A stretch of 64,000 bases of DNA from Gaiellales bacterium. Its GTDB lineage: Bacteria; Actinomycetota; Thermoleophilia; Gaiellales; F1-60-MAGs149. Made by a program: the position numbers and the translations under genes. The notes under the pieces are model-generated. The model did no database searches. It saw nothing but the letters and a program-made list of their open reading frames with translations, and had not been told where the DNA came from. The DNA is taken from contig JBKJIG010000044.1 in the NCBI GenBank assembly GCA_046598415.1, positions 852 to 64,851 on the forward strand. The letters are read 5' to 3'. Numbering within the stretch: position 1 is the first letter of the stretch; each line of letters starts with the position of its first letter. Positions 1 through 64,000 of the stretch are shown here, piece after piece.

Positions 1-233
1 GGCGCGCCCGCCGACCCCGCCGGCTCGCCCGCGTCGCTGGAGTACGCCGTTCCGTCGTGCAGCCGGAACGCGGGGACGACGTGTGTCGCATCGCGGTGCA
101 GCCGCTCGTGCTCGGCGAAGAACGCCTCCGCCGCGTCGCGCCCCGTCACGGGGACGGCGCGGGCTCGGAACCGCGATCCCCGTTCGCGAATGTCGGCCTC
201 GGCCGGACCTGCGAGCGTCCGAAACGCCTCCAC
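1..233 (-). CDS. YigZ/IMPACT (UPF0029) family protein, N-terminal part; 3' end lies beyond the left edge
   Basis: Not in the ORF track because it runs off the edge. Reverse-strand translation from GTG at 233 gives MEAFRTLAGPAEADIRERGSRFRARAVPVTGRDAAEAFFAEHERLHRDATHVVPAFRLHDGTAYSSDAGEPAGSAGA. This fits the YigZ N-terminal pattern (SRF..a, dAtH.v.A, sdDaGEPaGsAG). Confidence 0.6.
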   Translation of the reverse strand, partial: MEAFRTLAGPAEADIRERGSRFRARAVPVTGRDAAEAFFAEHERLHRDATHVVPAFRLHDGTAYSSDAGEPAGSAGA

Positions 234-304
234 GGCGGCGACAATACCCGCATGAGCACTCTCGAAGGACCGATCGCGCCGGCCCTGCCGACCGGGCACC
301 GGCA

Positions 305-1645
305 CTGACCCGCCGCTTCCACGACCGCGACGGGGTCTCGCCGGCGCTGGCGGCGAGCTTCGCCGCCGTCCGGGCCGAGCTGCACATCGCCGGGCCGTTT
401 CCCGATGCCGTCGAGGAGGCGGCGCGGGCCGCAGCCGCCCGCGGCCCCGCGCCGGCCGACCGCGTCGACCGCACCGACCTGCCATTCGTCACGATCGACC
501 CGCCGGGCAGCAACGACCTCGACCAGGCGCTGCACCTGACCGAGCACGGTGACGGCCTCCGCGTGTACTACGCGATCGCCGACATCGGCGCGTTCGCCGA
601 GCGCGGCGGCGTCATCGAGGAGGAGGCCTGGCAGCGCGGCGTGACCGCGTACGGGCCCGACTACAAGACGCCGGTCTACCCGCCGGCCCTGTCGGAGGGC
701 GCGGCTAGCCTGCTGCCCGGTGGCCCGCGGCCGGCGTTCCTGTTCACCGCCGACCTCGACGCGATCGGCGAGGGCGTCGCCTTCTCGGTCGTGCGGGCGA
801 TGGTGGAGAGCCGGCGCAAGCTCACCTACGCCGAGGCGCAGCGCGAGGGGATGCCGCTGCTGGAGCGCCTCGGCACGCTGCGCGAGGCTCGCGCGAACCT
901 GCGGGGCGCCACGCGGCTCGACCTGCCCGCGCAGGAGGTGGTGCCCGACGACGGCAACCGGTGCGGCTTCCGTCTGCACTGGGAGGAGCGGCTGCCGGTC
1001 GAGGACTGGAACGCGCACGTGTCGCTGCTGGTCGGCATGGGCGCGGCCGAGCAGATGCTCGCGCACGGCCTCGGCCTGCTGCGGGTGATGGACGCGCCCG
1101 ATCCCGAGCGGCTGGCGGCGGCGCAGGCGGCCGCTGCGAAGCTGCAGGCCGTCGCCGCGCTGACCGCCATGCGCCACGCGATGGGACGCGCGCGGTACGC
1201 GTTCTTCGACGGCAAGCCGCCCGAGGAGGCCGCGCACTACGCGCTGGCCGCGCCCTACGCCCACGTGACGGCGCCGATGCGGCGGCTCTGCGACCGCTAC
1301 GTGCTCGAACTGCTCGCCGACGGGCCGGATGTGGAGCTGCGCGCGTCGCTCGCCGGGCTGCCCGAGACGATGGCGAAGGCCGAGGCCCGGGCCGGCCGCC
1401 TGGAGCGTGAGCTGATCGACGCCACGGAGGCCGGCACGCTCGCCGACCGCATCGGCGAACGGTTCACCGCGGTGGTGCTCTCGTCCGACGACCGCGGCGC
1501 CCAGATCCAGATCGAGCAGCCGCCGGTGATCGCCCGGCTCGACACGCCGGCCACGCCCGGGCAGGCGCTCGAGGTGACGCTCGTCGCCGCCGATCCGGCC
1601 ACGCGAGCGATCACGTTTCGAGCTGGCACTCAAGCTCCGGCATGA
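305..1645 (+). CDS. RNB-domain exoribonuclease (RNase II/R-like) with C-terminal S1-like domain
   Basis: Frame of ORF 83..1645. Core motifs: DLPFVTIDPPGSNDLDQALH, YYAIADIGAF, YGPDYKTPVYPP, and C-terminal ERFTAVVLSSDDRGAQIQIEQPPV. The Arg/Pro-rich first ~74 codons overlap the opposite-strand YigZ gene and look non-coding. There is no in-frame ATG or GTG between 234 and the conserved core; CTG at 305 is the only candidate, so the start is uncertain. Confidence 0.75.
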   Translation: MTRRFHDRDGVSPALAASFAAVRAELHIAGPFPDAVEEAARAAAARGPAPADRVDRTDLPFVTIDPPGSNDLDQALHLTEHGDGLRVYYAIADIGAFAERGGVIEEEAWQRGVTAYGPDYKTPVYPPALSEGAASLLPGGPRPAFLFTADLDAIGEGVAFSVVRAMVESRRKLTYAEAQREGMPLLERLGTLREARANLRGATRLDLPAQEVVPDDGNRCGFRLHWEERLPVEDWNAHVSLLVGMGAAEQMLAHGLGLLRVMDAPDPERLAAAQAAAAKLQAVAALTAMRHAMGRARYAFFDGKPPEEAAHYALAAPYAHVTAPMRRLCDRYVLELLADGPDVELRASLAGLPETMAKAEARAGRLERELIDATEAGTLADRIGERFTAVVLSSDDRGAQIQIEQPPVIARLDTPATPGQALEVTLVAADPATRAITFRAGTQAPA

Positions 1646-1748
1646 TTCAACCGATTCAGCAGTTGCAAGTCCGCCGGAGCTCACGCGTCCCCTCGCTCCT
1701 ATCGACTCCGGCGGTCGGGAAGCCCAAGCCCTTCCCCCATCCCCACCC

Positions 1749-1783
1749 GAGGCCGGCGCGTCGCCCCCACGACCGCCGGCCTC
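1749..1783. terminator. Candidate hairpin between convergent RNB and FGGY-kinase genes
   Basis: 10-bp inverted repeat GAGGCCGGCG / CGCCGGCCTC with a ~15-nt loop and no T-tract. Confidence 0.3.
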
Positions 1784-1802
1784 AGGCCTGTCCTGGGCCG
1801 GG

Positions 1803-3314
1803 CTACCGGGTGAAGACGGGTCGCAGGGCGTCGTAGACCGCCCGGTAGCGCGCGTACGCCTCGTCGTAGACGGCGGTGTTGGCGGGGTCGGGCTGCAGCG
1901 CCGCGCCGCCCTGGCGCGACATGGCCGCGGCCGCGGCCGCGACCGTCGGGTAGGCGCCGGCTCCGGCTGCGGCCAGCATGGCGGCACCGCGGGCGGTGGT
2001 CTCGACGTCGGCCGCGGCGGCGACCGGCAGGCCGGTCACGTCTGCGCGGATCTGCCGCCACAGCCGCGATCGCGCGCCGCCGGCGACGCACACGATCTCG
2101 CGTGGCTCGAGGCCCGACGAGCGCATCGCGGCGAGGATGTCGCGCAGCGCGTACGCCGAGCCCTCGAGCAGCGAGCGCAGCAGGTGCGCACGCGTGTGCG
2201 CCGGGGTCAGCCCGTACCAGACGGCACGCGCGTCGGCGTTCCACTCGGGAGCCATCGCGCCCATCAGGCACGGCAGCCAGATGGCTCCCTCCGACCCGGC
2301 GGGCGCCTGGCCGGCGAGCTCGTTCAGCAGCTCGTACACGTCGACGCGCTCCTCGCCCGCCCGATCGAGCTCCTCGCGGCCGAGGTGGTCGCGGAACCAG
2401 CGGTAGGCGCCGCCGGACACGAAGCCCGGGTTCTCGAGCAGCCACGTCTCGGGGTCGGCGTGCGGGTGCAGCTCGACGAGCCGCGTGGGATCGAACACCG
2501 GCTCGGACGTGACGGCGCAGATCGGCTCCGCCGTGCCGATCACGTCGCAGACGGCGCCCGGGTCGACGACGCCGGCGCCGAGCGTCGCGGCCATCTCGTC
2601 GCCGCAGCCGCACACCACCAGCACGCCGGCATCGAGCCCTGTCGCCTCGCGCAGCCAGGGCGCGATGGTGCCGAGCACGCCGTGCGGCGCGACCACCGGC
2701 GCGAGCTGCGCGGGGTCGATGCCGAATGCCTGGCAGATGCCCTCGTGCCAGTCGCGGGCGCGGACGTCGACCAGCATCGAGCTGGAGGCGTTGGACGCGT
2801 CGACGCCGTACGCGCCGGACGCCGCGTGCGCAACGAACGAGCCGGGCAGGAGGAACCGTGCGGTCCGCGCGAACACCTCGGGCTCGCGCTCCCGGATCCA
2901 GGCGATCTTCGCACCGACGTGGCCGCCGTCCAGATTGCAGCCGGTCGTCTCGTAGAGGTGTTCGGGGTCGACGCGCTCGGCCAGGGCGTCGCACACCTCG
3001 TCGCCGCGCCGGTCCATCCAGATGATCGCATCGCGCAGCGGCTCGCCCGCCTCGTCGACGCACACCAGGCCGTCCAGCTGCGCGGCGAACGACAGCGCCA
3101 CGATGCGCGAGCGATCGACGCCGGCGGTCGCCTCGGCGATGGTGCGGCTGAGGGCCGCCAGCCACGCGCGCGGATCCTGCTCGGCCCAGCCGGGCCGCGG
3201 GTAGAGCACGTCGTAGCCCTCGTAGGCGACGGCGAGCATCTCGCCCTGGATGTCGATCAGCTGCGCGCAGGTGCCCTGCGATCCGACGTCGATGCCGAGC
3301 ACCAGGTCGCTCAT
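1803..3314 (-). CDS. FGGY-family carbohydrate kinase (xylulokinase-like)
   Basis: ORF 1803..3314. Contains N-terminal LGIDVGSQGTCAQL, GWAEQDP, IIWMDRR and the C-terminal GGGARSRLWRQIRADVTG pattern typical of FGGY kinases. Its ATGA start overlaps the stop of the upstream GntR gene. Confidence 0.9.
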   Translation of the reverse strand: MSDLVLGIDVGSQGTCAQLIDIQGEMLAVAYEGYDVLYPRPGWAEQDPRAWLAALSRTIAEATAGVDRSRIVALSFAAQLDGLVCVDEAGEPLRDAIIWMDRRGDEVCDALAERVDPEHLYETTGCNLDGGHVGAKIAWIREREPEVFARTARFLLPGSFVAHAASGAYGVDASNASSSMLVDVRARDWHEGICQAFGIDPAQLAPVVAPHGVLGTIAPWLREATGLDAGVLVVCGCGDEMAATLGAGVVDPGAVCDVIGTAEPICAVTSEPVFDPTRLVELHPHADPETWLLENPGFVSGGAYRWFRDHLGREELDRAGEERVDVYELLNELAGQAPAGSEGAIWLPCLMGAMAPEWNADARAVWYGLTPAHTRAHLLRSLLEGSAYALRDILAAMRSSGLEPREIVCVAGGARSRLWRQIRADVTGLPVAAAADVETTARGAAMLAAAGAGAYPTVAAAAAAMSRQGGAALQPDPANTAVYDEAYARYRAVYDALRPVFTR

Positions 3315-3982
3315 GCCGGCCCCCGGCGATAGACGGTGAAGTCGAACGCGTCAGCTACGTGGTACTCCTGCGCGGCCGCCAGCGCGGCGTCGGCCTCGTC
3401 GTAGTCGACCTGCCGCAGCTCGAGCAGCGGCGCGCCCTCCGCGACCCCGAGCGCGCCGGCCAGGAACGCGTCGGCGGTGACCGGCCGCAGCGTCGCGACG
3501 CCATGGTTGATGGCCGCGCCGAAGGCGGCATACAGCGACTCGCCGTCCACCGGGGTGCCGGGGCGGACGTAGTCGACCGAGTACACGACCGGGCGGCCGT
3601 CGGCGGTGCGGATGCGGCGGAGGACGAGCGCCTGCTCGATGCCGAGCGCCTCGGTCACCCAGGCGGGCGCGGGCTCCTCTGCCACCGTCCGCGCCAGCGT
3701 CCCCGGTTCCTGCCCGAACGACGCGATCACGTCGGTGACGCCGGCGTTGCGCTCGAGGTTGTTGCGCGGCAGCGGCCGGCCCGTGACGTACGTGCCGGAG
3801 CCGTGCACGCGCCGCACCAGGCCCTCGTCCTCGAGCGCGCGCAGGGCGTCGCGCAGCGTCGGGCGCGAGATGCCGAGCGTCCGCGCCAGATCGGGCTCCG
3901 ACGGCAGTCGCTCGCCCGGCGCGCGGGTGCCGTCGACGATCGCGGTGCGCAGCTCGTCGACCACCTGGCCGACGGCCGTCAT
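3311..3982 (-). CDS. GntR-family transcriptional regulator (HTH plus UTRA-like effector domain)
   Basis: C-terminal 223 codons of ORF 3311..4966, starting MTAVGQVVDELR. HTH: LPSEPDLARTLGISRPTLRDALRALEDEGLVRRVHGSGTYV. The ATG at 3982 overlaps the ADH stop (ATGA). The upstream part of the listed ORF is Arg-rich artefact. Confidence 0.9.
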   Translation of the reverse strand: MTAVGQVVDELRTAIVDGTRAPGERLPSEPDLARTLGISRPTLRDALRALEDEGLVRRVHGSGTYVTGRPLPRNNLERNAGVTDVIASFGQEPGTLARTVAEEPAPAWVTEALGIEQALVLRRIRTADGRPVVYSVDYVRPGTPVDGESLYAAFGAAINHGVATLRPVTADAFLAGALGVAEGAPLLELRQVDYDEADAALAAAQEYHVADAFDFTVYRRGPA

Positions 3983-5028
3983 GGCTGGACGACGACCTTC
4001 AGCACCTCGCCCGCGCGGATCCGGTCGAAGGCCGCGGGCGCCTCGTCGAGCGAGATCACCTCGCTGACGACGCCGCGGATGCCGCCCTCGTCGCGGGCCA
4101 GCATGTCGAGCGCCTGCACCTGGTCGCGGTAGCGCGACGCGTACGAGCCGTGCACCTGCACCTCCTGATAGTGCAGGATGTTGGATGGGAAGCGCATGTG
4201 CGTCGTGCCCTTCGGCAGGCCGCCGAAGAACAGCACCCGGGCCCGCGGCGCGGCCATCTCCATCGCCTGCTCCTGCGCCTTGTCGGACGAGCACGCGACG
4301 ATGACGACGTCGGCACCGAAGTCGTCGGTGGCCTTGCGCACGGCCGCGATGCCGGCGTCGCCGGTAACGTCGAGGTAGTCCATCCGGTCGGCGCCGAGCA
4401 CGCCGTCGGCGAGCGTCAGGCGGTTGGCGGCCGTCTCCAGCAGCAGCACCTGCGCGGCGCCCTGGGCGCGGGCCAGCGCGCAGTGGGCGATGCCGACCGG
4501 GCCGGCGCCGATCACCGCGACGGTCTGGTCGAGGCCGATGCCGATGTCCTTGTGGCCGCAGATGGCGTCGGACAGCGGATCGGTGAAGGTGGCGTGGGCG
4601 GGCGAGAGGCCTTCGGGGATCTTGAAGAGGCCCTTGCAGGCGACCTCGGGGATCGCGACGTATTCGGCGTAGGCACCCTGGAAGTCGAAGCCCATCAGCT
4701 GGTAGTGCAGGCAGATGTGCTCGTTGCCGCTGCGGCACAGGCGGCAGCGGCCGCAGTACAGGGTCGAGATGCAGTGCACCGCGTCGCCGACGGCGACGTG
4801 ACGGGCGTCGTGGGCGTCGGGCCCGATCTCGATCACCTCGCCGGAGATCTCGTGGCCGAGCACCCAGGGCGCCTCGATGCGGCGGTCGCCGTTGAAGAAC
4901 ACCCGGACGTCCGTGCCGCAGATGCCGGTCGCCGTCACCCGCAGGAGCACGCCGTCGCTGGGGCACACCGGGTCGGGGACGGTGCCGAGGGTCATCTTGC
5001 CGGGCCCTTGCCAGATCGCTGCGCGCAA
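3979..5028 (-). CDS. Zn-dependent medium-chain alcohol/polyol dehydrogenase (sorbitol/threonine dehydrogenase-like)
   Basis: ORF 3979..5145 trimmed to TTG at 5028 (MRAAIWQGPGKMTLGTVPDP). Motifs: CGTDV, VLGHEISGEV, structural-Zn cluster CGRCRLCRSGNEHIC, Rossmann VIGAGPVG. Confidence 0.85.
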   Translation of the reverse strand: MRAAIWQGPGKMTLGTVPDPVCPSDGVLLRVTATGICGTDVRVFFNGDRRIEAPWVLGHEISGEVIEIGPDAHDARHVAVGDAVHCISTLYCGRCRLCRSGNEHICLHYQLMGFDFQGAYAEYVAIPEVACKGLFKIPEGLSPAHATFTDPLSDAICGHKDIGIGLDQTVAVIGAGPVGIAHCALARAQGAAQVLLLETAANRLTLADGVLGADRMDYLDVTGDAGIAAVRKATDDFGADVVIVACSSDKAQEQAMEMAAPRARVLFFGGLPKGTTHMRFPSNILHYQEVQVHGSYASRYRDQVQALDMLARDEGGIRGVVSEVISLDEAPAAFDRIRAGEVLKVVVQP

Positions 5029-5083
5029 CGCCTCAACTCCAGTTGTCGGACAACTTGCCGCCCGGGACATTACACTCTCCGGC

Positions 5084-5746
5084 ATGTCCGAGTTCATCTT
5101 CATGCTCACGCGCAACGACGTCACGCTGTCGGATGCCCGCTCCATCTACGCCTCGATCGCCGGTACCGGCCTGCGGCACATCGGCTGCAAAGACGTCGGT
5201 CTGCCCCAGGACGAGCTCAAGGCCTTCATGGATGAGATCCGTGCGAACGGCCACACGTCCTACCTCGAGGTCGTCTCCGAGACCGAGGAGGCCACCCTCC
5301 GCTCGGCCGAGGTGGCCGCCGCGATCGGCCCCGACTACCTGATCGGCGGCACCATCATCGAGCCGATCCAGCAGATCCTCGAGGGCACGTCGATCAAGTT
5401 CTTCCCGTACGTCGGCGAGATCGTCGGCCACCCGTGCCTGCTGCGCGGCTCGGTCGAGCGTATCTGCGACGACGCCCGCAAGGCCGAGGCGGCAGGCGTC
5501 GACGGCATCAACCTGCTCGCGTACCGGTACGACGGCGACGTGCCGGCGCTCGTCCGCGCCGTCTCGGAGGCGACCACGCTGCCGCTCATCTGCGCCGGCT
5601 CGGTCGACTCCGTGGCCCGCATCGAGGAGCTCCGCGACCTCGGCGTCTGGGCGTTCACGATCGGCACCGCCGCCCTCGACGGCGTGATCGTCGAGGGCGC
5701 GCCGCTCTCCGAGCAGCTCAGCGCCACGCTCGCCGCCGCCGGCTAG
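5084..5746 (+). CDS. TIM-barrel (ribulose-phosphate-binding-barrel-like) protein of unknown function
   Basis: ATG at 5084 inside ORF 4877..5746 (MSEFIFMLTRNDVTL). Alternating beta/alpha pattern with C-terminal LPLICAGSVDSVARIEELRDLGVWAFTIGTAAL, resembling phosphate-binding barrels. Divergent from the polyol operon. Exact family not recognised. Confidence 0.7.
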   Translation: MSEFIFMLTRNDVTLSDARSIYASIAGTGLRHIGCKDVGLPQDELKAFMDEIRANGHTSYLEVVSETEEATLRSAEVAAAIGPDYLIGGTIIEPIQQILEGTSIKFFPYVGEIVGHPCLLRGSVERICDDARKAEAAGVDGINLLAYRYDGDVPALVRAVSEATTLPLICAGSVDSVARIEELRDLGVWAFTIGTAALDGVIVEGAPLSEQLSATLAAAG

Positions 5747-5754
5747 CCGGAGCG

Positions 5755-5781
5755 GGCGGGGGAGCCGTGAGCTCCCCCGCC
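5755..5781. terminator. Bidirectional hairpin between convergent genes
   Basis: 11-bp perfect stem GGCGGGGGAGC / GCTCCCCCGCC with a 5-nt loop, placed between stops at 5746 (+) and 5790 (-). Confidence 0.5.
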
Positions 5782-5789
5782 GCACTGCG

Positions 5790-6272
5790 CTACGAGTGGT
5801 GGATGTGGAACGTGAACCGGAACGACGTCGCGTCGATGGCGTGCAGGTCCATCGTGCCGGTGACGTCGCGGTACTTGCCAGTGCCGCCGGTGATGGCCAG
5901 CACGGAGTCGCCGGCGTCGAGGAACGGGCCCTGCACGACGATCTGGCCGCCCTTCAGCGAGTTCGTCCACGAGCACTCGAACGCCACGCCGACGACGGTG
6001 CGGACGCAGCTGCCCTGATCGGTGCCGACCAGCTTCGTGTTCGTCTTGTCGAACAGCTCGTTGCCGAAGGCCAGCGTGTCGCCGATCGAGTCTTTGGGCG
6101 GGGCGTTGTCGACCGTGGTGTCGGTCGTCGCGCGCTCGACGACCGTGATCTTCGAGGCCCGCCGGTCGTTGTCCCTGCCCTTGTGGCCGCCCGCGACGGC
6201 CACCGACCCGAGTGCGACGACCGCGGCTGCGCCGACCAGCAGGCCGGCGACGAGATTGCGCTTGCTCCTCAC
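5790..6272 (-). CDS. Secreted allene-oxide-cyclase/dirigent-like beta-barrel protein
   Basis: ORF 5790..6272. Signal peptide MRSKRNLVAGLLVGAAAVVALGSVAVAG, then GDTLAFGNELFD...GTDQGSC...AITGGTGKYRDVTG, typical of AOC-barrel-like or dirigent-like domains. Confidence 0.75.
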   Translation of the reverse strand: MRSKRNLVAGLLVGAAAVVALGSVAVAGGHKGRDNDRRASKITVVERATTDTTVDNAPPKDSIGDTLAFGNELFDKTNTKLVGTDQGSCVRTVVGVAFECSWTNSLKGGQIVVQGPFLDAGDSVLAITGGTGKYRDVTGTMDLHAIDATSFRFTFHIHHS

Positions 6273-6342
6273 GTTTCCCCCTCATGTCCGTGGTGCGGGG
6301 ACGACTCTACTCTGATGCCGCGAATACGTCGAGAAACGCGAG

Positions 6343-6966
6343 TCAGCGGGCGATGATCACGTGCGTCACGCCGGGGCCATGCATGCCCAGGATGAGCTTC
6401 TTCTCGATATCGGCCGTTCGGCTCGGGCCGCTCTGGAACGCGGCCATCGAGCTGGCGGGCAGCCGCCGCAGCGCCTCGGACAGGCCGCCCACGAGGTTGG
6501 CTGAGTCGACCACGCAGACGTGGCGCGGCGCGATCAGCGCGGCGGCCCGGCCGGCCAGCGCCGTCGTCACGATCGAGCCGGTGGCAGCGACGGCGAGCGC
6601 GCAGCCCGTGACGGTCGCCTCGAGCGCGCCCAGTCGCTCGCGGTCGCCGAACACCTCGGCGTAGGGCGCCGCGTCGATGCCCGTCGCGGCCAGCGCCTGG
6701 CGCACCGGCTCCAGGTACGGGCCGAGGTCGTCGGCCAGCGCCACGCGACGGTCGTCGCCGAGGGCCGCCACGACCGCGGCGGCGACCACGTCCGGCTCGC
6801 ACCGCTCGCACGTTCCCTGCACGGCCTCGAGCTCGAACTGGAACCGCTGGTAGAGCTCGTCGCCGTCCCGCAGCTCGGTATGCACCGCCGGCAGGGTCGT
6901 CACGTCGGGCAGGGCCGGGCCGGGGTTCGCCGCCGCCAGGCGGGCGAGGAACGCCTCGCGCTCCAT
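6343..6966 (-). CDS. lutC: Lactate utilization protein C (LUD domain, YkgG-like)
   Basis: C-terminal 207 codons of ORF 6343..8622, starting MEREAFLARLAAA. LUD-type end: GPSRTADIEKKLILGMHGPGVTHVII. Its ATG overlaps the lutB stop by 1 nt (TGATG). Confidence 0.85.
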   Translation of the reverse strand: MEREAFLARLAAANPGPALPDVTTLPAVHTELRDGDELYQRFQFELEAVQGTCERCEPDVVAAAVVAALGDDRRVALADDLGPYLEPVRQALAATGIDAAPYAEVFGDRERLGALEATVTGCALAVAATGSIVTTALAGRAAALIAPRHVCVVDSANLVGGLSEALRRLPASSMAAFQSGPSRTADIEKKLILGMHGPGVTHVIIAR

Positions 6967-8342
6967 CAGCGGCGCCTCCAGGGCAGCAGCAGGTCGCGGC
7001 CGCGTGTCCACCGGCCGAGGAAGCCCGGTGCGCGGTGGAGCACACCGGAGCGCGCGACCAGCCGCAGCGGGCCGAGCCCGACCGGGCCGCTCAGACGGTA
7101 GAGGAACGGGCGCGACCAGGCGTACGACCAGGCGGTGTAGGCGGTGCGCTCCAGAACGCCCGGGATGCGCCGCTCGGCGCGATCGCGGCGCAGGTCGAGC
7201 AGCAGGTCGTGGATCGGGATCTCGACCGGGCAGATGTCGTCGCACGCTGCGCACAGGCTGGACGCGTGCGCGACCTCCATACCCTCCGCCTGCGGCTTGA
7301 AGAGCGGCGTCAGCACGGCGCCGATCGGCCCGCCGTAGACCCAGCCGTAGGCGTGGCCGCCGACCTGGCGGTAGACGGGGCAGACGTTCTGGCAGGCGCC
7401 GCAGCGGATGCAGTTCAGGATCTCCTGGTAGCCCGTCCCGAGGATCGAAGACCGGCCGCCGTCGACGATCACGACGTGCATCTGCTCGGGCCCGTCGACC
7501 TCGCCCTCGCGCCGTGGCCCGTTGGCCAGGCTGAGGTAGGTCGAGATCGCCTGGCCCGTGCCGCTGGCGGCCAGCATCGGGATCAGCACGCCGAGGTCGT
7601 CGAGGCGCGGCAGGATCCGCTCGACGCCCACCAGGGCGACGTGCACCGGTGGCAGCGACGTGGCCAGCCGGCCGTTGCCCTCGTTGGTGACGAGCACGAC
7701 GGTGCCGGTCTCGGCGACGGCGAAGTTGCAGCCGGTGATGCCGACGTCGGCCTTCAGGAAGCTCTCGCGCAGCTGGGCGCGGGCGAACGCGGTCAGCTCG
7801 GCCGCGGTGTCGTCCAGCTCGCGGCCGGCGAGCTTCGAGAACAGCTCGCGCACCTCGCCCTGCGTCTTGTGGATGATCGGCGCGATCACGTGGCTCGGCC
7901 GGTCGCCGTCGAGCTGCACGACGTACTCGCCGAGGTCGGTCTCGACCACCTCGATGCCGGCCGCCTCGAGCGCCGGGTTGAGCTCGATCTCCTCGCTCAG
8001 CATCGACTTCGACTTCACGGCCAGGCGGGCGCCGGCGTCGTTGCAGATGCCGACCACGATGCGGTTCGCCTCGGCGGCGTCGGCGGCGAAGTGCACCTGC
8101 GTGCCCGCAGCGGCACAGGCGTCGGCGAACTGGGCGACCAGCGCCGGCAGGTTCGCGACGGCATGCGAGCGGATGTCGCGGGAGAGGCGGCGCAGGGCCG
8201 GCCGGTCGTTGTGCTCGAAGCGGTGCCAGAGGTGCGCGACGGTGCCGTCGACGGCGGCGGGGATCGCCTTGCGCTGGAACGGCTTGACGAGCTGTTCGGC
8301 CGCGCGCTCCTCGAACGTGGTGCCGCTCAGATGGTCGCTCAC
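6966..8342 (-). CDS. lutB: Lactate utilization iron-sulfur protein B (LUD plus 2x4Fe-4S)
   Basis: GTG at 8342 (VSDHLSGTTFEER) inside ORF 6966..8966. Ferredoxin motifs CIRCGACQNVCP and CAACDDICP. GTGA overlap with the lutA stop. Confidence 0.9.
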   Translation of the reverse strand: MSDHLSGTTFEERAAEQLVKPFQRKAIPAAVDGTVAHLWHRFEHNDRPALRRLSRDIRSHAVANLPALVAQFADACAAAGTQVHFAADAAEANRIVVGICNDAGARLAVKSKSMLSEEIELNPALEAAGIEVVETDLGEYVVQLDGDRPSHVIAPIIHKTQGEVRELFSKLAGRELDDTAAELTAFARAQLRESFLKADVGITGCNFAVAETGTVVLVTNEGNGRLATSLPPVHVALVGVERILPRLDDLGVLIPMLAASGTGQAISTYLSLANGPRREGEVDGPEQMHVVIVDGGRSSILGTGYQEILNCIRCGACQNVCPVYRQVGGHAYGWVYGGPIGAVLTPLFKPQAEGMEVAHASSLCAACDDICPVEIPIHDLLLDLRRDRAERRIPGVLERTAYTAWSYAWSRPFLYRLSGPVGLGPLRLVARSGVLHRAPGFLGRWTRGRDLLLPWRRR

Positions 8343-9100
8343 GGCAGCGCCTCCGCGAGCAGCGACGCGAGGTGGATCGTGCGCACGGTGGAGCCGGTGC
8401 GCGACAGGCGCCCGCCCAGGTGCAGCAGGCAGCCGCCGTCGCCCGACACCAGCGCGTCGACCTCGGCCGTCGCGACGTCGGCGAGCTTGGAGTCGGCCAT
8501 CGCCACGGACACGTCGGGGTAGCGCACCGAGAACGTGCCGCCGAAGCCGCAGCAGCGGTCGCTCGACGACAGGTCGACGAACTCCAGCCCCTCGACCGCC
8601 TGCAGCAGCTTGCGCGGCGCATCCTTGACCCGCAGCTCGCGCAGGGCGTGGCACGAGTCGTGGTACGCCACGCGCCCCTGCCAGGTGAAGGCTGGTAGCG
8701 GCCGCGCCGCTACCAGCTCCGACCACTCGACGACGCGGGCCGAGACGCCGCGGGCCAGCTCCTCGTCGCGGTCGCCGTGGAACAGCTCGCGCCAGTGCTT
8801 CTTCATCATCGCGCCGCACGAGCCCGAGGGCACGACCACCGGCCCGGTGGTGGCCGCCAGCGCCCGCACCGTGGGGCGGGCGACACGACGCGCGGCGGCG
8901 TCGAAGCCGGAGTTGAACCCCGGCTGCCCGCAGCAGGTCGTGCCCTTCGCGGTGCCGACGTCGCACCCGCAGGCCTCGAGGACCCGCGTCGCGTCGACCA
9001 CCGTCTGCGGCGACATCAGATCGCCCAGGCAGGTCGGGAAAAGGATGACGGGGAGGCGCCCGGTGGGCGCCTCCCCGTCGTTGGTTCCGGTCTCGGCCAT
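8339..9100 (-). CDS. lutA: Lactate utilization protein A ((Fe-S)-binding, CCG-domain, GlcF/YkgE-like)
   Basis: ORF 8339..9100. Two Cys-rich CCG repeats (TTCCGQPGFNSG and DRCCGFGGTFS), plus FPTCLGD. Confidence 0.9.
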   Translation of the reverse strand: MAETGTNDGEAPTGRLPVILFPTCLGDLMSPQTVVDATRVLEACGCDVGTAKGTTCCGQPGFNSGFDAAARRVARPTVRALAATTGPVVVPSGSCGAMMKKHWRELFHGDRDEELARGVSARVVEWSELVAARPLPAFTWQGRVAYHDSCHALRELRVKDAPRKLLQAVEGLEFVDLSSSDRCCGFGGTFSVRYPDVSVAMADSKLADVATAEVDALVSGDGGCLLHLGGRLSRTGSTVRTIHLASLLAEALP

Positions 9101-9114
9101 CTAGCCGCAGAGTA

Positions 9115-10710
9115 TTACGCTCCCTGGTTGATGAAGCGGCCGAGGATCTCGTACTTCTGCGGATTCGAGCTGCGCAGGTAGTACGCGTAGCTCAGCGCCG
9201 CGAGCGGCACGAGCACGCCGAGGATGCCGATCGGCGAGAACTGCAGCTCGTTCGACATGTACGCGACATCGATCCACGGGATCTCGAACACCGGGTTGAC
9301 GTACCAGGCGCCGGCGGCGAGGAAGTACAGGTTCGAGTAGAGCAGCAGCAGGACGTACGCCTGGCCCAGGAAGCCGATCCACGGCGCCAGACCGGTCTTC
9401 CACCAGTGCATCTCCTGCGGATGCTCCTTGCGGAAGTAGAAGAACGTCGAGAGCGCCGTCAGCGCCTGGACGAGGACGATCCAGATCACGCCCTGCACGG
9501 CGAGCCACCCATACATCTCGAGCGGCAGCTTGTCGAGGAACCAGAAGGTCAGGATCAGCGTCGTGTTCAGCACCATGACGGAGAGGATCGCGACGTGCGG
9601 CGTCTTGTGCACCGGATGGGTGCGGCCGAGCGCGCGGGGCATGATGCCCTCGCGGCCGAGCGCGTACCAGTAGCGGATGCCGGCGTTCAGGAGCGCGGCG
9701 CCGCAGGCGAGCGCTCCCGTGACGATCAGCCAGTCCATCGCCGCGGCGGCGAAGTGGCCCACGTAGGCCTCCATCGGCCCGGTCACGATGTTCGCGAAGC
9801 CGGGTACGAAGGTGAAGCCATTCAGGGTCACCGACTCGGTGGCCGCACCGCCGGCGAAGGCCGTGTCGAGCGCGCCCTTGTGACCGTAGGCGGTCACGAC
9901 GGCCCACATCATCACGGTGTAGAGCACGCCGACGCCGACGCACGAGAAGTAGACGGCGATCGGGATCGTCCGCTGTGGATCCTTCGACTCCTCGGCGTAG
10001 TTGGGAGCCGCTTCGAAGCCGACCCACGACCAGAACGCGAAGAAGACGCCGATGCCGGGGGCCACCCCTTCACCGAAGTTCCACGGCAGGATCGGCGAGA
10101 CCTCGACGCCGGACGCGCCGCCCTGGAACAGCACGCCGAAGGTGAAGATCAGGATGATCAGCAGCTCACCGATGAGGGCGACGCCGAGGATCTTGGCCGA
10201 GATCTGCACGTCGAAGTAGCCGAGCGCGGCCACGACGACCACCGCGAACAGGGCGTACCACACCCAGGGCAGCGAGTCGAAGCCGGTGTGGACGAGCAGC
10301 GTGTTCTGCGTGAACGCCGAGAACCCGCCGATCAGCGAGGTGCCGAAGATGGTGTACGCGACCATCAGCGAGAACCCGGACATGAGCCCGAGCGGCCGGC
10401 CGAGGCCGTGGCTGACGAACGTGTACATGCCGCCCGCGGCGCGGATCTTGAGGCACATCTGCACGTACGCGACCGAGAAGATCGTCAGGACGATGGTCGC
10501 GAACATGAATGCGCCCGGCCCGCCGTAGCCCGACCCGAGCGGGCCCACGTAGGGCGTGTTGAAGAGCGTCACCGCCAGCGGCGCCGAACCGGTCACGCAC
10601 AGGAAGAGGACCGAAGTGAGACCGACAGCCGATGCCTTCAGCTGGTGGACATCCTCGCGGGTCGAGACGTCCACGTTGCTCACGGTGCCCTCGTGGTGCA
10701 GTTCGGTCAA
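9115..10710 (-). CDS. APC-superfamily amino acid/polyamine-type permease
   Basis: C-terminal 531 codons of ORF 9115..11532. TTG at 10710 follows GGAGG by 5 nt. Polytopic (~12 TM), with WSWVGFEAAPNYAEESKDPQRTIP typical of APC permeases. Only 14 nt upstream of lutA on the same strand. Confidence 0.85.
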   Translation of the reverse strand: MTELHHEGTVSNVDVSTREDVHQLKASAVGLTSVLFLCVTGSAPLAVTLFNTPYVGPLGSGYGGPGAFMFATIVLTIFSVAYVQMCLKIRAAGGMYTFVSHGLGRPLGLMSGFSLMVAYTIFGTSLIGGFSAFTQNTLLVHTGFDSLPWVWYALFAVVVVAALGYFDVQISAKILGVALIGELLIILIFTFGVLFQGGASGVEVSPILPWNFGEGVAPGIGVFFAFWSWVGFEAAPNYAEESKDPQRTIPIAVYFSCVGVGVLYTVMMWAVVTAYGHKGALDTAFAGGAATESVTLNGFTFVPGFANIVTGPMEAYVGHFAAAAMDWLIVTGALACGAALLNAGIRYWYALGREGIMPRALGRTHPVHKTPHVAILSVMVLNTTLILTFWFLDKLPLEMYGWLAVQGVIWIVLVQALTALSTFFYFRKEHPQEMHWWKTGLAPWIGFLGQAYVLLLLYSNLYFLAAGAWYVNPVFEIPWIDVAYMSNELQFSPIGILGVLVPLAALSYAYYLRSSNPQKYEILGRFINQGA

Positions 10711-10830
10711 GTTGGCCTCCCAGCCTCGTTCCCCACGTGACTTGCTGCGCAATCTTGCACTGGCAGGGCCGCCGCTGCAAGGGATGGGGCTTGCGTTCGC
10801 CGCGTCACCCCGTTCCCCTACACTCGTGGC

Positions 10831-11397
10831 GTGGCCGACGACCTGGAACTGCTCCGCGCGGCGCTCGTCGCCGAGGCCGAGGGACAGGCGGTGCTGCTCG
10901 CGGGCGGGCGTGCTCCCGAGTCGTTCTCGCGTGCCGCCGCGGCGTACCGCGCCTCGTGGGAGGAGGCCCCGCCGACGGCGTACGGCCGGCTCGCGGGCGC
11001 CATCAAGGCCGCAATTCTGGCCGGCGACGGCGACGGCGACACGGCGCGTTACGTGCTGACCGAGGTGCCGCCCGGTGCGGGATCGCCGGTGGCGGCCTAC
11101 GCCGTGGCCGTGGCGCGGCTCGTGCTCGCCGAGGACGCCGCCGCGGCGGCCGCCGCCGCGGAGATGGCCGCCGGCGGCGAGGCGTTCGAGCGGACCGCAG
11201 CGGCGCTGACGGCGCTCGCGCGCCGCGATCGGCCGGCGTACACGGAGGCGCTGCAGGCGATCGTCGCCGACTTCGAGGGCCGCGACGCCCATCTGACCGG
11301 CGTCGCGATCGCCGATACCGCCGTGATGCTGGAGTCGCTGGCGGCGCCGCGCGACATGGCCGCCGGGCTCGTCTCGCCGGTGCTGCCGCCGGCCTGA
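10831..11397 (+). CDS. Hypothetical Ala-rich protein
   Basis: ORF 10831..11397 (GTG start). High third-position GC and non-repetitive sequence. No motif recognised. Confidence 0.5.
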   Translation: MADDLELLRAALVAEAEGQAVLLAGGRAPESFSRAAAAYRASWEEAPPTAYGRLAGAIKAAILAGDGDGDTARYVLTEVPPGAGSPVAAYAVAVARLVLAEDAAAAAAAAEMAAGGEAFERTAAALTALARRDRPAYTEALQAIVADFEGRDAHLTGVAIADTAVMLESLAAPRDMAAGLVSPVLPPA

Positions 11398-11399
11398 GG

Positions 11400-12569
11400 T
11401 CAGGTGGGGACGGCGGCGCGCACGGCCTCGCCGATGCGGCGGATGCCCTCGGTGACGGTCTCCGGCGCGGCCGCCAGCGAGACGCGCAGCAGTCCGGCAC
11501 CGCCGGGCCCGAACGTGTCGCCGGGGGCGCACGCGACACCGTGGTCGCGCACCAGATGCTTCGCGAACTCGAGCGTGTCGGAGGTGGCGGCGGAGACGTC
11601 GGCGAAGATGTAGAAGGCGCCGCGCGGCTCGGCCACGAAGAGGCCCTCGGCCCGCAGCGCGGCGACGGCGAGATCGCGCCGTTCGCGGTAGGCGTCACGC
11701 ATCTCGCGCACGCAGTCCTGCGGCCCCGAGAGCGCCGCCACCGCCGCCCACTGCGCCGGCGCGGTCGGGCACGAGACCTCGACCTCGGGCACCTTGGAGA
11801 GCGTGCCGACCAGCTCTGCCGGCGCCGCCAGGTAGCCGATGCGCCACCCGGTCATGGCGTACGTCTTCGACAGGCTGTAGACGGTGACGACGTTGTCCGG
11901 CGCGAACGGCGCCGACGCCACGTGCACGCCGTCGAACGCCATCTCGTCGTACACCTCGTCGGACAGCACGTAGAGGCCGTTGCGCACGGCGATGTCGACC
12001 GTCGCCGCCACCGTGTCGCGGCCCCACACCGCGCCGGTCGGGTTGGACGGCGTGTTGGTGATCAGCACCTTCACGCCACGCCGCGTCGCGAGCTGCTCGA
12101 GGGCGTCCAGGTCGGGCTCGAAGCCGTTCGCCGCCGGCAGCGGGTAGCGCACGATCTCGAGGCCGAGCAGCGTGCAGATGCCGACGTAGTTGGGCCAGCT
12201 CGGATCGGGCACCAGCACCGCGTCGCCACGATCGGCCAGCGCGGCGAGCGTGCTGAAGACGCCCTGGACGCCGCCGACCGTGGCCACGATCTGGTCGGCA
12301 CCGACGTCGTGGCCGGCGCGCCGGGTGATGCTCGCGGCCGCAGCCTCGCGCAGCTCGGTGATGCCGCGGCTGGCCGTGTAGCGGGTGCGGCCGGCGCGGG
12401 CCGCGTCGCCGGCGGCCTCGACGATGTGCGGCGGCGTGTCGAAGTCGGGCTCGCCGAAGCTGAGGTTGAGCGTGTCGCCCCGCTCCATCGCGAGCTCCAT
12501 GATGGCGCGGATGCCCGAACGGGGCAGGGCCGCCATCGCGGCGCTGGGGGCGGGTGGACGCGGCGTCAT
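11400..12569 (-). CDS. Class I/II pyridoxal-phosphate aminotransferase (aspartate aminotransferase-like)
   Basis: C-terminal 389 codons of ORF 11400..13496, starting MTPRPPAPS. Motifs: NLSFGEPDF, TNTPSNPTG, PLP-lysine context YSLSKTYAMTGWRIGY. ATGA overlap with the upstream CN-hydrolase stop. Confidence 0.9.
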   Translation of the reverse strand: MTPRPPAPSAAMAALPRSGIRAIMELAMERGDTLNLSFGEPDFDTPPHIVEAAGDAARAGRTRYTASRGITELREAAAASITRRAGHDVGADQIVATVGGVQGVFSTLAALADRGDAVLVPDPSWPNYVGICTLLGLEIVRYPLPAANGFEPDLDALEQLATRRGVKVLITNTPSNPTGAVWGRDTVAATVDIAVRNGLYVLSDEVYDEMAFDGVHVASAPFAPDNVVTVYSLSKTYAMTGWRIGYLAAPAELVGTLSKVPEVEVSCPTAPAQWAAVAALSGPQDCVREMRDAYRERRDLAVAALRAEGLFVAEPRGAFYIFADVSAATSDTLEFAKHLVRDHGVACAPGDTFGPGGAGLLRVSLAAAPETVTEGIRRIGEAVRAAVPT

Positions 12570-13381
12570 CGGCTGGCGCGCTCGGCCTGGCGGTTGCGCT
12601 CCGGCGACCAGCGCCGGGCCAGCAGCCCGTCGGCGAGCGACAGATCGATGTCGGCGGCGACCACGCCGACCTGACCGTAGGGCAACTGGGCGACGAGCGA
12701 CCCGTCGGGCGCGACGATGCAGGTCGCCGAACCCTGGTCGGGCGCGGCGTTGTTGGACTGCGCGACGTACACCGTGTTCTCGAGCGCGCGGCACATCAGG
12801 GCCTTCTCGTTGTACGGGTTCGACGCGTCGAGCCAGCGCGTCGGCAGCGGGCCGCCCGCGGTCGTGACCCAGTGCGGCACGAAGATCACCTGGGCGCCGT
12901 CGAGGGTCAGCGCGCGGCTGATCTCGGGGTAGCGGAACGCCTCGTGGCAGATGGCGATGCCGAACGTCAGGCCGCCCGCGGTGAACGTGCGCCGACCGCT
13001 GCCCGCGACGTATGGCGCCTCCTCCGACGGGTCGATCTGCGTCTTCGCCTGCTCGCCGAGGCGGCTGCCGTCGGCATCCAGCACCACGCACACGATCTCG
13101 CGGCCGGCCGCGGTCGGGCGCTCGGTGCCGACGATGGTGACGACGCCCGTCCGGCACACCGCGGCGGCGATCGCGTCGATGGCGCGCTCGAGCGCGTCGG
13201 CGGTGACGTCGGGCACCTCGCGCGGCTGGTTGCGGTGGCCCGGCACCGCCGTCTCGGGCAGGCAGACGATCTGCGCACCGAGGCGCGCGGCCTCGTCCAC
13301 CGCGGCGATCGCCGCCGGCACCGCCTCGGCGATGGTGGCCGTGAGCGGGGTCGAGGCGACGGCGATGCGGACGGTCGTCAT
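12566..13381 (-). CDS. Carbon-nitrogen hydrolase (nitrilase-superfamily amidase)
   Basis: ORF 12566..13381. Glu context IVCLPETA and Cys context FGIAICHEAFRYPE of the E-K-C triad. Confidence 0.9.
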   Translation of the reverse strand: MTTVRIAVASTPLTATIAEAVPAAIAAVDEAARLGAQIVCLPETAVPGHRNQPREVPDVTADALERAIDAIAAAVCRTGVVTIVGTERPTAAGREIVCVVLDADGSRLGEQAKTQIDPSEEAPYVAGSGRRTFTAGGLTFGIAICHEAFRYPEISRALTLDGAQVIFVPHWVTTAGGPLPTRWLDASNPYNEKALMCRALENTVYVAQSNNAAPDQGSATCIVAPDGSLVAQLPYGQVGVVAADIDLSLADGLLARRWSPERNRQAERASR

Positions 13382-13390
13382 GGCTGCAGG

Positions 13391-14329
13391 CTACCGGGGG
13401 AAAGGCGTCGGGCACGCCGAGATCTTCGGTACCTTGACGCGGGCGATCGCACTGGCCGGCGACGGCTGGCAGGCCTGGGCGATGCCGACGTCGCACGCCA
13501 CCGACAGGAAGATGAACGCGTCGGCGATCGTGAATCCCCAGTGGTCGACGAGCAGCCGCGCCGCCTCCTCGCAGGCCAGCTCGATGGCCCCGCCGAGGTC
13601 GCCGAGCGTCGTGCCGTGCGTGACCCAGCAGTCGGCCAGTTCGGTCACCGGCCAGATGCCCTGCGCGCCCTTGTGGAGCCCGACCCGGATCACCACCTCG
13701 CCCTCGATCTCGACGCCCGTGCCCGAGATCTCGCCATCGCCCATGCAGGCGTGCATGTCGCCGATCGCGAGCATGCCGCCCGGCTGGCGCACCGGCAGGT
13801 ACACGGTCGAGCCCGGGCCGTGCAGGTGGTTATCGAGGTTGCCGCCGTGCTGTCCCGCGAGGAAGTTGATGCACTCCTCGCCACCCGTGGCACAGCCGAT
13901 CACGCCGACCATCGGCCGCACCGGAAAGCGCACGCGGTCGTTCATGTGGATGACGCCGTCCTCGACCCGGAAGATGCGTGTCACCGGGCCGTCGACCAGC
14001 CCCGTCAGCTGCCCGAAGCCCGGGATCACCATCGCCGCGCCGCGTGGCCCGGGGTTGATCTCGAGCAGCTCGACGACCAGCGAGTCGCCGGGCTCGGCGC
14101 CGCGCACCGCTATCGGCCCGGTGGCCGAGTTGAGACGCTCCAGGTCGAGTGACGTGAACAGGTCGGTCTCCTTCGTCACCTGCCCGCTGAAGCAGTCGTT
14201 CAGCTCCAGCCGGATCACGGCGCCGGGGTCGACCTCGAGGACCGGCGTCATCGACGGCCCGAAGGCCCAGACGTGCTGGTCGCGCGTGATCAGGTGGTCG
14301 ATTGCGAGCGTTCCCATGGCGGCCATCAT
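13391..14329 (-). CDS. Acetamidase/formamidase (FmdA/AmdA) family amidohydrolase
   Basis: ORF 13391..14329. Hallmark ATGPIAVRGAEPGDSLVVELLEI, plus GGNLDNHLHGPGSTVYLPV and GDMHACMGDGE. Confidence 0.9.
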   Translation of the reverse strand: MMAAMGTLAIDHLITRDQHVWAFGPSMTPVLEVDPGAVIRLELNDCFSGQVTKETDLFTSLDLERLNSATGPIAVRGAEPGDSLVVELLEINPGPRGAAMVIPGFGQLTGLVDGPVTRIFRVEDGVIHMNDRVRFPVRPMVGVIGCATGGEECINFLAGQHGGNLDNHLHGPGSTVYLPVRQPGGMLAIGDMHACMGDGEISGTGVEIEGEVVIRVGLHKGAQGIWPVTELADCWVTHGTTLGDLGGAIELACEEAARLLVDHWGFTIADAFIFLSVACDVGIAQACQPSPASAIARVKVPKISACPTPFPR

Positions 14330-14345
14330 GCCACCGGCGGGGCCG

Positions 14346-15212
14346 TCACGTGCGCCTCGCCCCGAGGTCGCCGCGCAGCACCAGGAACACGCCGAGAGCT
14401 GCCACCGCGAGGCCGACGATCGCCAGCGCGTGCAGCTTCTCGCCGAACACGAGGTAGGCCTCGAGCGCGGCCAGCGGCGGCGTCAGGTAGAGCAGCGACG
14501 CCGTCTGCGCGGCCGAGCTGCGGCGAATGACGAGCATCAGCAGCGACACCGCGCCGATCGACAGCACGAACACCATCCAGGCGAGGCCGCCGATCACCTT
14601 CGCCGTCCACTCGATGTGGAAGTTCTCGAAGGTCAGGCTGCCGACGCCGACGACCACGGTCGCGGCGGCGTACTGCACCACCGCGGCGGGCCAGATCGCC
14701 ACGTCGGTGCAGAAGCGCTTCTGGTACAGCGCGCCGGCGGTGATGCCGACCAGCGCGACGAACGACAGCGCGACGGCGCCGAAGCTGACGCCCCCGATCG
14801 CGAGCCGCTCCCACAGCACGAGCGCGATGCCGACCAGGCCGGCCGCGAACCCGAGCCACTGCAGGCGCGCCACGCGCTCGCCCAGCAGCGCCCCGACCAG
14901 GCAGGCCGTGACGATCGGCTGCAGCCCGACGATCAACGCCGAGACACCGGCCGGCAGGCCCTCGGCGATCGACCAGAAGACGCCGCCCAGGTAGATGCCG
15001 TGCAGCAGCACGCCGACGACTGCCACGTGGCCCGCCATGCGCCAGCCCATCCACTGCGACCGCGTGGCGGCCACGATCACGAGCGCGCACAGGCCGGCCA
15101 GCGCGAACCGGACCGTCAGCACCGCCAGCGGATCGGCGTCGCCGACCACCAGCCGGGCGCCGACGAAGCCGGTCGACCACAGCAGCACGAAGATCCAGGG
15201 CACGAACTTCAC
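14346..15212 (-). CDS. DMT-superfamily (EamA) transporter
   Basis: ORF 14346..15347 trimmed to the in-frame GTG (VKFVPWIFVLLWSTGF). About 10 TM in two EamA-like halves. Divergent from the aminotransferase at 15264. Confidence 0.85.
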   Translation of the reverse strand: MKFVPWIFVLLWSTGFVGARLVVGDADPLAVLTVRFALAGLCALVIVAATRSQWMGWRMAGHVAVVGVLLHGIYLGGVFWSIAEGLPAGVSALIVGLQPIVTACLVGALLGERVARLQWLGFAAGLVGIALVLWERLAIGGVSFGAVALSFVALVGITAGALYQKRFCTDVAIWPAAVVQYAAATVVVGVGSLTFENFHIEWTAKVIGGLAWMVFVLSIGAVSLLMLVIRRSSAAQTASLLYLTPPLAALEAYLVFGEKLHALAIVGLAVAALGVFLVLRGDLGARRT

Positions 15213-15263
15213 GGCGCCGAACCGTAGTGCGCCTGCCCGGAGCGGAGTGGTACCGTCCGCGCC

Positions 15264-16517
15264 GTGACCCTCATCGAGCGCGACACGCGCGCTATCGGCA
15301 ACATCGAGAAGCTGCGGTTCTTCGACCTCGCCGCGGTCGGCGGGCACGGCAGCCGGCTCCGTCTCGAGGACGGCCGCGAGGTGCTCGACCTGGCAGCGTC
15401 ATGGGGCGCCGCGAGCCTCGGCAACGCGCATCCGGAGGTGGCGGCCGCGGCCGCACGGGCGCTGTCGGACATGCCGGGTGCGAGCATCCTCTCGCTCGTC
15501 AACGGCCCGGCTGTCGAGCTGGCCGAGCGGCTGCTGGCGACGTTTCCCGCCGGCGCCGACCGGCGGGTGTGGCTCGGGCACTCCGGCTCCGACGCCAACG
15601 ACACCGCCGCACGCATCGTCACCGCCGCCACGGGCCGGCCGCGCATCATCGCCTTCGCCGGCGCGTACCACGGCGCGCTGACCGGATCGATGGCGATCTC
15701 CGGGCACCCGGCGCTCGAGGGCGAGAAGGCCGAGGGCCTGATCCAGCTGCGGTATCCCGACCCGCGCGACGGCGCCGACGCCGGCGAGGTCGTGCTCGAG
15801 GAGCTCGACGCGCACCTTGCCCGTCACGGCCGCGAGGTGGCGGCCCTGTTCGTCGAGCCGATCCTCTCGGACGGTGGCCTGATCGTGCCGCCGGCGGGGT
15901 TCCTGCGCGGTCTCGGCGAACGCTGCCGTGCGCACGGCGTGCTGCTGGTGTGCGACGAGGTCAAGGTCGGGCTCGCCCGCACCGGCACGCTGCACGCGTT
16001 CGAGTCGGAGGGCGTGACGCCCGACGTCGTCTGCCTCGGCAAGGGCCTCGGCGGCGGCCTGCCGCTATCGGCCGTGATCGGGCCGGCGGCGGTGATGAAC
16101 CACGCCATGGCGTTCGCGCTGATGACGACGGCCGGCAACCCGGTCTGCGCCAGCGCCGGCCTCGCGGTGCTCGACGTGATCGAGCGCGACGGGCTGATCG
16201 CCCGCGCCGGCGTGGCCGGCGACCGCCTGCAGGCCGGGCTCCGCGCGCTCGGCTCGCCGCTGGTCTCCGACGTGCGCGGCCGCGGGCTCGCCGTCGGCGT
16301 CGAGTTGGCCTCGGCCGACGCGGCCGCGAAGGTCTGCTCCCGCGCCGCCGAGCTGGGCGCGGTCTTCTACTACGTCGGCGCCGGCGTGCTGGAGCTGACA
16401 CCGGCGCTGACCATCTCCGACGCCGAGCTGGATGAGGGCGTCGAGGTGATCGGCCGGGCGCTCGACGACGTGACCGCCGGCCGTGTCTCGGACGCTGCCG
16501 CCTACACGCCCTGGTAG
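15264..16517 (+). CDS. Class III (omega) aminotransferase, GabT/beta-alanine-pyruvate type
   Basis: ORF 15264..16517. Motifs: GSDANDTA, CDEVKVGLARTG, PLP-lysine context VVCLGKGLGGGLPLSAV. Confidence 0.9.
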   Translation: MTLIERDTRAIGNIEKLRFFDLAAVGGHGSRLRLEDGREVLDLAASWGAASLGNAHPEVAAAAARALSDMPGASILSLVNGPAVELAERLLATFPAGADRRVWLGHSGSDANDTAARIVTAATGRPRIIAFAGAYHGALTGSMAISGHPALEGEKAEGLIQLRYPDPRDGADAGEVVLEELDAHLARHGREVAALFVEPILSDGGLIVPPAGFLRGLGERCRAHGVLLVCDEVKVGLARTGTLHAFESEGVTPDVVCLGKGLGGGLPLSAVIGPAAVMNHAMAFALMTTAGNPVCASAGLAVLDVIERDGLIARAGVAGDRLQAGLRALGSPLVSDVRGRGLAVGVELASADAAAKVCSRAAELGAVFYYVGAGVLELTPALTISDAELDEGVEVIGRALDDVTAGRVSDAAAYTPW

Positions 16518-17707
16518 GTCGCGCTCGCGACGAACGCGGGCGTCAGCGCCGGGTAGTCGCCGTCGTGCACGACCACGCGGTAGCAGCGTGAGGCGCCGGC
16601 CGCGAGCGGGGACGTGTCGGTGGCCGAGTCGGCCCGGCCCGGTGCCAGAGCGCCGAACCTGATCGTGCGACGGAAGCCGGTCGGGGCGGCGCAGGTGCCG
16701 TTCATCGCCTCGACGTTGACGCGCCATCCGGCCGGTGCCTTCGGGTGGCGGAAGCGCACGACGCCGTCCAGCACGCTGAGGCCGATGCGGGCCGCGCCGG
16801 TGCGGGCGCCGTGGTTGACGACGACGGTGCGCGGGCTCGACCAGCGACCGCCGGCCGAGACGCGCCAGAGCCGGTAGCACCAGCGACCGGGCGTGGCCTG
16901 CTCCGCGAAGGCCGGAACGAGAGGGGCGCCGGCGGCGGCGTAGAAGTAGTCGCCGCGCCGGTCGATGGGCGACGCCGGGCAGGCGCCCTTGCGACGGCCG
17001 ACGACGAGCGCCCGTCCGCCGGAGCCGCGCGCCCACAGGTTCGCGGTGGCGACGGTGCCGGCCGGGTCGGCGACCACCGTCAGCGCGCCGGGCCGGACCG
17101 GGCGGCGATCGGTGCAGGCGGCGCGGGTGGTGCGGGCGACGGAGGTCGCCTTGCCGCCGTAGTACCGCACGAGGCCGCGGATGTCGTCCGGCTGCACGAC
17201 CCGGCAACGGCGCAACCAGTCGCCGCGGCAGCGTCGCGCGCCGGTGGCGTTGTTCGAGACCATCGTCGAGCAGCGCCGGTCCTCGTGGCCGAGTCCGAGG
17301 GCGTGGCCGATCTCGTGCGCGGTGATCTGCTGGAAGAGGCGCTGCGGCCGGCATCCGGTGGCGACGCGGACCTCGGCCGACAGGAGCCCGCCGCGTCCGT
17401 CTCCGGGCGCGCCGGTGGCGCCGGCGACGCCGATGCAGGCCAGGCCCTGCGTGCTGTGCCGCACCGCGCGGATCTGGATGTTGGCCCGGTCGGACGGCGC
17501 CGGAACCAGGATCACGCGCGCGCCCGTGGTGTTCCACGCGGCCACCGCCATCGCTGCGGCGTTGCCGTACGCGCCGGCGGTGTGGTCGCTGTAGGTGACG
17601 AGCGGCTCGCGCCAGACCCCGTCTCCGCTCGTCCGGTAGGCGTGCGCCGGCACTGGCACGAGCAGGCTCACGCACAGCAGCGCGAGGAGCGAGCGTCGCA
17701 TCTCCAC
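16502..17707 (-). CDS. Secreted matrixin-like zinc metalloprotease (metzincin) with uncharacterised C-terminal domain
   Basis: ORF 16502..17707. Signal peptide MEMRRSLLALLCVSLLVPVPAHA. Zinc motif HEIGHALGLGHE (HExxHxxGxxH). About 230 C-terminal residues carry no motif I recognise. Its 3' end overlaps the convergent aminotransferase by 16 nt. Confidence 0.85.
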   Translation of the reverse strand: MEMRRSLLALLCVSLLVPVPAHAYRTSGDGVWREPLVTYSDHTAGAYGNAAAMAVAAWNTTGARVILVPAPSDRANIQIRAVRHSTQGLACIGVAGATGAPGDGRGGLLSAEVRVATGCRPQRLFQQITAHEIGHALGLGHEDRRCSTMVSNNATGARRCRGDWLRRCRVVQPDDIRGLVRYYGGKATSVARTTRAACTDRRPVRPGALTVVADPAGTVATANLWARGSGGRALVVGRRKGACPASPIDRRGDYFYAAAGAPLVPAFAEQATPGRWCYRLWRVSAGGRWSSPRTVVVNHGARTGAARIGLSVLDGVVRFRHPKAPAGWRVNVEAMNGTCAAPTGFRRTIRFGALAPGRADSATDTSPLAAGASRCYRVVVHDGDYPALTPAFVASATYQGV

Positions 17708-17750
17708 GAGAGTACCGGACGCGTGGTTGGAGCAGGGAGGCGCCTACGAT

Positions 17751-18299
17751 GTGCGCGTGATCTCGCCGCCCCACCCGCCGCTCGCGGACGACGTCGTCGT
17801 GCTCCGCCCGTTCTCGCTCGCCGATGTCGACCCGGTGACGGAGGCCTGCCAGGATCCGGACATCCAGCGATTTACGACGGTGCCGGCCGCGTACCGCCGG
17901 GACGACGCGCTGGAGTGGATCTCGGGTCACGAGGCAGAGCGCGCGGCCCGCACCAGCCTGTCGCTCGCGATCACGGACCTGTCGAATCAGGTGATCGGCT
18001 CGATCGGGCTCGTGTCGATCGACTGGGACAACGACGCGGGCGAGATCGGCTACTGGGTGGCGCCCTGGGGACGCGGCCGCAACGCGGCCAGCCGGGCGAC
18101 GCGGTTGCTGGCCGTCTGGGGCGTGCGCGAGCTGGGGTTGATCCGCGTCGAGCTGCGCATCTCGACGCACAACCAGACGTCGCAGCGCACTGCCGAGCAG
18201 GCCGGGTTCACGTGGGAGGGCGTGCTGCGGTCGGCGCTCGCGCATCGCGACGAGCGGCACGACCTCGCGGTGTTCTCGCTGCTCGCCGGCGAGATCTGA
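17751..18299 (+). CDS. GNAT N-acetyltransferase (RimJ/RimL-like)
   Basis: ORF 17727..18299. GTG at 17751 follows GGGAGG by ~10 nt; TTG at 17727 is the alternative. Motif: EIGYWVAPWGRGRNAASRATRLL, with STHNQTSQRTAEQAGF. Confidence 0.8.
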   Translation: MRVISPPHPPLADDVVVLRPFSLADVDPVTEACQDPDIQRFTTVPAAYRRDDALEWISGHEAERAARTSLSLAITDLSNQVIGSIGLVSIDWDNDAGEIGYWVAPWGRGRNAASRATRLLAVWGVRELGLIRVELRISTHNQTSQRTAEQAGFTWEGVLRSALAHRDERHDLAVFSLLAGEI

Positions 18300-18302
18300 C
18301 CG

Positions 18303-18791
18303 TCAGGCGCCGTGGCACTTCTTGAACTTGCGGCCCGACCCGCACGGGCACGGGTCGTTGCGCCCGACGTTCTTGCCGAACACGTCGCCCAGCGACGGTA
18401 GCCCGGCGAGGTCGGCCCCGACGCCTTCCGTGGTGCGGGCGGCGCGGAGCTGCTCGAGCTCCAGCAGGTCGTGGTGGTCGAGCGTCAGCACGAGCTCGAC
18501 CGCCTCGGGCGTGATGGGCCGTGGCGGCGATCCGGCGACGAGGCCGACGCCGTCCAGCAGCGCGTAGCACGCCTCCTCGGTCAGCCCGTCGGCCGTCTGC
18601 GGCACGTCGACCCGCGAGGGAGCGACGAGCCGGAACCGCTCCCAGCGCTCGGCCGATGCGTCGTCGGGTCCGGCCGCGAGCAGGTCGCGGAACGCCCGCC
18701 GTCGCGGAGCACCGCCGGCGAGCGCCTCGAGTGCGGCGGAAAGCTCAACCGGCAGCCAGGCAGCCCACCCGGAGTCAACAAGTCCCTGCAT
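18303..18791 (-). CDS. SEC-C motif protein with N-terminal domain of unknown function
   Basis: ORF 18303..18791 ends in the canonical SEC-C metal-binding motif [16 protein letters not shown]. Confidence 0.75.
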
Positions 18792-18829
18792 GCGGTGCAG
18801 TGTGCCGCACGTGCCTGCGCGAAAAGCCC

Positions 18830-18964
18830 GGGGTCAGACCCCGAAAAGGCCGTTTCTGGGGTCTGACCCCAACATGGAAGGCGCGCGGAAGGCGCGCGGA
18901 TCGCGCGACTGGCGGGAAGCGTGACTGTTTCGTAGGAGTTCGTTCGTACGGCGGCACGCGCGAA
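18830..18964 (+). repeat. Dispersed palindromic intergenic repeat, copy A
   Basis: GGGGTCAGACCCC (18830-18842), a 15-nt spacer, then GGGGTCTGACCCC (18858-18870). Followed by the conserved flank GGAAGGCGCGCGGAAGGCGCGCGGATCGCGCGACTGGCGGG ... GGCGGCACGCGCGAA. Same architecture as copies B and C. Confidence 0.8.
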
Positions 18965-18975
18965 CCTGATTGGAT

Positions 18976-20145
18976 CTAGGGGAGGAGGTGGCGGAGGTAG
19001 TCGTTCACCAGGCGGCCGTTCGGGTCGAGCTCCGCGCGGCGCGCTTGAAACTCCGCCAGCCTCGGATACAGCCCCCCGAACTCCTCGCTTCCCAGCTGGT
19101 GCAGCTTGCCCCAGTGGGGACGCCCGCCGGCTTCCAGCAGCAGCCGCTCCGCCGCGGCGAAGCCGGGCTGCCACGGATCGTCCGGCTGCGCGTGCAGGCT
19201 GATCGTGACGACAGCGCGGCCCTGCGTCGGGCTCAGCGGCAGCGGGTCGCCGGCCTGGCCGCGGAACTCGACCGCCCACGTCAGCTCCGGATGCCGGTCG
19301 CGCATCAGCGTCCGGACGGCGGCGAGCGTCTCGAACGCCGCCGCGGCCGGCACCGCGTACTCCATCTCGACGAACCGCGTGACGCGCTCGGACGGGTAGA
19401 TGCGGTGGCTCCAATCGACCCGCTCCGGCTTCAGGTAGCGCTCGACCGTGCCCGGCGGCTGCGGCGGTGGCGGCGGGTCGCCCCACGGCTCGTCGGTGCT
19501 CTGCGCGAACCGCTTGAAGACGCACCTGTCGAGCGTCGGCAGCCAGAAGAACTCGAGGTTGCGGGCGCCGTCAGCAGCAGCCGCCCACTCGGCCTCGACG
19601 TCCTCGTAGGCGCAGTGCCACGTGCGCTCGTGCAGCCGGTAGGCGGGCACGACCGCGAGCTCCAGGGAGACGATCACGCCGAGCAACCCCAGCGCCAGCC
19701 CCGCATCGGTCTGCCGAACGAGATCGCCGGTCGGCAGCACCACCTCGGCCGAGCGCACCAGCGTCGCGAGGCTGCCGAACGCCCCGGAGCCGTGCGTGCC
19801 GGTGGCGATCGCGCCGGCGATGGCCTGGGTGTCGACGTCGCCCTGGTTCGGGAGACCGACGCCGGCGGCCCGGAGCGGCTCGCCGAGGTCGGCGATGTGC
19901 GTGCCGGCGGCCACGGTCGCGATGCCGCGCTCGGCATCGACCGACGACACACCGCGCACCGCGGAGAGGTCGAGCAGCAGCCCGTCGGTCGCGCAGAGTG
20001 GCGAGAACGAGTGACCCGCGCCGGCGACGCGCACCGCGAGATCGCTGCTCGCGACCAGGCCCTGCAGCTCGGCCACCGTCGCCGGCCGCGCGATCTGCCG
20101 AGGGTGGCACGTGACGTTGCCGGCCCAGTTGCTCCACGGAGGCAC
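18976..20145 (-). CDS. FAD-dependent aldonolactone oxidase/dehydrogenase (D-arabinono-/L-gulono-1,4-lactone oxidase family)
   Basis: ORF 18976..20256 trimmed to GTG at 20145 (VPPWSNWAGNVTCHP). FAD PCMH motif VAGAGHSFSP, GTHGSG, and ALO-type C-terminus GGRPHWGKLH. Confidence 0.85.
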   Translation of the reverse strand: MPPWSNWAGNVTCHPRQIARPATVAELQGLVASSDLAVRVAGAGHSFSPLCATDGLLLDLSAVRGVSSVDAERGIATVAAGTHIADLGEPLRAAGVGLPNQGDVDTQAIAGAIATGTHGSGAFGSLATLVRSAEVVLPTGDLVRQTDAGLALGLLGVIVSLELAVVPAYRLHERTWHCAYEDVEAEWAAAADGARNLEFFWLPTLDRCVFKRFAQSTDEPWGDPPPPPQPPGTVERYLKPERVDWSHRIYPSERVTRFVEMEYAVPAAAAFETLAAVRTLMRDRHPELTWAVEFRGQAGDPLPLSPTQGRAVVTISLHAQPDDPWQPGFAAAERLLLEAGGRPHWGKLHQLGSEEFGGLYPRLAEFQARRAELDPNGRLVNDYLRHLLP

Positions 20146-20180
20146 GGGCGCATGGTGGCAGGCCACGGCATCATGCGCCC

Positions 20181-20246
20181 ATGCTCCGCACCATCGACCT
20201 GAACATCGCCGCCGGGGAGTCGTTCGGCGCCTGGCCGGCGTTCTGA
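20181..20246 (+). pseudogene. pxpA: Remnant of 5-oxoprolinase subunit A (pxpA/LamB-YcsF): first 21 codons then a stop
   Basis: ATG at 20181 encodes MLRTIDLNIAAGESFGAWPAF then TGA. IDLN..GESFGAW is the invariant N-terminus of PxpA/LamB-family proteins, which are about 250 aa full length. The stop lies 2 nt before the pxpBC ATG. Too short to appear in the ORF track. Confidence 0.55.
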
Positions 20247-20248
20247 CG

Positions 20249-21736
20249 ATGGACACGCTCTACGTCCGCTGCGACGACGTGCAGGGCCTCGGCCGCGCGT
20301 TGCGGCAGAGCCGGCCGGTCGGCGTCCGCGACGTGCACCCCGTGTTCGCGACCATCGCCGTGACGTGGGATCCGGCGCGCATCGGCCGCGAGGAGGTGGT
20401 CGACTGGATTCGCGCCGCCCGCCCGACGGCGGCCGAGAACCCGCGCGACGTGCGGCTGCCGGTGCGCTACGACGGCGCCGACCTGGCCGACGCGGCGGCC
20501 GCCACCGGTCTGACCATCGATGACGTCACGCGCCTGCACACGGCGCCGCACTACGACGTCGTCTCGGTCGGCGCCCTGCCGGGCCAGCCCTTTCTCAGCC
20601 CCAACGACGACGCCCTGCAGCTGCCGCGCCGCCCGAACCCGCGCGTGGCCCTGCCGGCCCACACCGTCGCGATCGCGATGCACCTGACTACCGTCTACCC
20701 GACCTCGTCGCCGGGCGGCTGGAACATCCTCGGCACGGCGCTGCAGGCGCTCTACGATCCCCACCGCCCCGAACCGTTCCTGCTCGCGGCCGGCGACCGC
20801 GTGCGGCTCGTGCCGAGCGACGGGGTGACGCCGTCGCCGATCTCGCCGGTCGAGCTGCTGCCGCCGGCGCCGCACTTGCCGGCGCTGCGCGTGGACGAGC
20901 CCGGGCTGCTCGACATCGTCGTCGACGCCGGGCGCTTCGGCGAGGCGCACGACGGCATGGCCGAGTCGGGCCCGGCTGATCGCGGCGCGGCGCTGCTCGC
21001 CAACGCGCTCGTCGGCAACCCCGCCGGCACGCCCGTCGTGGAGATGACGCTGAACGGCCCGCAGCTGACCGTGCTGCGGCCCGTCGTCGTCGCCTGCGCC
21101 GGGGTCGGCGGCGCGCTCGAGATCGACGGCGAGATCACCGGCTGGCGGACCGCCCGGGTCGCGACCGGGGCGCGTCTGCGCGTCCGCGGCACGGCGCGCG
21201 GCGCGCGCTCCTACCTGGCGCTCGCCGGCGGGATCGAGGTGCGCCGCGTGCTGGGCAGCGCCAGCACCGACATTCGTGGCCTGCTCGGCCGGGCGCTGGT
21301 CGCCGGCGACGTGCTGGGCGTCGTCGCCGCCGCGATGCCGGCTGCCCGGCTGACCGCGCGGCCGCCCGATTCCGATCCCGACCGGCCGATCCGGCTGCTG
21401 CCAGGCCCGCAGTTCGACGCCGCCACGCTCGCCGCCCTCTGTGCCGGGTCGTTCACCGTCGGCGTGGGCGATCGCATCGGCGTCCGCCTCGACGGCCCGC
21501 CGGTGCCGGGTGGCGAGATCCTGTCCGAGTCACCGCCGCTCGGCGCGCTCCAGGTCACCCCCGCGGGTGTGCCGATCATCCTGCTCGCCGACCGCCTGCG
21601 AACGGCCGGCTACACCAAGCCGGCCGTCGTGCACCCGGCCGACATCGGTCGAGTGGCGCAGCTGCGTGCCGGCGATCGGGTCTCGTTCGTCGCCCTGCCC
21701 GCGCCGCCGCACGGCTGGTACCTCGACCTCACGTAG
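20249..21736 (+). CDS. Fused 5-oxoprolinase subunits B and C (allophanate hydrolase subunit 1 + 2; KipI-KipA fusion)
   Basis: ATG at 20249 (MDTLYVRCDD) inside ORF 20111..21736. N-half is PxpB-like (VHPVFATIAVTWDP, GQPFLSP, SPGGWNILG). C-half is PxpC-like (EPGLLDIVVDAGRFG, ANALVGNPAGTPVVEMTLNGPQL, RSYLALAGGI, GALQVTPAGVPIILLADRLRTAGYTK). Confidence 0.85.
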   Translation: MDTLYVRCDDVQGLGRALRQSRPVGVRDVHPVFATIAVTWDPARIGREEVVDWIRAARPTAAENPRDVRLPVRYDGADLADAAAATGLTIDDVTRLHTAPHYDVVSVGALPGQPFLSPNDDALQLPRRPNPRVALPAHTVAIAMHLTTVYPTSSPGGWNILGTALQALYDPHRPEPFLLAAGDRVRLVPSDGVTPSPISPVELLPPAPHLPALRVDEPGLLDIVVDAGRFGEAHDGMAESGPADRGAALLANALVGNPAGTPVVEMTLNGPQLTVLRPVVVACAGVGGALEIDGEITGWRTARVATGARLRVRGTARGARSYLALAGGIEVRRVLGSASTDIRGLLGRALVAGDVLGVVAAAMPAARLTARPPDSDPDRPIRLLPGPQFDAATLAALCAGSFTVGVGDRIGVRLDGPPVPGGEILSESPPLGALQVTPAGVPIILLADRLRTAGYTKPAVVHPADIGRVAQLRAGDRVSFVALPAPPHGWYLDLT

Positions 21737-22133
21737 CGGCGGGCACGCCGGCCGTTCGCACGCCGGCGACGACGGCCGAGCACGCCCACAGCGCAGCGCT
21801 CGCGAGGCACCACGCGCACCACGCGTTGATGACGAATCCTTCGAGCACCGTCAGGTAGCCGGAGAACAGCGCGCCCGCGACCGCGATGCCGAGCGTCACG
21901 ACCGGCCCGTTCGGCGGCCGCAGGAACGTCGCGGCGAACAGCGCGATGCCGCCGAGCGTCGAGACGGGGATGCCGGCCAGGTCGGCGTAGCGGCTGTGCT
22001 GCACCGTCGCGCAGCCGCCGCCGCCGACGGGACATGGCGGCAGCCGGCCGCGTGAACGCTCGAACGAGAGGTACGCGCCGATCGCCGTCGCGAGGGCGGC
22101 GAGCGCCATCAGCGCGACGCGCTCGGCGCTCAC
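21729..22133 (-). CDS. Vitamin K epoxide reductase (VKOR) family membrane protein
   Basis: ORF 21729..22133. Loop cysteine pair CPVGGGGC followed by HSRYA, active-site CAWC in the last TM, and 4 TM segments. Confidence 0.8.
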   Translation of the reverse strand: MSAERVALMALAALATAIGAYLSFERSRGRLPPCPVGGGGCATVQHSRYADLAGIPVSTLGGIALFAATFLRPPNGPVVTLGIAVAGALFSGYLTVLEGFVINAWCAWCLASAALWACSAVVAGVRTAGVPAAT

Positions 22134-22848
22134 GCCGCGGCGGTCTTCACGGCGTTCACGATGCCCTCGGTTGTCGGCACGCCGGAGAAGAACGCGGGTT
22201 CGGCGCCGCCCTTGGCGACGCCGATCGTCGGTGTCCCCGTCAGGCCGAGCGCCTGCGCGTTGGCGTCCACCTCGTCGATCATCTGACCGGCCGCGTCGCT
22301 TTTGCGGTCGGCGTCGAACTGCTTCAGATCGAGGCCGGCGGCAGCGGCGACGGAGGGGGCGCGAAGCCGTCGTCGAACCAGTCCCGTTGCTCGTTGCCCT
22401 GGTTGTAGTAGACGATCGTCGCGTAGAGCCACAGCTTGTTCTGCTGCATCGCCGCGTACCCGGCGCGATGCGCGGTCTCGCTGTTCGACCCGAGGATCGC
22501 CCACAGGCGCAGATGGAGCTTCGCCTGGCCGGGCCTGACGACGTCGGCGATCACGTCGGGCGCCTCGGCGGCATCCCACTCCTTGCACACGGGGCACCGC
22601 AGGTCGCCGTAGACCGTGATGCTCGTCGGCGCGGTGGGAGATCCGAGCACGCCCTTCGTCTCGGGGATGCCGGCGAGAGTGGCCTTCGCGACGTCGACGT
22701 TGACGAGCGCCGCCGGGTCGGCCGCGACCACTCTGTCACCGCCGGAGAACTGCTGGATGCCGATCAGCGCGCCGACCGCGACGACGGCGACGACGCACGC
22801 GCCGACGATGGTGTGACGACGGCGGTTCTTGACCATGACCGTGACCAT
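22130..22848 (-). pseudogene. DsbA-like thiol:disulfide oxidoreductase interrupted by a frameshift at a C5 run
   Basis: ORF 22324..22926 supplies the TM anchor, the CPVC active site and ...YNQGNEQRDWFDDGF. ORF 22130..22597 supplies the rest in another frame (SVAAAAGLDLKQFDADRKSD...GLTGTPTIGV...). The frames meet at the GGGGG run 22355-22359. Its stop overlaps the VKOR start (22130-22133). Confidence 0.7.
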
Positions 22849-22985
22849 AACGCGCCGGTGCGGTACTGCACGAGACGATTCTGTTGCGGCCGCGAGTAGC
22901 GTCTCGCCGTGGCAGATCGGCGGCATCGTCGACGACCCGTCGCCGCGCTACGGCGTCGTGCTTTCCAAGCGGTGCCGGCGGTAGC

Positions 22986-24269
22986 TCACCGTTCCAGCTT
23001 CGGGAGCACCCGGTCGGCAGCCTCCAGCGCATCGTCGACGTCGGCGTCGTCGTGGGCCGCAGACAGGTACCAGCGGCCGGCCGGGATCACGCGAACGCCC
23101 TCGGCCACCATCAGCGCGGCGAACCGTCCGTAACGCGCGTGGTCGGCCGCGAGATGGTCGCGGAACGTGGCGACGCCGCCCTCGTCGATGAACCAGGCGA
23201 AGAACACCGGGCCCGGCCCCTGCGTCACGATCCGGTGGCCGTGGCGCGCGCCGGCGGCCTCCAGGCCCTCGCGCAGCCGCGTGCCGAGCGACGTCAGCCG
23301 CCGGTAGATCTCCGGCTCGGCCTGCAGCTCGGTCGTGGTCGCGAGCGCGGCGGCGATCGAGATGCCGCCGCCGTTATAGGTGCCGGCGTGCAGGGCGCGG
23401 TTCGTCGCCACCTCGTCCATCACGTCGGCCCGGCCGCCGAACGCGCTGATCGGGAAGCCGTTGCCCATCGCCTTCGCCATCACGGTCAGGTCGGGCCGCA
23501 CGCCGAGCATGCCCTGCGCTCCGTCGAGCCCGACGCGGAAGCCGGTGATCACCTCGTCGAACACGAGCAGGCTGCCGTGGCGGTCGCAGAGCTCGCGGCA
23601 CCGCTCGACGAACCCGGGTGCTCCGGGGATGACGCCGCCGTTGCAGGGGTAGGCCTCCATGATCAGCGCCGCAACCTCGCCGCCGCGTTCGGCGAACAGC
23701 TGCTCGAGGCCGGCCGCGTCGTTCCACTCGATCGCAACCAGGTCCTGGAGCGCCGACGGCAGCTGCCCGGCCGTCTCGGGTCGCGCCGGCGGCAGGTGCG
23801 ACGTCGCGGTGAAGATGGGGTCGAGCCAGCCGTGGTAGTGGCCGGCGAACTTCACGACCAGGGAGCGACCGGTGGCCGCGCGGCTGGCCCGCAGCGCGGC
23901 GTGCACGGCCTCGGACCCGGACAGTCCGAACCGCAGGCGTTCGCAGCTCGGCAGGATCGAGCGGATCTGCTCGGCCAGCTCGATCTCGGCCTCGTGCTGG
24001 GCGCTCGGCTGCTGCAGCTGCGACGCGGCCCGCGTGACGGCGGCGACGACCCCCTCGTGTCCATGGCCGAGGATGATCGGGCCCATGCCGCAGACGAAGT
24101 CGACGATCTCGTTGCCGTCGACGTCGACCAGGCGCGCACCGGCCGCCGTCGCCACCGACAGCGGCACCGGCCGCTCGAAGGAGCGAAACGCGGTCGACAC
24201 GCCGCCCGCGATCACCGCGGACGCGCGTTCGTGCAGCTGGTACGAACGATCGAAGGAGTGCTCGGACAT
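22986..24269 (-). CDS. Class III aminotransferase, glutamate-1-semialdehyde 2,1-aminomutase-like
   Basis: ORF 22986..24269. Motifs: GGVSTAFRSF, GSEAVHAALRASRAATGR, FDEVITGFRVG, PLP-lysine context TVMAKAMGNGFPISAFGG. Confidence 0.9.
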   Translation of the reverse strand: MSEHSFDRSYQLHERASAVIAGGVSTAFRSFERPVPLSVATAAGARLVDVDGNEIVDFVCGMGPIILGHGHEGVVAAVTRAASQLQQPSAQHEAEIELAEQIRSILPSCERLRFGLSGSEAVHAALRASRAATGRSLVVKFAGHYHGWLDPIFTATSHLPPARPETAGQLPSALQDLVAIEWNDAAGLEQLFAERGGEVAALIMEAYPCNGGVIPGAPGFVERCRELCDRHGSLLVFDEVITGFRVGLDGAQGMLGVRPDLTVMAKAMGNGFPISAFGGRADVMDEVATNRALHAGTYNGGGISIAAALATTTELQAEPEIYRRLTSLGTRLREGLEAAGARHGHRIVTQGPGPVFFAWFIDEGGVATFRDHLAADHARYGRFAALMVAEGVRVIPAGRWYLSAAHDDADVDDALEAADRVLPKLER

Positions 24270-24308
24270 CGCTGGATGATGCCGGTCCAGGGCACGCGCG
24301 CGACGGCG

Positions 24309-25439
24309 TCAGCAGCACCAGCCGGCGACGGCCGGGAAGCTGGCGCTGCCGAGCCCGTCCGGATCGAGCCGTTCGCCGATGTGCTCGAGCGTGCGGTCTC
24401 GACCCGTCGCGGCGTCCACGAGGTGCCAGCGGTCGGTCGACGGGTCGGGCACCAGGAGGGTGCGTCCGTCGGGTGACCACGCCACCGTGGCCGCGCCGGC
24501 GACGGTGGTCACCGAGCGCTCGCCGGAACCGTCGATCGCCATGAGCCGGACCTCGCCGCCCGGCAGCACGACGGCCAGATCGGCGGCCGCGCCGGGGCTG
24601 GTCGCGATCGCCGCCGGTGCGACGGCGAGCAGGTGCCGCTGCTTCGCGGTGGCGGGGTCGAGCGCCAGCAGCCCGGCGTCGGTCGCGATCAGGAGCGTGC
24701 GGCCGTCGGCGCTGTACAGCAGCGACCGGATCGCCCCGGTGACCGGTAGCACCGTCGCGTCGACGCCATCGACGTCGGTGGTCGCGACGTTGCCGTCACC
24801 GGCGTCGTAGGCGAGCACGTGGCTGCCCGGTCGCCAGGCAGCCGGAGCGGCGCCGATCGCCCGTGCCAGCAGGCGGTCGTGCGTGCCGTCGCCGTCCACG
24901 ACCCGCAGGTCGTCGCCCTCGCGGTAGGCGATGCGGAAGCCGTCCTTCGGCGCCCAGCGCACGTCGCGCAGCGGCGCCTGCCGGACGAGCGGCCAGCGGA
25001 CGGTGCCGGTGTCCGGTTCGACCGCGTACAGGGCGTTGTCGCGGATCACCGCCACGAACCGGCCGGTCGGCGACCAGGTGGCAGCCGAGTAGCGGCCGAG
25101 CAGGCGGCCGGAGCCGTCGCCGCGCAGCACCCAGACGCCGGCGTCGGTGGTCAGCAGCAGGCGTCCGGGCGTGCCCGTCGCCAGCGGCGCGGGCACCGTC
25201 GGCCGCGGCGCGTCGCGGACGATGCGATCGTGCAGGAAGCCGGCGACCGCCAGCCCGGGCGGCGTCAGGGCCGCGACGACCAGGGCGGTGGCGGCGAGCG
25301 CGAGCGCGATGCGGCGGCGCGGCGGTCGGCGCGGCACGCGTTCGCGGGCGACGAACGCGTCGCGGACGGCAGGCCACGCCCGCTCCTGCGCCGCTTCCTC
25401 CGCGGGAGCCCGCAGGACGCTCAGATCTTCCGCGCTCAC
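24309..25439 (-). CDS. Putative anti-sigma factor: single TM anchor plus extracytoplasmic PD40/TolB-like beta-propeller
   Basis: GTG at 25439 (VSAEDLSVL) has a GTGA overlap with the ECF sigma stop. TM segment IALALAATALVVAAL. Repeated PD40-like units: WSPTGRFVAV, WAPKDGFRIAY, YSADGRTLLIA, WSPDGRTLLV. Confidence 0.75.
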   Translation of the reverse strand: MSAEDLSVLRAPAEEAAQERAWPAVRDAFVARERVPRRPPRRRIALALAATALVVAALTPPGLAVAGFLHDRIVRDAPRPTVPAPLATGTPGRLLLTTDAGVWVLRGDGSGRLLGRYSAATWSPTGRFVAVIRDNALYAVEPDTGTVRWPLVRQAPLRDVRWAPKDGFRIAYREGDDLRVVDGDGTHDRLLARAIGAAPAAWRPGSHVLAYDAGDGNVATTDVDGVDATVLPVTGAIRSLLYSADGRTLLIATDAGLLALDPATAKQRHLLAVAPAAIATSPGAAADLAVVLPGGEVRLMAIDGSGERSVTTVAGAATVAWSPDGRTLLVPDPSTDRWHLVDAATGRDRTLEHIGERLDPDGLGSASFPAVAGWCC

Positions 25440-26038
25440 GACGGCTCTTCCAGGCTGGCGCCGAGCGCGTCGAGCCCGCGTCGCAGCCGCGAGTTGACCG
25501 TGCCGCGCGGCAGGTCGAGCAAGGTCGCGATCTCGCCCGGCGTCAGGTCGAGCACGAACCGCAGCGCCACCACCTGGCGCTGCTCGGCCGGTAGGCGGGC
25601 GATCAGCGCCGGTGCGTCGTCGGGTGCCGGGGCCGGGTCGGTCGCGGCCGCCGGGACGTCCTCCAGCGCCGACTCCGCCCGCCGCGAACGGGCGCGCACC
25701 CAGTCGATCGCCCGGTTGGAGGCGATGCGGGCCAGCCACGGTCGCACCGGCCGCCCGCGCTCGAACCGGTCGAGGTTGCGCACCGCTGCCAGGAACGCCT
25801 CCTGCGCGATGTCCTCGGCCGCCGCCGCGTCGTGGCAGACCAGGAACGCGACGCGGTACACCGCCGCGAAGTGCCGCCGGTACAGCTCGGCGAACGCCTG
25901 GTCGTCACCGTCCCGCGCGCGCTGCACGAGCCGGGCCTCGTCGTCGCGCCGGAGGAGGGAGAACGGCACCGGGCGACGATACACCGCGGCCGTCGACGCG
26001 CCGGCCGGGCACGGTTCTGCGACACGGATCGACGCCAC
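25436..26038 (-). CDS. ECF-type RNA polymerase sigma-70 factor
   Basis: ORF 25436..26038. Region 2: FAELYRRHFAAVYRVAFLVCHDAAAAEDIAQEAF...RPWLARIASNRAIDWVR. Region 4: LPAEQRQVVALRFVLDLTPGEIATLLDLPRGTVNSRLRRG. The true start may be an internal GTG (about 25984 or 25969). Confidence 0.85.
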   Translation of the reverse strand: MASIRVAEPCPAGASTAAVYRRPVPFSLLRRDDEARLVQRARDGDDQAFAELYRRHFAAVYRVAFLVCHDAAAAEDIAQEAFLAAVRNLDRFERGRPVRPWLARIASNRAIDWVRARSRRAESALEDVPAAATDPAPAPDDAPALIARLPAEQRQVVALRFVLDLTPGEIATLLDLPRGTVNSRLRRGLDALGASLEEPS

Positions 26039-26088
26039 TGCCGGTCCTACGCCGGCGGCGGCGCGAGAGGTCCGCAGGGCGGTCGGGC

Positions 26089-26805
26089 ATGATCCACCTG
26101 TCGAGCTGGAGAGGCCGCGTGACCGAGGGCAAGTTGCACGAGGCGGAGATCGAGTCGCGCTGGGAGGCGGCGCCTGCAGTCCTCGCCGTGATGGTGCTGC
26201 AGGTCGCGATCAGCCTCGTCAGCCACGATCAGGGCTGGACGCTCTGGCGGCTGCCGTGGTGGTCGTGGCTGATCCTGATCATCCCCGAGGCGACCCTGTT
26301 CGCCGCGCTCGCGCTGTCGTGGCCGCGGCGCCAGATCGAGCAGCTCGGCCGGCGCCGCGAGGCGTCACTGGGGCTGTTCCTCGTGGTCGGCATCGGCAAC
26401 GGCCTCGCGCTGCTCGCGCTGCTCGTGGCGTTGATCGGTGGCCACGAGCACAGCGGCGGCGAGCTGCTGTGCAAGGCCGGGACGATCTGGACCACCAACG
26501 TGATCGCCTTCGGGCTCTGGTACTGGGTCTTCGACCGGGGCGGCCCGGTGCGGCGCCGCGAGCCCGACCCACCGCCGGCCGACTTCCAGTTCCCGCAGAT
26601 GGAGAACCCCGACCTGGCCGAGCCCGGCTGGCATCCGCGGCTGCTCGACTACGTCTACCTGTCGTTCACGAACTCGGTCGCGTTCAGCCCGACCGACGCG
26701 ATGCCGCTCACCCGGCAGGCGAAGGTGCTGATGATGCTCGAGGCGTCGGCGTCGGCCATCACGGTGCTGCTGGTGGCCGCTCGCGCGGTCAACATCCTCC
26801 GGTAG
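26089..26805 (+). CDS. DUF1345 family membrane protein
   Basis: ATG at 26089 (MIHLSSWRG) inside ORF 25612..26805. Multi-TM. Characteristic LLDYVYLSFTNSVAFSPTDAMPLTRQAKVLMMLEASASAITVLLVAARAVNIL. Confidence 0.8.
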   Translation: MIHLSSWRGRVTEGKLHEAEIESRWEAAPAVLAVMVLQVAISLVSHDQGWTLWRLPWWSWLILIIPEATLFAALALSWPRRQIEQLGRRREASLGLFLVVGIGNGLALLALLVALIGGHEHSGGELLCKAGTIWTTNVIAFGLWYWVFDRGGPVRRREPDPPPADFQFPQMENPDLAEPGWHPRLLDYVYLSFTNSVAFSPTDAMPLTRQAKVLMMLEASASAITVLLVAARAVNILR

Positions 26806-26869
26806 CGTCCCGCCGAATGCACCGCCCTGATGTGATCGTGATCGGAGCGGGCCTGCTCTACCCGGCGCG

Positions 26870-27691
26870 CTAGCCGGGGCGGCCGTCGGCGAGCTGCGGG
26901 AACTTCGACACCGGGTACACGTCCACGGGCGCCGAGCGCTGCTGCACCAGCACGCCGCCGTCGACGCGCAGCGTGACGCCGGTGATGTAGCGGGCGTCGT
27001 CGGTGGCGAGGAAGAGCGTCGGGCCGGCCACGTCGTCGGCGCTGCCGAGGCGGCGCAGCGGCACGACCTCGCCGCGCTCTTTCGCCAGCTCGTCGTCGAT
27101 GTCGTAGGTGCGGATCAGGCCCGGGACGATGCAGTTGACGCGGATGCCGTAGGGCGCCAGGTCGAGCGCCATCGCGCGGGTCAGCGCTTCGACGCCGCCC
27201 TTCGCCGCGTCGTAGGAGGCCATCGCGCGGTGGGCGTGGGTGCCGCCGCCGCTCGACATGTGGATGATCGAGCCGGTGCCGCGTTCGGCCATCGAACCCA
27301 CGACGGCCTGCGAGCAGAGGTACGTGCCCTTCAGGTTCGTGTCGACGATCTTGTCCCACCAGGCCTCGTCGCCCTCCAGGAAGTGGCGGCAGGCGGCCTC
27401 GTAGGTGGCGATCGCGGCATTGTTGACGAGCACGTCGATGGGGCCGTGCGCGGCGACGGCCGTCGCGACCATGGCGTCGACCTCGGACTTCGAGGCGACG
27501 TCGGCGATCGCGGCGACGGCCGTGCCGCCGGCGGCGGTGATGGCCGAGACGACCTCGTCGGCGCGCGCCGGGTCGACGTCGTTGACGGTCACCTTGGCGC
27601 CCTCGCCCGCGAACCGTTCGGCGACCGCGCGACCGATCCCGTGCCCGGCACCGGTCACCAGCACGCTCTGTCCGCCGAATCGTCCGCTCAT
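26870..27691 (-). CDS. Short-chain dehydrogenase/reductase (SDR)
   Basis: ATG at 27691 (MSGRFGGQSVLVTGAGHGIGRA) follows GAGGAG by 7 nt. Motifs: TGxxxGIG, NNAA, YDAAK catalytic motif. Confidence 0.9.
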   Translation of the reverse strand: MSGRFGGQSVLVTGAGHGIGRAVAERFAGEGAKVTVNDVDPARADEVVSAITAAGGTAVAAIADVASKSEVDAMVATAVAAHGPIDVLVNNAAIATYEAACRHFLEGDEAWWDKIVDTNLKGTYLCSQAVVGSMAERGTGSIIHMSSGGGTHAHRAMASYDAAKGGVEALTRAMALDLAPYGIRVNCIVPGLIRTYDIDDELAKERGEVVPLRRLGSADDVAGPTLFLATDDARYITGVTLRVDGGVLVQQRSAPVDVYPVSKFPQLADGRPG

Positions 27692-27755
27692 CGTCTTGCT
27701 CCTCTGCGTTCGAATACCCACGGAATTGTCACCGCGACGCCCCTACGATGGTGCC

Positions 27756-28610
27756 GTGCAGACCACCCTCGGCATCGCGCAGTTCCTCGCCGCCCCGGCC
27801 GACCCCGTCGCGAACCTCGACCGGGCGGTCGCCCACATCGCCTCGCTGGCCGCCCGCGGCTGCGATCTGATCGTGCTGCCGGAGCTGTGGCCGTGCGGGT
27901 TCTCGTGGGACACGCTGGCCGACGACGCACGCGCCGCGGCCGAGCCGATCGACGGTCCGCGGGGCGCCACGCTGGCCGCGGCGGCCAGGGCGAGCGGCGC
28001 GTGGGTGCTCGCCGGCACGGTGCCGGAGCAGGCGGAGCGCGCCGCCGGCGGCGTGTTCAACACGGCGGTCCTGTACGGGCCCGACGGCCGGCTCCGGGCC
28101 GTCCACCGGAAGGCGCGGCTGTACACGCCGCTCGGCGAGGACCGTGCCTTCACTGCGGGCACCACGTTGACGGTGGTGCGGCATCCGCAGCTCGGTCACG
28201 TCGGGATCGCGACGTGCTTCGACGGCGACTTCCCCGAGGTCGCCCGCACCATGCGCCGCGCCGGGGCCCGCATCGTGCTGCATCCGGCCGCCTACGAGGT
28301 CGCGGCCGAGGGGTGGTGGGACGTGCTCTACCCGGCGAACGCGCTCGCCAACGGGCAGTGGTGGATCAGCGTCAACCAGTGCGGCGTGACGCCGTCGGGC
28401 ACGCTGCTCGGCGCCAGCCGCGTGATCTCGCCGCTCGGCGTCGTTGTCGCCGAGGCGGGGCGGGTGGGGGAGGGAGTCGACGCGCCGGCCGAGGAACTCG
28501 TCGTCGAGCTCGATTTTGCGGCGGAGCTTGCGGACTGGGACCGATCATGTGCGGCACTCGTCACGGAGGCGGTGCAGACGCCGGCCATCCGGGTGATCCA
28601 CGTCGCTTGA
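27756..28610 (+). CDS. Carbon-nitrogen hydrolase family protein (nitrilase superfamily; carbamoylase/amidase-like)
   Basis: GTG at 27756 (VQTTLGIAQF) inside ORF 27405..28610. Triad contexts: LIVLPELW, HRKARLY, GIATCFDGDFPE. Confidence 0.85.
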   Translation: MQTTLGIAQFLAAPADPVANLDRAVAHIASLAARGCDLIVLPELWPCGFSWDTLADDARAAAEPIDGPRGATLAAAARASGAWVLAGTVPEQAERAAGGVFNTAVLYGPDGRLRAVHRKARLYTPLGEDRAFTAGTTLTVVRHPQLGHVGIATCFDGDFPEVARTMRRAGARIVLHPAAYEVAAEGWWDVLYPANALANGQWWISVNQCGVTPSGTLLGASRVISPLGVVVAEAGRVGEGVDAPAEELVVELDFAAELADWDRSCAALVTEAVQTPAIRVIHVA

Positions 28611-28670
28611 CGCGTCGGAGGTCGTCGTCACAATCGCCCGCGGCCACGACCGACCCGGTCGGTGCGTGCA

Positions 28671-28826
28671 ATGATCGCCTGGCTCCGTGACGAGCACGGC
28701 CTCGACCGTCGCGACGCCTACATGCTCTGTAGCCTTTCCGGCGACCTCAAGATCATCGAGATCGTGGCCATGGGCATGGGGAAGGTCGCGATGACGATGC
28801 CGCTGGGTTTGTTCGACAAGTCGTAG
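28671..28826 (+). pseudogene. C-terminal fragment (51 aa) of an acetamidase/formamidase-family gene
   Basis: MIAWLRDEHGLDRRDAYMLCSLSGDLKIIEIVAMGMGKVAMTMPLGLFDKS matches the extreme C-terminus of FmdA/AmdA proteins (..wL....gl.r.dAy.L.S..gdl.i.eiv.....v....p..if). No upstream catalytic part exists; an in-frame stop lies at 28608-28610. Confidence 0.55.
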
Positions 28827-28843
28827 AAGGGGAGGAAAGCGGG

Positions 28844-30355
28844 ATGGCACAGACGTCCGAGGAGGGCAAGGCGCTATCGACCGCGAGCGGCATCGAGATG
28901 CGCTCGATCGACTGGGTGCCGCACGAGGAGCGCCACGGCGAGGTGTGGCACCTCGGCGGGGTCTGGTTCTCGGGCAACGCGGAGCTCACGACGACGGCCA
29001 CGGGCGTGCTCTGCATCTCGCTCGGCGGCAACCTGATCTGGACCCTGGTCGCGATGCTGATCGGGACGCTGTTCGGCACGTTCTTCACGGCGTTCCACTC
29101 GGCCCAGGGTCCCCAGCTGGGACTACCGCAGATGATCCAGTCCCGCGCGCAGTTCGGCTACCTCGGCGTGGCCGTGCTGGTGCTGCCGTTCATGGTCTTC
29201 AACTATGCCGGCTACAACGTCTTCAACGGCCTGCTCGCCGCCGGCGCGCTGGAGAACGTGGTCGGCGGCGACATCAAGATCTGGCTCGTCGTCGTCTCCG
29301 TCGTTGCGGTCCTGGCGGCGATCTGGGGCTACGACCTGATCCACCTATCGCAGCGGTGGCTCACCTACGCCTTCATCATCTTCTTCGGCGTGTACACGAT
29401 CGGCGTCCTCGCGACGATCGGCTTCCCGGCGGGTTCCTGGGATCTGAACGGCTTCCAGACGACGCCGTTCATCGCGTCGTTCGCCCTGACGGTCTCGTAC
29501 CAGATCGGCTGGGCGCCGTACGTGTCGGACTACTCGCGCTACCTGCCGGCCAGCGCCGGCGTGAAGAGCACCTTCCTGTGGACCTACTGGCCGCTGGTGG
29601 TCGCCGGCTTCTGGATGTTCGCGATGGGCGCCATCATCGCGGCGCCGATCGCCGACCAGGCCCCTGGGACGATCGATGCGATCCGGGCGACCGGCGACGA
29701 CATCTTCGGCAGCTTCGGCGCGATCGTGCTGCTGCTCTCGGTGCCCGCGCTCGTGCTGATCATCGCCATGAACATGTACGGCGGTGGTTTGATCCTGATC
29801 TCGATGGCGGACTCGTTCAAGAAGGTCACGCCCGCACTGTGGCACCGCATCGCGAGCATCTTCGCGATCGCCATCACGTCGCTCGTGTTCGCCTTCTACG
29901 CGACGTCGAACGGCGACTTCCTCGGGTACTACAACAACCTGATCGTCCTGTTGCTGTACTTCTTCGCGCCGTGGACGGCCGTCAACCTGGTCGACTACTT
30001 CATCGTCCGCAAGGGCCACTACGCCATTCGCGAGATCTTCAACCCCGACGGCATCTACGGCCGCTGGGGCTGGTACGGGATCATCGCCTACCTGGCCGGG
30101 TTCGTCGCGATGATTCCGTTCATGCTCGTCGGGACGGCCGACACCAAGTTCGAGTGGTGGATCGGACCGATCGCGAAGAGCCTCGACTACACCGATATCT
30201 CCGTGTTCATCGGCATCCCGGTGTCCTCGATCGTCTACCTGTTCCTCGCCCGGCGGCTCGACCTGGAGAAGGAGCGCCAGCTCGAGGCGGCGGAGGGTGG
30301 CATGACGTTCTCCGAGCTCGAGCACGACGTGCAGGAGGACACGGGCCGAATCTAG
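28844..30355 (+). CDS. NCS1-family nucleobase/hydantoin/cytosine-type cation symporter
   Basis: ORF 28844..30355, preceded by a strong RBS (AAGGGGAGGAAAGCGGG then ATG). 12 TM. Motifs: QLGLPQMIQSRAQFGY and GWAPYVSDYSRYLP, typical of the purine-cytosine/hydantoin permease family. Confidence 0.9.
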   Translation: MAQTSEEGKALSTASGIEMRSIDWVPHEERHGEVWHLGGVWFSGNAELTTTATGVLCISLGGNLIWTLVAMLIGTLFGTFFTAFHSAQGPQLGLPQMIQSRAQFGYLGVAVLVLPFMVFNYAGYNVFNGLLAAGALENVVGGDIKIWLVVVSVVAVLAAIWGYDLIHLSQRWLTYAFIIFFGVYTIGVLATIGFPAGSWDLNGFQTTPFIASFALTVSYQIGWAPYVSDYSRYLPASAGVKSTFLWTYWPLVVAGFWMFAMGAIIAAPIADQAPGTIDAIRATGDDIFGSFGAIVLLLSVPALVLIIAMNMYGGGLILISMADSFKKVTPALWHRIASIFAIAITSLVFAFYATSNGDFLGYYNNLIVLLLYFFAPWTAVNLVDYFIVRKGHYAIREIFNPDGIYGRWGWYGIIAYLAGFVAMIPFMLVGTADTKFEWWIGPIAKSLDYTDISVFIGIPVSSIVYLFLARRLDLEKERQLEAAEGGMTFSELEHDVQEDTGRI

Positions 30356-30365
30356 CGATCCGGAG

Positions 30366-30401
30366 GGAAGTTCGCGGGCACCGGGATGCCCGCGAACTTC
30401 C
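30366..30401. terminator. Strong bidirectional hairpin between NCS1 permease and convergent amidase
   Basis: Perfect 15-bp inverted repeat GGAAGTTCGCGGGCA / TGCCCGCGAACTTCC with a 6-nt loop, 11 nt after the permease stop and 17 nt after the amidase stop. Confidence 0.65.
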
Positions 30402-30417
30402 GCCTCGGAACCGGCTG

Positions 30418-31974
30418 TCAGACGGCGGGCTCGGTCTCCACGACGAGCTCCCCGTCCGCCGGGCTGTACGCGCGGAGCACGGTCGTGACACCGTCGGCGC
30501 CGCGCACCCGCATCCCTGCGCGCAGCTGCTCGCGGGGAGTGTCCGCGGGCACCTCGGTGGCGTCGCCCGACGACGCGAGCGGCGGTCGCGGCCACGGTGC
30601 GATGCGCTCCCAGGCGGCCGCCGCGCGCAGCACGGTCGCGTCGCCGAGCCGGCGGCCGGAGAGCTGCAGCCCGACGGGCATGCCCTCCTCGGCGGCGCCC
30701 ATCGGGATGCTGATCGCGGGTGCGCCCGTGAGGTTCGCCGGGTAGCAGAAGTGGCACCAGTCGTCGAAGTGGTCGCCGATCGGCTGCCCTTCGATGGATG
30801 GCGGACCGGTCGTGCCGTGCCGGAAGGCGACGACCTCCATCGCGGGCGTCAGGAACAGGTCGTAGCGCTCCATGAAGCGGCCGAACGCGGAGGCGTAGGC
30901 GCCCTGCTCGTTGCGTGCCAGCGCGTACTCCGTCCCCGCGTAGCCGCTGCCGGCCTCGATCAGCTCGCGGGTGTCGTCACCGATCAGGCCGGTGGCGAGC
31001 AGCGGGCCCTCCGACGCGAGGTTGTCGACGCAGGCGATGGTGTTCCACGTCTCGATCGGGTTCGGGAGTCCCGGGTCGTCCTCGACCATCTCGGCGCCGA
31101 GCGAGCGGAACCGCTCCACGGCAGCGCGGAACGTCGCCCGGACGCCCGGATCGACGCGGAGGTAGCCGAGGTCCTCGGAGTAGGCGATCCGCAGGCCGGT
31201 CAGGTCGCCGTTCGCCTGCCCGGCGGCGGCAAGGTCGTCCGCGAGGTTCGGGAGGGACGTCGGATCGAGGGGATCGGGCCCGGCCATCACCGCGGTCATC
31301 AGCGCGGTGTCGGCGACGGTGAACGCGAGCGGACCGAGGTGCGTCATGGTGTACCAGCCGGGCCACTGCGGCTCGCGCGGCACCACGCCGAACGTCGCCT
31401 TGAAGCCGGCCACGCCGCACAGGGAGGCGGGGATGCGGATCGAGCCGCCGCCGTCGGAGCCGATCGCGAGCGGCACCATCCCCGCGGCCACGGCCGCGCC
31501 GGCGCCGCCGGAGGACCCGCCGGGCACACGGCCCGGATCCCACGGGTTCGATGTCCGTCCGTAGAGCTCGTTCTCGGCGATGCCGCGGTAGCAGAACTCC
31601 GGGATGTTCGTCCGGCCGACCACGATCGCGCCGGCGTCGAGCAGGCGGACGAGGAGGGTCGCGGTCGCCTCCGGCCGGAAGCCGAGCAGGGCTCGCGATC
31701 CGTCGGTGGTCTCGATGCCCTCCTCCCACACCACGTCCTTGACCGCGATCGGCACGCCGGCCAGCGGACCCGGATCCTCACCGGCGGCGACGCGCGCGTC
31801 GATGGCGGCTGCGGCTGCGCGCGCCGCGTTGGGCCGCACCTCGCAGAAGGCGTTCAACGTGCCGTTGAGCCGCGCGATGCGCTCGAGCGAATCCTCGATC
31901 ACGTCGGCGGCCGTGCGTCGGCCGGCGCGCACGTCCGCGGCGATCTCGATGGCGGTGGCGATCCGGTCGCTCAT
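30418..31974 (-). CDS. Amidase-signature (AS) family amidase with ~50-aa C-terminal extension
   Basis: ATG at 31974 (MSDRIATAIE) has an ATGA overlap with the upstream amidase stop. AS motif GGSSGGAGAAVAAGMVPLAIGSDGGGSIRIPA, plus PIAVKD. Confidence 0.9.
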   Translation of the reverse strand: MSDRIATAIEIAADVRAGRRTAADVIEDSLERIARLNGTLNAFCEVRPNAARAAAAAIDARVAAGEDPGPLAGVPIAVKDVVWEEGIETTDGSRALLGFRPEATATLLVRLLDAGAIVVGRTNIPEFCYRGIAENELYGRTSNPWDPGRVPGGSSGGAGAAVAAGMVPLAIGSDGGGSIRIPASLCGVAGFKATFGVVPREPQWPGWYTMTHLGPLAFTVADTALMTAVMAGPDPLDPTSLPNLADDLAAAGQANGDLTGLRIAYSEDLGYLRVDPGVRATFRAAVERFRSLGAEMVEDDPGLPNPIETWNTIACVDNLASEGPLLATGLIGDDTRELIEAGSGYAGTEYALARNEQGAYASAFGRFMERYDLFLTPAMEVVAFRHGTTGPPSIEGQPIGDHFDDWCHFCYPANLTGAPAISIPMGAAEEGMPVGLQLSGRRLGDATVLRAAAAWERIAPWPRPPLASSGDATEVPADTPREQLRAGMRVRGADGVTTVLRAYSPADGELVVETEPAV

Positions 31975-33374
31975 GCGTACTCCCTCGGTGGAACGGGCCA
32001 TGGTTGTGCGTGCTCGAATGCCGCCGCGACCCGGATGACGAGATCCTCCCGACCCGGAGCCGCGACGACCATCACGCCGACCGGCCGGCCCGCGGCGGTG
32101 ACGCCGCCCGGCATCGAGGCGGTCGGCTGCGTGCCGAGGTTCCACGGCGAGGAGAACGGCATGAACGACATCCAGCCGGGTTCCACGTCAACCCCGCCGA
32201 TGCGACTCGGCGGCTGGCCGAGCGGGAACGCGGGCGTGGCCGTCACAGGGGTGATCAGCACGTCGTAATGCGCGAAGAAGTCGTCGAGCCCAGACCGGAA
32301 CCGCCACAGTCTCGCCATCAGCCCGACGTGCTCCTCGGCCGTCAGCTGCGGATAGCGCGAGGTCTCCTCGAGGCTCTCCGGGTAGAGATCGTCCGGCTCC
32401 AGGACGGGCAGGGCGCTGCGGCGAGTGTCGACGCCGAAGATCGGGAAGTAGAGCTCCATCGGGTGCTCGACCTGCGGCGCGGCCTCATCGACCTCGGCGC
32501 CCAGGGTCGCAACCGTGCGGACCGCCGCCTCCGTGATCGCCCGCACCTCGTCGTCGACCGGGAACCAGTCGAGAGTCGCGCTCCAGGCCACGCGCAGCCC
32601 CTTCAGCGGCGCCGTGCCGTCGGCGCCGGCGATCGCCGCCGCCAGGTCGGGCAGCGGGTCGCGGCGGGCCATCGGGTCGCGCGCGTCGTGGCCGGCCATC
32701 ACCTCGAGCAGGGCTGCCGCGTCGGCGACGGTCGCGGCGATCGGCCCGTGCGTCAGGAAGAGCATGGAGTCGTCGGGAATCGGCCACGTCGGGATGCGCC
32801 CCAATGTCGGCTTGATGCCGAACACGCCGCACATCGACGACGGCGCGGTGATCGATCCGGCCGAGTCGGTGCCGGTCGCCCCCGGCACCAGACCGGCGCC
32901 GACGGCCGAGGCCGATCCGCCGCTCGATCCGCCGCTGGTCAGCGACGGGTCGGCGGGGTTGCGGGTATCGGGCCCGAGCCGGTTCTTGGTCTCTCCGAGC
33001 AGGCCGAGCGCCGGAGTGTTGGTCTTGCCGACGATGACGGCGCCCGCCGCCCGCAGCCGCGCGACGAGGATGCAGTCCTCGTCCGGCACGTTGTCGCGGA
33101 ACGCGAGCGCCCCGTAGGTGGTGCGCAGCCCTGCGGTCTCGTGCAGGTCCTTGACGCCGATCGGCACGCCCAGGAGCGGGGCGGTCTCACCGACAGCCAG
33201 CCGCCGGTCGGCGGCGTCCGCCGCCGCCAGCGCCCCCTCCGGATCGAGCGTCACGAACGTGCCGAGATCGGCCCTCCGCTCGATCGCGGCCAGCGTCGCG
33301 GTGACGGCCTCGCGGCTGGAGACCTGCCGCTCGGCCAGGGACGTGCGGAGTCCGATCAGACCATCTCGTCGCAT
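31971..33374 (-). CDS. Amidase-signature (AS) family amidase
   Basis: ATG at 33374 (MRRDGLIGLRTS) inside ORF 31971..33512. Motifs: GVPIGVKD and GGSSGGSASAVGAGLVPGATGTDSAGSITAPS. Confidence 0.9.
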   Translation of the reverse strand: MRRDGLIGLRTSLAERQVSSREAVTATLAAIERRADLGTFVTLDPEGALAAADAADRRLAVGETAPLLGVPIGVKDLHETAGLRTTYGALAFRDNVPDEDCILVARLRAAGAVIVGKTNTPALGLLGETKNRLGPDTRNPADPSLTSGGSSGGSASAVGAGLVPGATGTDSAGSITAPSSMCGVFGIKPTLGRIPTWPIPDDSMLFLTHGPIAATVADAAALLEVMAGHDARDPMARRDPLPDLAAAIAGADGTAPLKGLRVAWSATLDWFPVDDEVRAITEAAVRTVATLGAEVDEAAPQVEHPMELYFPIFGVDTRRSALPVLEPDDLYPESLEETSRYPQLTAEEHVGLMARLWRFRSGLDDFFAHYDVLITPVTATPAFPLGQPPSRIGGVDVEPGWMSFMPFSSPWNLGTQPTASMPGGVTAAGRPVGVMVVAAPGREDLVIRVAAAFEHAQPWPVPPREYA

Positions 33375-33499
33375 CGGCCCGATCGTAGCGCCGACGCCAT
33401 GCAGCGCCTGCCGGGTACCGCGGGCGACCCGCGCCGGGTATCGGCGAGGTGTATGGCACGCAAACGGCAAGGCCCGAGGCGATGCGGAACGCGCGCTGT

Positions 33500-33716
33500 G
33501 GGGTCTGACCAAGCGAGCAGGCCGAGCACAGCCGTGCCGCGCGCGGGCGTCAGAAGCGCCGGGGTCAGACCCCGAAAGTGGCGTTTCGGGGGTCAGACCC
33601 CGCGCACGAGAGGCGCGCGGAAGACGCGTGGATCGCGCGACCGGTGCGGGTCCGCGCGTGATTCGGCACGGTGCGCGTCGCGCCCGGCACGCGCGAATTG
33701 TCTGACCAAGGTCAGG
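33500..33716 (+). repeat. Dispersed palindromic intergenic repeat, copy B (composite)
   Basis: Partial GGGGTCTGACC at 33500-33510, then GGGGTCAGACCCC (33561-33573), a 15-nt spacer, and GGGGTCAGACCCC (33589-33601). Followed by the conserved flank GAGGCGCGCGGAAGACGCGTGGATCGCGCGACCGGTGCGGG ... GGCACGGTGCGCG ... GGCACGCGCGAA, and a small palindrome TCTGACCAAGGTCAG. Confidence 0.8.
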
Positions 33717-33931
33717 TATTCGGCGTCAGCGGCGCGCGCCTCGTTCGTGGTTCTCAAGAAGTTCGTCCGGGGGGCGGGGGGGCTACCCCCCCCCGCGCCC
33801 GGGTGGCCAGCCGCGACGCGCCGGGGGTTTCTCCCCCGCCGCAGACGCCTGCTCGCCCCCGCCCTGCCGGGGTCGCTGGAGACGACGCTTGAGGAGTCAG
33901 TCAAGCGGTCCTCTCAAGGAGTCTTCCCATC

Positions 33932-36118
33932 ATGCAAGGCAAGCGCAATCTCGCTCATCGGATGGGTCGCTGGAGCGGCATGCATCCGTGGTTGGCGATC
34001 ATCGGCTGGGTCGCGTTCGTCGCGATCAGCTTCGTGATCGGCGGCTCCGTGTCGGCCAACACCCTCGGTCAGGCCGACATGGGCGTCGGCGAGTCCGGAC
34101 GGGCCACGAGGACGATCGACAAGGCGTTCACCGCCGCCGACCAGCCGGCGGAGGAAGCCCTCCTCATCGAGAGCCGGTCCGGCAAGCTCGCCGACAAGGA
34201 CCTCGCCCCGGTCGTCGCCGACGCGACGCGGCAGCTTCGGGCCACGGGCGTCGTCGCGGAGATCACGGACGTCGAGCTCGCACAGAACGGCCGCGTGGCG
34301 CGCCTCCCGTTCACCATCAAGGGCGACCCCGACGACGCGACCGGCAAGGTCGCTCCGATCGCGGCCGCCACCACGGCGATCGCGGCCGCGCATCCGTCGC
34401 TCCTGATCGAGGGCTTCGGCGACGCGACCTTGGGCAAGGCGTTCGACGACAAGCTCGCCTCGGACTTCCAGAAGGCGGAGATGCTGTCGATCCCGATCAC
34501 GCTGCTGATCCTCGTGGTCGCGTTCGGCGCCCTGCTCGCCGCCGGTATTCCGGTGCTGCTCGGCCTCACGTCGGTGTTCGCCGCCTTCGGCCTCACGACG
34601 CTGTCCAGCCAGCTCGTCCCGACGGGTGAGAGCACGCAGATCCTGATGATGCTGATCGGCATGGCCGTCGGCGTCGACTACTCGCTGTTCTATCTCAAGC
34701 GTGAGCGCGAGGAGCGGGCCCGCGGCGCCGGCAAGCTGGCCGCGCTCGAGGCCGCAGCCGCCACCAGCGGCCACGCGGTGCTCGTCTCCGGCCTGACGGT
34801 CATGGCCTCGCTCGCCGGCATCTTCCTGATGGGCGATGCCGAGGGCGGCGGCATGGCCGTCGGTTCGATCCTGGTCGTTGGCGTCGCCGTGCTCGGCTCG
34901 CTGACGGTACTGCCGGCCGTGCTCGCCAAGCTCGGTGACCGCGTCCACCAGAGCCGCCTGCCCGTGCTGCGCCGCATGCGCCGCGAGGAGCGGGACTCCC
35001 GTGCCTGGGGCTTCGTGCTCGGCCACGTCCTGCGCCGCCCCGTCGTGGCGCTCGCCGCCGGCGTCGCGGTGCTCGCTGCCCTCGCCGTCCCGGCGATCGG
35101 CATGCACACGAAGGTCACCGGCAAGGAGGACATCTCGCGGGATGCCTTCCCGGTCATGCGCACGCTCGACCACCTGCAGGCCGCGTTCCCGGGCCAGCGG
35201 CCCGGCGCGGAGATCGTCATCCAGGCCGGGAACGTCAACGCTCCGGCCGTCCAGTCCGCCATCGCGGCCTTCAAGGCCGAGGCGCTCCAGTCAGGCCAGG
35301 CGCTCGAGCCCTTCGAGACGATGGTCAGCGCTGACAACAACGTGCTGCAGCTGACCGTCCCGATCGTCGGCGACGGCTCCGACAAGGTCTCGCAGGCCGC
35401 CGTTCAGCGGCTGCGCGACGACGTCCTTCCCCGCACCCTCGGCTCGGCCGCGGGCGTCACGGTCGATGTCGGTGGCGTCGCCGCCGAGACGGCCGACTCC
35501 AACAGCAACCTGTCGGCCCACGCGCCGCTCGTGTTCGGGTTCGTGCTGACCATGGCGTTCCTGCTCCTGCTGGTGACGTTCCGGTCGATCGTGATCCCGA
35601 TCAAGGCGATCATCCTCAACCTCCTCTCGGTCGCGGCCGCCTTCGGTGTGCTGACGCTGGTCTTCCAGCACGGCTGGGGCGAGATCATCGGGCTGCCTCA
35701 CACCTCGGGCGTCGTCTCGTGGCTGCCGATCTTCCTGTTCGTGATCCTGTTCGGCCTCTCGATGGACTATCACGTGTTCATCATCAGCCGCATCAAGGAG
35801 GGCTGGGACAAGGGTCTCAGCAACGAGGAGGCCGTCGAGAACGGCATCCGCAGCTCCGCCGGCGTCGTCACCGCGGCGGCCACCGTCATGGTGGCGGTGT
35901 TCGCGATCTTCGCCACCCTGTCCCTGGTCGACCTGCAGGAGTTCGGCGTCGGCCTGGCCGTCGCGGTGCTGATCGACGCCACGCTCATCCGCGGTGTCGT
36001 GCTGCCGGCCTCGATGAAGCTCCTCGGCAAGTGGAACTGGTACATGCCGAGCGTGCTCGGATGGCTGCCGAAGGTCGGCGAGGGCGGCCACACCGGGCTG
36101 GAGCCCGCCGCCGCCTAG
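33932..36118 (+). CDS. MMPL-family (RND superfamily) membrane transporter
   Basis: ORF 33932..36118, with RBS AAGGAG 10 nt upstream. Two 6-TM bundles with the repeated motif GVDYSLFYLKRERE / SMDYHVFIISRIKE typical of MMPL proteins. Confidence 0.9.
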   Translation: MQGKRNLAHRMGRWSGMHPWLAIIGWVAFVAISFVIGGSVSANTLGQADMGVGESGRATRTIDKAFTAADQPAEEALLIESRSGKLADKDLAPVVADATRQLRATGVVAEITDVELAQNGRVARLPFTIKGDPDDATGKVAPIAAATTAIAAAHPSLLIEGFGDATLGKAFDDKLASDFQKAEMLSIPITLLILVVAFGALLAAGIPVLLGLTSVFAAFGLTTLSSQLVPTGESTQILMMLIGMAVGVDYSLFYLKREREERARGAGKLAALEAAAATSGHAVLVSGLTVMASLAGIFLMGDAEGGGMAVGSILVVGVAVLGSLTVLPAVLAKLGDRVHQSRLPVLRRMRREERDSRAWGFVLGHVLRRPVVALAAGVAVLAALAVPAIGMHTKVTGKEDISRDAFPVMRTLDHLQAAFPGQRPGAEIVIQAGNVNAPAVQSAIAAFKAEALQSGQALEPFETMVSADNNVLQLTVPIVGDGSDKVSQAAVQRLRDDVLPRTLGSAAGVTVDVGGVAAETADSNSNLSAHAPLVFGFVLTMAFLLLLVTFRSIVIPIKAIILNLLSVAAAFGVLTLVFQHGWGEIIGLPHTSGVVSWLPIFLFVILFGLSMDYHVFIISRIKEGWDKGLSNEEAVENGIRSSAGVVTAAATVMVAVFAIFATLSLVDLQEFGVGLAVAVLIDATLIRGVVLPASMKLLGKWNWYMPSVLGWLPKVGEGGHTGLEPAAA

Positions 36119-36139
36119 CCTCGAGCCCCACTCCGGAAG

Positions 36140-36181
36140 CACGACCCGACGGCCCGTCAGATGGCGGGCCGTCGGGTCGTG
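36140..36181. terminator. Bidirectional hairpin between MMPL gene and convergent LLM oxidoreductase
   Basis: Perfect 17-bp inverted repeat CACGACCCGACGGCCCG / CGGGCCGTCGGGTCGTG with an 8-nt loop. Confidence 0.6.
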
Positions 36182-36198
36182 CGGGAAGCCGTACCGCG

Positions 36199-37092
36199 TC
36201 AGGCGGAGGCGGCCGCCCGGTACATCGCCGCGGCCTCGGCGAACGCCGCGAGGGTCGCGGGCGTCGCCGGCTCCAGCACCGCGATGACGTGGTCGGCACC
36301 CGCCTCGGCGTGGGCGATCAGCCCGGCTGCGACCTGCTGCGGCGTGCCGCTGAGCGCCTCGCCCTCGGCGTCGGGCGACGCGCCCTGGTACCGGACGGTG
36401 ATGCCGACGGTGATGTCGAGGGTGGCCGGATCGCGCCCGACGCGGGTGCACGCCTCGGTCAGTTCAGCGCGGGTGCTCGCGAGACGCTCGTCCGGCAGGC
36501 CGAACCAGGCGAGGTTCCACGCGTCGGCATGGCGCGCGGTCAGCTCGAGCATGCGCGGCATCTTCGACGCCACCAGGATCGGCAGGTCGGGGCGCGCCGG
36601 TGGCTGAAGCACGGCGTCGCGCGCCGTCACGTAGGTGCCGTCGAGGTCGGCGCGGCCCTCGCGGATCAGGCCCGTGATGACGGCGAGCGATTCCTCGAAG
36701 CGGCTCACCTTGTGATCGGTCGGCCAGCCGAACGCGTCGTACTCGGGGTCGTGCCAGCCGGCACCGACGCCGAGGATCAGCCGGCCCTCGCTGACGTGGT
36801 CGAGGGTCGCCGCCATCTTCGCGAGCAGCGCCGCATTGCGGAATCCGGTGCACATCACGAGCGTGCCGAGCTGGACCCGGCTGGTCGCCTCGGCGATGGC
36901 CGAGAGGATCGTCCAGCACTCGTGGATGCCGGTCGTGACGCCGTCGAAGCGGAACAGCACGTGGTCGAACACCCACACCGAGTCGAGGCCCAGCTCCTCG
37001 GCGCCGACGGCGATCTCGCGGATCTCCGGATACGAGAGCGCGCCGTCGTCCCCGTCCTCCTCCGCGATGGGCAGTACGACTCCGATCCGCAT
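36199..37092 (-). CDS. LLM-class (luciferase-like) F420-dependent oxidoreductase
   Basis: ORF 36199..37092, with GGAGG 5 nt upstream of the ATG. Motifs: LGLDSVWVFDH, LGVGAGW, typical LLM TIM-barrel pattern. Confidence 0.9.
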   Translation of the reverse strand: MRIGVVLPIAEEDGDDGALSYPEIREIAVGAEELGLDSVWVFDHVLFRFDGVTTGIHECWTILSAIAEATSRVQLGTLVMCTGFRNAALLAKMAATLDHVSEGRLILGVGAGWHDPEYDAFGWPTDHKVSRFEESLAVITGLIREGRADLDGTYVTARDAVLQPPARPDLPILVASKMPRMLELTARHADAWNLAWFGLPDERLASTRAELTEACTRVGRDPATLDITVGITVRYQGASPDAEGEALSGTPQQVAAGLIAHAEAGADHVIAVLEPATPATLAAFAEAAAMYRAAASA

Positions 37093-37466
37093 CCCGACCT
37101 CCAGCTCGACGGCGTGAGCGTACGCGACCTGTGTCCCGAAAAGCCCGACGTCCCGTTAGGCGCCGCGGTGGCCGAGCGTGTGGCTCGACAGCGCTGCCAC
37201 GGCGGCACGCGTCGCCAGACGGACGCCCGGCGCGGCGACCTAGCGGGCCGTCCAGACGATCGACGGGCGACCGGTGACGGGGTCGAATGCGGCGACGGCC
37301 AGTGACGGTTCGTCGGCGCCGGAGACCGCCTCGGCGGCGCGCCCGACAGGGCCAGCAGCAGGGCCAACGTGAGCGCACGGCGCATCAGCCGTCAACGTAG
37401 CGCCGCGGAGACCGCGAGATGTGCGCCTGGCTGTCCGTGTCACCGCCCACGATGTAGGCTTGCTAG

Positions 37467-38030
37467 ATGTGTGCACGGCACTTCGTGGCCGTCGCCTGCT
37501 GCGTCGGCGGGCTCCTCTGCTCGGCCGCACCGGCCTCGGCCGCGGGGTGCAGCGCCCAGGACCGGCTGGACGGGTTGACGATGTTCTTCGATGGCTGGTC
37601 GCGCGGCGACCTGACCGCGATGAAGCTCGACCGGCCCGACGCTACCGCGCCCTTCGGGCTCGCCCTGCCGCGCCGTCACCCGCGCTGGCCGCACGAGCTG
37701 CAGGGGCCGAAGACGTGGCGACTCGCGAGCGTCCGTGCGTGGCTGCGCCGCCGCGTCGCGGCCGGCGACCGGGTGACGTTGCTGAGGGTGAGGGTCGGGC
37801 CGACGGACGCGGGTGTCACGGGCGGCACGCTCTCCTATCGCCGCACGGCGCCCGACGTGCGGGGCGGCCACAAGGTCTACGGCCTCGCGAAGTTCGAGAT
37901 GCACTGTGGCGGCCTGACCGCCCTCGGCGGCGGCCGCTCGTGGTGGACGTGGACAACGCCTATCACGCTCTGCCATCCCGGCGAGCGGATCGGCCCGGGC
38001 CAGGCCCGTGCCTGCGGCAACCTGCCGTGA
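37467..38030 (+). CDS. Hypothetical secreted protein or lipoprotein
   Basis: ORF 37467..38030. Signal peptide with a lipobox-like SAAGC (MCARHFVAVACCVGGLLCSAAPASAAGC). High third-position GC. No domain recognised. Confidence 0.6.
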   Translation: MCARHFVAVACCVGGLLCSAAPASAAGCSAQDRLDGLTMFFDGWSRGDLTAMKLDRPDATAPFGLALPRRHPRWPHELQGPKTWRLASVRAWLRRRVAAGDRVTLLRVRVGPTDAGVTGGTLSYRRTAPDVRGGHKVYGLAKFEMHCGGLTALGGGRSWWTWTTPITLCHPGERIGPGQARACGNLP

Positions 38031-38048
38031 GTCCAGCGCGCGTTCGCG

Positions 38049-38190
38049 CGCCTTCCATGCGCGGGGTCAGACCCCGAATCGGCCGGTTCCGGGGTCTGAC
38101 CCCAGAACGGAAGGCGCACGGGTCGCGCAAAGGTCGCGCGTCGGGTAGCGAGATGGCGCGGGTGGTGCGCGAGTTGGCACGGTGACGCGG
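38049..38190 (+). repeat. Dispersed palindromic intergenic repeat, copy C
   Basis: GCGCCTTCC..GGGGTCAGACCCC (38063-38075), a 15-nt spacer, GGGGTCTGACCCC (38091-38103) ..GGAAGGCGC, then flank ...GGTCGCGCGTCGGG... GGCACGGTGACGCGG. Sits between two convergent genes, so it may also act as their terminator. Confidence 0.8.
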
Positions 38191-38270
38191 CCTGGTGCGT
38201 GGTAGGCGCACGGATCTCGCAAGCCGCGCTGGGGCGCCACGGATCGTCGCCGACTCGCCCGGCGGCGGCG

Positions 38271-38645
38271 CTATGACCGGACGCGGTCCGTCGCCGCGCG
38301 CCAGCGGCGGCCGAGGCGGTCGCGCAGCGACTCCACCGGCGGCGGCGCGGGCGGCAGCACGTTGAGGAAGCACGCCAGGCGCTCCGTCTCGTCGTCGTCG
38401 AGGCCGATCGCGGCCAGGGCCGAGCCATCCTGGTGCCAGATACTGATCCTCGTCTGCCGCTCGCCTGGGTCGGCACCCAGGTAGCGGCTGACACGGAGCG
38501 CGAGCTCCTGATCGGCTTCGTGGCCCGGATGCGGCGCGAAGAACTCGACCAGCTTCAGCCGCTGCGGCGCCGCACACCACGGGCAGTAGCGGAAGGTCCG
38601 CTCCACCTCGCGCTGGCACGTCGGACAGGGCTGTGCGGCGGGCAT
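38271..38645 (-). CDS. Zinc-ribbon domain protein of unknown function
   Basis: ATG at 38645 (MPAAQPCPTCQREVERTFRYCPWCAAP) inside ORF 38271..38681. CxxC-N12-CxxC zinc ribbon at the N-terminus. Confidence 0.65.
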   Translation of the reverse strand: MPAAQPCPTCQREVERTFRYCPWCAAPQRLKLVEFFAPHPGHEADQELALRVSRYLGADPGERQTRISIWHQDGSALAAIGLDDDETERLACFLNVLPPAPPPVESLRDRLGRRWRAATDRVRS

Positions 38646-38866
38646 GGAGGCAGCGTACGTCGGTCGGCGGGTCGCCCGCAAGGCGTAGACTCAGCGCATG
38701 GAGAAGAACGGGATCGTCGCTGACGGCAAACGGCGCCTGGAGGCCGGCGAGAAGGGCGAGGGCCCGCCGCAATCGCTGCTCGCGCGCGTGCTGGGGATCC
38801 TCGGCTGGGGCAGCAAGCCCGACCAGCGGGTCTTCTAGTCACGCTGGGTGTCGCGCCGGTGTTCCG

Positions 38867-39581
38867 TCAGCCGGCGGCAGGCTGGCCAGTCCAGTACGCC
38901 ACCAGGCGGTCGGCCAGCTCCTCCGGCTGGCTCAGCGCCACCATGTGGCCACCGGGCATCTCGTCGGGCGTGATGCCGAGGCGCTCCTCGGCCACACGGC
39001 GTTGGAACCCGGCCGGGAAGAACCGGTCGTCCCGGGCCACCAGCACCCGCGTGCGCACCGGTGGCCACGACGTCACCGGGGGTGGGCTGGAGAACGGCGT
39101 CGCCGTCTGACCGGGCCCGTCCATCCCCAGGGCCTCGGCCACGACGTCGGCCGGCACGTCGTGGAAGAAGTCGCCCACGACGTCGTCCGCCACGACCGGC
39201 CTCCCCTCACTGGCCGCGAGCGCGGCGTGCGCCTCGCCCTGCCCGGTCGCATCCCACCACTCCCCCGCGGTCTCGCCGGGCGCCGGGATCATCGCGTTCA
39301 CCAGCACCAGCAGCGTCACGTCGAGCCGGGCGCAGACCAATGGCGCCGTGAAAGCCGCCGAACGAGTGCGCGACGATCACGATCGGCCGCCGCCTGCCGA
39401 CGGCTTCCACCACCGCGGCAGCGTACTCCGGCAGCCCGGCGCGCTCGTCGGCCGCCGGCAGGTCGACCGCCAGCGCGTCGACGCCGCGTGCTTCGAGCTC
39501 GGACACGAGCCGGTGCCAGTCCCAGGCGGCACCGCCGGCGCCGGGGATGAGGACGAACGTGGGACGACGGCTGGCTGCCAT
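38867..39581 (-). pseudogene. Alpha/beta hydrolase interrupted by a 1-nt frameshift
   Basis: ORF 39207..39602 gives MAASRRPTFVLIPGAGGAAWDWHRLV...IVIVAHSFGGF. ORF 38867..39340 continues in another frame (LVCARLDVTLLVLVNAMIPAPGE...GGHMVALSQPEEL). Removing one T from the TTT at 39351-39353 (coding strand) restores AHSFGGFTAPLVCARL. Confidence 0.7.
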
Positions 39582-39619
39582 GTGCCCGGCAGGATGCCGC
39601 ACACGAGTACGATCTCGGC

Positions 39620-40270
39620 GTGCCGCTCGACGATCTGCTCCGTGGCAACCGCCTGTGGGCCGCCGACGTGGTCCGCCGCGATCCGGGGTTCTTCGCCCGC
39701 CTGGTTGCGCAGCAGGCGCCGCAGTACCTGTGGATCGGCTGCTCCGACAGCCGCGTCCCGGCCAACGAGGTCACCGGCACCGATCCGGGCGAGATGTTCG
39801 TGCACCGCAACGTGGCGAACCTCGTCGTGCACACGGACCTGAACTGCCTGTCGACGCTGCAGTACGCCGTCGACGTGCTCGGCGTGCAGCAGATCGTGGT
39901 GTGCGGCCACCTGGGCTGCGGCGGCGTGCGCGCCGCGCTCGACCGGGAGCGGCACGGCCTGATCGACAACTGGCTGCGGCACGTCCAGGACGTCGCTCAC
40001 GAGCACGCCGATCTGCTCGCGACGGCGCCGGAAACCGACCGGCCCGACCTGCTCTGCCGCCTGAACGTGGTCGAGCAGGTCACGAACGTCTGCCGGACGA
40101 CCATCGTCCAGGAGGCCTGGACGCGCGGCCAGACGATCTCGGTGCACGGCGTGGTCTACAGCCTCTCTGACGGCGTCCTGCGCGACCTCGGTGTCACGAC
40201 GTCGGGGCCGGACGAGATCGACGACCGGCGCGAGGCGACTGTGGCGCGCCTCGCGACCGAACTCGTCTAG
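39620..40270 (+). CDS. Beta-class carbonic anhydrase
   Basis: ORF 39620..40270 (GTG start). Zinc ligand motifs GCSDSRV and VCGHLGCGG, plus FVHRNVANLV. Confidence 0.9.
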   Translation: MPLDDLLRGNRLWAADVVRRDPGFFARLVAQQAPQYLWIGCSDSRVPANEVTGTDPGEMFVHRNVANLVVHTDLNCLSTLQYAVDVLGVQQIVVCGHLGCGGVRAALDRERHGLIDNWLRHVQDVAHEHADLLATAPETDRPDLLCRLNVVEQVTNVCRTTIVQEAWTRGQTISVHGVVYSLSDGVLRDLGVTTSGPDEIDDRREATVARLATELV

Positions 40271-40298
40271 CCGCAGCTCGACGGAGTACCGTCGGGGC

Positions 40299-40739
40299 AT
40301 GCGCGAGGAGATCGGACCGCCCCTGCTGCTCTCGAACGGCACGCCCGTGCCGCGCCGGCTGCTGCGCATGTCCGCCGTGACGTCGCCCGGCCCCGGTGGC
40401 CAGCACGTCAACCGGTCGAACACCGCCGTCGAGCTGCGGGTCTCGGTCGACGACCTGCCGCTGTCGGCCGAGCAGCTCGCCCTCCTGCGCGAGCGCCTGG
40501 CCGCCCGCATCACGAAGTCGGACGAGCTGCGCATCGAGTCGTCCGATCACCGATCGCAGTGGCGCAATCGGCGGACGGCCGAGCAGCGGCTGATCGCGAT
40601 GATCGACGCGGCGCTGGTGATGGCGCCGGAGCGCACGCCGACGCGCCCGTCGCGCGCCGCGCTGGCTCGGCGTCGCGCCGACCGCGAACGCGCCCGGGCC
40701 AGCCGGGCGCAGCGCCGCCGGCCGGGGCGCGACGACTAG
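40299..40739 (+). CDS. arfB: Alternative ribosome-rescue factor ArfB (peptidyl-tRNA hydrolase, RF-1 domain)
   Basis: ATG at 40299 (MREEIGPP) inside ORF 40191..40739. GGQ motif in SPGPGGQHVNRSNTAVELR and a basic C-terminal tail. About 146 aa, typical for ArfB. Confidence 0.85.
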   Translation: MREEIGPPLLLSNGTPVPRRLLRMSAVTSPGPGGQHVNRSNTAVELRVSVDDLPLSAEQLALLRERLAARITKSDELRIESSDHRSQWRNRRTAEQRLIAMIDAALVMAPERTPTRPSRAALARRRADRERARASRAQRRRPGRDD

Positions 40740-41923
40740 CGGAGGGCCTCCTGGAATTCGGCATCGGCCAGCGCCGTCTCCAGGATCCGCAGGATCGTGC
40801 CCGGTCCGCCGCGGAGCGGGTTGATGCGGATCGCCCAGTGCTCGAGGCCGGGCGCGGCCTTCAGGAACGTGCTCGTCAGGTAGGTGAACAGCGGCAGGAA
40901 CTCGAACTGCGCCTCCTCGCCGACCGACTGGCTGGGCGAGCCGCTGCGCCAGGCCGACTGGAGAAACGGGACGGCGACGGGTCGTTCGAAGACGAGCACG
41001 ACGCAGCGGACGCCGGGCTGCGCCGCGTACGCACGGGCGAGACCGGGCAGGCTGCTGCCGGCACGAATCCGCTCGTTGATCTGCGCGACGGCCGCGGTGA
41101 CCGCCGCGTCCTGCACGGCCAGCGCGACGGGGGCCGTTACCAGAGCGCGCAGGGCAGCCATCGCCTGCGGGCCCTGCACCTGACAGCCGGCCGAGGAGAG
41201 GTCGCGGCGAATCTGTGCGACCGTCTCGGCGCCGCCCAGCACGACCCCGATCGGGTCGGGGGCCAGCAGCTTGAACAGCGACAGCGCCGAGGCGTCCGCG
41301 CCCAGCTGCACGCCGATGCGAGCGGCGCGCATGCCGGCGTAGTTGTCGTCGACCAGGATCCGCACGGTCGGCCCGGCGGTCGCCTGGATCAGCTCGATCG
41401 TCTGGCCGAGGTCGTAGCAGTCGCCGAGCTGCTGCGGCACGTGCTGCAGGTAGACCGTGGCCGGCGGGCGCTCGCGCAGGCTCCGCTCGAGCGCGCCGGC
41501 ATCGTTGAAGTCGGCGTAGGCGATGTCGAGGCCCATGTGGCGCATCGCCGGCAGCGTCGTCTTGTACGGGGGGGCGCCGTGCAGCAGGATGCGGCTGCCG
41601 GGGGCGGTCGACGCGTTCAGCATCGCGCGGATCGCACCGCTGCCCGCGCCCGGCACCAGCACCGCCGCGCAGGCGTCGAAGTACCGAGCCAGCACCTTCT
41701 CGACCAGAGCCGTCGCGCGCGGCCGGCCGCCGCCGCCGAAGCCGACCGTGGCGAGCTCGCGCACCTGCCCGTAGTCCTCGGTGAACACTGCGTCGGAGCC
41801 CATCACCTGCTGGGCGATGTCGACCAGCTTGAACTGCGCCGTGATCGCATCGTCGAGCGACATCTGCCCGCGGACGACCGTCGAGTCCCACTGTCGCAGG
41901 AGGTCGTGCAGGTCGCCGCTCAT
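40736..41923 (-). CDS. yhfS: YhfS-like PLP-dependent (SelA/aminotransferase-fold) enzyme
   Basis: ORF 40736..41923. GAGSGAIRAM, DDNYAGMRAARIGVQLGADASALSLFKLLAPDPIGVVLG (Lys in SLFKLL) and the C-terminal EHWAIRINPLRGGPGTILRILE agree with my recollection of E. coli YhfS. ATGA overlap with the upstream PHP gene. Confidence 0.8.
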   Translation of the reverse strand: MSGDLHDLLRQWDSTVVRGQMSLDDAITAQFKLVDIAQQVMGSDAVFTEDYGQVRELATVGFGGGGRPRATALVEKVLARYFDACAAVLVPGAGSGAIRAMLNASTAPGSRILLHGAPPYKTTLPAMRHMGLDIAYADFNDAGALERSLRERPPATVYLQHVPQQLGDCYDLGQTIELIQATAGPTVRILVDDNYAGMRAARIGVQLGADASALSLFKLLAPDPIGVVLGGAETVAQIRRDLSSAGCQVQGPQAMAALRALVTAPVALAVQDAAVTAAVAQINERIRAGSSLPGLARAYAAQPGVRCVVLVFERPVAVPFLQSAWRSGSPSQSVGEEAQFEFLPLFTYLTSTFLKAAPGLEHWAIRINPLRGGPGTILRILETALADAEFQEALR

Positions 41924-43203
41924 GGGCGGCGCGCGCGCTTGCGCATGACCTCGACCTCGGCCCAGGTCCGCGTGTTGACGATGTCGGCCGGGTTCGCCCA
42001 GGCGCGCCGCGCGACCGTGACGCCGTACCGGATGTTCGCGAGCGTGCCGACCTCGTGTGCGTCGGTCGAGATCACGAGCGGCACACCGGCCTGGCGGGCG
42101 GCCCGCGCGTTGCGCGCCGACAGATCGAGCCGCTCCGGGTTCGAGTTGATCTCGAGGAACGTGCCGTGCTCGGCGCAGGCGGCGATCAGCGCGGCGATGT
42201 CGGTCGCCGCCGGCGACCGGTGGCTCAGGTGCCGGCCGGTCGGATGGCCGACCACGTCGACCAGTGGGTGGGACGCCGCCGCCACCATCTTGGCCGTCGC
42301 CCGGATGGCGTTCTGGCGCAGCTCGGTGTGGGGGGAGGCGACCACCCAGTCCAGCTCGGCCAGCACGTCGTCGGGGTAGTCGAGCGAGCCGTCGCGGAGG
42401 ATGTCGACCTCGGTGCCGGCCAGCAGCGTGAAGCCCTCGGGCGCGAGCCTCGCGGCGACCTCGCGGATGGCCGCGACGTGCTCGCGCAGCTGCCCGACGT
42501 CGAGGCCGATGCCGGGCTCGAGCGAGTTCACGTTCGGCGTGTGCTCGGTGATCGCGAGATAGCTGTAGCCGCGCGCCAGCGCCGCGCGCGCCATCTCCTC
42601 GATGCTGTGCACGCCGTCGGAGGCCGTCGTGTGGGAGTGCAGGTCGCCCCGGATGTCGCCGACCGTGACCAGGTCCGTCAGCTCGCCGGCGCGGGCGGCA
42701 TCGAGCTCGCCGGTGCCTTCGCGCAGCTCCGGCGGCAGGTACGGGTGGCCGAGGCGCTCGTACAGCTCGGCCTCGCTCGTCGGCGCCGCGCCGCGCGATG
42801 CGCCCGCCGCCAGCGCGCGGTTGTGCGCGGGCGAGCCTGTGAGCCGCTGCAGCGCCGCCACGTACCTGGACGGCACGACTGCGTGCAGCGTCACGCGCAT
42901 GCCGTCGACGGTGAGCACCGTCGCGCGCGACGTGGTGGCGCCGAGGACGGTGCCGACGGCAGCGGACGCCGCGAAGGCGGCGACGATCGCGGCCGGCACC
43001 TCGGCGGCGACCAGCAGCTCGATCGCGTCGAAGCGCTCGTGCCGGCGCCGCAGCGTGCCGACCGCGGAGCCGTCGGTGCAGCCGGGTTGCGATGTCAGCC
43101 AGGCGAGGAGGCGGTCGGCGAGCTCGGTCGCCTCGTCGAGTAGAACCCGGCGGCCGCGCGAGTCTTGACGCGAGTTTTGCACCCGGCCATTATGTACTGA
43201 CAT
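41920..43203 (-). CDS. PolX-derived PHP-domain phosphoesterase (N-terminally truncated, degenerate palm)
   Basis: ORF 41920..43203. Residual Pol-beta palm GTLRRRHERFDAIELLV (DxD degraded to D-A-I-E), located ~45 aa from the N-terminus instead of ~180. Complete PHP domain: GDLHSHTTASDG, ITEHTP, STDAHE. The start could also be GTG at 43182. Confidence 0.8.
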   Translation of the reverse strand: MSVHNGRVQNSRQDSRGRRVLLDEATELADRLLAWLTSQPGCTDGSAVGTLRRRHERFDAIELLVAAEVPAAIVAAFAASAAVGTVLGATTSRATVLTVDGMRVTLHAVVPSRYVAALQRLTGSPAHNRALAAGASRGAAPTSEAELYERLGHPYLPPELREGTGELDAARAGELTDLVTVGDIRGDLHSHTTASDGVHSIEEMARAALARGYSYLAITEHTPNVNSLEPGIGLDVGQLREHVAAIREVAARLAPEGFTLLAGTEVDILRDGSLDYPDDVLAELDWVVASPHTELRQNAIRATAKMVAAASHPLVDVVGHPTGRHLSHRSPAATDIAALIAACAEHGTFLEINSNPERLDLSARNARAARQAGVPLVISTDAHEVGTLANIRYGVTVARRAWANPADIVNTRTWAEVEVMRKRARRP

Positions 43204-43595
43204 TACGACATGGTGGTAGCCAGATCCCCCGCGACGCGTTTACAGCACGCCTCGATCTCCTCGAGGACTCCGGCCAGGTCTCGGCGGTCGCGCGACAGCA
43301 GACGCTCGACTTCGTCGCCGCCGTCGAGGCGGGCTTCACCGTCGAACTCGACGAGGAGAACGGGGCGATGCTCGTCACGCACCTCGCGATGGCGCTGACG
43401 CGTACCGAGCGCCGGGCGCCGCTGCTCGAGGAGCCGCCGGCCGTGATCGTGTCGGAGGCGCACGCCAATCCAGCCGAGCTGCTGTTCGTGCGCGAGCGGC
43501 TCGACGCGTACGGCGCGGTGCTCGGCGAGGCCCTGCCAGAGTCGGAACTCGTGTTCATGACGGCCCACCTCTGCTCGGTCACGCTGCCCGGATGA
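43197..43595 (+). CDS. yhfY: Stand-alone PRD-domain protein (YhfY-like)
   Basis: Frame of ORF 43092..43595. PRD signature with two His about 60 residues apart (MLVTHLAMALTR and VFMTAHLCSV). No ATG or GTG lies in frame near the 5' end. CTG at 43197 is provisional. An out-of-frame ATG at 43210 followed by a C5 run is an alternative. Confidence 0.6.
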   Translation: MTLRHGGSQIPRDAFTARLDLLEDSGQVSAVARQQTLDFVAAVEAGFTVELDEENGAMLVTHLAMALTRTERRAPLLEEPPAVIVSEAHANPAELLFVRERLDAYGAVLGEALPESELVFMTAHLCSVTLPG

Positions 43596-43608
43596 ACGGG
43601 CGCCGCTG

Positions 43609-44775
43609 ATGTTCCTCGCGGCGACGCGGCGGCGCAATCCCGCCCTCATCTCGGCCGCGGCGCGGCTGCATGCGGAAGGTCGCGTCCCCGCCGGCAGCTA
43701 CGTCGTCGACATCGACGCCGTCGGCGCGAACGCCCGGCTGGTGTCCGGCGCGGCGCGGCAGCTCGGCCTGGTCTGCTGGCAGATGACGAAGCAGTTCGGC
43801 CGCAACCCGCTGGTCGGGCAGGCCGTCGCGGCGAACGGGGTGGACGGCGTCGTGGCGGTCGAGATAGCCGAGGCGCGCGTCCTGCACGCGCACGGGCTGC
43901 GTATCGGGCACGTCGGCCACCTCGTGCAGGTGCCGCGGCACCAGCTGGCCGAGGCGCTCTCGTTCGCACCCGACCACCTGACGGTCTTCGGCGTCGACCA
44001 GGCCGTCGCGGTGGGTGCGGCCGCCCGCGCCGCGGGCGTCGTCCAGCAGGTGCTGCTCCGCGTCGTGAAGCCGGGCGACCGGTTCTTCGAGGCGCAGCGC
44101 GGCGGCGTCCGCCTGGACGACGCGCTGACCGCCGCCCGTGCCATCGATGCCATCGACGGCGTCGAGCTCGCCGGCGTCACGAGCTTTCCCTGCGTGGCGT
44201 GGGACGAGGAGCGCGGCGACGTCGTCGCCACGCCGAACCTGCAGACGCTCGTGTCGGCGCGCGACACGCTGCGGGACGCGGGCTTCGCGGTGCCGGTGAT
44301 GAACGCCCCGGGGGTGACCTGCGTCGCGACGCTCGACATCGTCGCGGCGGCCGGTGCGACCCACGTCGAGCCCGGCAGCGCGCTCATCGGCGAGACGCCG
44401 TGGCACGCGGCCAACGACGCGAACGAGCGCCCGGCGATGGTGTACGTCACCGAGGTGACCCACGAGCTCGACGGTCGCGTCTACACGCTCGGCGGCGGCT
44501 TCTACGCGCGCTCACGCATGCGATCGGCGCTGGTGTTCGGCGACCGCGAGCCGGTGGAGGCGTCCGTGATCGAGCTGCCCGCGGCCGAGATCGACTACTA
44601 CGGCGCGCTGCAGATGCCGGCGGGCGAGCGCGCCGCGGTCGGCGCCACGGTCGTGTACGCCTTCCGCGCCCAGGCGTTCGTCAGCCGTGCAGCGGTCGCC
44701 GTCGTCGCGGGCGTCGAGAGCAGCGACCCGCAGGTGCTCGGCGTCTTCTCCCGTGACGGCTCGACGCTCCCGTGA
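43609..44775 (+). CDS. yhfX: YhfX-like fold-type-III PLP enzyme (alanine racemase N-terminal domain family)
   Basis: ORF 43609..44775. Candidate PLP lysine in WQMTKQFGRNP. Barrel plus C-terminal beta domain. Positioned as in the E. coli yhf locus. Confidence 0.75.
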   Translation: MFLAATRRRNPALISAAARLHAEGRVPAGSYVVDIDAVGANARLVSGAARQLGLVCWQMTKQFGRNPLVGQAVAANGVDGVVAVEIAEARVLHAHGLRIGHVGHLVQVPRHQLAEALSFAPDHLTVFGVDQAVAVGAAARAAGVVQQVLLRVVKPGDRFFEAQRGGVRLDDALTAARAIDAIDGVELAGVTSFPCVAWDEERGDVVATPNLQTLVSARDTLRDAGFAVPVMNAPGVTCVATLDIVAAAGATHVEPGSALIGETPWHAANDANERPAMVYVTEVTHELDGRVYTLGGGFYARSRMRSALVFGDREPVEASVIELPAAEIDYYGALQMPAGERAAVGATVVYAFRAQAFVSRAAVAVVAGVESSDPQVLGVFSRDGSTLP

Positions 44776-44845
44776 CGACCGGATACGGTGGCGGCAGCCG
44801 GGACGGCGGATGCAGGGTCGGGCGAGCGACTCGGGGAGGAGCGAG

Positions 44846-45211
44846 ATGATCAACGTGGTCGTGACCGGCATGGGCAAGGAGCGCATCGTGCAGCTGGTGC
44901 AGGAGGCCGGCGTCGGCCTCGTCGAGGCGAAGGCGAAGACCGACTTCGAGGCGGCGTCAGCCGTCAAGAGCGGCAAGGCCGACTACTACATCGGCGCCTG
45001 TCAGAGCGGTGCCGGCGGCGCGCTCGGCGTCGCGAACGCCATCCTCGGATCGTCCGAGGTCGTGCGCCTCTCGGGCGTCGGGAAAACGGCTGATCCGGCC
45101 GATGTGCGCGCCGCGGTGGCGGCGGGCAAGCGCGCGTTCGGCATCAGCTACAGCCAGATCGACGCCGTCGTGCCGGTGCTGGTCGGCGCGATCCTGGCCC
45201 AGGCCGAGTGA
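44846..45211 (+). CDS. yhfU: DUF2620 (YhfU-like) protein
   Basis: ATG at 44846 inside ORF 44687..45211, with RBS GGGGAGGAG just upstream. The central motif ADYYIGACQSGAGGALGVANAIL matches my recollection of the YhfU/DUF2620 hallmark (DYYIGAC.tGAGaAL). Confidence 0.8.
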   Translation: MINVVVTGMGKERIVQLVQEAGVGLVEAKAKTDFEAASAVKSGKADYYIGACQSGAGGALGVANAILGSSEVVRLSGVGKTADPADVRAAVAAGKRAFGISYSQIDAVVPVLVGAILAQAE

Positions 45212-45220
45212 TCTGAGCCG

Positions 45221-46489
45221 GTGCCGGACGAGGTCGTCAAGCTGCTGGTGGTCGGTGCGCTCGGCTCGGTGTCGGCGCTGGCCGCGCACCGCAACGTCGC
45301 GATCTACCACGACGGCCTGCGCACGTCGGTCGCCGACATCACCTCGGGCCTGAAGTCGCGGCGCGAGATGGCGTCCTACGCGTACACCATCTCGATTGGC
45401 TTCGTGGTGGCGTTCGCGCTGCCGTTCGCCCTCGCCAGCGGCATCCTGATCATCCACATGATCATGCTCGGCACCGACACGATCGGCGTGTGGAGCCGAC
45501 GCTCCGCCGAGTCGCTCGCGGGCGGCTTCGTCTGGGGCGTGTTCGCGGTCGGCGCGGTCGACCTGTTCGTGAAGGGCGTCCAGCACCTGCCGCTCGAGAC
45601 CACCGGTCGCGATCTGCTGTGGACGCCGCTCGTGTACTCGCTGCCGCTGCTCGGTGCCGCGGCGGCGGCCCAGGCGCACGGGTTTCGCGCCGGCGTCATC
45701 GCCACGCTCGCGACGGCCGCCATCTGGAGCGGCGCGTATGGGGTCTGGAATGCGGCCGATCCGGGGTCGGCCACGACGTTCGGCGCCGGTCTGATCGCGT
45801 TCTGCGTGATCATCGTCGCGCTCGTCCTCGCGGCGCTGCGCGAGCGAGCCGAGGACGAGACCGACCTGGGCTTCTTCGACGACAACATCCGGCGGATCCG
45901 CGGCAACTGGGCCTACCTGTTGCCGATCGCGGCGCTGATCGCCGTCACCGCCTCGTCCGGCTGGGTCGGCGGCGAGCCCGTGCAGGTGGCGCTGATGAGC
46001 TCCGACCACCTCGAGGGGGCGGCCGTCGTCGCGGTGTTCTCGTCCATCGGCTTCGTGCCGCTGCAGGGCATGACCGGCCTGGTCAGCGGCGTGTGGAACC
46101 AGCACGGCTACCCCGACTGGTTCCTCGGCGCGGGCTACCTGACGTCCAACCGCGCGATCGCCGCCGCCGCCGGCGCGGCGCTGATGGGCGTCGAGCTGCT
46201 GACGTTGCGCCGCGTCGCGTGGCTGCTGACGGCGCGCCCCGGCATCACCACGCTCGGCAGCGCGGTGCGCGAGTCGCTCGAGCTGGTGCCGACGCTGGCG
46301 ATGCTGGCCGGTGGCGTGCTCGCCGCGACCGCGGTCGGCGGGCCGGCCGGTGCCTGCGCGGTGATCGCCGTCTACCTGCTGAACGACAAGCGCGGGCGCC
46401 CGATCATGCCCCTCGCGGCACCGGTGATCGGCTACCTGCTGGTGCTCGTGATGACGGGGCTCGCCCACGAGGCCGGAGTGTTCACATGA
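45221..46489 (+). CDS. yhfT: YhfT-like polytopic membrane protein (putative transporter)
   Basis: ORF 45221..46489. About 10-11 TM and 422 aa, directly after the yhfU homolog as in E. coli. Assignment rests mostly on size, topology and position. Confidence 0.7.
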   Translation: MPDEVVKLLVVGALGSVSALAAHRNVAIYHDGLRTSVADITSGLKSRREMASYAYTISIGFVVAFALPFALASGILIIHMIMLGTDTIGVWSRRSAESLAGGFVWGVFAVGAVDLFVKGVQHLPLETTGRDLLWTPLVYSLPLLGAAAAAQAHGFRAGVIATLATAAIWSGAYGVWNAADPGSATTFGAGLIAFCVIIVALVLAALRERAEDETDLGFFDDNIRRIRGNWAYLLPIAALIAVTASSGWVGGEPVQVALMSSDHLEGAAVVAVFSSIGFVPLQGMTGLVSGVWNQHGYPDWFLGAGYLTSNRAIAAAAGAALMGVELLTLRRVAWLLTARPGITTLGSAVRESLELVPTLAMLAGGVLAATAVGGPAGACAVIAVYLLNDKRGRPIMPLAAPVIGYLLVLVMTGLAHEAGVFT

Positions 46490-47253
46490 GCGACCCGATC
46501 GAGCAGGCGATCGACCCGTCGTCGCGGCTGCCGCTGTACGCGCAGCTGGAGCAGATCCTCGAGCAGCAGCTGACGTCGGGCGAGCTGAAGGCCGGCGACA
46601 TGCTCCCGACCGAGGCGCAGCTGTGCGCGCAGTTCGGCATCTCGCGCCCCGTCGTGCGCCAGGCGATCAGCGGCTTCGTCGCGCGCGGCCAGCTGTACCG
46701 GCTGCGCGGCAAGGGCACCTTCGTTTCGGGAGCACCGCTGGCGGAGCGGCTGCTGCGGCCCACGCTCGGCTTCTTCGACGACCTCGCGGCTGCCGGGCTG
46801 GAGGTCTCCAACGACCTCGTCGGCATCGAGATCGTGGCGGCCCAGGCCGCGCTGGCCGAGTCGCTGGCGCTCGCGCCCGGCGGCAGTTGCGTCCGCATCG
46901 AGCGACTGCGCCGCATCGACGGCGAGGTGGTCGCGTTCATGCGCTCGTTCATCCCGGAGTCGCTGCACCCGAACCTGCTGCAGCGCCTCGAGCACTGCGA
47001 CTTCACGCACGTCTCCCTGCCGCGCCTGCTGCAGCAGACGATCGGGATCCGCCCGTCCTCCGGCCACCGGTGGGTGCAGGCCGTCGTGGCCGACGCCGAG
47101 ATCGGCGGGCATCTGGGCATCGCCGTCGGCGAGGCGCTGCTCTACGTCGAGTCGATCGAGGACGACGAGCGCGGCCGGCGCATCGAGTACTCGCAGGCGT
47201 GGCACCGCGGCGATCGCACCCGGCTCGAGCTCGAGTCGTCGCGGACGGGCTAG
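46486..47253 (+). CDS. GntR/HutC-family transcriptional regulator (HTH plus UTRA)
   Basis: ATG at 46486 has an ATGA overlap with the yhfT-like stop. HTH: LPTEAQLCAQFGISRPVVRQAISGFVARGQLYRLRGKGTFV. UTRA-like C-terminal half. Confidence 0.9.
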   Translation: MSDPIEQAIDPSSRLPLYAQLEQILEQQLTSGELKAGDMLPTEAQLCAQFGISRPVVRQAISGFVARGQLYRLRGKGTFVSGAPLAERLLRPTLGFFDDLAAAGLEVSNDLVGIEIVAAQAALAESLALAPGGSCVRIERLRRIDGEVVAFMRSFIPESLHPNLLQRLEHCDFTHVSLPRLLQQTIGIRPSSGHRWVQAVVADAEIGGHLGIAVGEALLYVESIEDDERGRRIEYSQAWHRGDRTRLELESSRTG

Positions 47254-49190
47254 GCGAGCGCGGCGCCGACCGCGTCGCGGGCGGCCGCCGCCGAGCCGGC
47301 GGCCAGTGCCAGGCTGCTCAGGCGCCGGCACTCGTCCAGCGTCACGCGGCCGACCTGGGATCGCACGGCGGCGATCGATCCGGCCGCCATCGACAGCGAC
47401 GAGATGCCGAGACCGACCAGGACGACGGCGAGCGCCGGGTCGCCCGCAGCCTCGCCGCACACACCCACCGGCCGGCCGTTCTCCTCGCCTGCGCGCGCGG
47501 CCATCTCGACCAGCCGCAGCAGCGCCGGCTGCCACGGGCTCTGCAGACCGGCCAGTGCCGCGATGCCGCGGTCGGCTGCGAAGGTGTACTGCGCCAGGTC
47601 GTTCGTTCCGATACTGGCGAAGTCGACCCGTGCGAGCACGTCGCCGGCGGTCAGGGCGGCCGCGGGGATCTCGATCATGACGCCGGCCTTCGCGATCCCC
47701 GCGTCGTGAGCGGTCTCGGCGAACCAGCGCGCCTCGTCGGCGGTCGCGACCATCGGTGCCAGCGCCCAGATCTCGGCGTCGCCCGCGGCGCTGACGGCGG
47801 CGATGGCGGCAAGCTGGTCGGCGAGCACGTCGCCGGCGGCGCGGAGGGCGCGCAGGCCGCGCACGCCGAGCGCCGGGTTGTCCTCGGCCGCACTGCGCAC
47901 GTACGGCAGCGGCTTGTCGGCGCCGGCGTCGAGCAGGCGGATGACCACGCGCGTGCCGGCGAACGCCTGCGCGACCCGGCCGTAGGCGGCGATCTGCTCG
48001 TCCACCGTCGGTGCCTGGCCGCGTCCCTCGAAGCAGAACTCGGTGCGCAGCAGCCCGACGCCCTCGGCGCCCGCGACCCGCGCGGCAGCGGCACGATCGG
48101 GGCTGCCGACGTTCGCCAGGATCGCCACGCGATGGCCGTCGGCCGTGCCGCCCGGCTCGCCCGACGGCTTCGCCGTGCGCGCCCGCCGCGCGAGGATGGC
48201 CGCGAGGCGCTCCGCGTCGGGCGAGACCACGACGGTGCCCTCGGTGGCGAAGACCGCGACGTGGTGGCCGGTCTCGAGCGCGCCCGCACCGGGGCAGGCC
48301 ACCACGGCGGGGATGCCGAGCTCGCGCGCCAGGATCGCCATGTGGCCGGTCGGGCCGCCACCGACGGTCACGATTGCGAGCACCACGGCGGGGTCGAGCA
48401 GCGCGGCGTCGGCGGGCGCGAGGTCGTCGGCGACGAGGATGTACGGGTCGGTCCGGTCGGGCAGGCCGGGCAGCGGCAGGCCGAGGCAGATCGCGATCGC
48501 CCGGTCACGCACGTCCTCGATGTCGGCAACCCGCTGGGCGAGGTCTCTGCGGACATCCGCGAGCTGGTCGCGGAACGGCCGGATCGCCTCGGTCAGGGCC
48601 TCGGTCGCCGATCGGCCCGTGCGCGTGAGCCGCGCGACATCGTCGTGCAGCGCGGGATCACCGGCCATCGTCGCGCCGGCCTCGAGCACGGCCCGCCCGG
48701 CCGCCGTTGCGGTTGCTCGGCGTGCCCGGAAGTCGGTGGCGACGGCGTCCAGCGCAGCGAGCGCTCGGCGCTCGGCGACAACGGCATCGTCGGCCGGCCG
48801 GGCCGGGCGCGGTCCGGGGCGGGCGGCCATCCGCACCACGACGCCGGCGGCCGTGCCTCGCGACGCCGAGATGCCGACGAGGACACCATCGAGGGCGGCG
48901 GTGCTGGCGAACTCCTGTCCGGCGGCGTCGAGGAGCTCGAGCAGCTGGTCGAGCAGCAGCGCATCGGTTGCGGCGTCGCCGTCGGCGGGGTCAAGCAGCA
49001 GCTCGACGACCCCGCTGCCGTGAATGCCGAGCCCGAGCACGCGCAGCACGCTGCGGCCATCGACGCTCTGGCCGTCGGACTTGCCGACGCGCACCGGCCG
49101 TCCCGAGGCGACGATCGCCGCCACGAGGTCGGCAGCGGGCCGGGCATGAAGTCCTGATCCGATCGGGAGCGTGCCGCGGCGCGTGATCAC
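47250..49190 (-). CDS. ptsI: HPr-Enzyme I fusion (PEP-dependent phosphotransferase, multiphosphoryl transfer protein)
   Basis: GTG at 49190 places the HPr active His at position 15 (VITRRGTLPIGSGLHARPAADL). EI motifs: GGGPTGHMAILARELGIPAVV, GLLRTEF, GTNDLAQY, VCGEAAGDP. The listed ORF 47250..49319 has an Arg/His-rich extension that I reject. Confidence 0.9.
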   Translation of the reverse strand: MITRRGTLPIGSGLHARPAADLVAAIVASGRPVRVGKSDGQSVDGRSVLRVLGLGIHGSGVVELLLDPADGDAATDALLLDQLLELLDAAGQEFASTAALDGVLVGISASRGTAAGVVVRMAARPGPRPARPADDAVVAERRALAALDAVATDFRARRATATAAGRAVLEAGATMAGDPALHDDVARLTRTGRSATEALTEAIRPFRDQLADVRRDLAQRVADIEDVRDRAIAICLGLPLPGLPDRTDPYILVADDLAPADAALLDPAVVLAIVTVGGGPTGHMAILARELGIPAVVACPGAGALETGHHVAVFATEGTVVVSPDAERLAAILARRARTAKPSGEPGGTADGHRVAILANVGSPDRAAAARVAGAEGVGLLRTEFCFEGRGQAPTVDEQIAAYGRVAQAFAGTRVVIRLLDAGADKPLPYVRSAAEDNPALGVRGLRALRAAGDVLADQLAAIAAVSAAGDAEIWALAPMVATADEARWFAETAHDAGIAKAGVMIEIPAAALTAGDVLARVDFASIGTNDLAQYTFAADRGIAALAGLQSPWQPALLRLVEMAARAGEENGRPVGVCGEAAGDPALAVVLVGLGISSLSMAAGSIAAVRSQVGRVTLDECRRLSSLALAAGSAAAARDAVGAALA

Positions 49191-49385
49191 AGCCGAAGTA
49201 TGAGCACGGGGTTGCGATCGCAAACGCCCGGCGTGGTCCGCACCCTCCGTCGTCGTGCCGCCGCGTACCCACCGTTCCGCGTGGTGATGGCGAATGCGCC
49301 GTCCCCCTCGATGCGCCATGTCACGTCCGCCGTCACGCCGGCGGCGTCCGATGCCTCCGGGCGCATCGTCGAAGCGGCCTCGAGC

Positions 49386-49398
49386 GGGGTCAGACCCC
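49386..49398 (+). repeat. Dispersed palindromic repeat, copy D (single, degenerate)
   Basis: GGGGTCAGACCCC followed by GAGAACGCCGTTGAAGGGTGGCGGTC. This aligns with the spacer and second half-site of copies A-C but has diverged. Confidence 0.6.
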
Positions 49399-49414
49399 GA
49401 GAACGCCGTTGAAG

Positions 49415-49450
49415 GGTGGCGGTCCGCCGCGGATCCGGCAGACCGCCACC
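49415..49450. terminator. Hairpin downstream of the STAS gene and upstream of the HPr-EI gene
   Basis: Perfect 10-bp inverted repeat GGTGGCGGTC / GACCGCCACC with a 16-nt loop containing CCGCGG and GGATCC palindromes. Confidence 0.4.
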
Positions 49451-49584
49451 GTGAGAACGCGCCGCTCCCGGCACGTAGCGCAAGGCCTGTCTACCCTGGC
49501 TGCGTTGACGATAAACGTCCTGCAAATGCGGCTCTCTTGAGCCATGCCCGACGGTGTGCCCGGCGGCTCCTCGCGGACCCGTCG

Positions 49585-50100
49585 CTAGCGCGCGGAGACG
49601 CGCTCGCTCGACGGCGTGGGCTCGACCCAGCCGGACGCGGGCTCGGGCTCGGCGGGCCGCTCGCGCGGCGGCACGAGCGCGGGCGGCCGGATCGTGCGCC
49701 AGCCGTCGTTGGGCGGACGCGACGGATCACGCAGGGCGGCGAGGGCGGCACCTCGTGACGGGAACAGCGTGAAGAGCAGGTCGGCCTCGACGGCGCTCAG
49801 CATGTGTTGGACAGGCGCGCTCGCGCCGGCGATCACGACGGACGCGTTGGTGATCGGCTTGAGGCCCGCGAGGCCCCGCACGATCCCGCGGTACGAGTGG
49901 CAATCGAAGAAGGTCGTCGCGGTGAGGTCGAGGACCAGGTGGTGGTGCCCGCAGCGCACCGCGTATTCGACCGCCTCCGCCAGATTGTTGTCGGCGTAGC
50001 GATCGAGGTCGCCGCGGAGAACGATCATGGCGACGCGCCCGAACACCTCGATGGTGATGGGCCTTTCGGGCGGCATTTCGAATGGCGACGGCGCAGGCAA
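49585..50100 (-). CDS. STAS-domain protein (anti-sigma-factor antagonist-like)
   Basis: ORF 49585..50100. The segment VAMIVLRGDLDRYADNNLAEAVEYAVRCGHHHLVLDLTATTFFDCHSYRGIVRGL fits the SpoIIAA/STAS fold pattern. Pro-rich C-terminal tail. Confidence 0.8.
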   Translation of the reverse strand: MPAPSPFEMPPERPITIEVFGRVAMIVLRGDLDRYADNNLAEAVEYAVRCGHHHLVLDLTATTFFDCHSYRGIVRGLAGLKPITNASVVIAGASAPVQHMLSAVEADLLFTLFPSRGAALAALRDPSRPPNDGWRTIRPPALVPPRERPAEPEPASGWVEPTPSSERVSAR

Positions 50101-50372
50101 GGGGAAGCTCCGACGAATTCAGCAGGTTGACGCGTGCCGTCTCCCATCGCATGAAAATGGCCGGCCGTACAGGTGCGGCGGCCCGTGCCCACACAGCACT
50201 CGTCACTGTCTAGAACGTACCCAAGTTCGTCCCAGCGAAACCGGAATTCATCGATTCCTTACACATAAAATGCTGAATATTCTGATTTCTCTCAGCTCTT
50301 CCACACGGAGCTCACGACGCACTCCAACACAACCCTCTCCTGCGGCCGGAGGTCGGTGCCGATAGCTGTCGG

Positions 50373-51758
50373 ATGAAGCCGCGGACTGTTGTCCTCCTCG
50401 CAGCGCTGTCGGCGTTCGGGCCGCTGCTCGCGACGCTCGCGGCCGGCGCCCGGCCGTTCACGCTCTCCGGCACGGCGCACTGCATCGGCGTCGGCGTCGG
50501 CGCGGGCTTCGCGACGCTCGCGGCCGCCGCGGTGACGGCCGTCGGTGTGCGTCGCGGCGATGCCCGGACGGTGCTCGTCGGCGTGGCGTTCGCGGCGATG
50601 GGCGCGATCCTCGCGGTCCACGGCTTCGTCACACCAGGCGTCCTCGTCGAGAACACGAACCTCAGCCCGATCACCGGCGGCGCGACGGTGCCGGTCGGTG
50701 CGGCGGTGCTCGCGCTCGGCACCATCCCCGGCTTCGCGGTGCCGGCGCGCATCCCGCTGCTGCTGCGCGCGAGCGTGCTGATCAGCGCCGTGGTGCTCGC
50801 GGCGAGCGTCGTCGGCCTGGTCGATCCGTCGCTCGTACCGGCGGTGCCGGCCGCCCGCAGCCCTGGGGCCATCGCGCTGCTGATCATCGGTGGCGCCTGC
50901 CTGATCCTCGTCACCGTGCGCGCCGCGCGCACCTGGTTGCTCACGCGTCGAAGCGCCGATCTGGCGGTCGTGGCCGGCGTGGCGTGGCTCGGCTCCGCCC
51001 TCGTCGGCGCCACGCTGTTCCGCTACGACCAGTTCGGCTGGTGGCTGGGCCACGGGTTCGAGATCGCCGCGATCGCGCTCGTGGGCACCACGGTCGCCTT
51101 CGACCTGCGCCGCACGGCAGCGTCCCGGCCGCTGACCGGCGACCTGCCCGCGACCGCGCTGGTGCGCGACGCCGAGGCGTTCCTTGGAGCGCGGGTCAGT
51201 TCACTGCTGCTCGATCTCCAGCGTGCCGACCGGTCGACGGGTGAGCACACGCGCCGGGTGGCGCTGAACGCGGTGCTGGTCGGAGAAGCCCTCGGCCTGA
51301 GCCGCGGGCGTCTGCGCGGTCTCGCGCTCGGCGGGATGCTCCACGACATCGGCAAGCTCGGCGTCCCGGTCGCGATCCTGCAGAAGCCGGGCGCGCTCGA
51401 CCCGGCCGAGCGCGCCGCGATCGAGCGGCACCCGGCGCTCGGCTCCGCGATGCTCGATCAGCTCGGCGGCTTTGGGCGGGAGGTGCGATCGCTGGTCCTC
51501 GACCACCACGAGCGGCCCGATGGACGCGGCTACCCGCGCGGCCTGGCAGGAGATGAGCTCCCCCTCGACGCACGCATCCTCGCGGTCTGCGACGTGTTCG
51601 ACGCGCTGGTGTCGGCGCGCCCGTACCGCGAGGCGTGGCCCGCCGAACGCGCGCTGGCCACGCTCGCCGAAGGCGCCGGAACGCAGTTCGACGCGCGCTG
51701 CGTGCAGGCGCTGACCGACGTCGTGCGGACGGTCGCGCCGCTCAGCGAGGCCGCCTGA
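50373..51758 (+). CDS. Membrane-bound HD-GYP phosphodiesterase (8-TM sensor domain plus HD-GYP)
   Basis: ORF 50373..51758. About 8 N-terminal TM segments. HD motif GGMLHDIGK. HD-GYP motif HHERPDGRGYPRGL. Confidence 0.9.
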   Translation: MKPRTVVLLAALSAFGPLLATLAAGARPFTLSGTAHCIGVGVGAGFATLAAAAVTAVGVRRGDARTVLVGVAFAAMGAILAVHGFVTPGVLVENTNLSPITGGATVPVGAAVLALGTIPGFAVPARIPLLLRASVLISAVVLAASVVGLVDPSLVPAVPAARSPGAIALLIIGGACLILVTVRAARTWLLTRRSADLAVVAGVAWLGSALVGATLFRYDQFGWWLGHGFEIAAIALVGTTVAFDLRRTAASRPLTGDLPATALVRDAEAFLGARVSSLLLDLQRADRSTGEHTRRVALNAVLVGEALGLSRGRLRGLALGGMLHDIGKLGVPVAILQKPGALDPAERAAIERHPALGSAMLDQLGGFGREVRSLVLDHHERPDGRGYPRGLAGDELPLDARILAVCDVFDALVSARPYREAWPAERALATLAEGAGTQFDARCVQALTDVVRTVAPLSEAA

Positions 51759-51864
51759 GTCCCATCGCGAAGGGGAGCGACGCCACCGTCGTTTGGCTCA
51801 TCCTGCTGGCCCATCGCACTGCTCCTTTGAGAGGGTGTGCTGGCGATATCCGGGCCAGCCGCGT

Positions 51865-52107
51865 TCAGACCGCCTCGGAGACCACGGCGGACGTGCCCTC
51901 GGTCATCGTCGGCTCGGCCGTGTCCTGCACCCAGGCGACGACCTCCGCGTCGCCGCCGTAGAACAGCAGTGAGTGCTTCGCGCAGACCCAGGCGATCCGG
52001 GGATGATCGTCGGTGTCGTACGAGTGCAGGGCCATCGGCGTCGCGCGGCTGAGCCGCCGGCAGCCCGGGAACTGGCAGAAGTGGGGCGGGGTGAGCGAGA
52101 ACCTCAT
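51865..52107 (-). CDS. Small hypothetical protein (80 aa, Cys/His-containing)
   Basis: ATG at 52107 inside ORF 51865..52815: MRFSLTPPHFCQFPGCRRLS...HPRIAWVCAKHSLLFYGG. This is the only non-artefactual part of that ORF. Possible small metal-binding protein. Confidence 0.45.
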   Translation of the reverse strand: MRFSLTPPHFCQFPGCRRLSRATPMALHSYDTDDHPRIAWVCAKHSLLFYGGDAEVVAWVQDTAEPTMTEGTSAVVSEAV

Positions 52108-52172
52108 GGCAACGTGGGCGTTCCCGCCGGGGATTCGCTTCAAACGCGACCCGGTGCGCGAGAATCCGTTGC

Positions 52173-52784
52173 GTGGCGCGGATCGCCAACTTCGATACGA
52201 GGGAGCTGGAGGTCGCTGTCGGCACTCGCACCTTCCGGCTGCGTTGTCCGCGGTCGATCGAGGAGCTCCATGACGCCGAGCTCCCGGCGGTCCCATACTG
52301 GGCCGACCTGTGGCCGTCGGCGCTCGTGCTGGCCGAGGAGCTGGCGGCGCGCGACCTGACGGGCGTCCGGCTCGTCGAGCTCGGCTGCGGCCTCGGTCTC
52401 GGCGCGATCGTCGCGGCCCAGTCCGGTGCGGACGCGGTGGCGACCGACCACGACCGCGACGCCGTGGCCTTCGCCCGCGACAACGGCCGGCGGGTGCTGG
52501 GACGACGCCTCGCGACGATGCGCGCCGACTTCGCCAACCTGCCGGACGCGCTGCTCGACCAGGCACCGTTCGACCTCGTGATCGCGGCCGACGTCCTCTA
52601 CGCGGAGGGATCGGTCGCCTCGCTGGCGGACGCGCTCGACCGGCTCGTCCGGCCCGGCGGCGAGGCGCTCGTCGCGTACCCGTGGAGCGGCCAGGCCGAT
52701 GGCGTCGTCGCCGCGCTCGGGTGGCCGGCGGTCGAGCGCGCGGAGCGCAACGCGCGCCTGGTGCGGCTGACGCGCCCCACCTAA
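52173..52784 (+). CDS. Class I SAM-dependent methyltransferase (lysine-methyltransferase/Methyltransf_16-like)
   Basis: ORF 52173..52784 (GTG). Motif I VELGCGLGLGAIVAA, post-I ATDHD, and IAADVLY. Confidence 0.8.
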   Translation: MARIANFDTRELEVAVGTRTFRLRCPRSIEELHDAELPAVPYWADLWPSALVLAEELAARDLTGVRLVELGCGLGLGAIVAAQSGADAVATDHDRDAVAFARDNGRRVLGRRLATMRADFANLPDALLDQAPFDLVIAADVLYAEGSVASLADALDRLVRPGGEALVAYPWSGQADGVVAALGWPAVERAERNARLVRLTRPT

Positions 52785-52842
52785 CAGGCGGGCGTGGCGG
52801 ATCGGCGCCCGGCACGGATCCATCTTCAGGGAGAGCTCGCGG

Positions 52843-53838
52843 TCAAAAGACGCACGGCTGCGAGAACACGAGGCCGGGCGCGCAGGGCCGGAACGTGATG
52901 CTGTCGATGACCGGCTGGGCGACTGCCATCCAGGCCGTCAGGTCGGCCTGCGTGCCGGTGACGATGCCGGCCACCGCGACGCTGCGTCCGGGCGACGTCG
53001 TGGCGAGGGTGACCCGCATCCGCATGTCCGGGTAGAGGTCGGTGCTCCACGAGCCGCTGCCGGCCGAGTTCTCGGGCGAGACCAGGGTGGGAACGCCGTG
53101 GCACGAGCTGGTGGGGGCGTCCGAGCGGGGGGCGACATCGACCCGATACCCCAGCAGCTCGCCCACCCGTACGACCGCCGGTGCGCCCGTGATGAGGTCG
53201 GGAGCCACGTGGAACATCGTCGTCAGGTGTGCCGGATCGGTCGCCTCGCCCTCGACCGGGATGAGGTCGCAGGCCGTCGCCTGCGCGGCGTGGGCGTTGT
53301 TGAGGATCGCGAGCGTCGCGGCGGGCCTGTCGGGCCGCGACAGGACCGTTCCCCATGGGTAGGCGCTGTCCACCCGCCAGCCGTCACCGACCGTGATCGT
53401 CACCTGCGGGTTGGCCTTGTGGAAGGTGTAGCGGCCGGCCGGGAAGGGGTCGAAGCAGGCGCCGCGATCGGGGTCCGGGCACGTATGTTCCCGATAGGTC
53501 TTCCCGACCGTCGCCGTCGGATCGGGCCCTGGGGTGGTTGCCGGCGTCGTCCGGCCGGCCGGGACGGAGCGGCCATCGCGCAGGCCGGCGACCGCGACGG
53601 CGGCGACGAGGATCGCGGCTGCGGCGATCACGCCGAGGGCGATGGTGAGCCGCGCCGGGCGGCGGCTCATGGGTGCATGATCGTCGATCACGAGCTGTGG
53701 CTCTTGGAACGCGTACGGCCCGAGCGGCTCGGGCGCGACGGCGTCGTGGAATGCGGCCCAGATGCGGTCCTCGAGGCCGGTGTCGATGCACTCCGGAGCC
53801 GGTGCTGAGGCGCGCAGCGTGCGCTCGAGATCACGCAT
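52843..53838 (-). CDS. Putative anti-sigma factor: single TM, Cys-containing extracytoplasmic domain of unknown fold
   Basis: ORF 52843..53838 overlaps the ECF sigma gene stop by 8 nt. TM segment LTIALGVIAAAAILVAAVAVAGL. The extracytoplasmic part has 7 Cys (EHTCPDPDRGACFDPF, ATACDL, SSCHGVP, RPCAPGLVFSQPCVF). Confidence 0.65.
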   Translation of the reverse strand: MRDLERTLRASAPAPECIDTGLEDRIWAAFHDAVAPEPLGPYAFQEPQLVIDDHAPMSRRPARLTIALGVIAAAAILVAAVAVAGLRDGRSVPAGRTTPATTPGPDPTATVGKTYREHTCPDPDRGACFDPFPAGRYTFHKANPQVTITVGDGWRVDSAYPWGTVLSRPDRPAATLAILNNAHAAQATACDLIPVEGEATDPAHLTTMFHVAPDLITGAPAVVRVGELLGYRVDVAPRSDAPTSSCHGVPTLVSPENSAGSGSWSTDLYPDMRMRVTLATTSPGRSVAVAGIVTGTQADLTAWMAVAQPVIDSITFRPCAPGLVFSQPCVF

Positions 53839-54349
53839 TGCGTGTCACCTCCAGATAGCCGCCGAGCTCGTCGAGCGCGCGGGACAGGCGTGACCAGACG
53901 GTGCCGATGGGAACCTCCAGGCGATCCGCGATCTCGGACGGCGACAGGTCGAGCCAGTAGCGCAGCACGACGACCGCGCGACGGTCCGGGTCGAGACGCG
54001 CGAGCGCCTCGCGGACGTCGGCGGGGTCGCCGTCATCGCCGTCAGCCACGCCCAGCGGCTCGATCTCGCCGGGTGTGGCGAACTGCTCGTGCCGCAGCAC
54101 GTCGACCGCGCGGTTGGTGACGATGCGCAGCAGCCACGGCCGGAACGGCCGCTCGCGATCGAAGCGGTCGGCCGAGCGGATCGCTCGCAGGAACGCGTCC
54201 TGCACGACGTCCTCCGCCCGCGCGTGGTCGCGGACGACCGCGAAGGCCGTCCGCCACGCGGCGTCCGCATGCCGCCTGAACAGCTCGCCCCACGCCGCCC
54301 GCGACCCGCCGCGGATCGCCATCAAGAGGGCCTCGTCGGTCGTGCGCAT
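53831..54349 (-). CDS. ECF-type RNA polymerase sigma-70 factor
   Basis: ORF 53831..54349. Region 2: ELFRRHADAAWRTAFAVVRDHARAEDVVQDAFLRA...RPWLLRIVTNRAVDVLR. Region 4: LDPDRRAVVVLRYWLDLSPSEIADRLEVPIGTVWSRLSRA. Confidence 0.9.
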   Translation of the reverse strand: MRTTDEALLMAIRGGSRAAWGELFRRHADAAWRTAFAVVRDHARAEDVVQDAFLRAIRSADRFDRERPFRPWLLRIVTNRAVDVLRHEQFATPGEIEPLGVADGDDGDPADVREALARLDPDRRAVVVLRYWLDLSPSEIADRLEVPIGTVWSRLSRALDELGGYLEVTRNA

Positions 54350-54468
54350 GTCTCTGATACGGACGACCAGCGCGGCTCCTTCCCGTTGCGCCGATCCTAC
54401 GCCGTCAACCGTCTAGATGGGAGGGTCGGTCCAACGCTCGGCGCCAGCCGGCTGGCCGGAGCAGCGGA

Positions 54469-55299
54469 TCATGGTCGAGCGAGCCTCTGCGAGAAACGCT
54501 CCAGCTCGGCGTTGAACTTGGCGGGCTCCTCCCACATGGGCGTGTGCCCGCTGTCCTCGAAGATGACGAGCTCGGAGCCGGGGATGTGCGCGGCGAGCCA
54601 GTCGCCGTGCTCCCGCTTGTACATCTTCGGATCGACACCGAAGTGGACCTGCGTCGGGAAGTCGATCTTCGGGAACGCCGGCATCGAGTCATGGACCGTC
54701 TGCGCATACAGCGCGACCGCCGCGATGTGCGCCGGCGTGCGGAGGTAGTCGGCGGTCATCCAGTCGTGCTCCGCGGGCGTCGGCTGGTTCTTCACCATGA
54801 GGGCCATGTTGTTGCGCACGAACGGCTCGCGGTCGGTCTGCAGCGCGTGGATCCACTCCGGCAGGTCGTCGTGGGTCATGATCCCGTGCTCGTACTCCGG
54901 GGTGATCAGGTCGCTGGCGCTCTGTCCGACGAACACCATGCCCGACGCCTGGCCGGCGCCGAACTGCAGCACGTAGTTCCAGAGGACGATCGAGCCCATC
55001 GACCAGCCGGCGATTAGCGGATGCTCGACCCTGAGCCCCTCGACGACGTCGTGGACGTCCCGGGCGTACTGATCCATGGTGTGGCCCGACTCGGTCTTCT
55101 CCGAGCTGCCGTGGCCGCGGAAGTCGAACGCCACGACGCGGTGGTTCTCGGCCAGCGGACCGATGTTGCGCTGGAACCACCGGAGGCTGCCGGACCAGCC
55201 GTGCAGCAGCACGATCGCGGGGCCGGATCCAACATCGACGTACGCGAACTCCGTACCGTCGGGGCCGCGGAGGCGCTGCTCCGTCAGTTCACCACTCAT
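54469..55299 (-). CDS. Alpha/beta-fold hydrolase
   Basis: ORF 54469..55299. Motifs: VLLHGWSGS, nucleophile elbow AGWSMGS, C-terminal DSGHTPMWEEP. Confidence 0.9.
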   Translation of the reverse strand: MSGELTEQRLRGPDGTEFAYVDVGSGPAIVLLHGWSGSLRWFQRNIGPLAENHRVVAFDFRGHGSSEKTESGHTMDQYARDVHDVVEGLRVEHPLIAGWSMGSIVLWNYVLQFGAGQASGMVFVGQSASDLITPEYEHGIMTHDDLPEWIHALQTDREPFVRNNMALMVKNQPTPAEHDWMTADYLRTPAHIAAVALYAQTVHDSMPAFPKIDFPTQVHFGVDPKMYKREHGDWLAAHIPGSELVIFEDSGHTPMWEEPAKFNAELERFSQRLARP

Positions 55300-55320
55300 C
55301 GTTCCGACCTCCGTCGCTCG

Positions 55321-55665
55321 TCAGGACAGCGGGCCGCCCGGTCCGTGCAGCTCGACCCACTGCGGCCAATCGGCGCGCCGCATGGCGCGGTGCCTCTCGA
55401 CATCGGCCCGCTCAGCGTGGTGCGCGTCGAGCCAGGCGATGATCTCGTCGGCGTCCGAGATGGGGCCGGCCGGCGTCAGCAGCGTGGGGATGCCCACCGC
55501 GCCGCCGGTGGCGGCGCCCATTGCATCGCGCTCGGCCCGGTCGGCTGCTACCTGGCGCAGCACCACGTCGACGCCCAGTTCGGTCAGGCGCGTGCGGACA
55601 CGGTGGGAGTGCGGGCACCACTCGGCCTGGTACAGCTCGAGCGTGGGTAGATCGGCAGTGGGCAT
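55321..55665 (-). CDS. Glutaredoxin-like / GST N-terminal-domain thioredoxin-fold protein
   Basis: ORF 55321..55665. LELYQAEWCPHSHRVRTRL (CPxS monothiol-type site) and GIPTL. Confidence 0.7.
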   Translation of the reverse strand: MPTADLPTLELYQAEWCPHSHRVRTRLTELGVDVVLRQVAADRAERDAMGAATGGAVGIPTLLTPAGPISDADEIIAWLDAHHAERADVERHRAMRRADWPQWVELHGPGGPLS

Positions 55666-55716
55666 GCCGGGATGCTACGCGCACCGCGGCACTCACGACC
55701 TGGAGCTGCGTGCTGG

Positions 55717-56352
55717 CTACCAGTCGCGGTCGTTCGCGTAGCCGTCGGCGAGCTCGACCTCGAGCTCCTCGACCGGCTGCGGCGCTGCGGCGTGGTCCTT
55801 CCAGATGCGCGCCGGCGACGCGACGCCATCCAGGTCGCCCCATGTCTCGGGCTGCCATAGGGACGACCGGAGCATCGCGGCCGCGCAGTGCAGGAACGCC
55901 TCTTCGACCTCGACCACGACGGCGAGCTTCGGCGGCTTCGAGCCGGTGCCGACGTGGCGCTCGAGCACGGTCGGGTCGCGCGTCAGGTGCGCGCGGCCGT
56001 TGACCCGCAGCGTCTCGCCGAAGCCGGGGAGCAGGAACAGCATCCCGGCCTGCCGGGTCTCGATGATGTTGCGCAGCGAGTCGGCGAGGCGGTTGCCCTT
56101 GGCGTCGCCGAAGATGAGCGTGCCGCCGTCCTCGGACACCTCGGCGAACCCGGCGTTGCCGCCGCGCGGGGACACGTCGAGCCGGCCGTTCGTACCCACC
56201 GTGCCGAGCAGGGCGAAGGGCGAGAGCGCGATGAAATCGCGGCAGTGCTGGTCGAGGCGCCCGATGATCTTGGCGCGGACGAGTTCGCCGGGCTGGCCGA
56301 GCAGCTCGACGAGATCGGCGTGCGAGGAGACACGGTGCTGGTCGGCGATCAC
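55717..56352 (-). CDS. Pyridoxamine 5'-phosphate oxidase-family FMN-binding flavoprotein
   Basis: ORF 55717..56352. FALLGTVGTNGRLDVSPRGG...GNRLADSLRNI...AGMLFLLPGFGETLRVNGRA is typical of the PPOX-type split-barrel family common in actinobacteria. Confidence 0.85.
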   Translation of the reverse strand: MIADQHRVSSHADLVELLGQPGELVRAKIIGRLDQHCRDFIALSPFALLGTVGTNGRLDVSPRGGNAGFAEVSEDGGTLIFGDAKGNRLADSLRNIIETRQAGMLFLLPGFGETLRVNGRAHLTRDPTVLERHVGTGSKPPKLAVVVEVEEAFLHCAAAMLRSSLWQPETWGDLDGVASPARIWKDHAAAPQPVEELEVELADGYANDRDW

Positions 56353-56433
56353 GCTTCCGACTATACGCCCCGGGATGCCGGAGCGGGGTCACGGCTCCGG
56401 CCCGCACCGGCGGGTTCCCAGGCAGCGCGATCC

Positions 56434-57072
56434 TTAGAACTGACGGGTCCGGCTGGGGTCGGTGTGGGTCAGTTCGGCATCCCCGACAAGATCGGTGCTG
56501 TCGGACCTCAGCGCGTCGAGGTGCTCGCCGGCATCCTCGCGCAGGTCGGCAACGTGCTCGGCCGCGCTGGCTCCCACGGTGTCCGCCGCTTCCCTTGCCA
56601 CGTGGGTCCCGCGCTCGACGGCCTCCTGGGCGATCTCCTTGCCGTGCTGCATCGCCTCCTGCCCGACTTCGGTGGCGAGATCCTTCACGTGGTCGGCCGC
56701 GGCGCCGAGCCGCTCGTCCTCGAAGCGGCTGGACGGGAGCGCCAGGCCGAGCAGGAATCCGGCTGCGATCGAGCCGAGCGCGAGTCCGAGCGGGTTCTGC
56801 TGTGCGACGCCGGCGGCATGGCGAGCCTGGCCCGACACCTGCTGGGCATCGGGAGCGGCGTCCTTGACGGACGTGGCCGTGCCGGTGACGGCGTCCTTGA
56901 TGGAGTCCATCGTGCCGGCGAGCGAGTCCTTCGCTCGGTCGACGGTGTCGGTGACCCGGTCCTTGGCTCGCGCCGGGACATCGGCCTTGTACCCGATGGC
57001 GTCGATCGTGTTGCCCATCTCGCTCCGGGTCTGCACTATCTGCTGTCGGATCTGATCTGGCTCTGCGCCCAT
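56434..57072 (-). CDS. DUF3618-family protein
   Basis: ATG at 57072 (MGAEPDQIRQQIVQTRSEMGNTIDAIGYK) follows AAGGAGG. Central TM segment NPLGLALGSIAAGFLLGLAL. Overlaps the 3' end of the preceding gene by 37 nt. Confidence 0.75.
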   Translation of the reverse strand: MGAEPDQIRQQIVQTRSEMGNTIDAIGYKADVPARAKDRVTDTVDRAKDSLAGTMDSIKDAVTGTATSVKDAAPDAQQVSGQARHAAGVAQQNPLGLALGSIAAGFLLGLALPSSRFEDERLGAAADHVKDLATEVGQEAMQHGKEIAQEAVERGTHVAREAADTVGASAAEHVADLREDAGEHLDALRSDSTDLVGDAELTHTDPSRTRQF

Positions 57073-57446
57073 TGGACGTCCTCCTTCAGTGTTGTGATGG
57101 TCTGCTCGGGCACGGGCGATCCCACTGCCCGCACCCGCTCCTTGCCCTTCATCGCCAGAGCAGCAGCGCCGGCGCCATACACCACGGTCACGATCAGGCC
57201 GGCCAGCCACGCGTCGACCCATGTCGCGAGCACGAGGATCAGCGTCGCGGTCAGTGCACCAAAGGCACCCATCGCGAGCAGCCCGCCGCCACTGATGAGG
57301 CCGACGCCGACGCCGGCGCGCTTGCCTTTCTGGCGCATCTCGGCCTTTGCCAGCTCCAGCTCCTGCCGGACGAGGGTCGAGATCTGCTCGGACAGCTGGC
57401 CGAACAGCTCCCCGATCGGGCGCTCGTGGAGGTCAGGGCCGTTCAC
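57036..57446 (-). CDS. Holin-X / DUF1469 (Phage_holin_3_6-like) small membrane protein
   Basis: GTG at 57446 has a GTGA overlap with the upstream stop. LVRQELELAKAEMRQKGKRAGVGVGLISGGGLL followed by two TM segments. Confidence 0.7.
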   Translation of the reverse strand: MNGPDLHERPIGELFGQLSEQISTLVRQELELAKAEMRQKGKRAGVGVGLISGGGLLAMGAFGALTATLILVLATWVDAWLAGLIVTVVYGAGAAALAMKGKERVRAVGSPVPEQTITTLKEDVQWAQSQIRSDSR

Positions 57447-57958
57447 GGCGATCCCGCCGACGGGAACTGCGGCGATGCGGCGCCCGCCGGGCGAGCCGCC
57501 GGCGCGTCGTAGCGTCGCTCGCTCGAGGCCTTCAGGAACCGCGACGCCGCGACGCCGACGAGCACGCCGCCGACGACGACCGCCCACGGGTTGCGCCGCG
57601 CGATCCGCTCGGCGTCGGCGAGGATCCGATCGGCGTCGGCCTGCTCGAGGTACCCGCCGAGGCGATGCGCCTGGGTGGCTGCGCGATCCGCCACCTGAGC
57701 GGCGACGGCGTTGCCGTGCGCGCGCAGCTCGTCACCGGACGACCGCAACGCGTCGGCGCCGGCCGACAGCTGGGATCCCGCATCGGTCGAGCGCTGATCG
57801 ATCTGCTCGCGGACCTTCACGTCGGCCTTCGTGGCCGCGTCGCCGACGGCCGCCTGGGCACGTTCGGCGACCTCCTGCGCCTGCTCTTTCGCCTGATCGA
57901 TCGCCGGTGTGCCGGTGCTCTCGTCCGCGGGCGCGATCGCGCCGGGATTCGTATACAT
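57443..57958 (-). CDS. Hypothetical tail-anchored stress protein (ElaB/DUF883-like C-terminus)
   Basis: ORF 57443..57958, with GGAGG 4 nt upstream of the ATG. Charged coiled region, then RRNPWAVVVGGVLVGVAASRFL. Confidence 0.6.
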   Translation of the reverse strand: MYTNPGAIAPADESTGTPAIDQAKEQAQEVAERAQAAVGDAATKADVKVREQIDQRSTDAGSQLSAGADALRSSGDELRAHGNAVAAQVADRAATQAHRLGGYLEQADADRILADAERIARRNPWAVVVGGVLVGVAASRFLKASSERRYDAPAARPAGAASPQFPSAGSP

Positions 57959-58244
57959 GCCGCCTCCTGGGGTCGGTGCCGGCCTCGCGCGCAGCGTCGG
58001 ACGAACCGCTCATACCGTGCGGTCGCTGGGGCAGGGCGACCACTGGCGGTTCGACGTCGACTGGCACGCGGACGGCTGTCGGATCCCGTCATCCCCGGCC
58101 AGCGCCGCGCTAACCCTCGGGCGGGAGATCGCGGCCGTAGGCGCGCGCCAGGCGATCGCGGGCGCTACGGGACCGGCGCCGGCGAGGGGCTCGACGCCGG
58201 TGTCAGTCCTGCGATCCAGGCTCCTCTCAGGTCGCGCGGCGTCG

Positions 58245-59489
58245 TCATCGGGTGAGGTAGTCGTAGGCCGACAGGAGATGCGTGCGCAGCACGTGCAGGT
58301 AGTCGGCGATCTCGACGTGCTCGTCGGCACCGCCCATGCCGATCGGAGGGGGCCCGTAGACGTAGGCAGGCACGCCTCTCTGACGCCAGAGTCGCGCATC
58401 GGTGCCGCCGAGCGACACGATCGGCTTCGGTCGCACGCCGGTCAGCTGCTCAACGTTGTCCTGCATGATCCCGATCATCGCGCCGTGCGGATCGCACCAG
58501 TAGCCCGCCGTGTGGTTGATCTCCTCGACCGTCGCCTCGGGGTGGCGGGCGACGATCGCCTCGACCTCGCGCATGACCGTGCCGCGCTCGATGCCGAGGG
58601 GCAGGCGGATATCGATCTCGAGCCGGCACTCGCTCGGGATCATGTTGACCTTCAGCCCGGCCTCCATGCGTCCGACGTTGACCGTCACGTTGCCGATGAT
58701 GTCGGCGGCACCGTCGCCCAGCGTGCGGTCGATCTCGACGCGCGCAGCCTCGGTCAAGGGTGTGAGCTGAGGCGAGATCGGCGCCTCGATCGCCTCCAGC
58801 GTCTCGAGCTCGGTCACGAGCAGTGCGGCGATGCGGCTGGCGCTGCCGGTGAGATGGACGTAGGCGCCGTGCGCGCCGCGCGTCTTCACCGTGACCGCGA
58901 GCCACAGTAGGCCGCGTTCGCCGAAGCGGATCGTCTCCGGGCCGGATGGCTCGCCGTTCAGGCAGCAATCGCCGAGCACCTCGTCGGCGTGATGCTCCAT
59001 CAGGTAGCGCGTGCCCCACGGCCCGAACGTCTCCTCGTCCGAGACGACGGTGAGCGTGACGCGACCCTTGAGCTGATCCCGGATGCGGTGGAGGTAGAGG
59101 TACGTCCAGATCGAACAGCTGGTGCCGCACTTCATGTCGCTCGCGCCGCGGCCCCAGATCCGGTCGTCGACGACGGCGCCGCTCCACGGGTCGTGCTGCC
59201 AGGTCTCGTTGCCGACCGGGAACACGTCGGTGTGGCCGTTCAGCACGAGGTGCGGGCCACCGGCGGATCCCTCGAAGGTCGCGACGATGTTCGGCATCGT
59301 CGGCTCGGGATCGATCACCCTGTAGGCGATCCCCTCGGCATCGAGCAGCGCGCGCACGCACGCCGTCGCGGCGAGGGTGTCGCCGGGCGGGTTCGGACTC
59401 CTGGCGCGGATGAACCCGGCGAGGAACTCCACCAGTCGGTCGCGGTCGCTCTCGATCGTCTCGAGCAGCGTCGCCTTCGCGTCGGACAA
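58245..59489 (-). CDS. M20-family metallopeptidase/deacylase (ArgE/DapE/CPG2-like)
   Basis: ORF 58245..59489. Motifs: LVLNGHTDVFP, GRGASDMK, SDEETFG, GGTDARL. Confidence 0.9.
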   Translation of the reverse strand: MSDAKATLLETIESDRDRLVEFLAGFIRARSPNPPGDTLAATACVRALLDAEGIAYRVIDPEPTMPNIVATFEGSAGGPHLVLNGHTDVFPVGNETWQHDPWSGAVVDDRIWGRGASDMKCGTSCSIWTYLYLHRIRDQLKGRVTLTVVSDEETFGPWGTRYLMEHHADEVLGDCCLNGEPSGPETIRFGERGLLWLAVTVKTRGAHGAYVHLTGSASRIAALLVTELETLEAIEAPISPQLTPLTEAARVEIDRTLGDGAADIIGNVTVNVGRMEAGLKVNMIPSECRLEIDIRLPLGIERGTVMREVEAIVARHPEATVEEINHTAGYWCDPHGAMIGIMQDNVEQLTGVRPKPIVSLGGTDARLWRQRGVPAYVYGPPPIGMGGADEHVEIADYLHVLRTHLLSAYDYLTR

Positions 59490-59688
59490 GACGGATCTCC
59501 CCCGGTCTCAGCGGCACCCGATTCCCGGATACTCCGCCGAGCGATCGTAACGAAGCAGCGGTGTGGGATCACCCCCGGGTCTTCGTCGGCGAGGAGCCCT
59601 GTCGAACGCGCCACGCGGCCTCGCCGAGACGTTTGCCTGGGTCGCTACCGGGAAGTCACGAGTCCCCACCGAAGCGAAGGAGGCCCCG

Positions 59689-59853
59689 ATGGGTCTGATG
59701 GACGACGCCAAAGGCAAGGCCAAGGAAGCCCAAGGCAAGCTCACGGACGATAAGTCGAAGGAAGCCGAGGGCAAGCTCGACCAGGCGAAGGGCGACGTGA
59801 AGGACGCGGGCAACGCCGCAGCCGACGCGGTCAGAGACGCCACCGATCGATAG
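59689..59853 (+). CDS. CsbD-family general stress protein
   Basis: ATG at 59689 follows GAAGGAGG. MGLMDDAKGKAKEAQGKLTDDKSKEAEGKLDQAKGDVKDAG is a textbook CsbD repeat pattern. Confidence 0.8.
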   Translation: MGLMDDAKGKAKEAQGKLTDDKSKEAEGKLDQAKGDVKDAGNAAADAVRDATDR

Positions 59854-59859
59854 TGGCAC

Positions 59860-59906
59860 GGCGCCTCGGAGGTGCAGTCCGCGACGACTGCTCCTCCGAG
59901 GGCGCC
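59860..59906. terminator. Long hairpin after csbD
   Basis: GGCGCCTCGGAGGTGCAGTC cgcgac GACTGCTCCTCCGAGGGCGCC: a stem of about 19 bp with one mismatch and one bulge, starting 7 nt after the stop. Confidence 0.55.
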
Positions 59907-59941
59907 CATCGAGTCCGTTTCGGGGTCGCGTTTCCCCGCTC

Positions 59942-60223
59942 TCAGACTCCCGTCGCGCTCGACGATGGCGTGGTTCGTTCAGTCTCGCGGGATCGCCGGT
60001 TGCGGAGGCGTGAGCCGAAGCGGTTCAGGCCGATGCCGAGCGCCAGGATCAGCGCGTTGAACACGAAGTAGAGAACGACGATGTCGTCGGGGTTGGCATC
60101 GTGGACGACGATCGTCTGGATCGGGAAGATGATCGCCCAGAGTCCGAGATACAGCGCGAGGCCGCGGCGGCCTCCGAAGTATCCGAGCGGGCCGGCGATG
60201 ACGATGGCTGCGATGAGCTCCAT
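59942..60223 (-). CDS. Small hypothetical membrane protein (3 TM, 93 aa)
   Basis: ATG at 60223 follows AGGAGGA. MELIAAIVIAGPLGYFGG...LWAIIFPIQTIVV...YFVFNALILALGIGL. Basic C-terminal tail. Confidence 0.55.
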   Translation of the reverse strand: MELIAAIVIAGPLGYFGGRRGLALYLGLWAIIFPIQTIVVHDANPDDIVVLYFVFNALILALGIGLNRFGSRLRNRRSRETERTTPSSSATGV

Positions 60224-60308
60224 GGGGTCCTCCTGCGTTTGGCGCTGGCATGTCCAGTCAACCATCGCCGTGTCGCTCTGGCCTCGTCCCGAGGAGCGAA
60301 CTTCGGCC

Positions 60309-61286
60309 TCATCCCTCGGAGGGACAAGCCGTCACCGCCTCGCCCGCCGGGATGCGGGCGTGAAGCCGCCAGCCGCCCGCGCCGACCGAGCCGGCGTCGA
60401 GACGTCCGCCGACCGACTCGACCCGCTCCCGCAACCCCTCGAGGCCGAGCCCCGAGCCGGCACCGGAGAGGCTGTTCGGGGCATCCCCACTCTCGTCGTG
60501 CAGCTCGATCTCGAGTGCTCCCTCCTCCACCGCCACGCGCAACCGGACATCGGCACCGGGTGCGTGCTTCATGGCGTTCGTCAGCCCTTCCTGAACGATC
60601 CGGTAGGCGAGCTGTTCCAGCGCGGGCCGCAGGCGCACGTCCGGCAGGTCGACGGTGCGCAGCTTCAGCCCGGCGGCCTGCGCATGCGCGAGGAGGGCGT
60701 CGATCCTCGTGCCGTCCCCCTCGCTGCCGCCCGCTTCCGGCTGCAACAGATCGACGAGGCGGCTCATCTCTGCGAGCGCCTCCTCACCGGACCGGCGGAT
60801 CACGGCGCATCGTTCCGCGGCCCCGTCGTCGTCGATCGCCATTCGACCCGCTCCCGCCTGGATCACGATGACTGCCAGGTGGTGCGCGACGATGTCGTGG
60901 AGCTCGCGGGCGATCCGCGTGCGCTCGTGACGCACCAGGACGAGCGCGAGGGCTTCCTGCTCGACCTCGAGCTCGCGCTCGCGCGCTCGCAGGATGCCGA
61001 GCAGCTGCTCCTGTGAGCGAAGCACGCGGCCCGCCACCCATGGCACCGCTGTACAGAGGGCGGCCGGTACCACGCCGGCACCACCGGCGACCAGCGCGGC
61101 GAACATGGCCAGCACCGCCGCCACGCCGGCGCGCGGCTCCGCGTATCGTCCACAGGCGTAGGCGACCATCCCGACGCCGAGGGTGGTGGGCAGGTCCGGA
61201 AGGCTGAGGCCGAGGATCGCCGCCACGAGCAACGCGCCCGCCACGCCGAACGCCGCCGCGGCGGGGATGATGGGTCGCTCAGCCAC
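60309..61286 (-). CDS. NarL-type sensor histidine kinase (HisKA_3 plus HATPase_c)
   Basis: GTG at 61286 overlaps the upstream gene by 8 nt. H-box RTRIARELHDIVAHHLAVI, N-box QEGLTNAMKHA, G-boxes DESGDAP and GSGLGLEGLRERVESVGG. Confidence 0.85.
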   Translation of the reverse strand: MAERPIIPAAAAFGVAGALLVAAILGLSLPDLPTTLGVGMVAYACGRYAEPRAGVAAVLAMFAALVAGGAGVVPAALCTAVPWVAGRVLRSQEQLLGILRARERELEVEQEALALVLVRHERTRIARELHDIVAHHLAVIVIQAGAGRMAIDDDGAAERCAVIRRSGEEALAEMSRLVDLLQPEAGGSEGDGTRIDALLAHAQAAGLKLRTVDLPDVRLRPALEQLAYRIVQEGLTNAMKHAPGADVRLRVAVEEGALEIELHDESGDAPNSLSGAGSGLGLEGLRERVESVGGRLDAGSVGAGGWRLHARIPAGEAVTACPSEG

Positions 61287-62394
61287 TGGAGGCCGCGAGC
61301 GGTAGCTGGGCCCGCACGAGCAGACGGCCCGCTCCTTCTCGCACGGTGGTGAAGCTGCCGCCGTGCGCGGTCGCCCGTTCGCGCGCAGCCGCAAGGGCGG
61401 CGACGGCACCGCCGTGCGGCAACGAGCCATGAATCTCCAGCTCCAGCAATGTCCCCAGGTAGCGCAATCTCACGCCGGCTGGACCGTCGCCGGCGGCGGC
61501 GAACGCATCGAGGACGAGCTGGATCGTGCGGTAGGCGGCAAGCTCGACGCCCGCCGGCAACGGCCGCCGCCGTCCTTCGATCCGCAGCTCGACCACCCCG
61601 CCGCCGACGCGCGACTGCTGCAGCAAGGTCTCGAGCTGGGCGAGGGTCGGCCGCGGTGACGCGTCGCGCCCATCGCTGCGAAGCACGCCGAGCAACTCCC
61701 GGACCTGGTTGAGCGACTCCCGCCCCTCGCTCTCGATGCGCTGGAACGCCAGCCGCGCCGCCGCGGGCGAATGCTGTGCGTCCCGCTCGCCGCGGACGGC
61801 GAGCGCGACAACCGAGCGGATCCGCTCGCGCGCTGCGACGTCCAGCTCGGACGCGAGCCGCGCCCGCTCGAGCACGACCGCAAGCTGGGCGGTTGCGTCG
61901 CGGGTGCGCTCGAGGTCTCGTGTGCGCTGCGCGAGCTCGGCAGTCAGCCGTGCCCGGGAACGCGCCAAACGGCCGGCTGCCCAGACTCCCGCGGCGAGTA
62001 GAGGCACGAAAGCCGCGCCGGTGCCGAGCAGCGGATCGGTAGCGAGCAGGAAGGTGAGCCCGGCCAGCATCGCGGCGAGGCCGGCGAGCGCGGGGGTGCG
62101 CTCGCGTCGGGCTGCAAGGCTGAACACGATCAGCAGTGCCGCCGGGATGGCGACGCCGCACCGGGTTTGATCGAAAGTCGGGATTCCGCTCACCACCAGG
62201 CCGGCCGCGATCGCGACCGACGCCGCCAGAGGACGGCCGCGACGCCAGATCAGCGGCAGCGTCACCGCCGGGATGACGAGTGTGCCGATCACCGCCCCGG
62301 CACCGTCACCCGGCTGGAGCGTGCTCCACACGCCAGCCGCCGTCAGCGCGGCGGCAGTGGCGACATCAATCCAGATGCCGCGCTCTTGATCCAT
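61279..62394 (-). CDS. Histidine-kinase-like membrane protein with degenerate catalytic motifs (putative pseudokinase)
   Basis: ORF 61279..62394. Same architecture as the downstream kinase, but the H-box reads ERARLASELDVAARERI (no His). The N-box reads RTIQLVLDAFAAAG (no Asn/Lys-His). The G-boxes are replaced by IHGSLPHGG and AALAAARERATAHGG. Confidence 0.75.
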   Translation of the reverse strand: MDQERGIWIDVATAAALTAAGVWSTLQPGDGAGAVIGTLVIPAVTLPLIWRRGRPLAASVAIAAGLVVSGIPTFDQTRCGVAIPAALLIVFSLAARRERTPALAGLAAMLAGLTFLLATDPLLGTGAAFVPLLAAGVWAAGRLARSRARLTAELAQRTRDLERTRDATAQLAVVLERARLASELDVAARERIRSVVALAVRGERDAQHSPAAARLAFQRIESEGRESLNQVRELLGVLRSDGRDASPRPTLAQLETLLQQSRVGGGVVELRIEGRRRPLPAGVELAAYRTIQLVLDAFAAAGDGPAGVRLRYLGTLLELEIHGSLPHGGAVAALAAARERATAHGGSFTTVREGAGRLLVRAQLPLAASSG

Positions 62395-62501
62395 CGACGC
62401 GATGATATCCCGGTGCCGGGGCAGCTACCTCGTCCTGCGGGGCGAACCGCGGGTCCTCCCTGCGGATGAGGGGAAGGGTCACGGTCACTACGATCTCATC
62501 C

Positions 62502-63203
62502 ATGAATGCGGTCGATAGGAGCCCGGTTGAGCCCGTCTCGGTACTGATCGCGGACGATCAGGGCCTGGTTCGCGCTGGCTTTCGGCCGATTCTCGACGGA
62601 CAGCCCGGCATTTCGGTCGTCGCGGAAGCCAAGGACGGCAACGATGCGGTCGGCCTCGCCCGCAGGTGGCGTCCCCGGGTCGTGCTGATGGACATCCAGA
62701 TGCCCGGCCTCGACGGAATCGCCGCGACGCGCCGCATCCTCGCCGAGGCCGGTGACCAGACCGCGGTGCTGATGCTCACCACCTTCGACTTGAACGACTA
62801 CGTCTACGCCGCGTTGCGCGCAGGTGCCAGCGGCTTTCTTCTCAAGGACGTGCCGCCGGAGGACCTGATCGCGGCCGTACGCATCGTGGCCGAGGGGGAC
62901 GCGTTGATCGCCCCGGCGGTCACGAAGCGCCTGATCGAGAGCTTCGTCCGCACGGCGCCGCCGGACTCGACCGCCGCCGAGCTCCAGGCCCTCACCCCGC
63001 GCGAAGTCGAGGTGCTGACGCTCATCGCACGCGGGCTCTCCAACGCCGAGATCGCCGATGACCTCGTGGTCAGCAAGGCAACCGTCAAGACGCACGTCAA
63101 GCACGTGCTCGCGAAGCTCGGCGTGCGCGATCGCGTCCAGGCGGTGGTCTTCGCGTACGAAGCGGGCCTCATCACGCCGCGTCAGCCAGCTCCCCGCCCC
63201 TGA
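62502..63203 (+). CDS. NarL/FixJ-family response regulator (REC plus LuxR HTH)
   Basis: ORF 62466..63203; ATG at 62502 preferred (MNAVDRSPVEPVSVLIADDQ). REC Asp in VVLMDIQMPGLDG. HTH: LTPREVEVLTLIARGLSNAEIADDLVVSKATVKTHV. Confidence 0.9.
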   Translation: MNAVDRSPVEPVSVLIADDQGLVRAGFRPILDGQPGISVVAEAKDGNDAVGLARRWRPRVVLMDIQMPGLDGIAATRRILAEAGDQTAVLMLTTFDLNDYVYAALRAGASGFLLKDVPPEDLIAAVRIVAEGDALIAPAVTKRLIESFVRTAPPDSTAAELQALTPREVEVLTLIARGLSNAEIADDLVVSKATVKTHVKHVLAKLGVRDRVQAVVFAYEAGLITPRQPAPRP

Positions 63204-63221
63204 CACACGGCCGACGATCGG

Positions 63222-64000
63222 TCAGCGCGCGGTGAATCGGACGAACGGCGATGTCGCGGCCCGCTGGGCCGCGTTGCCCGTGAAGATCGCTCGCGCCCGC
63301 CACGCGCCGCGGCGACCGGCGGGCACGCGGTAGGAGACCGTGAAGGTGCCGGTCGGCGCCGTCCGCACGGAGACAATGCGGCGCCGCACCCAGCGAGTGC
63401 CGACCCTCTGCAAGATCTCGAACCTGACGGCATGTCGCGCCGGCAGCGCTGCCGAGCGCAACACACCGCGGATGATGATCCGCTTGCCGGCCGTGACCTT
63501 GGGGCTGCTCGCCTTCAGCGACAACGTGCTCGATGCGCGAGGCGTCAGTCGCGGCGTCGTCACGTGGACCGCCTGGCCGGCCTCCGCCACCGAGGCGACG
63601 AGCCACAGCTGTCGGCCGAGGTCTGCGGCGGACACGGTGTAGGCCGGCGTCGTTGCGCCCGCGATCGCTGCGCCGTCCCGCAGCCATCGGTACGTCGCCG
63701 TCGCCGGCAGGCTCCACCTGACGGTGGCTCGCAGCCTCGTTCCGACCGTGGCGGCGCTGCCGTTCAACGTCGCCGAGCCGGTCAGCAGCGCGGCGCTGCC
63801 GCCCAACGGCGCCGAGCCGGTCGGCAGCGGGGTGGTGATCGTCAGAATCTGGGTGGCAGTCCCGACGTTTCCGGCGGGATCCGAAGCTGACGCCACCACC
63901 GGCCAGGCGCCCAGGCCAACCAGCGTCGGCGTCGCGTTCCAGGTGCCGGTGCTCTGGACGAGGGTTGTCATCGTCTGCCCGGCGATCGTCACCGTAATGG
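63222..64000 (-). CDS. Ig-like (bacterial Ig/He_PIG-type) repeat surface protein, C-terminal part; 5' end beyond the right edge
   Basis: ORF 63222..63992 stays open to the window edge (..ITVTIAGQTMTT). Beta-rich repeats: ASDPAGNVGTATQILTITT and ATYRWLRDGAAIAGATTPAYTVSAADLG. Confidence 0.6.
   Translation of the reverse strand, partial: ITVTIAGQTMTTLVQSTGTWNATPTLVGLGAWPVVASASDPAGNVGTATQILTITTPLPTGSAPLGGSAALLTGSATLNGSAATVGTRLRATVRWSLPATATYRWLRDGAAIAGATTPAYTVSAADLGRQLWLVASVAEAGQAVHVTTPRLTPRASSTLSLKASSPKVTAGKRIIIRGVLRSAALPARHAVRFEILQRVGTRWVRRRIVSVRTAPTGTFTVSYRVPAGRRGAWRARAIFTGNAAQRAATSPFVRFTAR

Follow-up and report, generated by a model that had tools for sequence, protein, structure and literature searches.

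Gene content of the locus and its E. coli counterpart

The window, by which we mean the entire 64,000-nt stretch of DNA analysed here (Gaiellales bacterium, assembly GCA_046598415.1, contig JBKJIG010000044.1, positions 852-64,851 of the forward strand), carries a yhf-type cluster of eight genes. On the minus strand, a gene for a PolX-derived PHP-domain metal phosphoesterase (41920-43203; Pfam DNA_pol_B_thumb and PHP) is translationally coupled, via an ATGA overlap at 41920-41923, to a gene for a YhfS-like fold-type-I PLP enzyme (40736-41923; YhfS-like_C, E 1.6e-18, and a weak match to Aminotran_1_2). Across a shared divergent control region (43165-43209) lie, on the plus strand, genes for a PRD protein (open reading frame 43092-43595, likely coding from 43224; PRD), a YhfX-like fold-type-III PLP enzyme (43609-44775; Ala_racemase_N and YhfX-like_C), YhfU (44849-45211; DUF2620, E 8e-32), the polytopic membrane protein YhfT (45221-46489; YhfT, E 2e-71) and a GntR/HutC-family regulator (46486-47253; GntR and UTRA), the last translationally coupled to yhfT, with a second ATGA overlap at 46486-46489. 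Finally, a 646-residue HPr-Enzyme I (EI) fusion is encoded on the minus strand (47250-49190; PTS-HPr, PEP-utilisers_N, PEP-utilizers and PEP-utilizers_C), tail-to-tail with the regulator gene, the two overlapping by their stop codons (CTAG, 47250-47253). Every one of these Pfam matches exceeds its curated cut-off. An earlier, sequence-only reading of the same DNA had placed the eight genes, both ATGA overlaps, the domains and the catalytic residues exactly where we find them. The host is an uncultured soil actinomycete.

Five of the genes have E. coli orthologues (41% identity for YhfS, 27% for YhfT, 36% for YhfU, 40% for YhfX and 31% for YhfY). It follows that what had been described as a stand-alone PRD protein is YhfY, an ordinary member of the cluster; as E. 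coli possesses the orthologue, the PRD-only protein is not peculiar to this version. Besides these five orthologues, the window shares with the E. coli K-12 cluster yhfZ-yhfY-yhfX-yhfW-php-yhfU-yhfT-yhfS (b3376-b3383) the adjacency of YhfU and YhfT and a PRD-only protein at the head of the operon. However, it lacks php, yhfW and yhfZ, and its YhfS represents a different paralogue type encoded on the opposite strand. Conversely, it has genes that the E. coli cluster lacks, namely for the GntR/HutC regulator, for the PolX-derived PHP phosphoesterase and, as the new element of the locus, for a dedicated HPr-EI fusion.

Both PLP enzymes match E. coli structures that were deposited as uncharacterised: YhfX matches PDB 4kbx (E. 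coli YhfX, E 3.2e-88) and YhfS matches PDB 4j8l (E. coli YhfS, E 1.3e-68). The window YhfS, a second paralogue type, is 57-59% identical to the YhfS copy found just upstream of YhfU in four related loci (L007, L008, L019 and L021) and keeps the SLFK lysine motif. Residues 15-417 of the PHP protein align with residues 153-565 of T. thermophilus PolX (E 1e-62). All PHP metal motifs are retained (HxH, EH, EVD, H, HP, DAH), the N-terminal ~150 residues of PolX are missing, and in the palm the acidic triad has degenerated to D-x-E plus a Thr where the third Asp would be expected.

The HPr-EI fusion and its linkage to yhf genes

The fusion preserves the HPr histidine (His15 in GLHARPA, counted from the GTG start at 49190), the EI histidine (His283 in GGGPTGH), the GTNDL motif and the CGE cysteine. 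It scores 346.7 bits against the TIGR01417 PTS_I_fam model (cut-off 341.7) and is matched by both the DhaM and the PtsI models of NCBIfam. Known multiphosphoryl transfer proteins (FryA/PtsA, FruB-type MTP, DhaM) likewise unite HPr with EI or an EI-like domain in a single polypeptide with canonical histidines. However, the window fusion consists of HPr and EI only, in that order and without an EIIA domain, and whereas those proteins serve recognisable EII components or DhaKL, neither an EII nor a Dha kinase gene is adjacent here. That no EII is visible in the 64 kb, as the sequence-only reading had claimed, is supported by our scan: none of the ~60 window ORFs contains an EIIA, EIIB or EIIC domain or matches a PTS_EII family, and the polytopic membrane ORFs other than YhfT are all AA_permease, EamA, NCS1, MMPL or sensor kinase proteins. 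EII genes are equally absent from the syntenic loci L001, L002 and that of P0009, and none lies within 10 kb in any of the syntenic loci that carry a related fusion. PEP-driven relays without a linked EIIC permease exist in PTS-Ntr (EI-Ntr/NPr/EIIA-Ntr) and in PTS-dependent dihydroxyacetone kinase. The relay proposed here would resemble them, presumably serving control or the phosphorylation of something other than an imported sugar, but its candidate terminal acceptor is a PRD protein and it would be part of a catabolic cluster.

Could the HPr-EI and PHP genes simply be chance neighbours of the yhf genes? The HPr-EI gene is convergent rather than co-transcribed, and no second copy of the operator motif described below is present upstream of it. 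Yet the proposed linkage holds up in relatives. In a neighbour-joining tree, the yhf-linked HPr-EI fusions group as a single clade, and all six members of this clade with readable context are convergent with a GntR/UTRA gene; four of the six loci can be traced through YhfT-YhfU-YhfX-PRD to the divergent PHP gene, at 60-79% identity. In the window, L001 and L002, the PHP gene and the PRD operon diverge from one compact control region; in the P0009 locus, the PHP gene is divergent to the gene at the PRD position. At more distant yhf clusters, the linkage re-evolved with unfused genes: EI and HPr lie in or beside the clusters of Acidimicrobiaceae (L006), Sporichthyaceae (L009) and Marmoricola (L010) MAGs, the P0167 locus carries an EI gene by its yhf cluster, and these unfused EIs occupy different branches of the EI tree. 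The linkage has at least two or three independent origins. Altogether, an EI is found within ~10 kb in 8/15 yhf loci (and is absent there in 7/15), which, EI normally being a single-copy gene, is far above chance. Mere coincidence, already disfavoured, is therefore highly improbable. Rather, the recurrence of the link suggests that the yhf genes probably rely on phosphotransfer from PEP to their small PRD-only protein. All eight EI-linked clusters have a gene at the PRD position (six PRD by sequence, two presumed from position), and three clusters without a PRD in the examined region also lack an EI, a trend that is not significant.

A second scenario is that the fusion is the general PTS energy-coupling protein for ordinary EII permeases encoded elsewhere. 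There would then be no private relay, and the position of the gene would be a sign of regulatory cross-talk in which YhfY senses the overall PTS state in the manner of LicT PRD2. Some clusters manage without a nearby EI, as noted, and P0033, a separate HPr-EI fusion (48%), belongs to an ordinary fructose operon of the order DeoR-PfkB-EIIA-EIIBC. In addition, L009, L010 and the P0167 locus have a DeoR gene with their EI/HPr, an arrangement that is usual for pts genes in actinobacteria (ptsI-fruR-fruK-ptsF-ptsH in Corynebacterium). The EIs of these three loci have no specific kinship to the window EI, and those of L006, L009 and L010, at 45-48% identity to it compared with 50-56% for ordinary actinobacterial PtsI, could be those organisms' general PTS genes. 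Against this scenario, the DeoR-HPr-EI modules of L009 and L010 lack their usual companions fruK/fruA, the fusion clade is strictly syntenic with the GntR/yhf genes, and there is no EII nearby, be it in the fusion-clade loci or in the window. We consider a general PTS role rather unlikely.

YhfY, the control region and a candidate relay

No PTS target can be recognised in the cluster other than YhfY, a single-domain protein of ~123 residues (Pfam PRD at 26.2 bits, cut-off 23) with no output domain. Its N-terminus likely lies near 43224, the start codon being uncertain: the frame contains no ATG, GTG or TTG between 43092 and 43371, and an ATG at 43210 that is in frame in L001 is out of frame in the window because of two extra bases. 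Both canonical PRD histidines are kept, as the sequence-only reading had stated, at positions 53 and 115 (counted from 43224), 62 residues apart. A family-profile search matches LicT (1tlv, E 5.5e-10) and aligns the pair with its phosphorylation sites, H100/H159 and H207/H269. The first histidine is invariant (98/98 family members), the second is present in 83/98 and replaced by Asn in E. coli YhfY. While YhfY shares the PRD fold with LicT/BglG antiterminators and MtlR/LevR-type activators, it comprises a single PRD, devoid of RNA- or DNA-binding and EIIA/EIIB-like domains. Relatives of 115-140 residues form 107 clusters; no characterised member of the family emerged from the literature searched, nor did we find a RAT-like or other Rfam element in the window.

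The control region contains a promoter-like site, TTGACG-17 nt-CATTAT (43165-43193, plus strand), which is the only sigma-70-like site in 40500-49700. Overlapping it is the near-palindrome ATGTACTGACAT (43192-43203). The motif ATTATGTACTGACAT(T/C)ACGAC occurs once in the window. It is retained in L001 and L002 (61-79% protein identity) and recurs as a variant in L017. The near-palindrome is probably the operator of the GntR/HutC regulator. The best NCBIfam models for this regulator, PhnF and PRK11402, both fall below cut-off; it is 29% identical to E. coli FrlR. The E. coli yhf cluster adjoins frlABCDR, and among the genes of related yhf clusters are those for double-SIS proteins, AA_permease and sugar-phosphate epimerases, a further likeness to fructoselysine and amino-sugar pathways, although orthologues of FrlB, FrlD and FrlA are absent from the window cluster.

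We tentatively favour, at not quite even confidence, a reading in which the conserved yhfZYXW-php-yhfUTS cluster here takes an actinobacterial form with a PEP-dependent phosphorelay of its own, and in which this dedicated PEP-to-EI-to-HPr-to-YhfY relay governs a module for the transport and catabolism of an amino-sugar-like compound. The fusion would autophosphorylate from PEP on His283, and the phosphoryl group would move on to His15 in the fusion's HPr domain. From there, we infer, it would reach the candidate acceptor YhfY, on His53, the invariant residue, and probably on His115 as well. Whether YhfY is phosphorylated would then set module activity, most likely through YhfU-YhfT as a membrane unit, through the GntR/HutC repressor or through both. 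The repressor may control the two divergent operons from the promoter-overlapping site. The module itself (YhfT, the RpiB-like YhfU, the PLP enzymes YhfX and YhfS and the PHP phosphoesterase) might import and degrade an amino-sugar-like or glycated amine compound, probably via a phosphorylated intermediate.

YhfU, YhfT and the possible fate of the phosphoryl group

The sequence-only reading had the relay gate a pathway of two PLP enzymes. This leaves unexplained why sugar-phosphate-type enzymes should abound in the cluster and its relatives (RpiB-like YhfU, PHP or php, YhfW, SIS, Rpe) when a kinase is usually absent, as it is from the window cluster. The relay may therefore also supply the substrate's phosphate. 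This would be a non-canonical group translocation, in which YhfY with its His, YhfU with Cys51 and the membrane protein YhfT stand in functionally for EIIA, EIIB and EIIC; in a variant, a soluble phosphorylation reaction draws on P~HPr or YhfY~P. In both cases, the relay phosphate would end on the substrate, and the downstream enzymes would act on the phosphorylated compound. Enzyme types that use sugar phosphates are plentiful: besides YhfU, the cluster or its relatives encode a PHP or php phosphoesterase/lactonase and the YhfW metalloenzyme, and relatives also have double-SIS proteins, a ribulose-phosphate 3-epimerase, a KDPG-type aldolase and GH4. Gene order points in the same direction. 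YhfT directly follows YhfU in every locus seen, a B. thuringiensis plasmid has PRD, DUF2620 and YhfT as a run of three genes that overlap, and consecutive accession numbers suggest the same order in L. rhamnosus. Moreover, Cys51 of YhfU is invariant within a glycine-rich C-x-S/T-G-x-G loop, and reversible phosphotransfer between a PRD histidine and an EIIB cysteine is established for BglG/BglF.

The fold of YhfU argues against this extension. The AF2 model (pLDDT 94) of this small cytoplasmic protein is of RpiB/LacAB type: the top 25 Foldseek matches are almost all RpiB/LacAB (TM 0.65-0.75, E from 2e-4) and no EIIB is among the folds matched. As in RpiB, the cysteine follows strand 3, and hhalign places C51/S53/G54/G56 onto RpiB C66/T68/G69/G71, albeit in a weak match (E 0.025). 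As modelled, YhfU is not an EIIB. It also differs from the RpiB/LacAB sugar-phosphate isomerases, in spite of the common fold (TM 0.70-0.75): it is ~30 residues shorter, is always paired with YhfT, is not matched by Pfam LacAB_rpiB, and its alignment has no conserved counterparts of the phosphate-binding Arg/His of RpiB. YhfT, presumed to be a transporter, matches no solved EIIC (UlaA, ChbC, MalT, ManYZ) or other transporter. The best PDB match of its AF2 model (pLDDT 93) has E 0.12 and TM <= 0.24, so that no solved structural relative was recovered, and hhalign does not match it to E. coli UlaA. P0172, the one protein that looks like a YhfU-YhfT fusion, is an artefact of a frameshift. Many related clusters also carry AA_permease or ABC importers in addition, and one carries an FGGY kinase. 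Group translocation thus appears unlikely to us.

The cluster and its counterpart in E. coli

Six-frame ORFs combined with Pfam searches bear out all eight genes listed in the sequence-only reading, in a window with a G+C content of 70-75% whose best relative, from an uncultured Actinomycetes MAG, is a contig of 4.17 Mb. The minus strand carries a YhfS-like PLP enzyme (40736-41923) and a protein with DNA_pol_B_thumb and PHP domains (41920-43203). The plus strand carries a PRD protein (ORF 43092-43595), a YhfX-like PLP enzyme (43609-44775), the DUF2620 protein YhfU (44849-45211), the membrane protein YhfT (45221-46489) and a GntR/UTRA regulator (46486-47253), followed on the minus strand by HPr and Enzyme I (EI) as a single polypeptide (47250-49190). 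The ATGA overlaps reported at 41920-41923 and 46486-46489 are present in the sequence, and GntR and HPr-EI, which converge, share bases at their stop codons.

Compared with the proteins of the E. coli K-12 region, the window proteins show 41% (YhfS), 40% (YhfX), 36% (YhfU) and 27% (YhfT) identity to their orthologues. This similarity, together with matches over cut-off to Pfam YhfS-like_C, YhfT, DUF2620 and YhfX-like_C, identifies a yhf cluster, and the YhfS/T/U/X and PRD assignments first made by eye hold up in profile searches, the Pfam models scoring over their cut-offs; no NCBIfam model matches the PRD, YhfT, YhfU or YhfX protein. YhfX and YhfS lead to 4kbx and 4j8l, respectively, both uncharacterised E. 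coli structures, and our search of the literature on yhfS/T/U/W/X/Y/Z, DUF2620 and stand-alone PRD proteins found no functional study. The window YhfS is of a second paralogue type, found as well directly upstream of YhfU in four other loci (L007, L008, L019 and L021). An E. coli-type YhfS sits between YhfX and YhfU in L012 (633-1709), a metagenome contig whose YhfT is 91% identical to that of the window, and is absent from both the window and L001, one of the relatives' loci with a syntenic HPr-EI fusion.

The PHP protein aligns to T. thermophilus PolX 153-565 (E 1e-62), matches PF02811 over cut-off and conserves all PHP metal motifs of that enzyme. It is not a family X DNA polymerase: the 8-kDa and fingers domains are missing and, although the palm D-x-E is present, the third Asp is replaced by Thr. 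Its motifs mark it as a polymerase-dead, PHP-active derivative and a predicted phosphoesterase, in agreement with its initial description as a PolX-derived PHP esterase. The gene occupies the same divergent position in the three relatives' loci with a syntenic fusion (L001, L002 and the P0009 locus); more distant clusters have no PHP gene, with php and/or YhfW in its place.

The only sigma-70-like site of the cluster, TTGACG-17-CATTAT at 43165-43193, is overlapped by the near-palindrome ATGTACTGACAT, within which the PHP start codon sits. L001 and L002 conserve both the palindrome and the bases flanking it, L017 has a variant, and no second copy occurs in the window at up to three mismatches, for example upstream of HPr-EI. 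The regulator encoded in the window is FrlR/PhnF-like with a UTRA domain, and the palindrome is a plausible candidate GntR operator for both divergent units. No RNA element in the window, such as a RAT-like antiterminator target, matches Rfam, and the cluster contains no terminator-like sites.

One irregularity concerns the start of the PRD gene. In L001 the gene begins at an ATG equivalent to window 43210. Comparison with the minus strands of L001 (16040-16065) and L002 (18075-18100) reveals a 2-nt difference in window 43205-43230 (GCCAGATCCCCCGC versus GCGATCCCGCGC in L001), with the expected ATG out of frame; the GTG of L002 that is equivalent to the L001 start is likewise out of frame. The window gene has no canonical start in frame over 280 nt. 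Three loci share the in-frame ATC at 43224, and members of the YhfY family start within a few residues of this position. The window gene may use a non-canonical start, contain an assembly error or have suffered N-terminal damage.

A PRD-only protein beside a linked HPr-EI fusion

Because the window proteins have orthologues in the E. coli yhf locus, including YhfY at 31% identity, the "stand-alone PRD protein" is, judged by homology, an ordinary yhf-cluster member, the orthologue of E. coli YhfY, which is itself annotated as a PRD-domain protein. It scores 26.2 bits against PF00874 (cut-off 23), and a YhfY family profile finds the LicT PRDs (1tlv, E 5.5e-10), with both of its His on H100/H159 and on H207/H269. 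We checked the register by a match to 1h99, the LicT H207D/H269D mutant structure, and the His columns are those of the LicT phosphorylation sites, so that the original PRD assignment and its two His both stand. The window protein accordingly combines a predicted PRD fold with two conserved candidate phosphorylatable His. The PRD is the sole domain that Pfam finds in its ~123 aa, whereas in BglG/LicT and MtlR/LevR regulators the PRDs come with a fused activator or nucleic-acid-binding domain. The sequence-only reading was right to note this lack, which, given the E. coli orthologue, is not special to this version of the cluster. Searching 1.8 billion representative proteins yields 107 clusters that resemble YhfY, almost all with proteins of 115-140 aa; the first His is invariant across 98 aligned members and the second is kept in 83 of them, E. 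coli YhfY having Asn at that position.

The candidate phosphodonor is also recognisable. The EI part of the fusion matches PF05524, PF00391 and PF02896, each over the Pfam cut-off, and scores 346.7 bits against NCBIfam TIGR01417 (PTS_I_fam; cut-off 341.7). Its translation contains the EI catalytic residues in GGGPTGH (His283), GTNDL and CGE (Cys578). The HPr part scores 38.5 bits against PF00381 (cut-off 23) and falls under the cut-off of NCBIfam TIGR01003 (HPr; 38.8 vs 47.9); it carries the signature GLHARPA with His15 if translation begins at GTG 49190. Both active-site His are where they had been placed, and with EI domains, catalytic residues and an HPr signature all in evidence the fusion is a candidate for PEP-dependent autophosphorylation and transfer to HPr.

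How firmly is this protein tied to the yhf cluster? HPr-EI fusions are rare among ~7,800 EI homologues. Its relatives at 79%, 61% and 60% identity share one arrangement, in which the fusion runs tail-to-tail into GntR-YhfT-DUF2620-(YhfS)-YhfX-PRD, with the PHP gene divergent, so the linkage is conserved within the fusion clade. On short contigs, two further fusions also lie tail-to-tail with GntR/UTRA, after which comes either AKR or a cut gene. The yhf-linked fusions group together in a neighbour-joining tree, as one clade within actinobacterial PtsI. Scanning a genome collection with a YhfT alignment recovered only seven loci, all from MAGs, look-ups of more YhfT homologues added six, and a metagenome scan for extra YhfT loci gave only five short contigs. 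Four of the scan and look-up loci have unfused EI/HPr genes within the yhf cluster or next to it. An Acidimicrobiaceae MAG (L006) has the order AKR, EI, then HPr; a Sporichthyaceae MAG (L009) has HPr and DeoR inside the cluster and EI 5 kb off; a Marmoricola MAG (L010) has DeoR-HPr-EI mid-cluster; and in a further cluster (the P0167 locus) an EI gene follows the DeoR gene at the cluster end. The unfused EIs fall on other branches of the tree than the fusion clade.

EI is normally a single-copy gene, yet eight of 15 loci have EI/HPr within ~10 kb, against seven without. For this reason we regard the linkage as strong and repeatedly evolved, though not universal. An accidental neighbourhood strikes us as very improbable. 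Across loci, PRD presence and absence is 8/0 with EI versus 4/3 without (Fisher p ~0.08), a trend only, with two of the eight PRDs presumed from position. Hydantoinase A/B (oxoprolinase-type) gene pairs adjoin two yhf clusters (L002 5944-10004 and L017 13321-17330), and in L002 the HPr-EI start overlaps the hydantoinase B end.

Candidate targets of the phosphotransfer proteins

A fusion of 48% identity from a different MAG (L003 6174-11989) closes a normal DeoR-PfkB-EIIA-EIIBC fructose PTS operon, so HPr-EI fusion also arose, or has been retained, in an ordinary PTS setting. By extension, the yhf-linked proteins might simply serve as the general PTS, with EIIs encoded elsewhere in the genome. 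In the vicinity, canonical partners are lacking. The ~60 window ORFs contain no Pfam PTS_EII family, which upholds the earlier statement that no EIIA, EIIB or EIIC is encoded in the 64 kb, and the polytopic membrane ORFs besides YhfT are all assigned to other transporter or sensor families. No EII lies within 10 kb in Pfam-annotated L001, L002 and the P0009 locus, and tblastn searches with Fru, Asc and Gat EII components gave no hits. A canonical permease, with EIIA, EIIB and EIIC near EI/HPr, is therefore absent from the window and the relatives' loci. We consider service as the general PTS somewhat unlikely.

Another scenario would have EI and HPr feed a non-canonical phosphorylating uptake system, which we rate as unlikely. 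Here PRD-only YhfY would act as a His phosphocarrier replacing EIIA, RpiB-fold YhfU with its invariant Cys would replace EIIB, and the novel-fold membrane protein YhfT would replace EIIC. Such a system would explain both the wealth of sugar-phosphate enzymes in kinase-less yhf clusters and the private EI/HPr genes attached by actinobacteria. YhfU and YhfT are adjacent at every locus seen, and on a B. thuringiensis plasmid PRD, DUF2620 and YhfT are three overlapping genes. AF2 models of both proteins are confident (pLDDT 93-94). The best PDB matches of YhfU are RpiB and LacAB isomerases (Foldseek, TM 0.70-0.75, E from 2e-4), and its invariant Cys51, which follows strand 3, aligns to RpiB Cys66 in a common C-x-S/T-G-x-G loop (hhalign, E 0.025 only); Pfam LacAB_rpiB does not match, and a search of the PDB with a YhfU alignment profile found no relative, RpiB included. 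YhfU does not qualify as an EIIB: the fold is that of RpiB/LacAB, no EIIB is among the Foldseek top 50, the EIIB active Cys follows strand 1 rather than strand 3, and hhalign to UlaB covers 9 columns only. Nor does YhfT (45221-46489; model pLDDT 93) look like a cryptic EIIC, with no EIIC among its Foldseek PDB matches (best E 0.12, TM <= 0.24) and nothing found by hhalign against UlaA; its model may represent a transporter fold without a solved representative. An apparent YhfU-YhfT fusion (P0172), considered as an EIIB-EIIC-like unit, is a frameshifted, Arg-rich artefact. Homology of YhfU and YhfT to known EII components is not supported; they may be functional analogues, and the proposal that YhfY, YhfU and YhfT constitute a PEP-dependent phosphorylating uptake system of a class not recognised before appears to us a long shot.

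Two YhfU-YhfT pairs occur on a Logan contig (L022 4395-6135 and 9633-11287), with YhfT 28% and 45% identical to that of the window; the contig also encodes php (PTE), GntR, YhfS, YhfX, AKR and a GH4 glycosidase.

A putative relay and the wider neighbourhood

EI and HPr have been recruited repeatedly to this kind of cluster, in which YhfY is the only recognisable target of the PTS. The most economical hypothesis is the one advanced in the sequence-only reading, a dedicated relay in which phosphate would pass from PEP to EI, HPr and YhfY and thereby control the yhf module; we favour it tentatively, at somewhat under an even chance. The substrate class may be approached through the additional genes of related clusters, which encode double-SIS proteins, ribulose-phosphate 3-epimerase, YhfW, php, aldo-keto reductase, KDPG-type aldolase, GH4, amine oxidase, AA_permease/sugar ABC importers and DeoR regulators, with a kinase (FGGY) at one locus only. 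Together with the FrlR/PhnF-like UTRA regulator, these genes point to an amino-sugar-like substrate or glycated amine, probably handled as a phosphate ester.

The yhf cluster is a conserved E. coli "y-gene" operon that is still an orphan despite two solved protein structures. In enterobacteria and Firmicutes EI and HPr are general housekeeping proteins, so that any PTS dependence of the operon would be hidden; the EI/HPr genes that soil actinobacterial clusters carry themselves, fused or separate and in several lineages, would expose it. The linkage also names a first biochemical step, transfer from HPr~P to YhfY, and the main use of the locus is that it makes a long-standing orphan operon testable as a PTS client. 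If the relay is real, it would provide the first function for a single-domain PRD family of ~100 sequence clusters, add a PTS branch terminating in a PRD protein instead of an EII, and narrow the substrate search to phosphorylated amino-sugar-like compounds.

Elsewhere, genes of C-N bond metabolism are numerous in the window. An Aminotran_1_2 gene, CN_hydrolase, formamidase/acetamidase, EamA exporter and class-III aminotransferase lie at 11400-16517, and an SDR, a second CN_hydrolase, an NCS1 permease and two tandem amidases at 26870-33512. An 805-aa ORF at 9115-11532 has its AA_permease domain confined to residues 308-752; its N-terminal extension, long and Arg-rich, probably reflects an over-called start. 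At 60309-63203, a LuxR-type response regulator has HisKA_3 sensor-kinase ORFs for neighbours, one of them bearing a DUF7134 domain at its N-terminus; the two kinase ORFs overlap, and a frame problem may have split a single gene.
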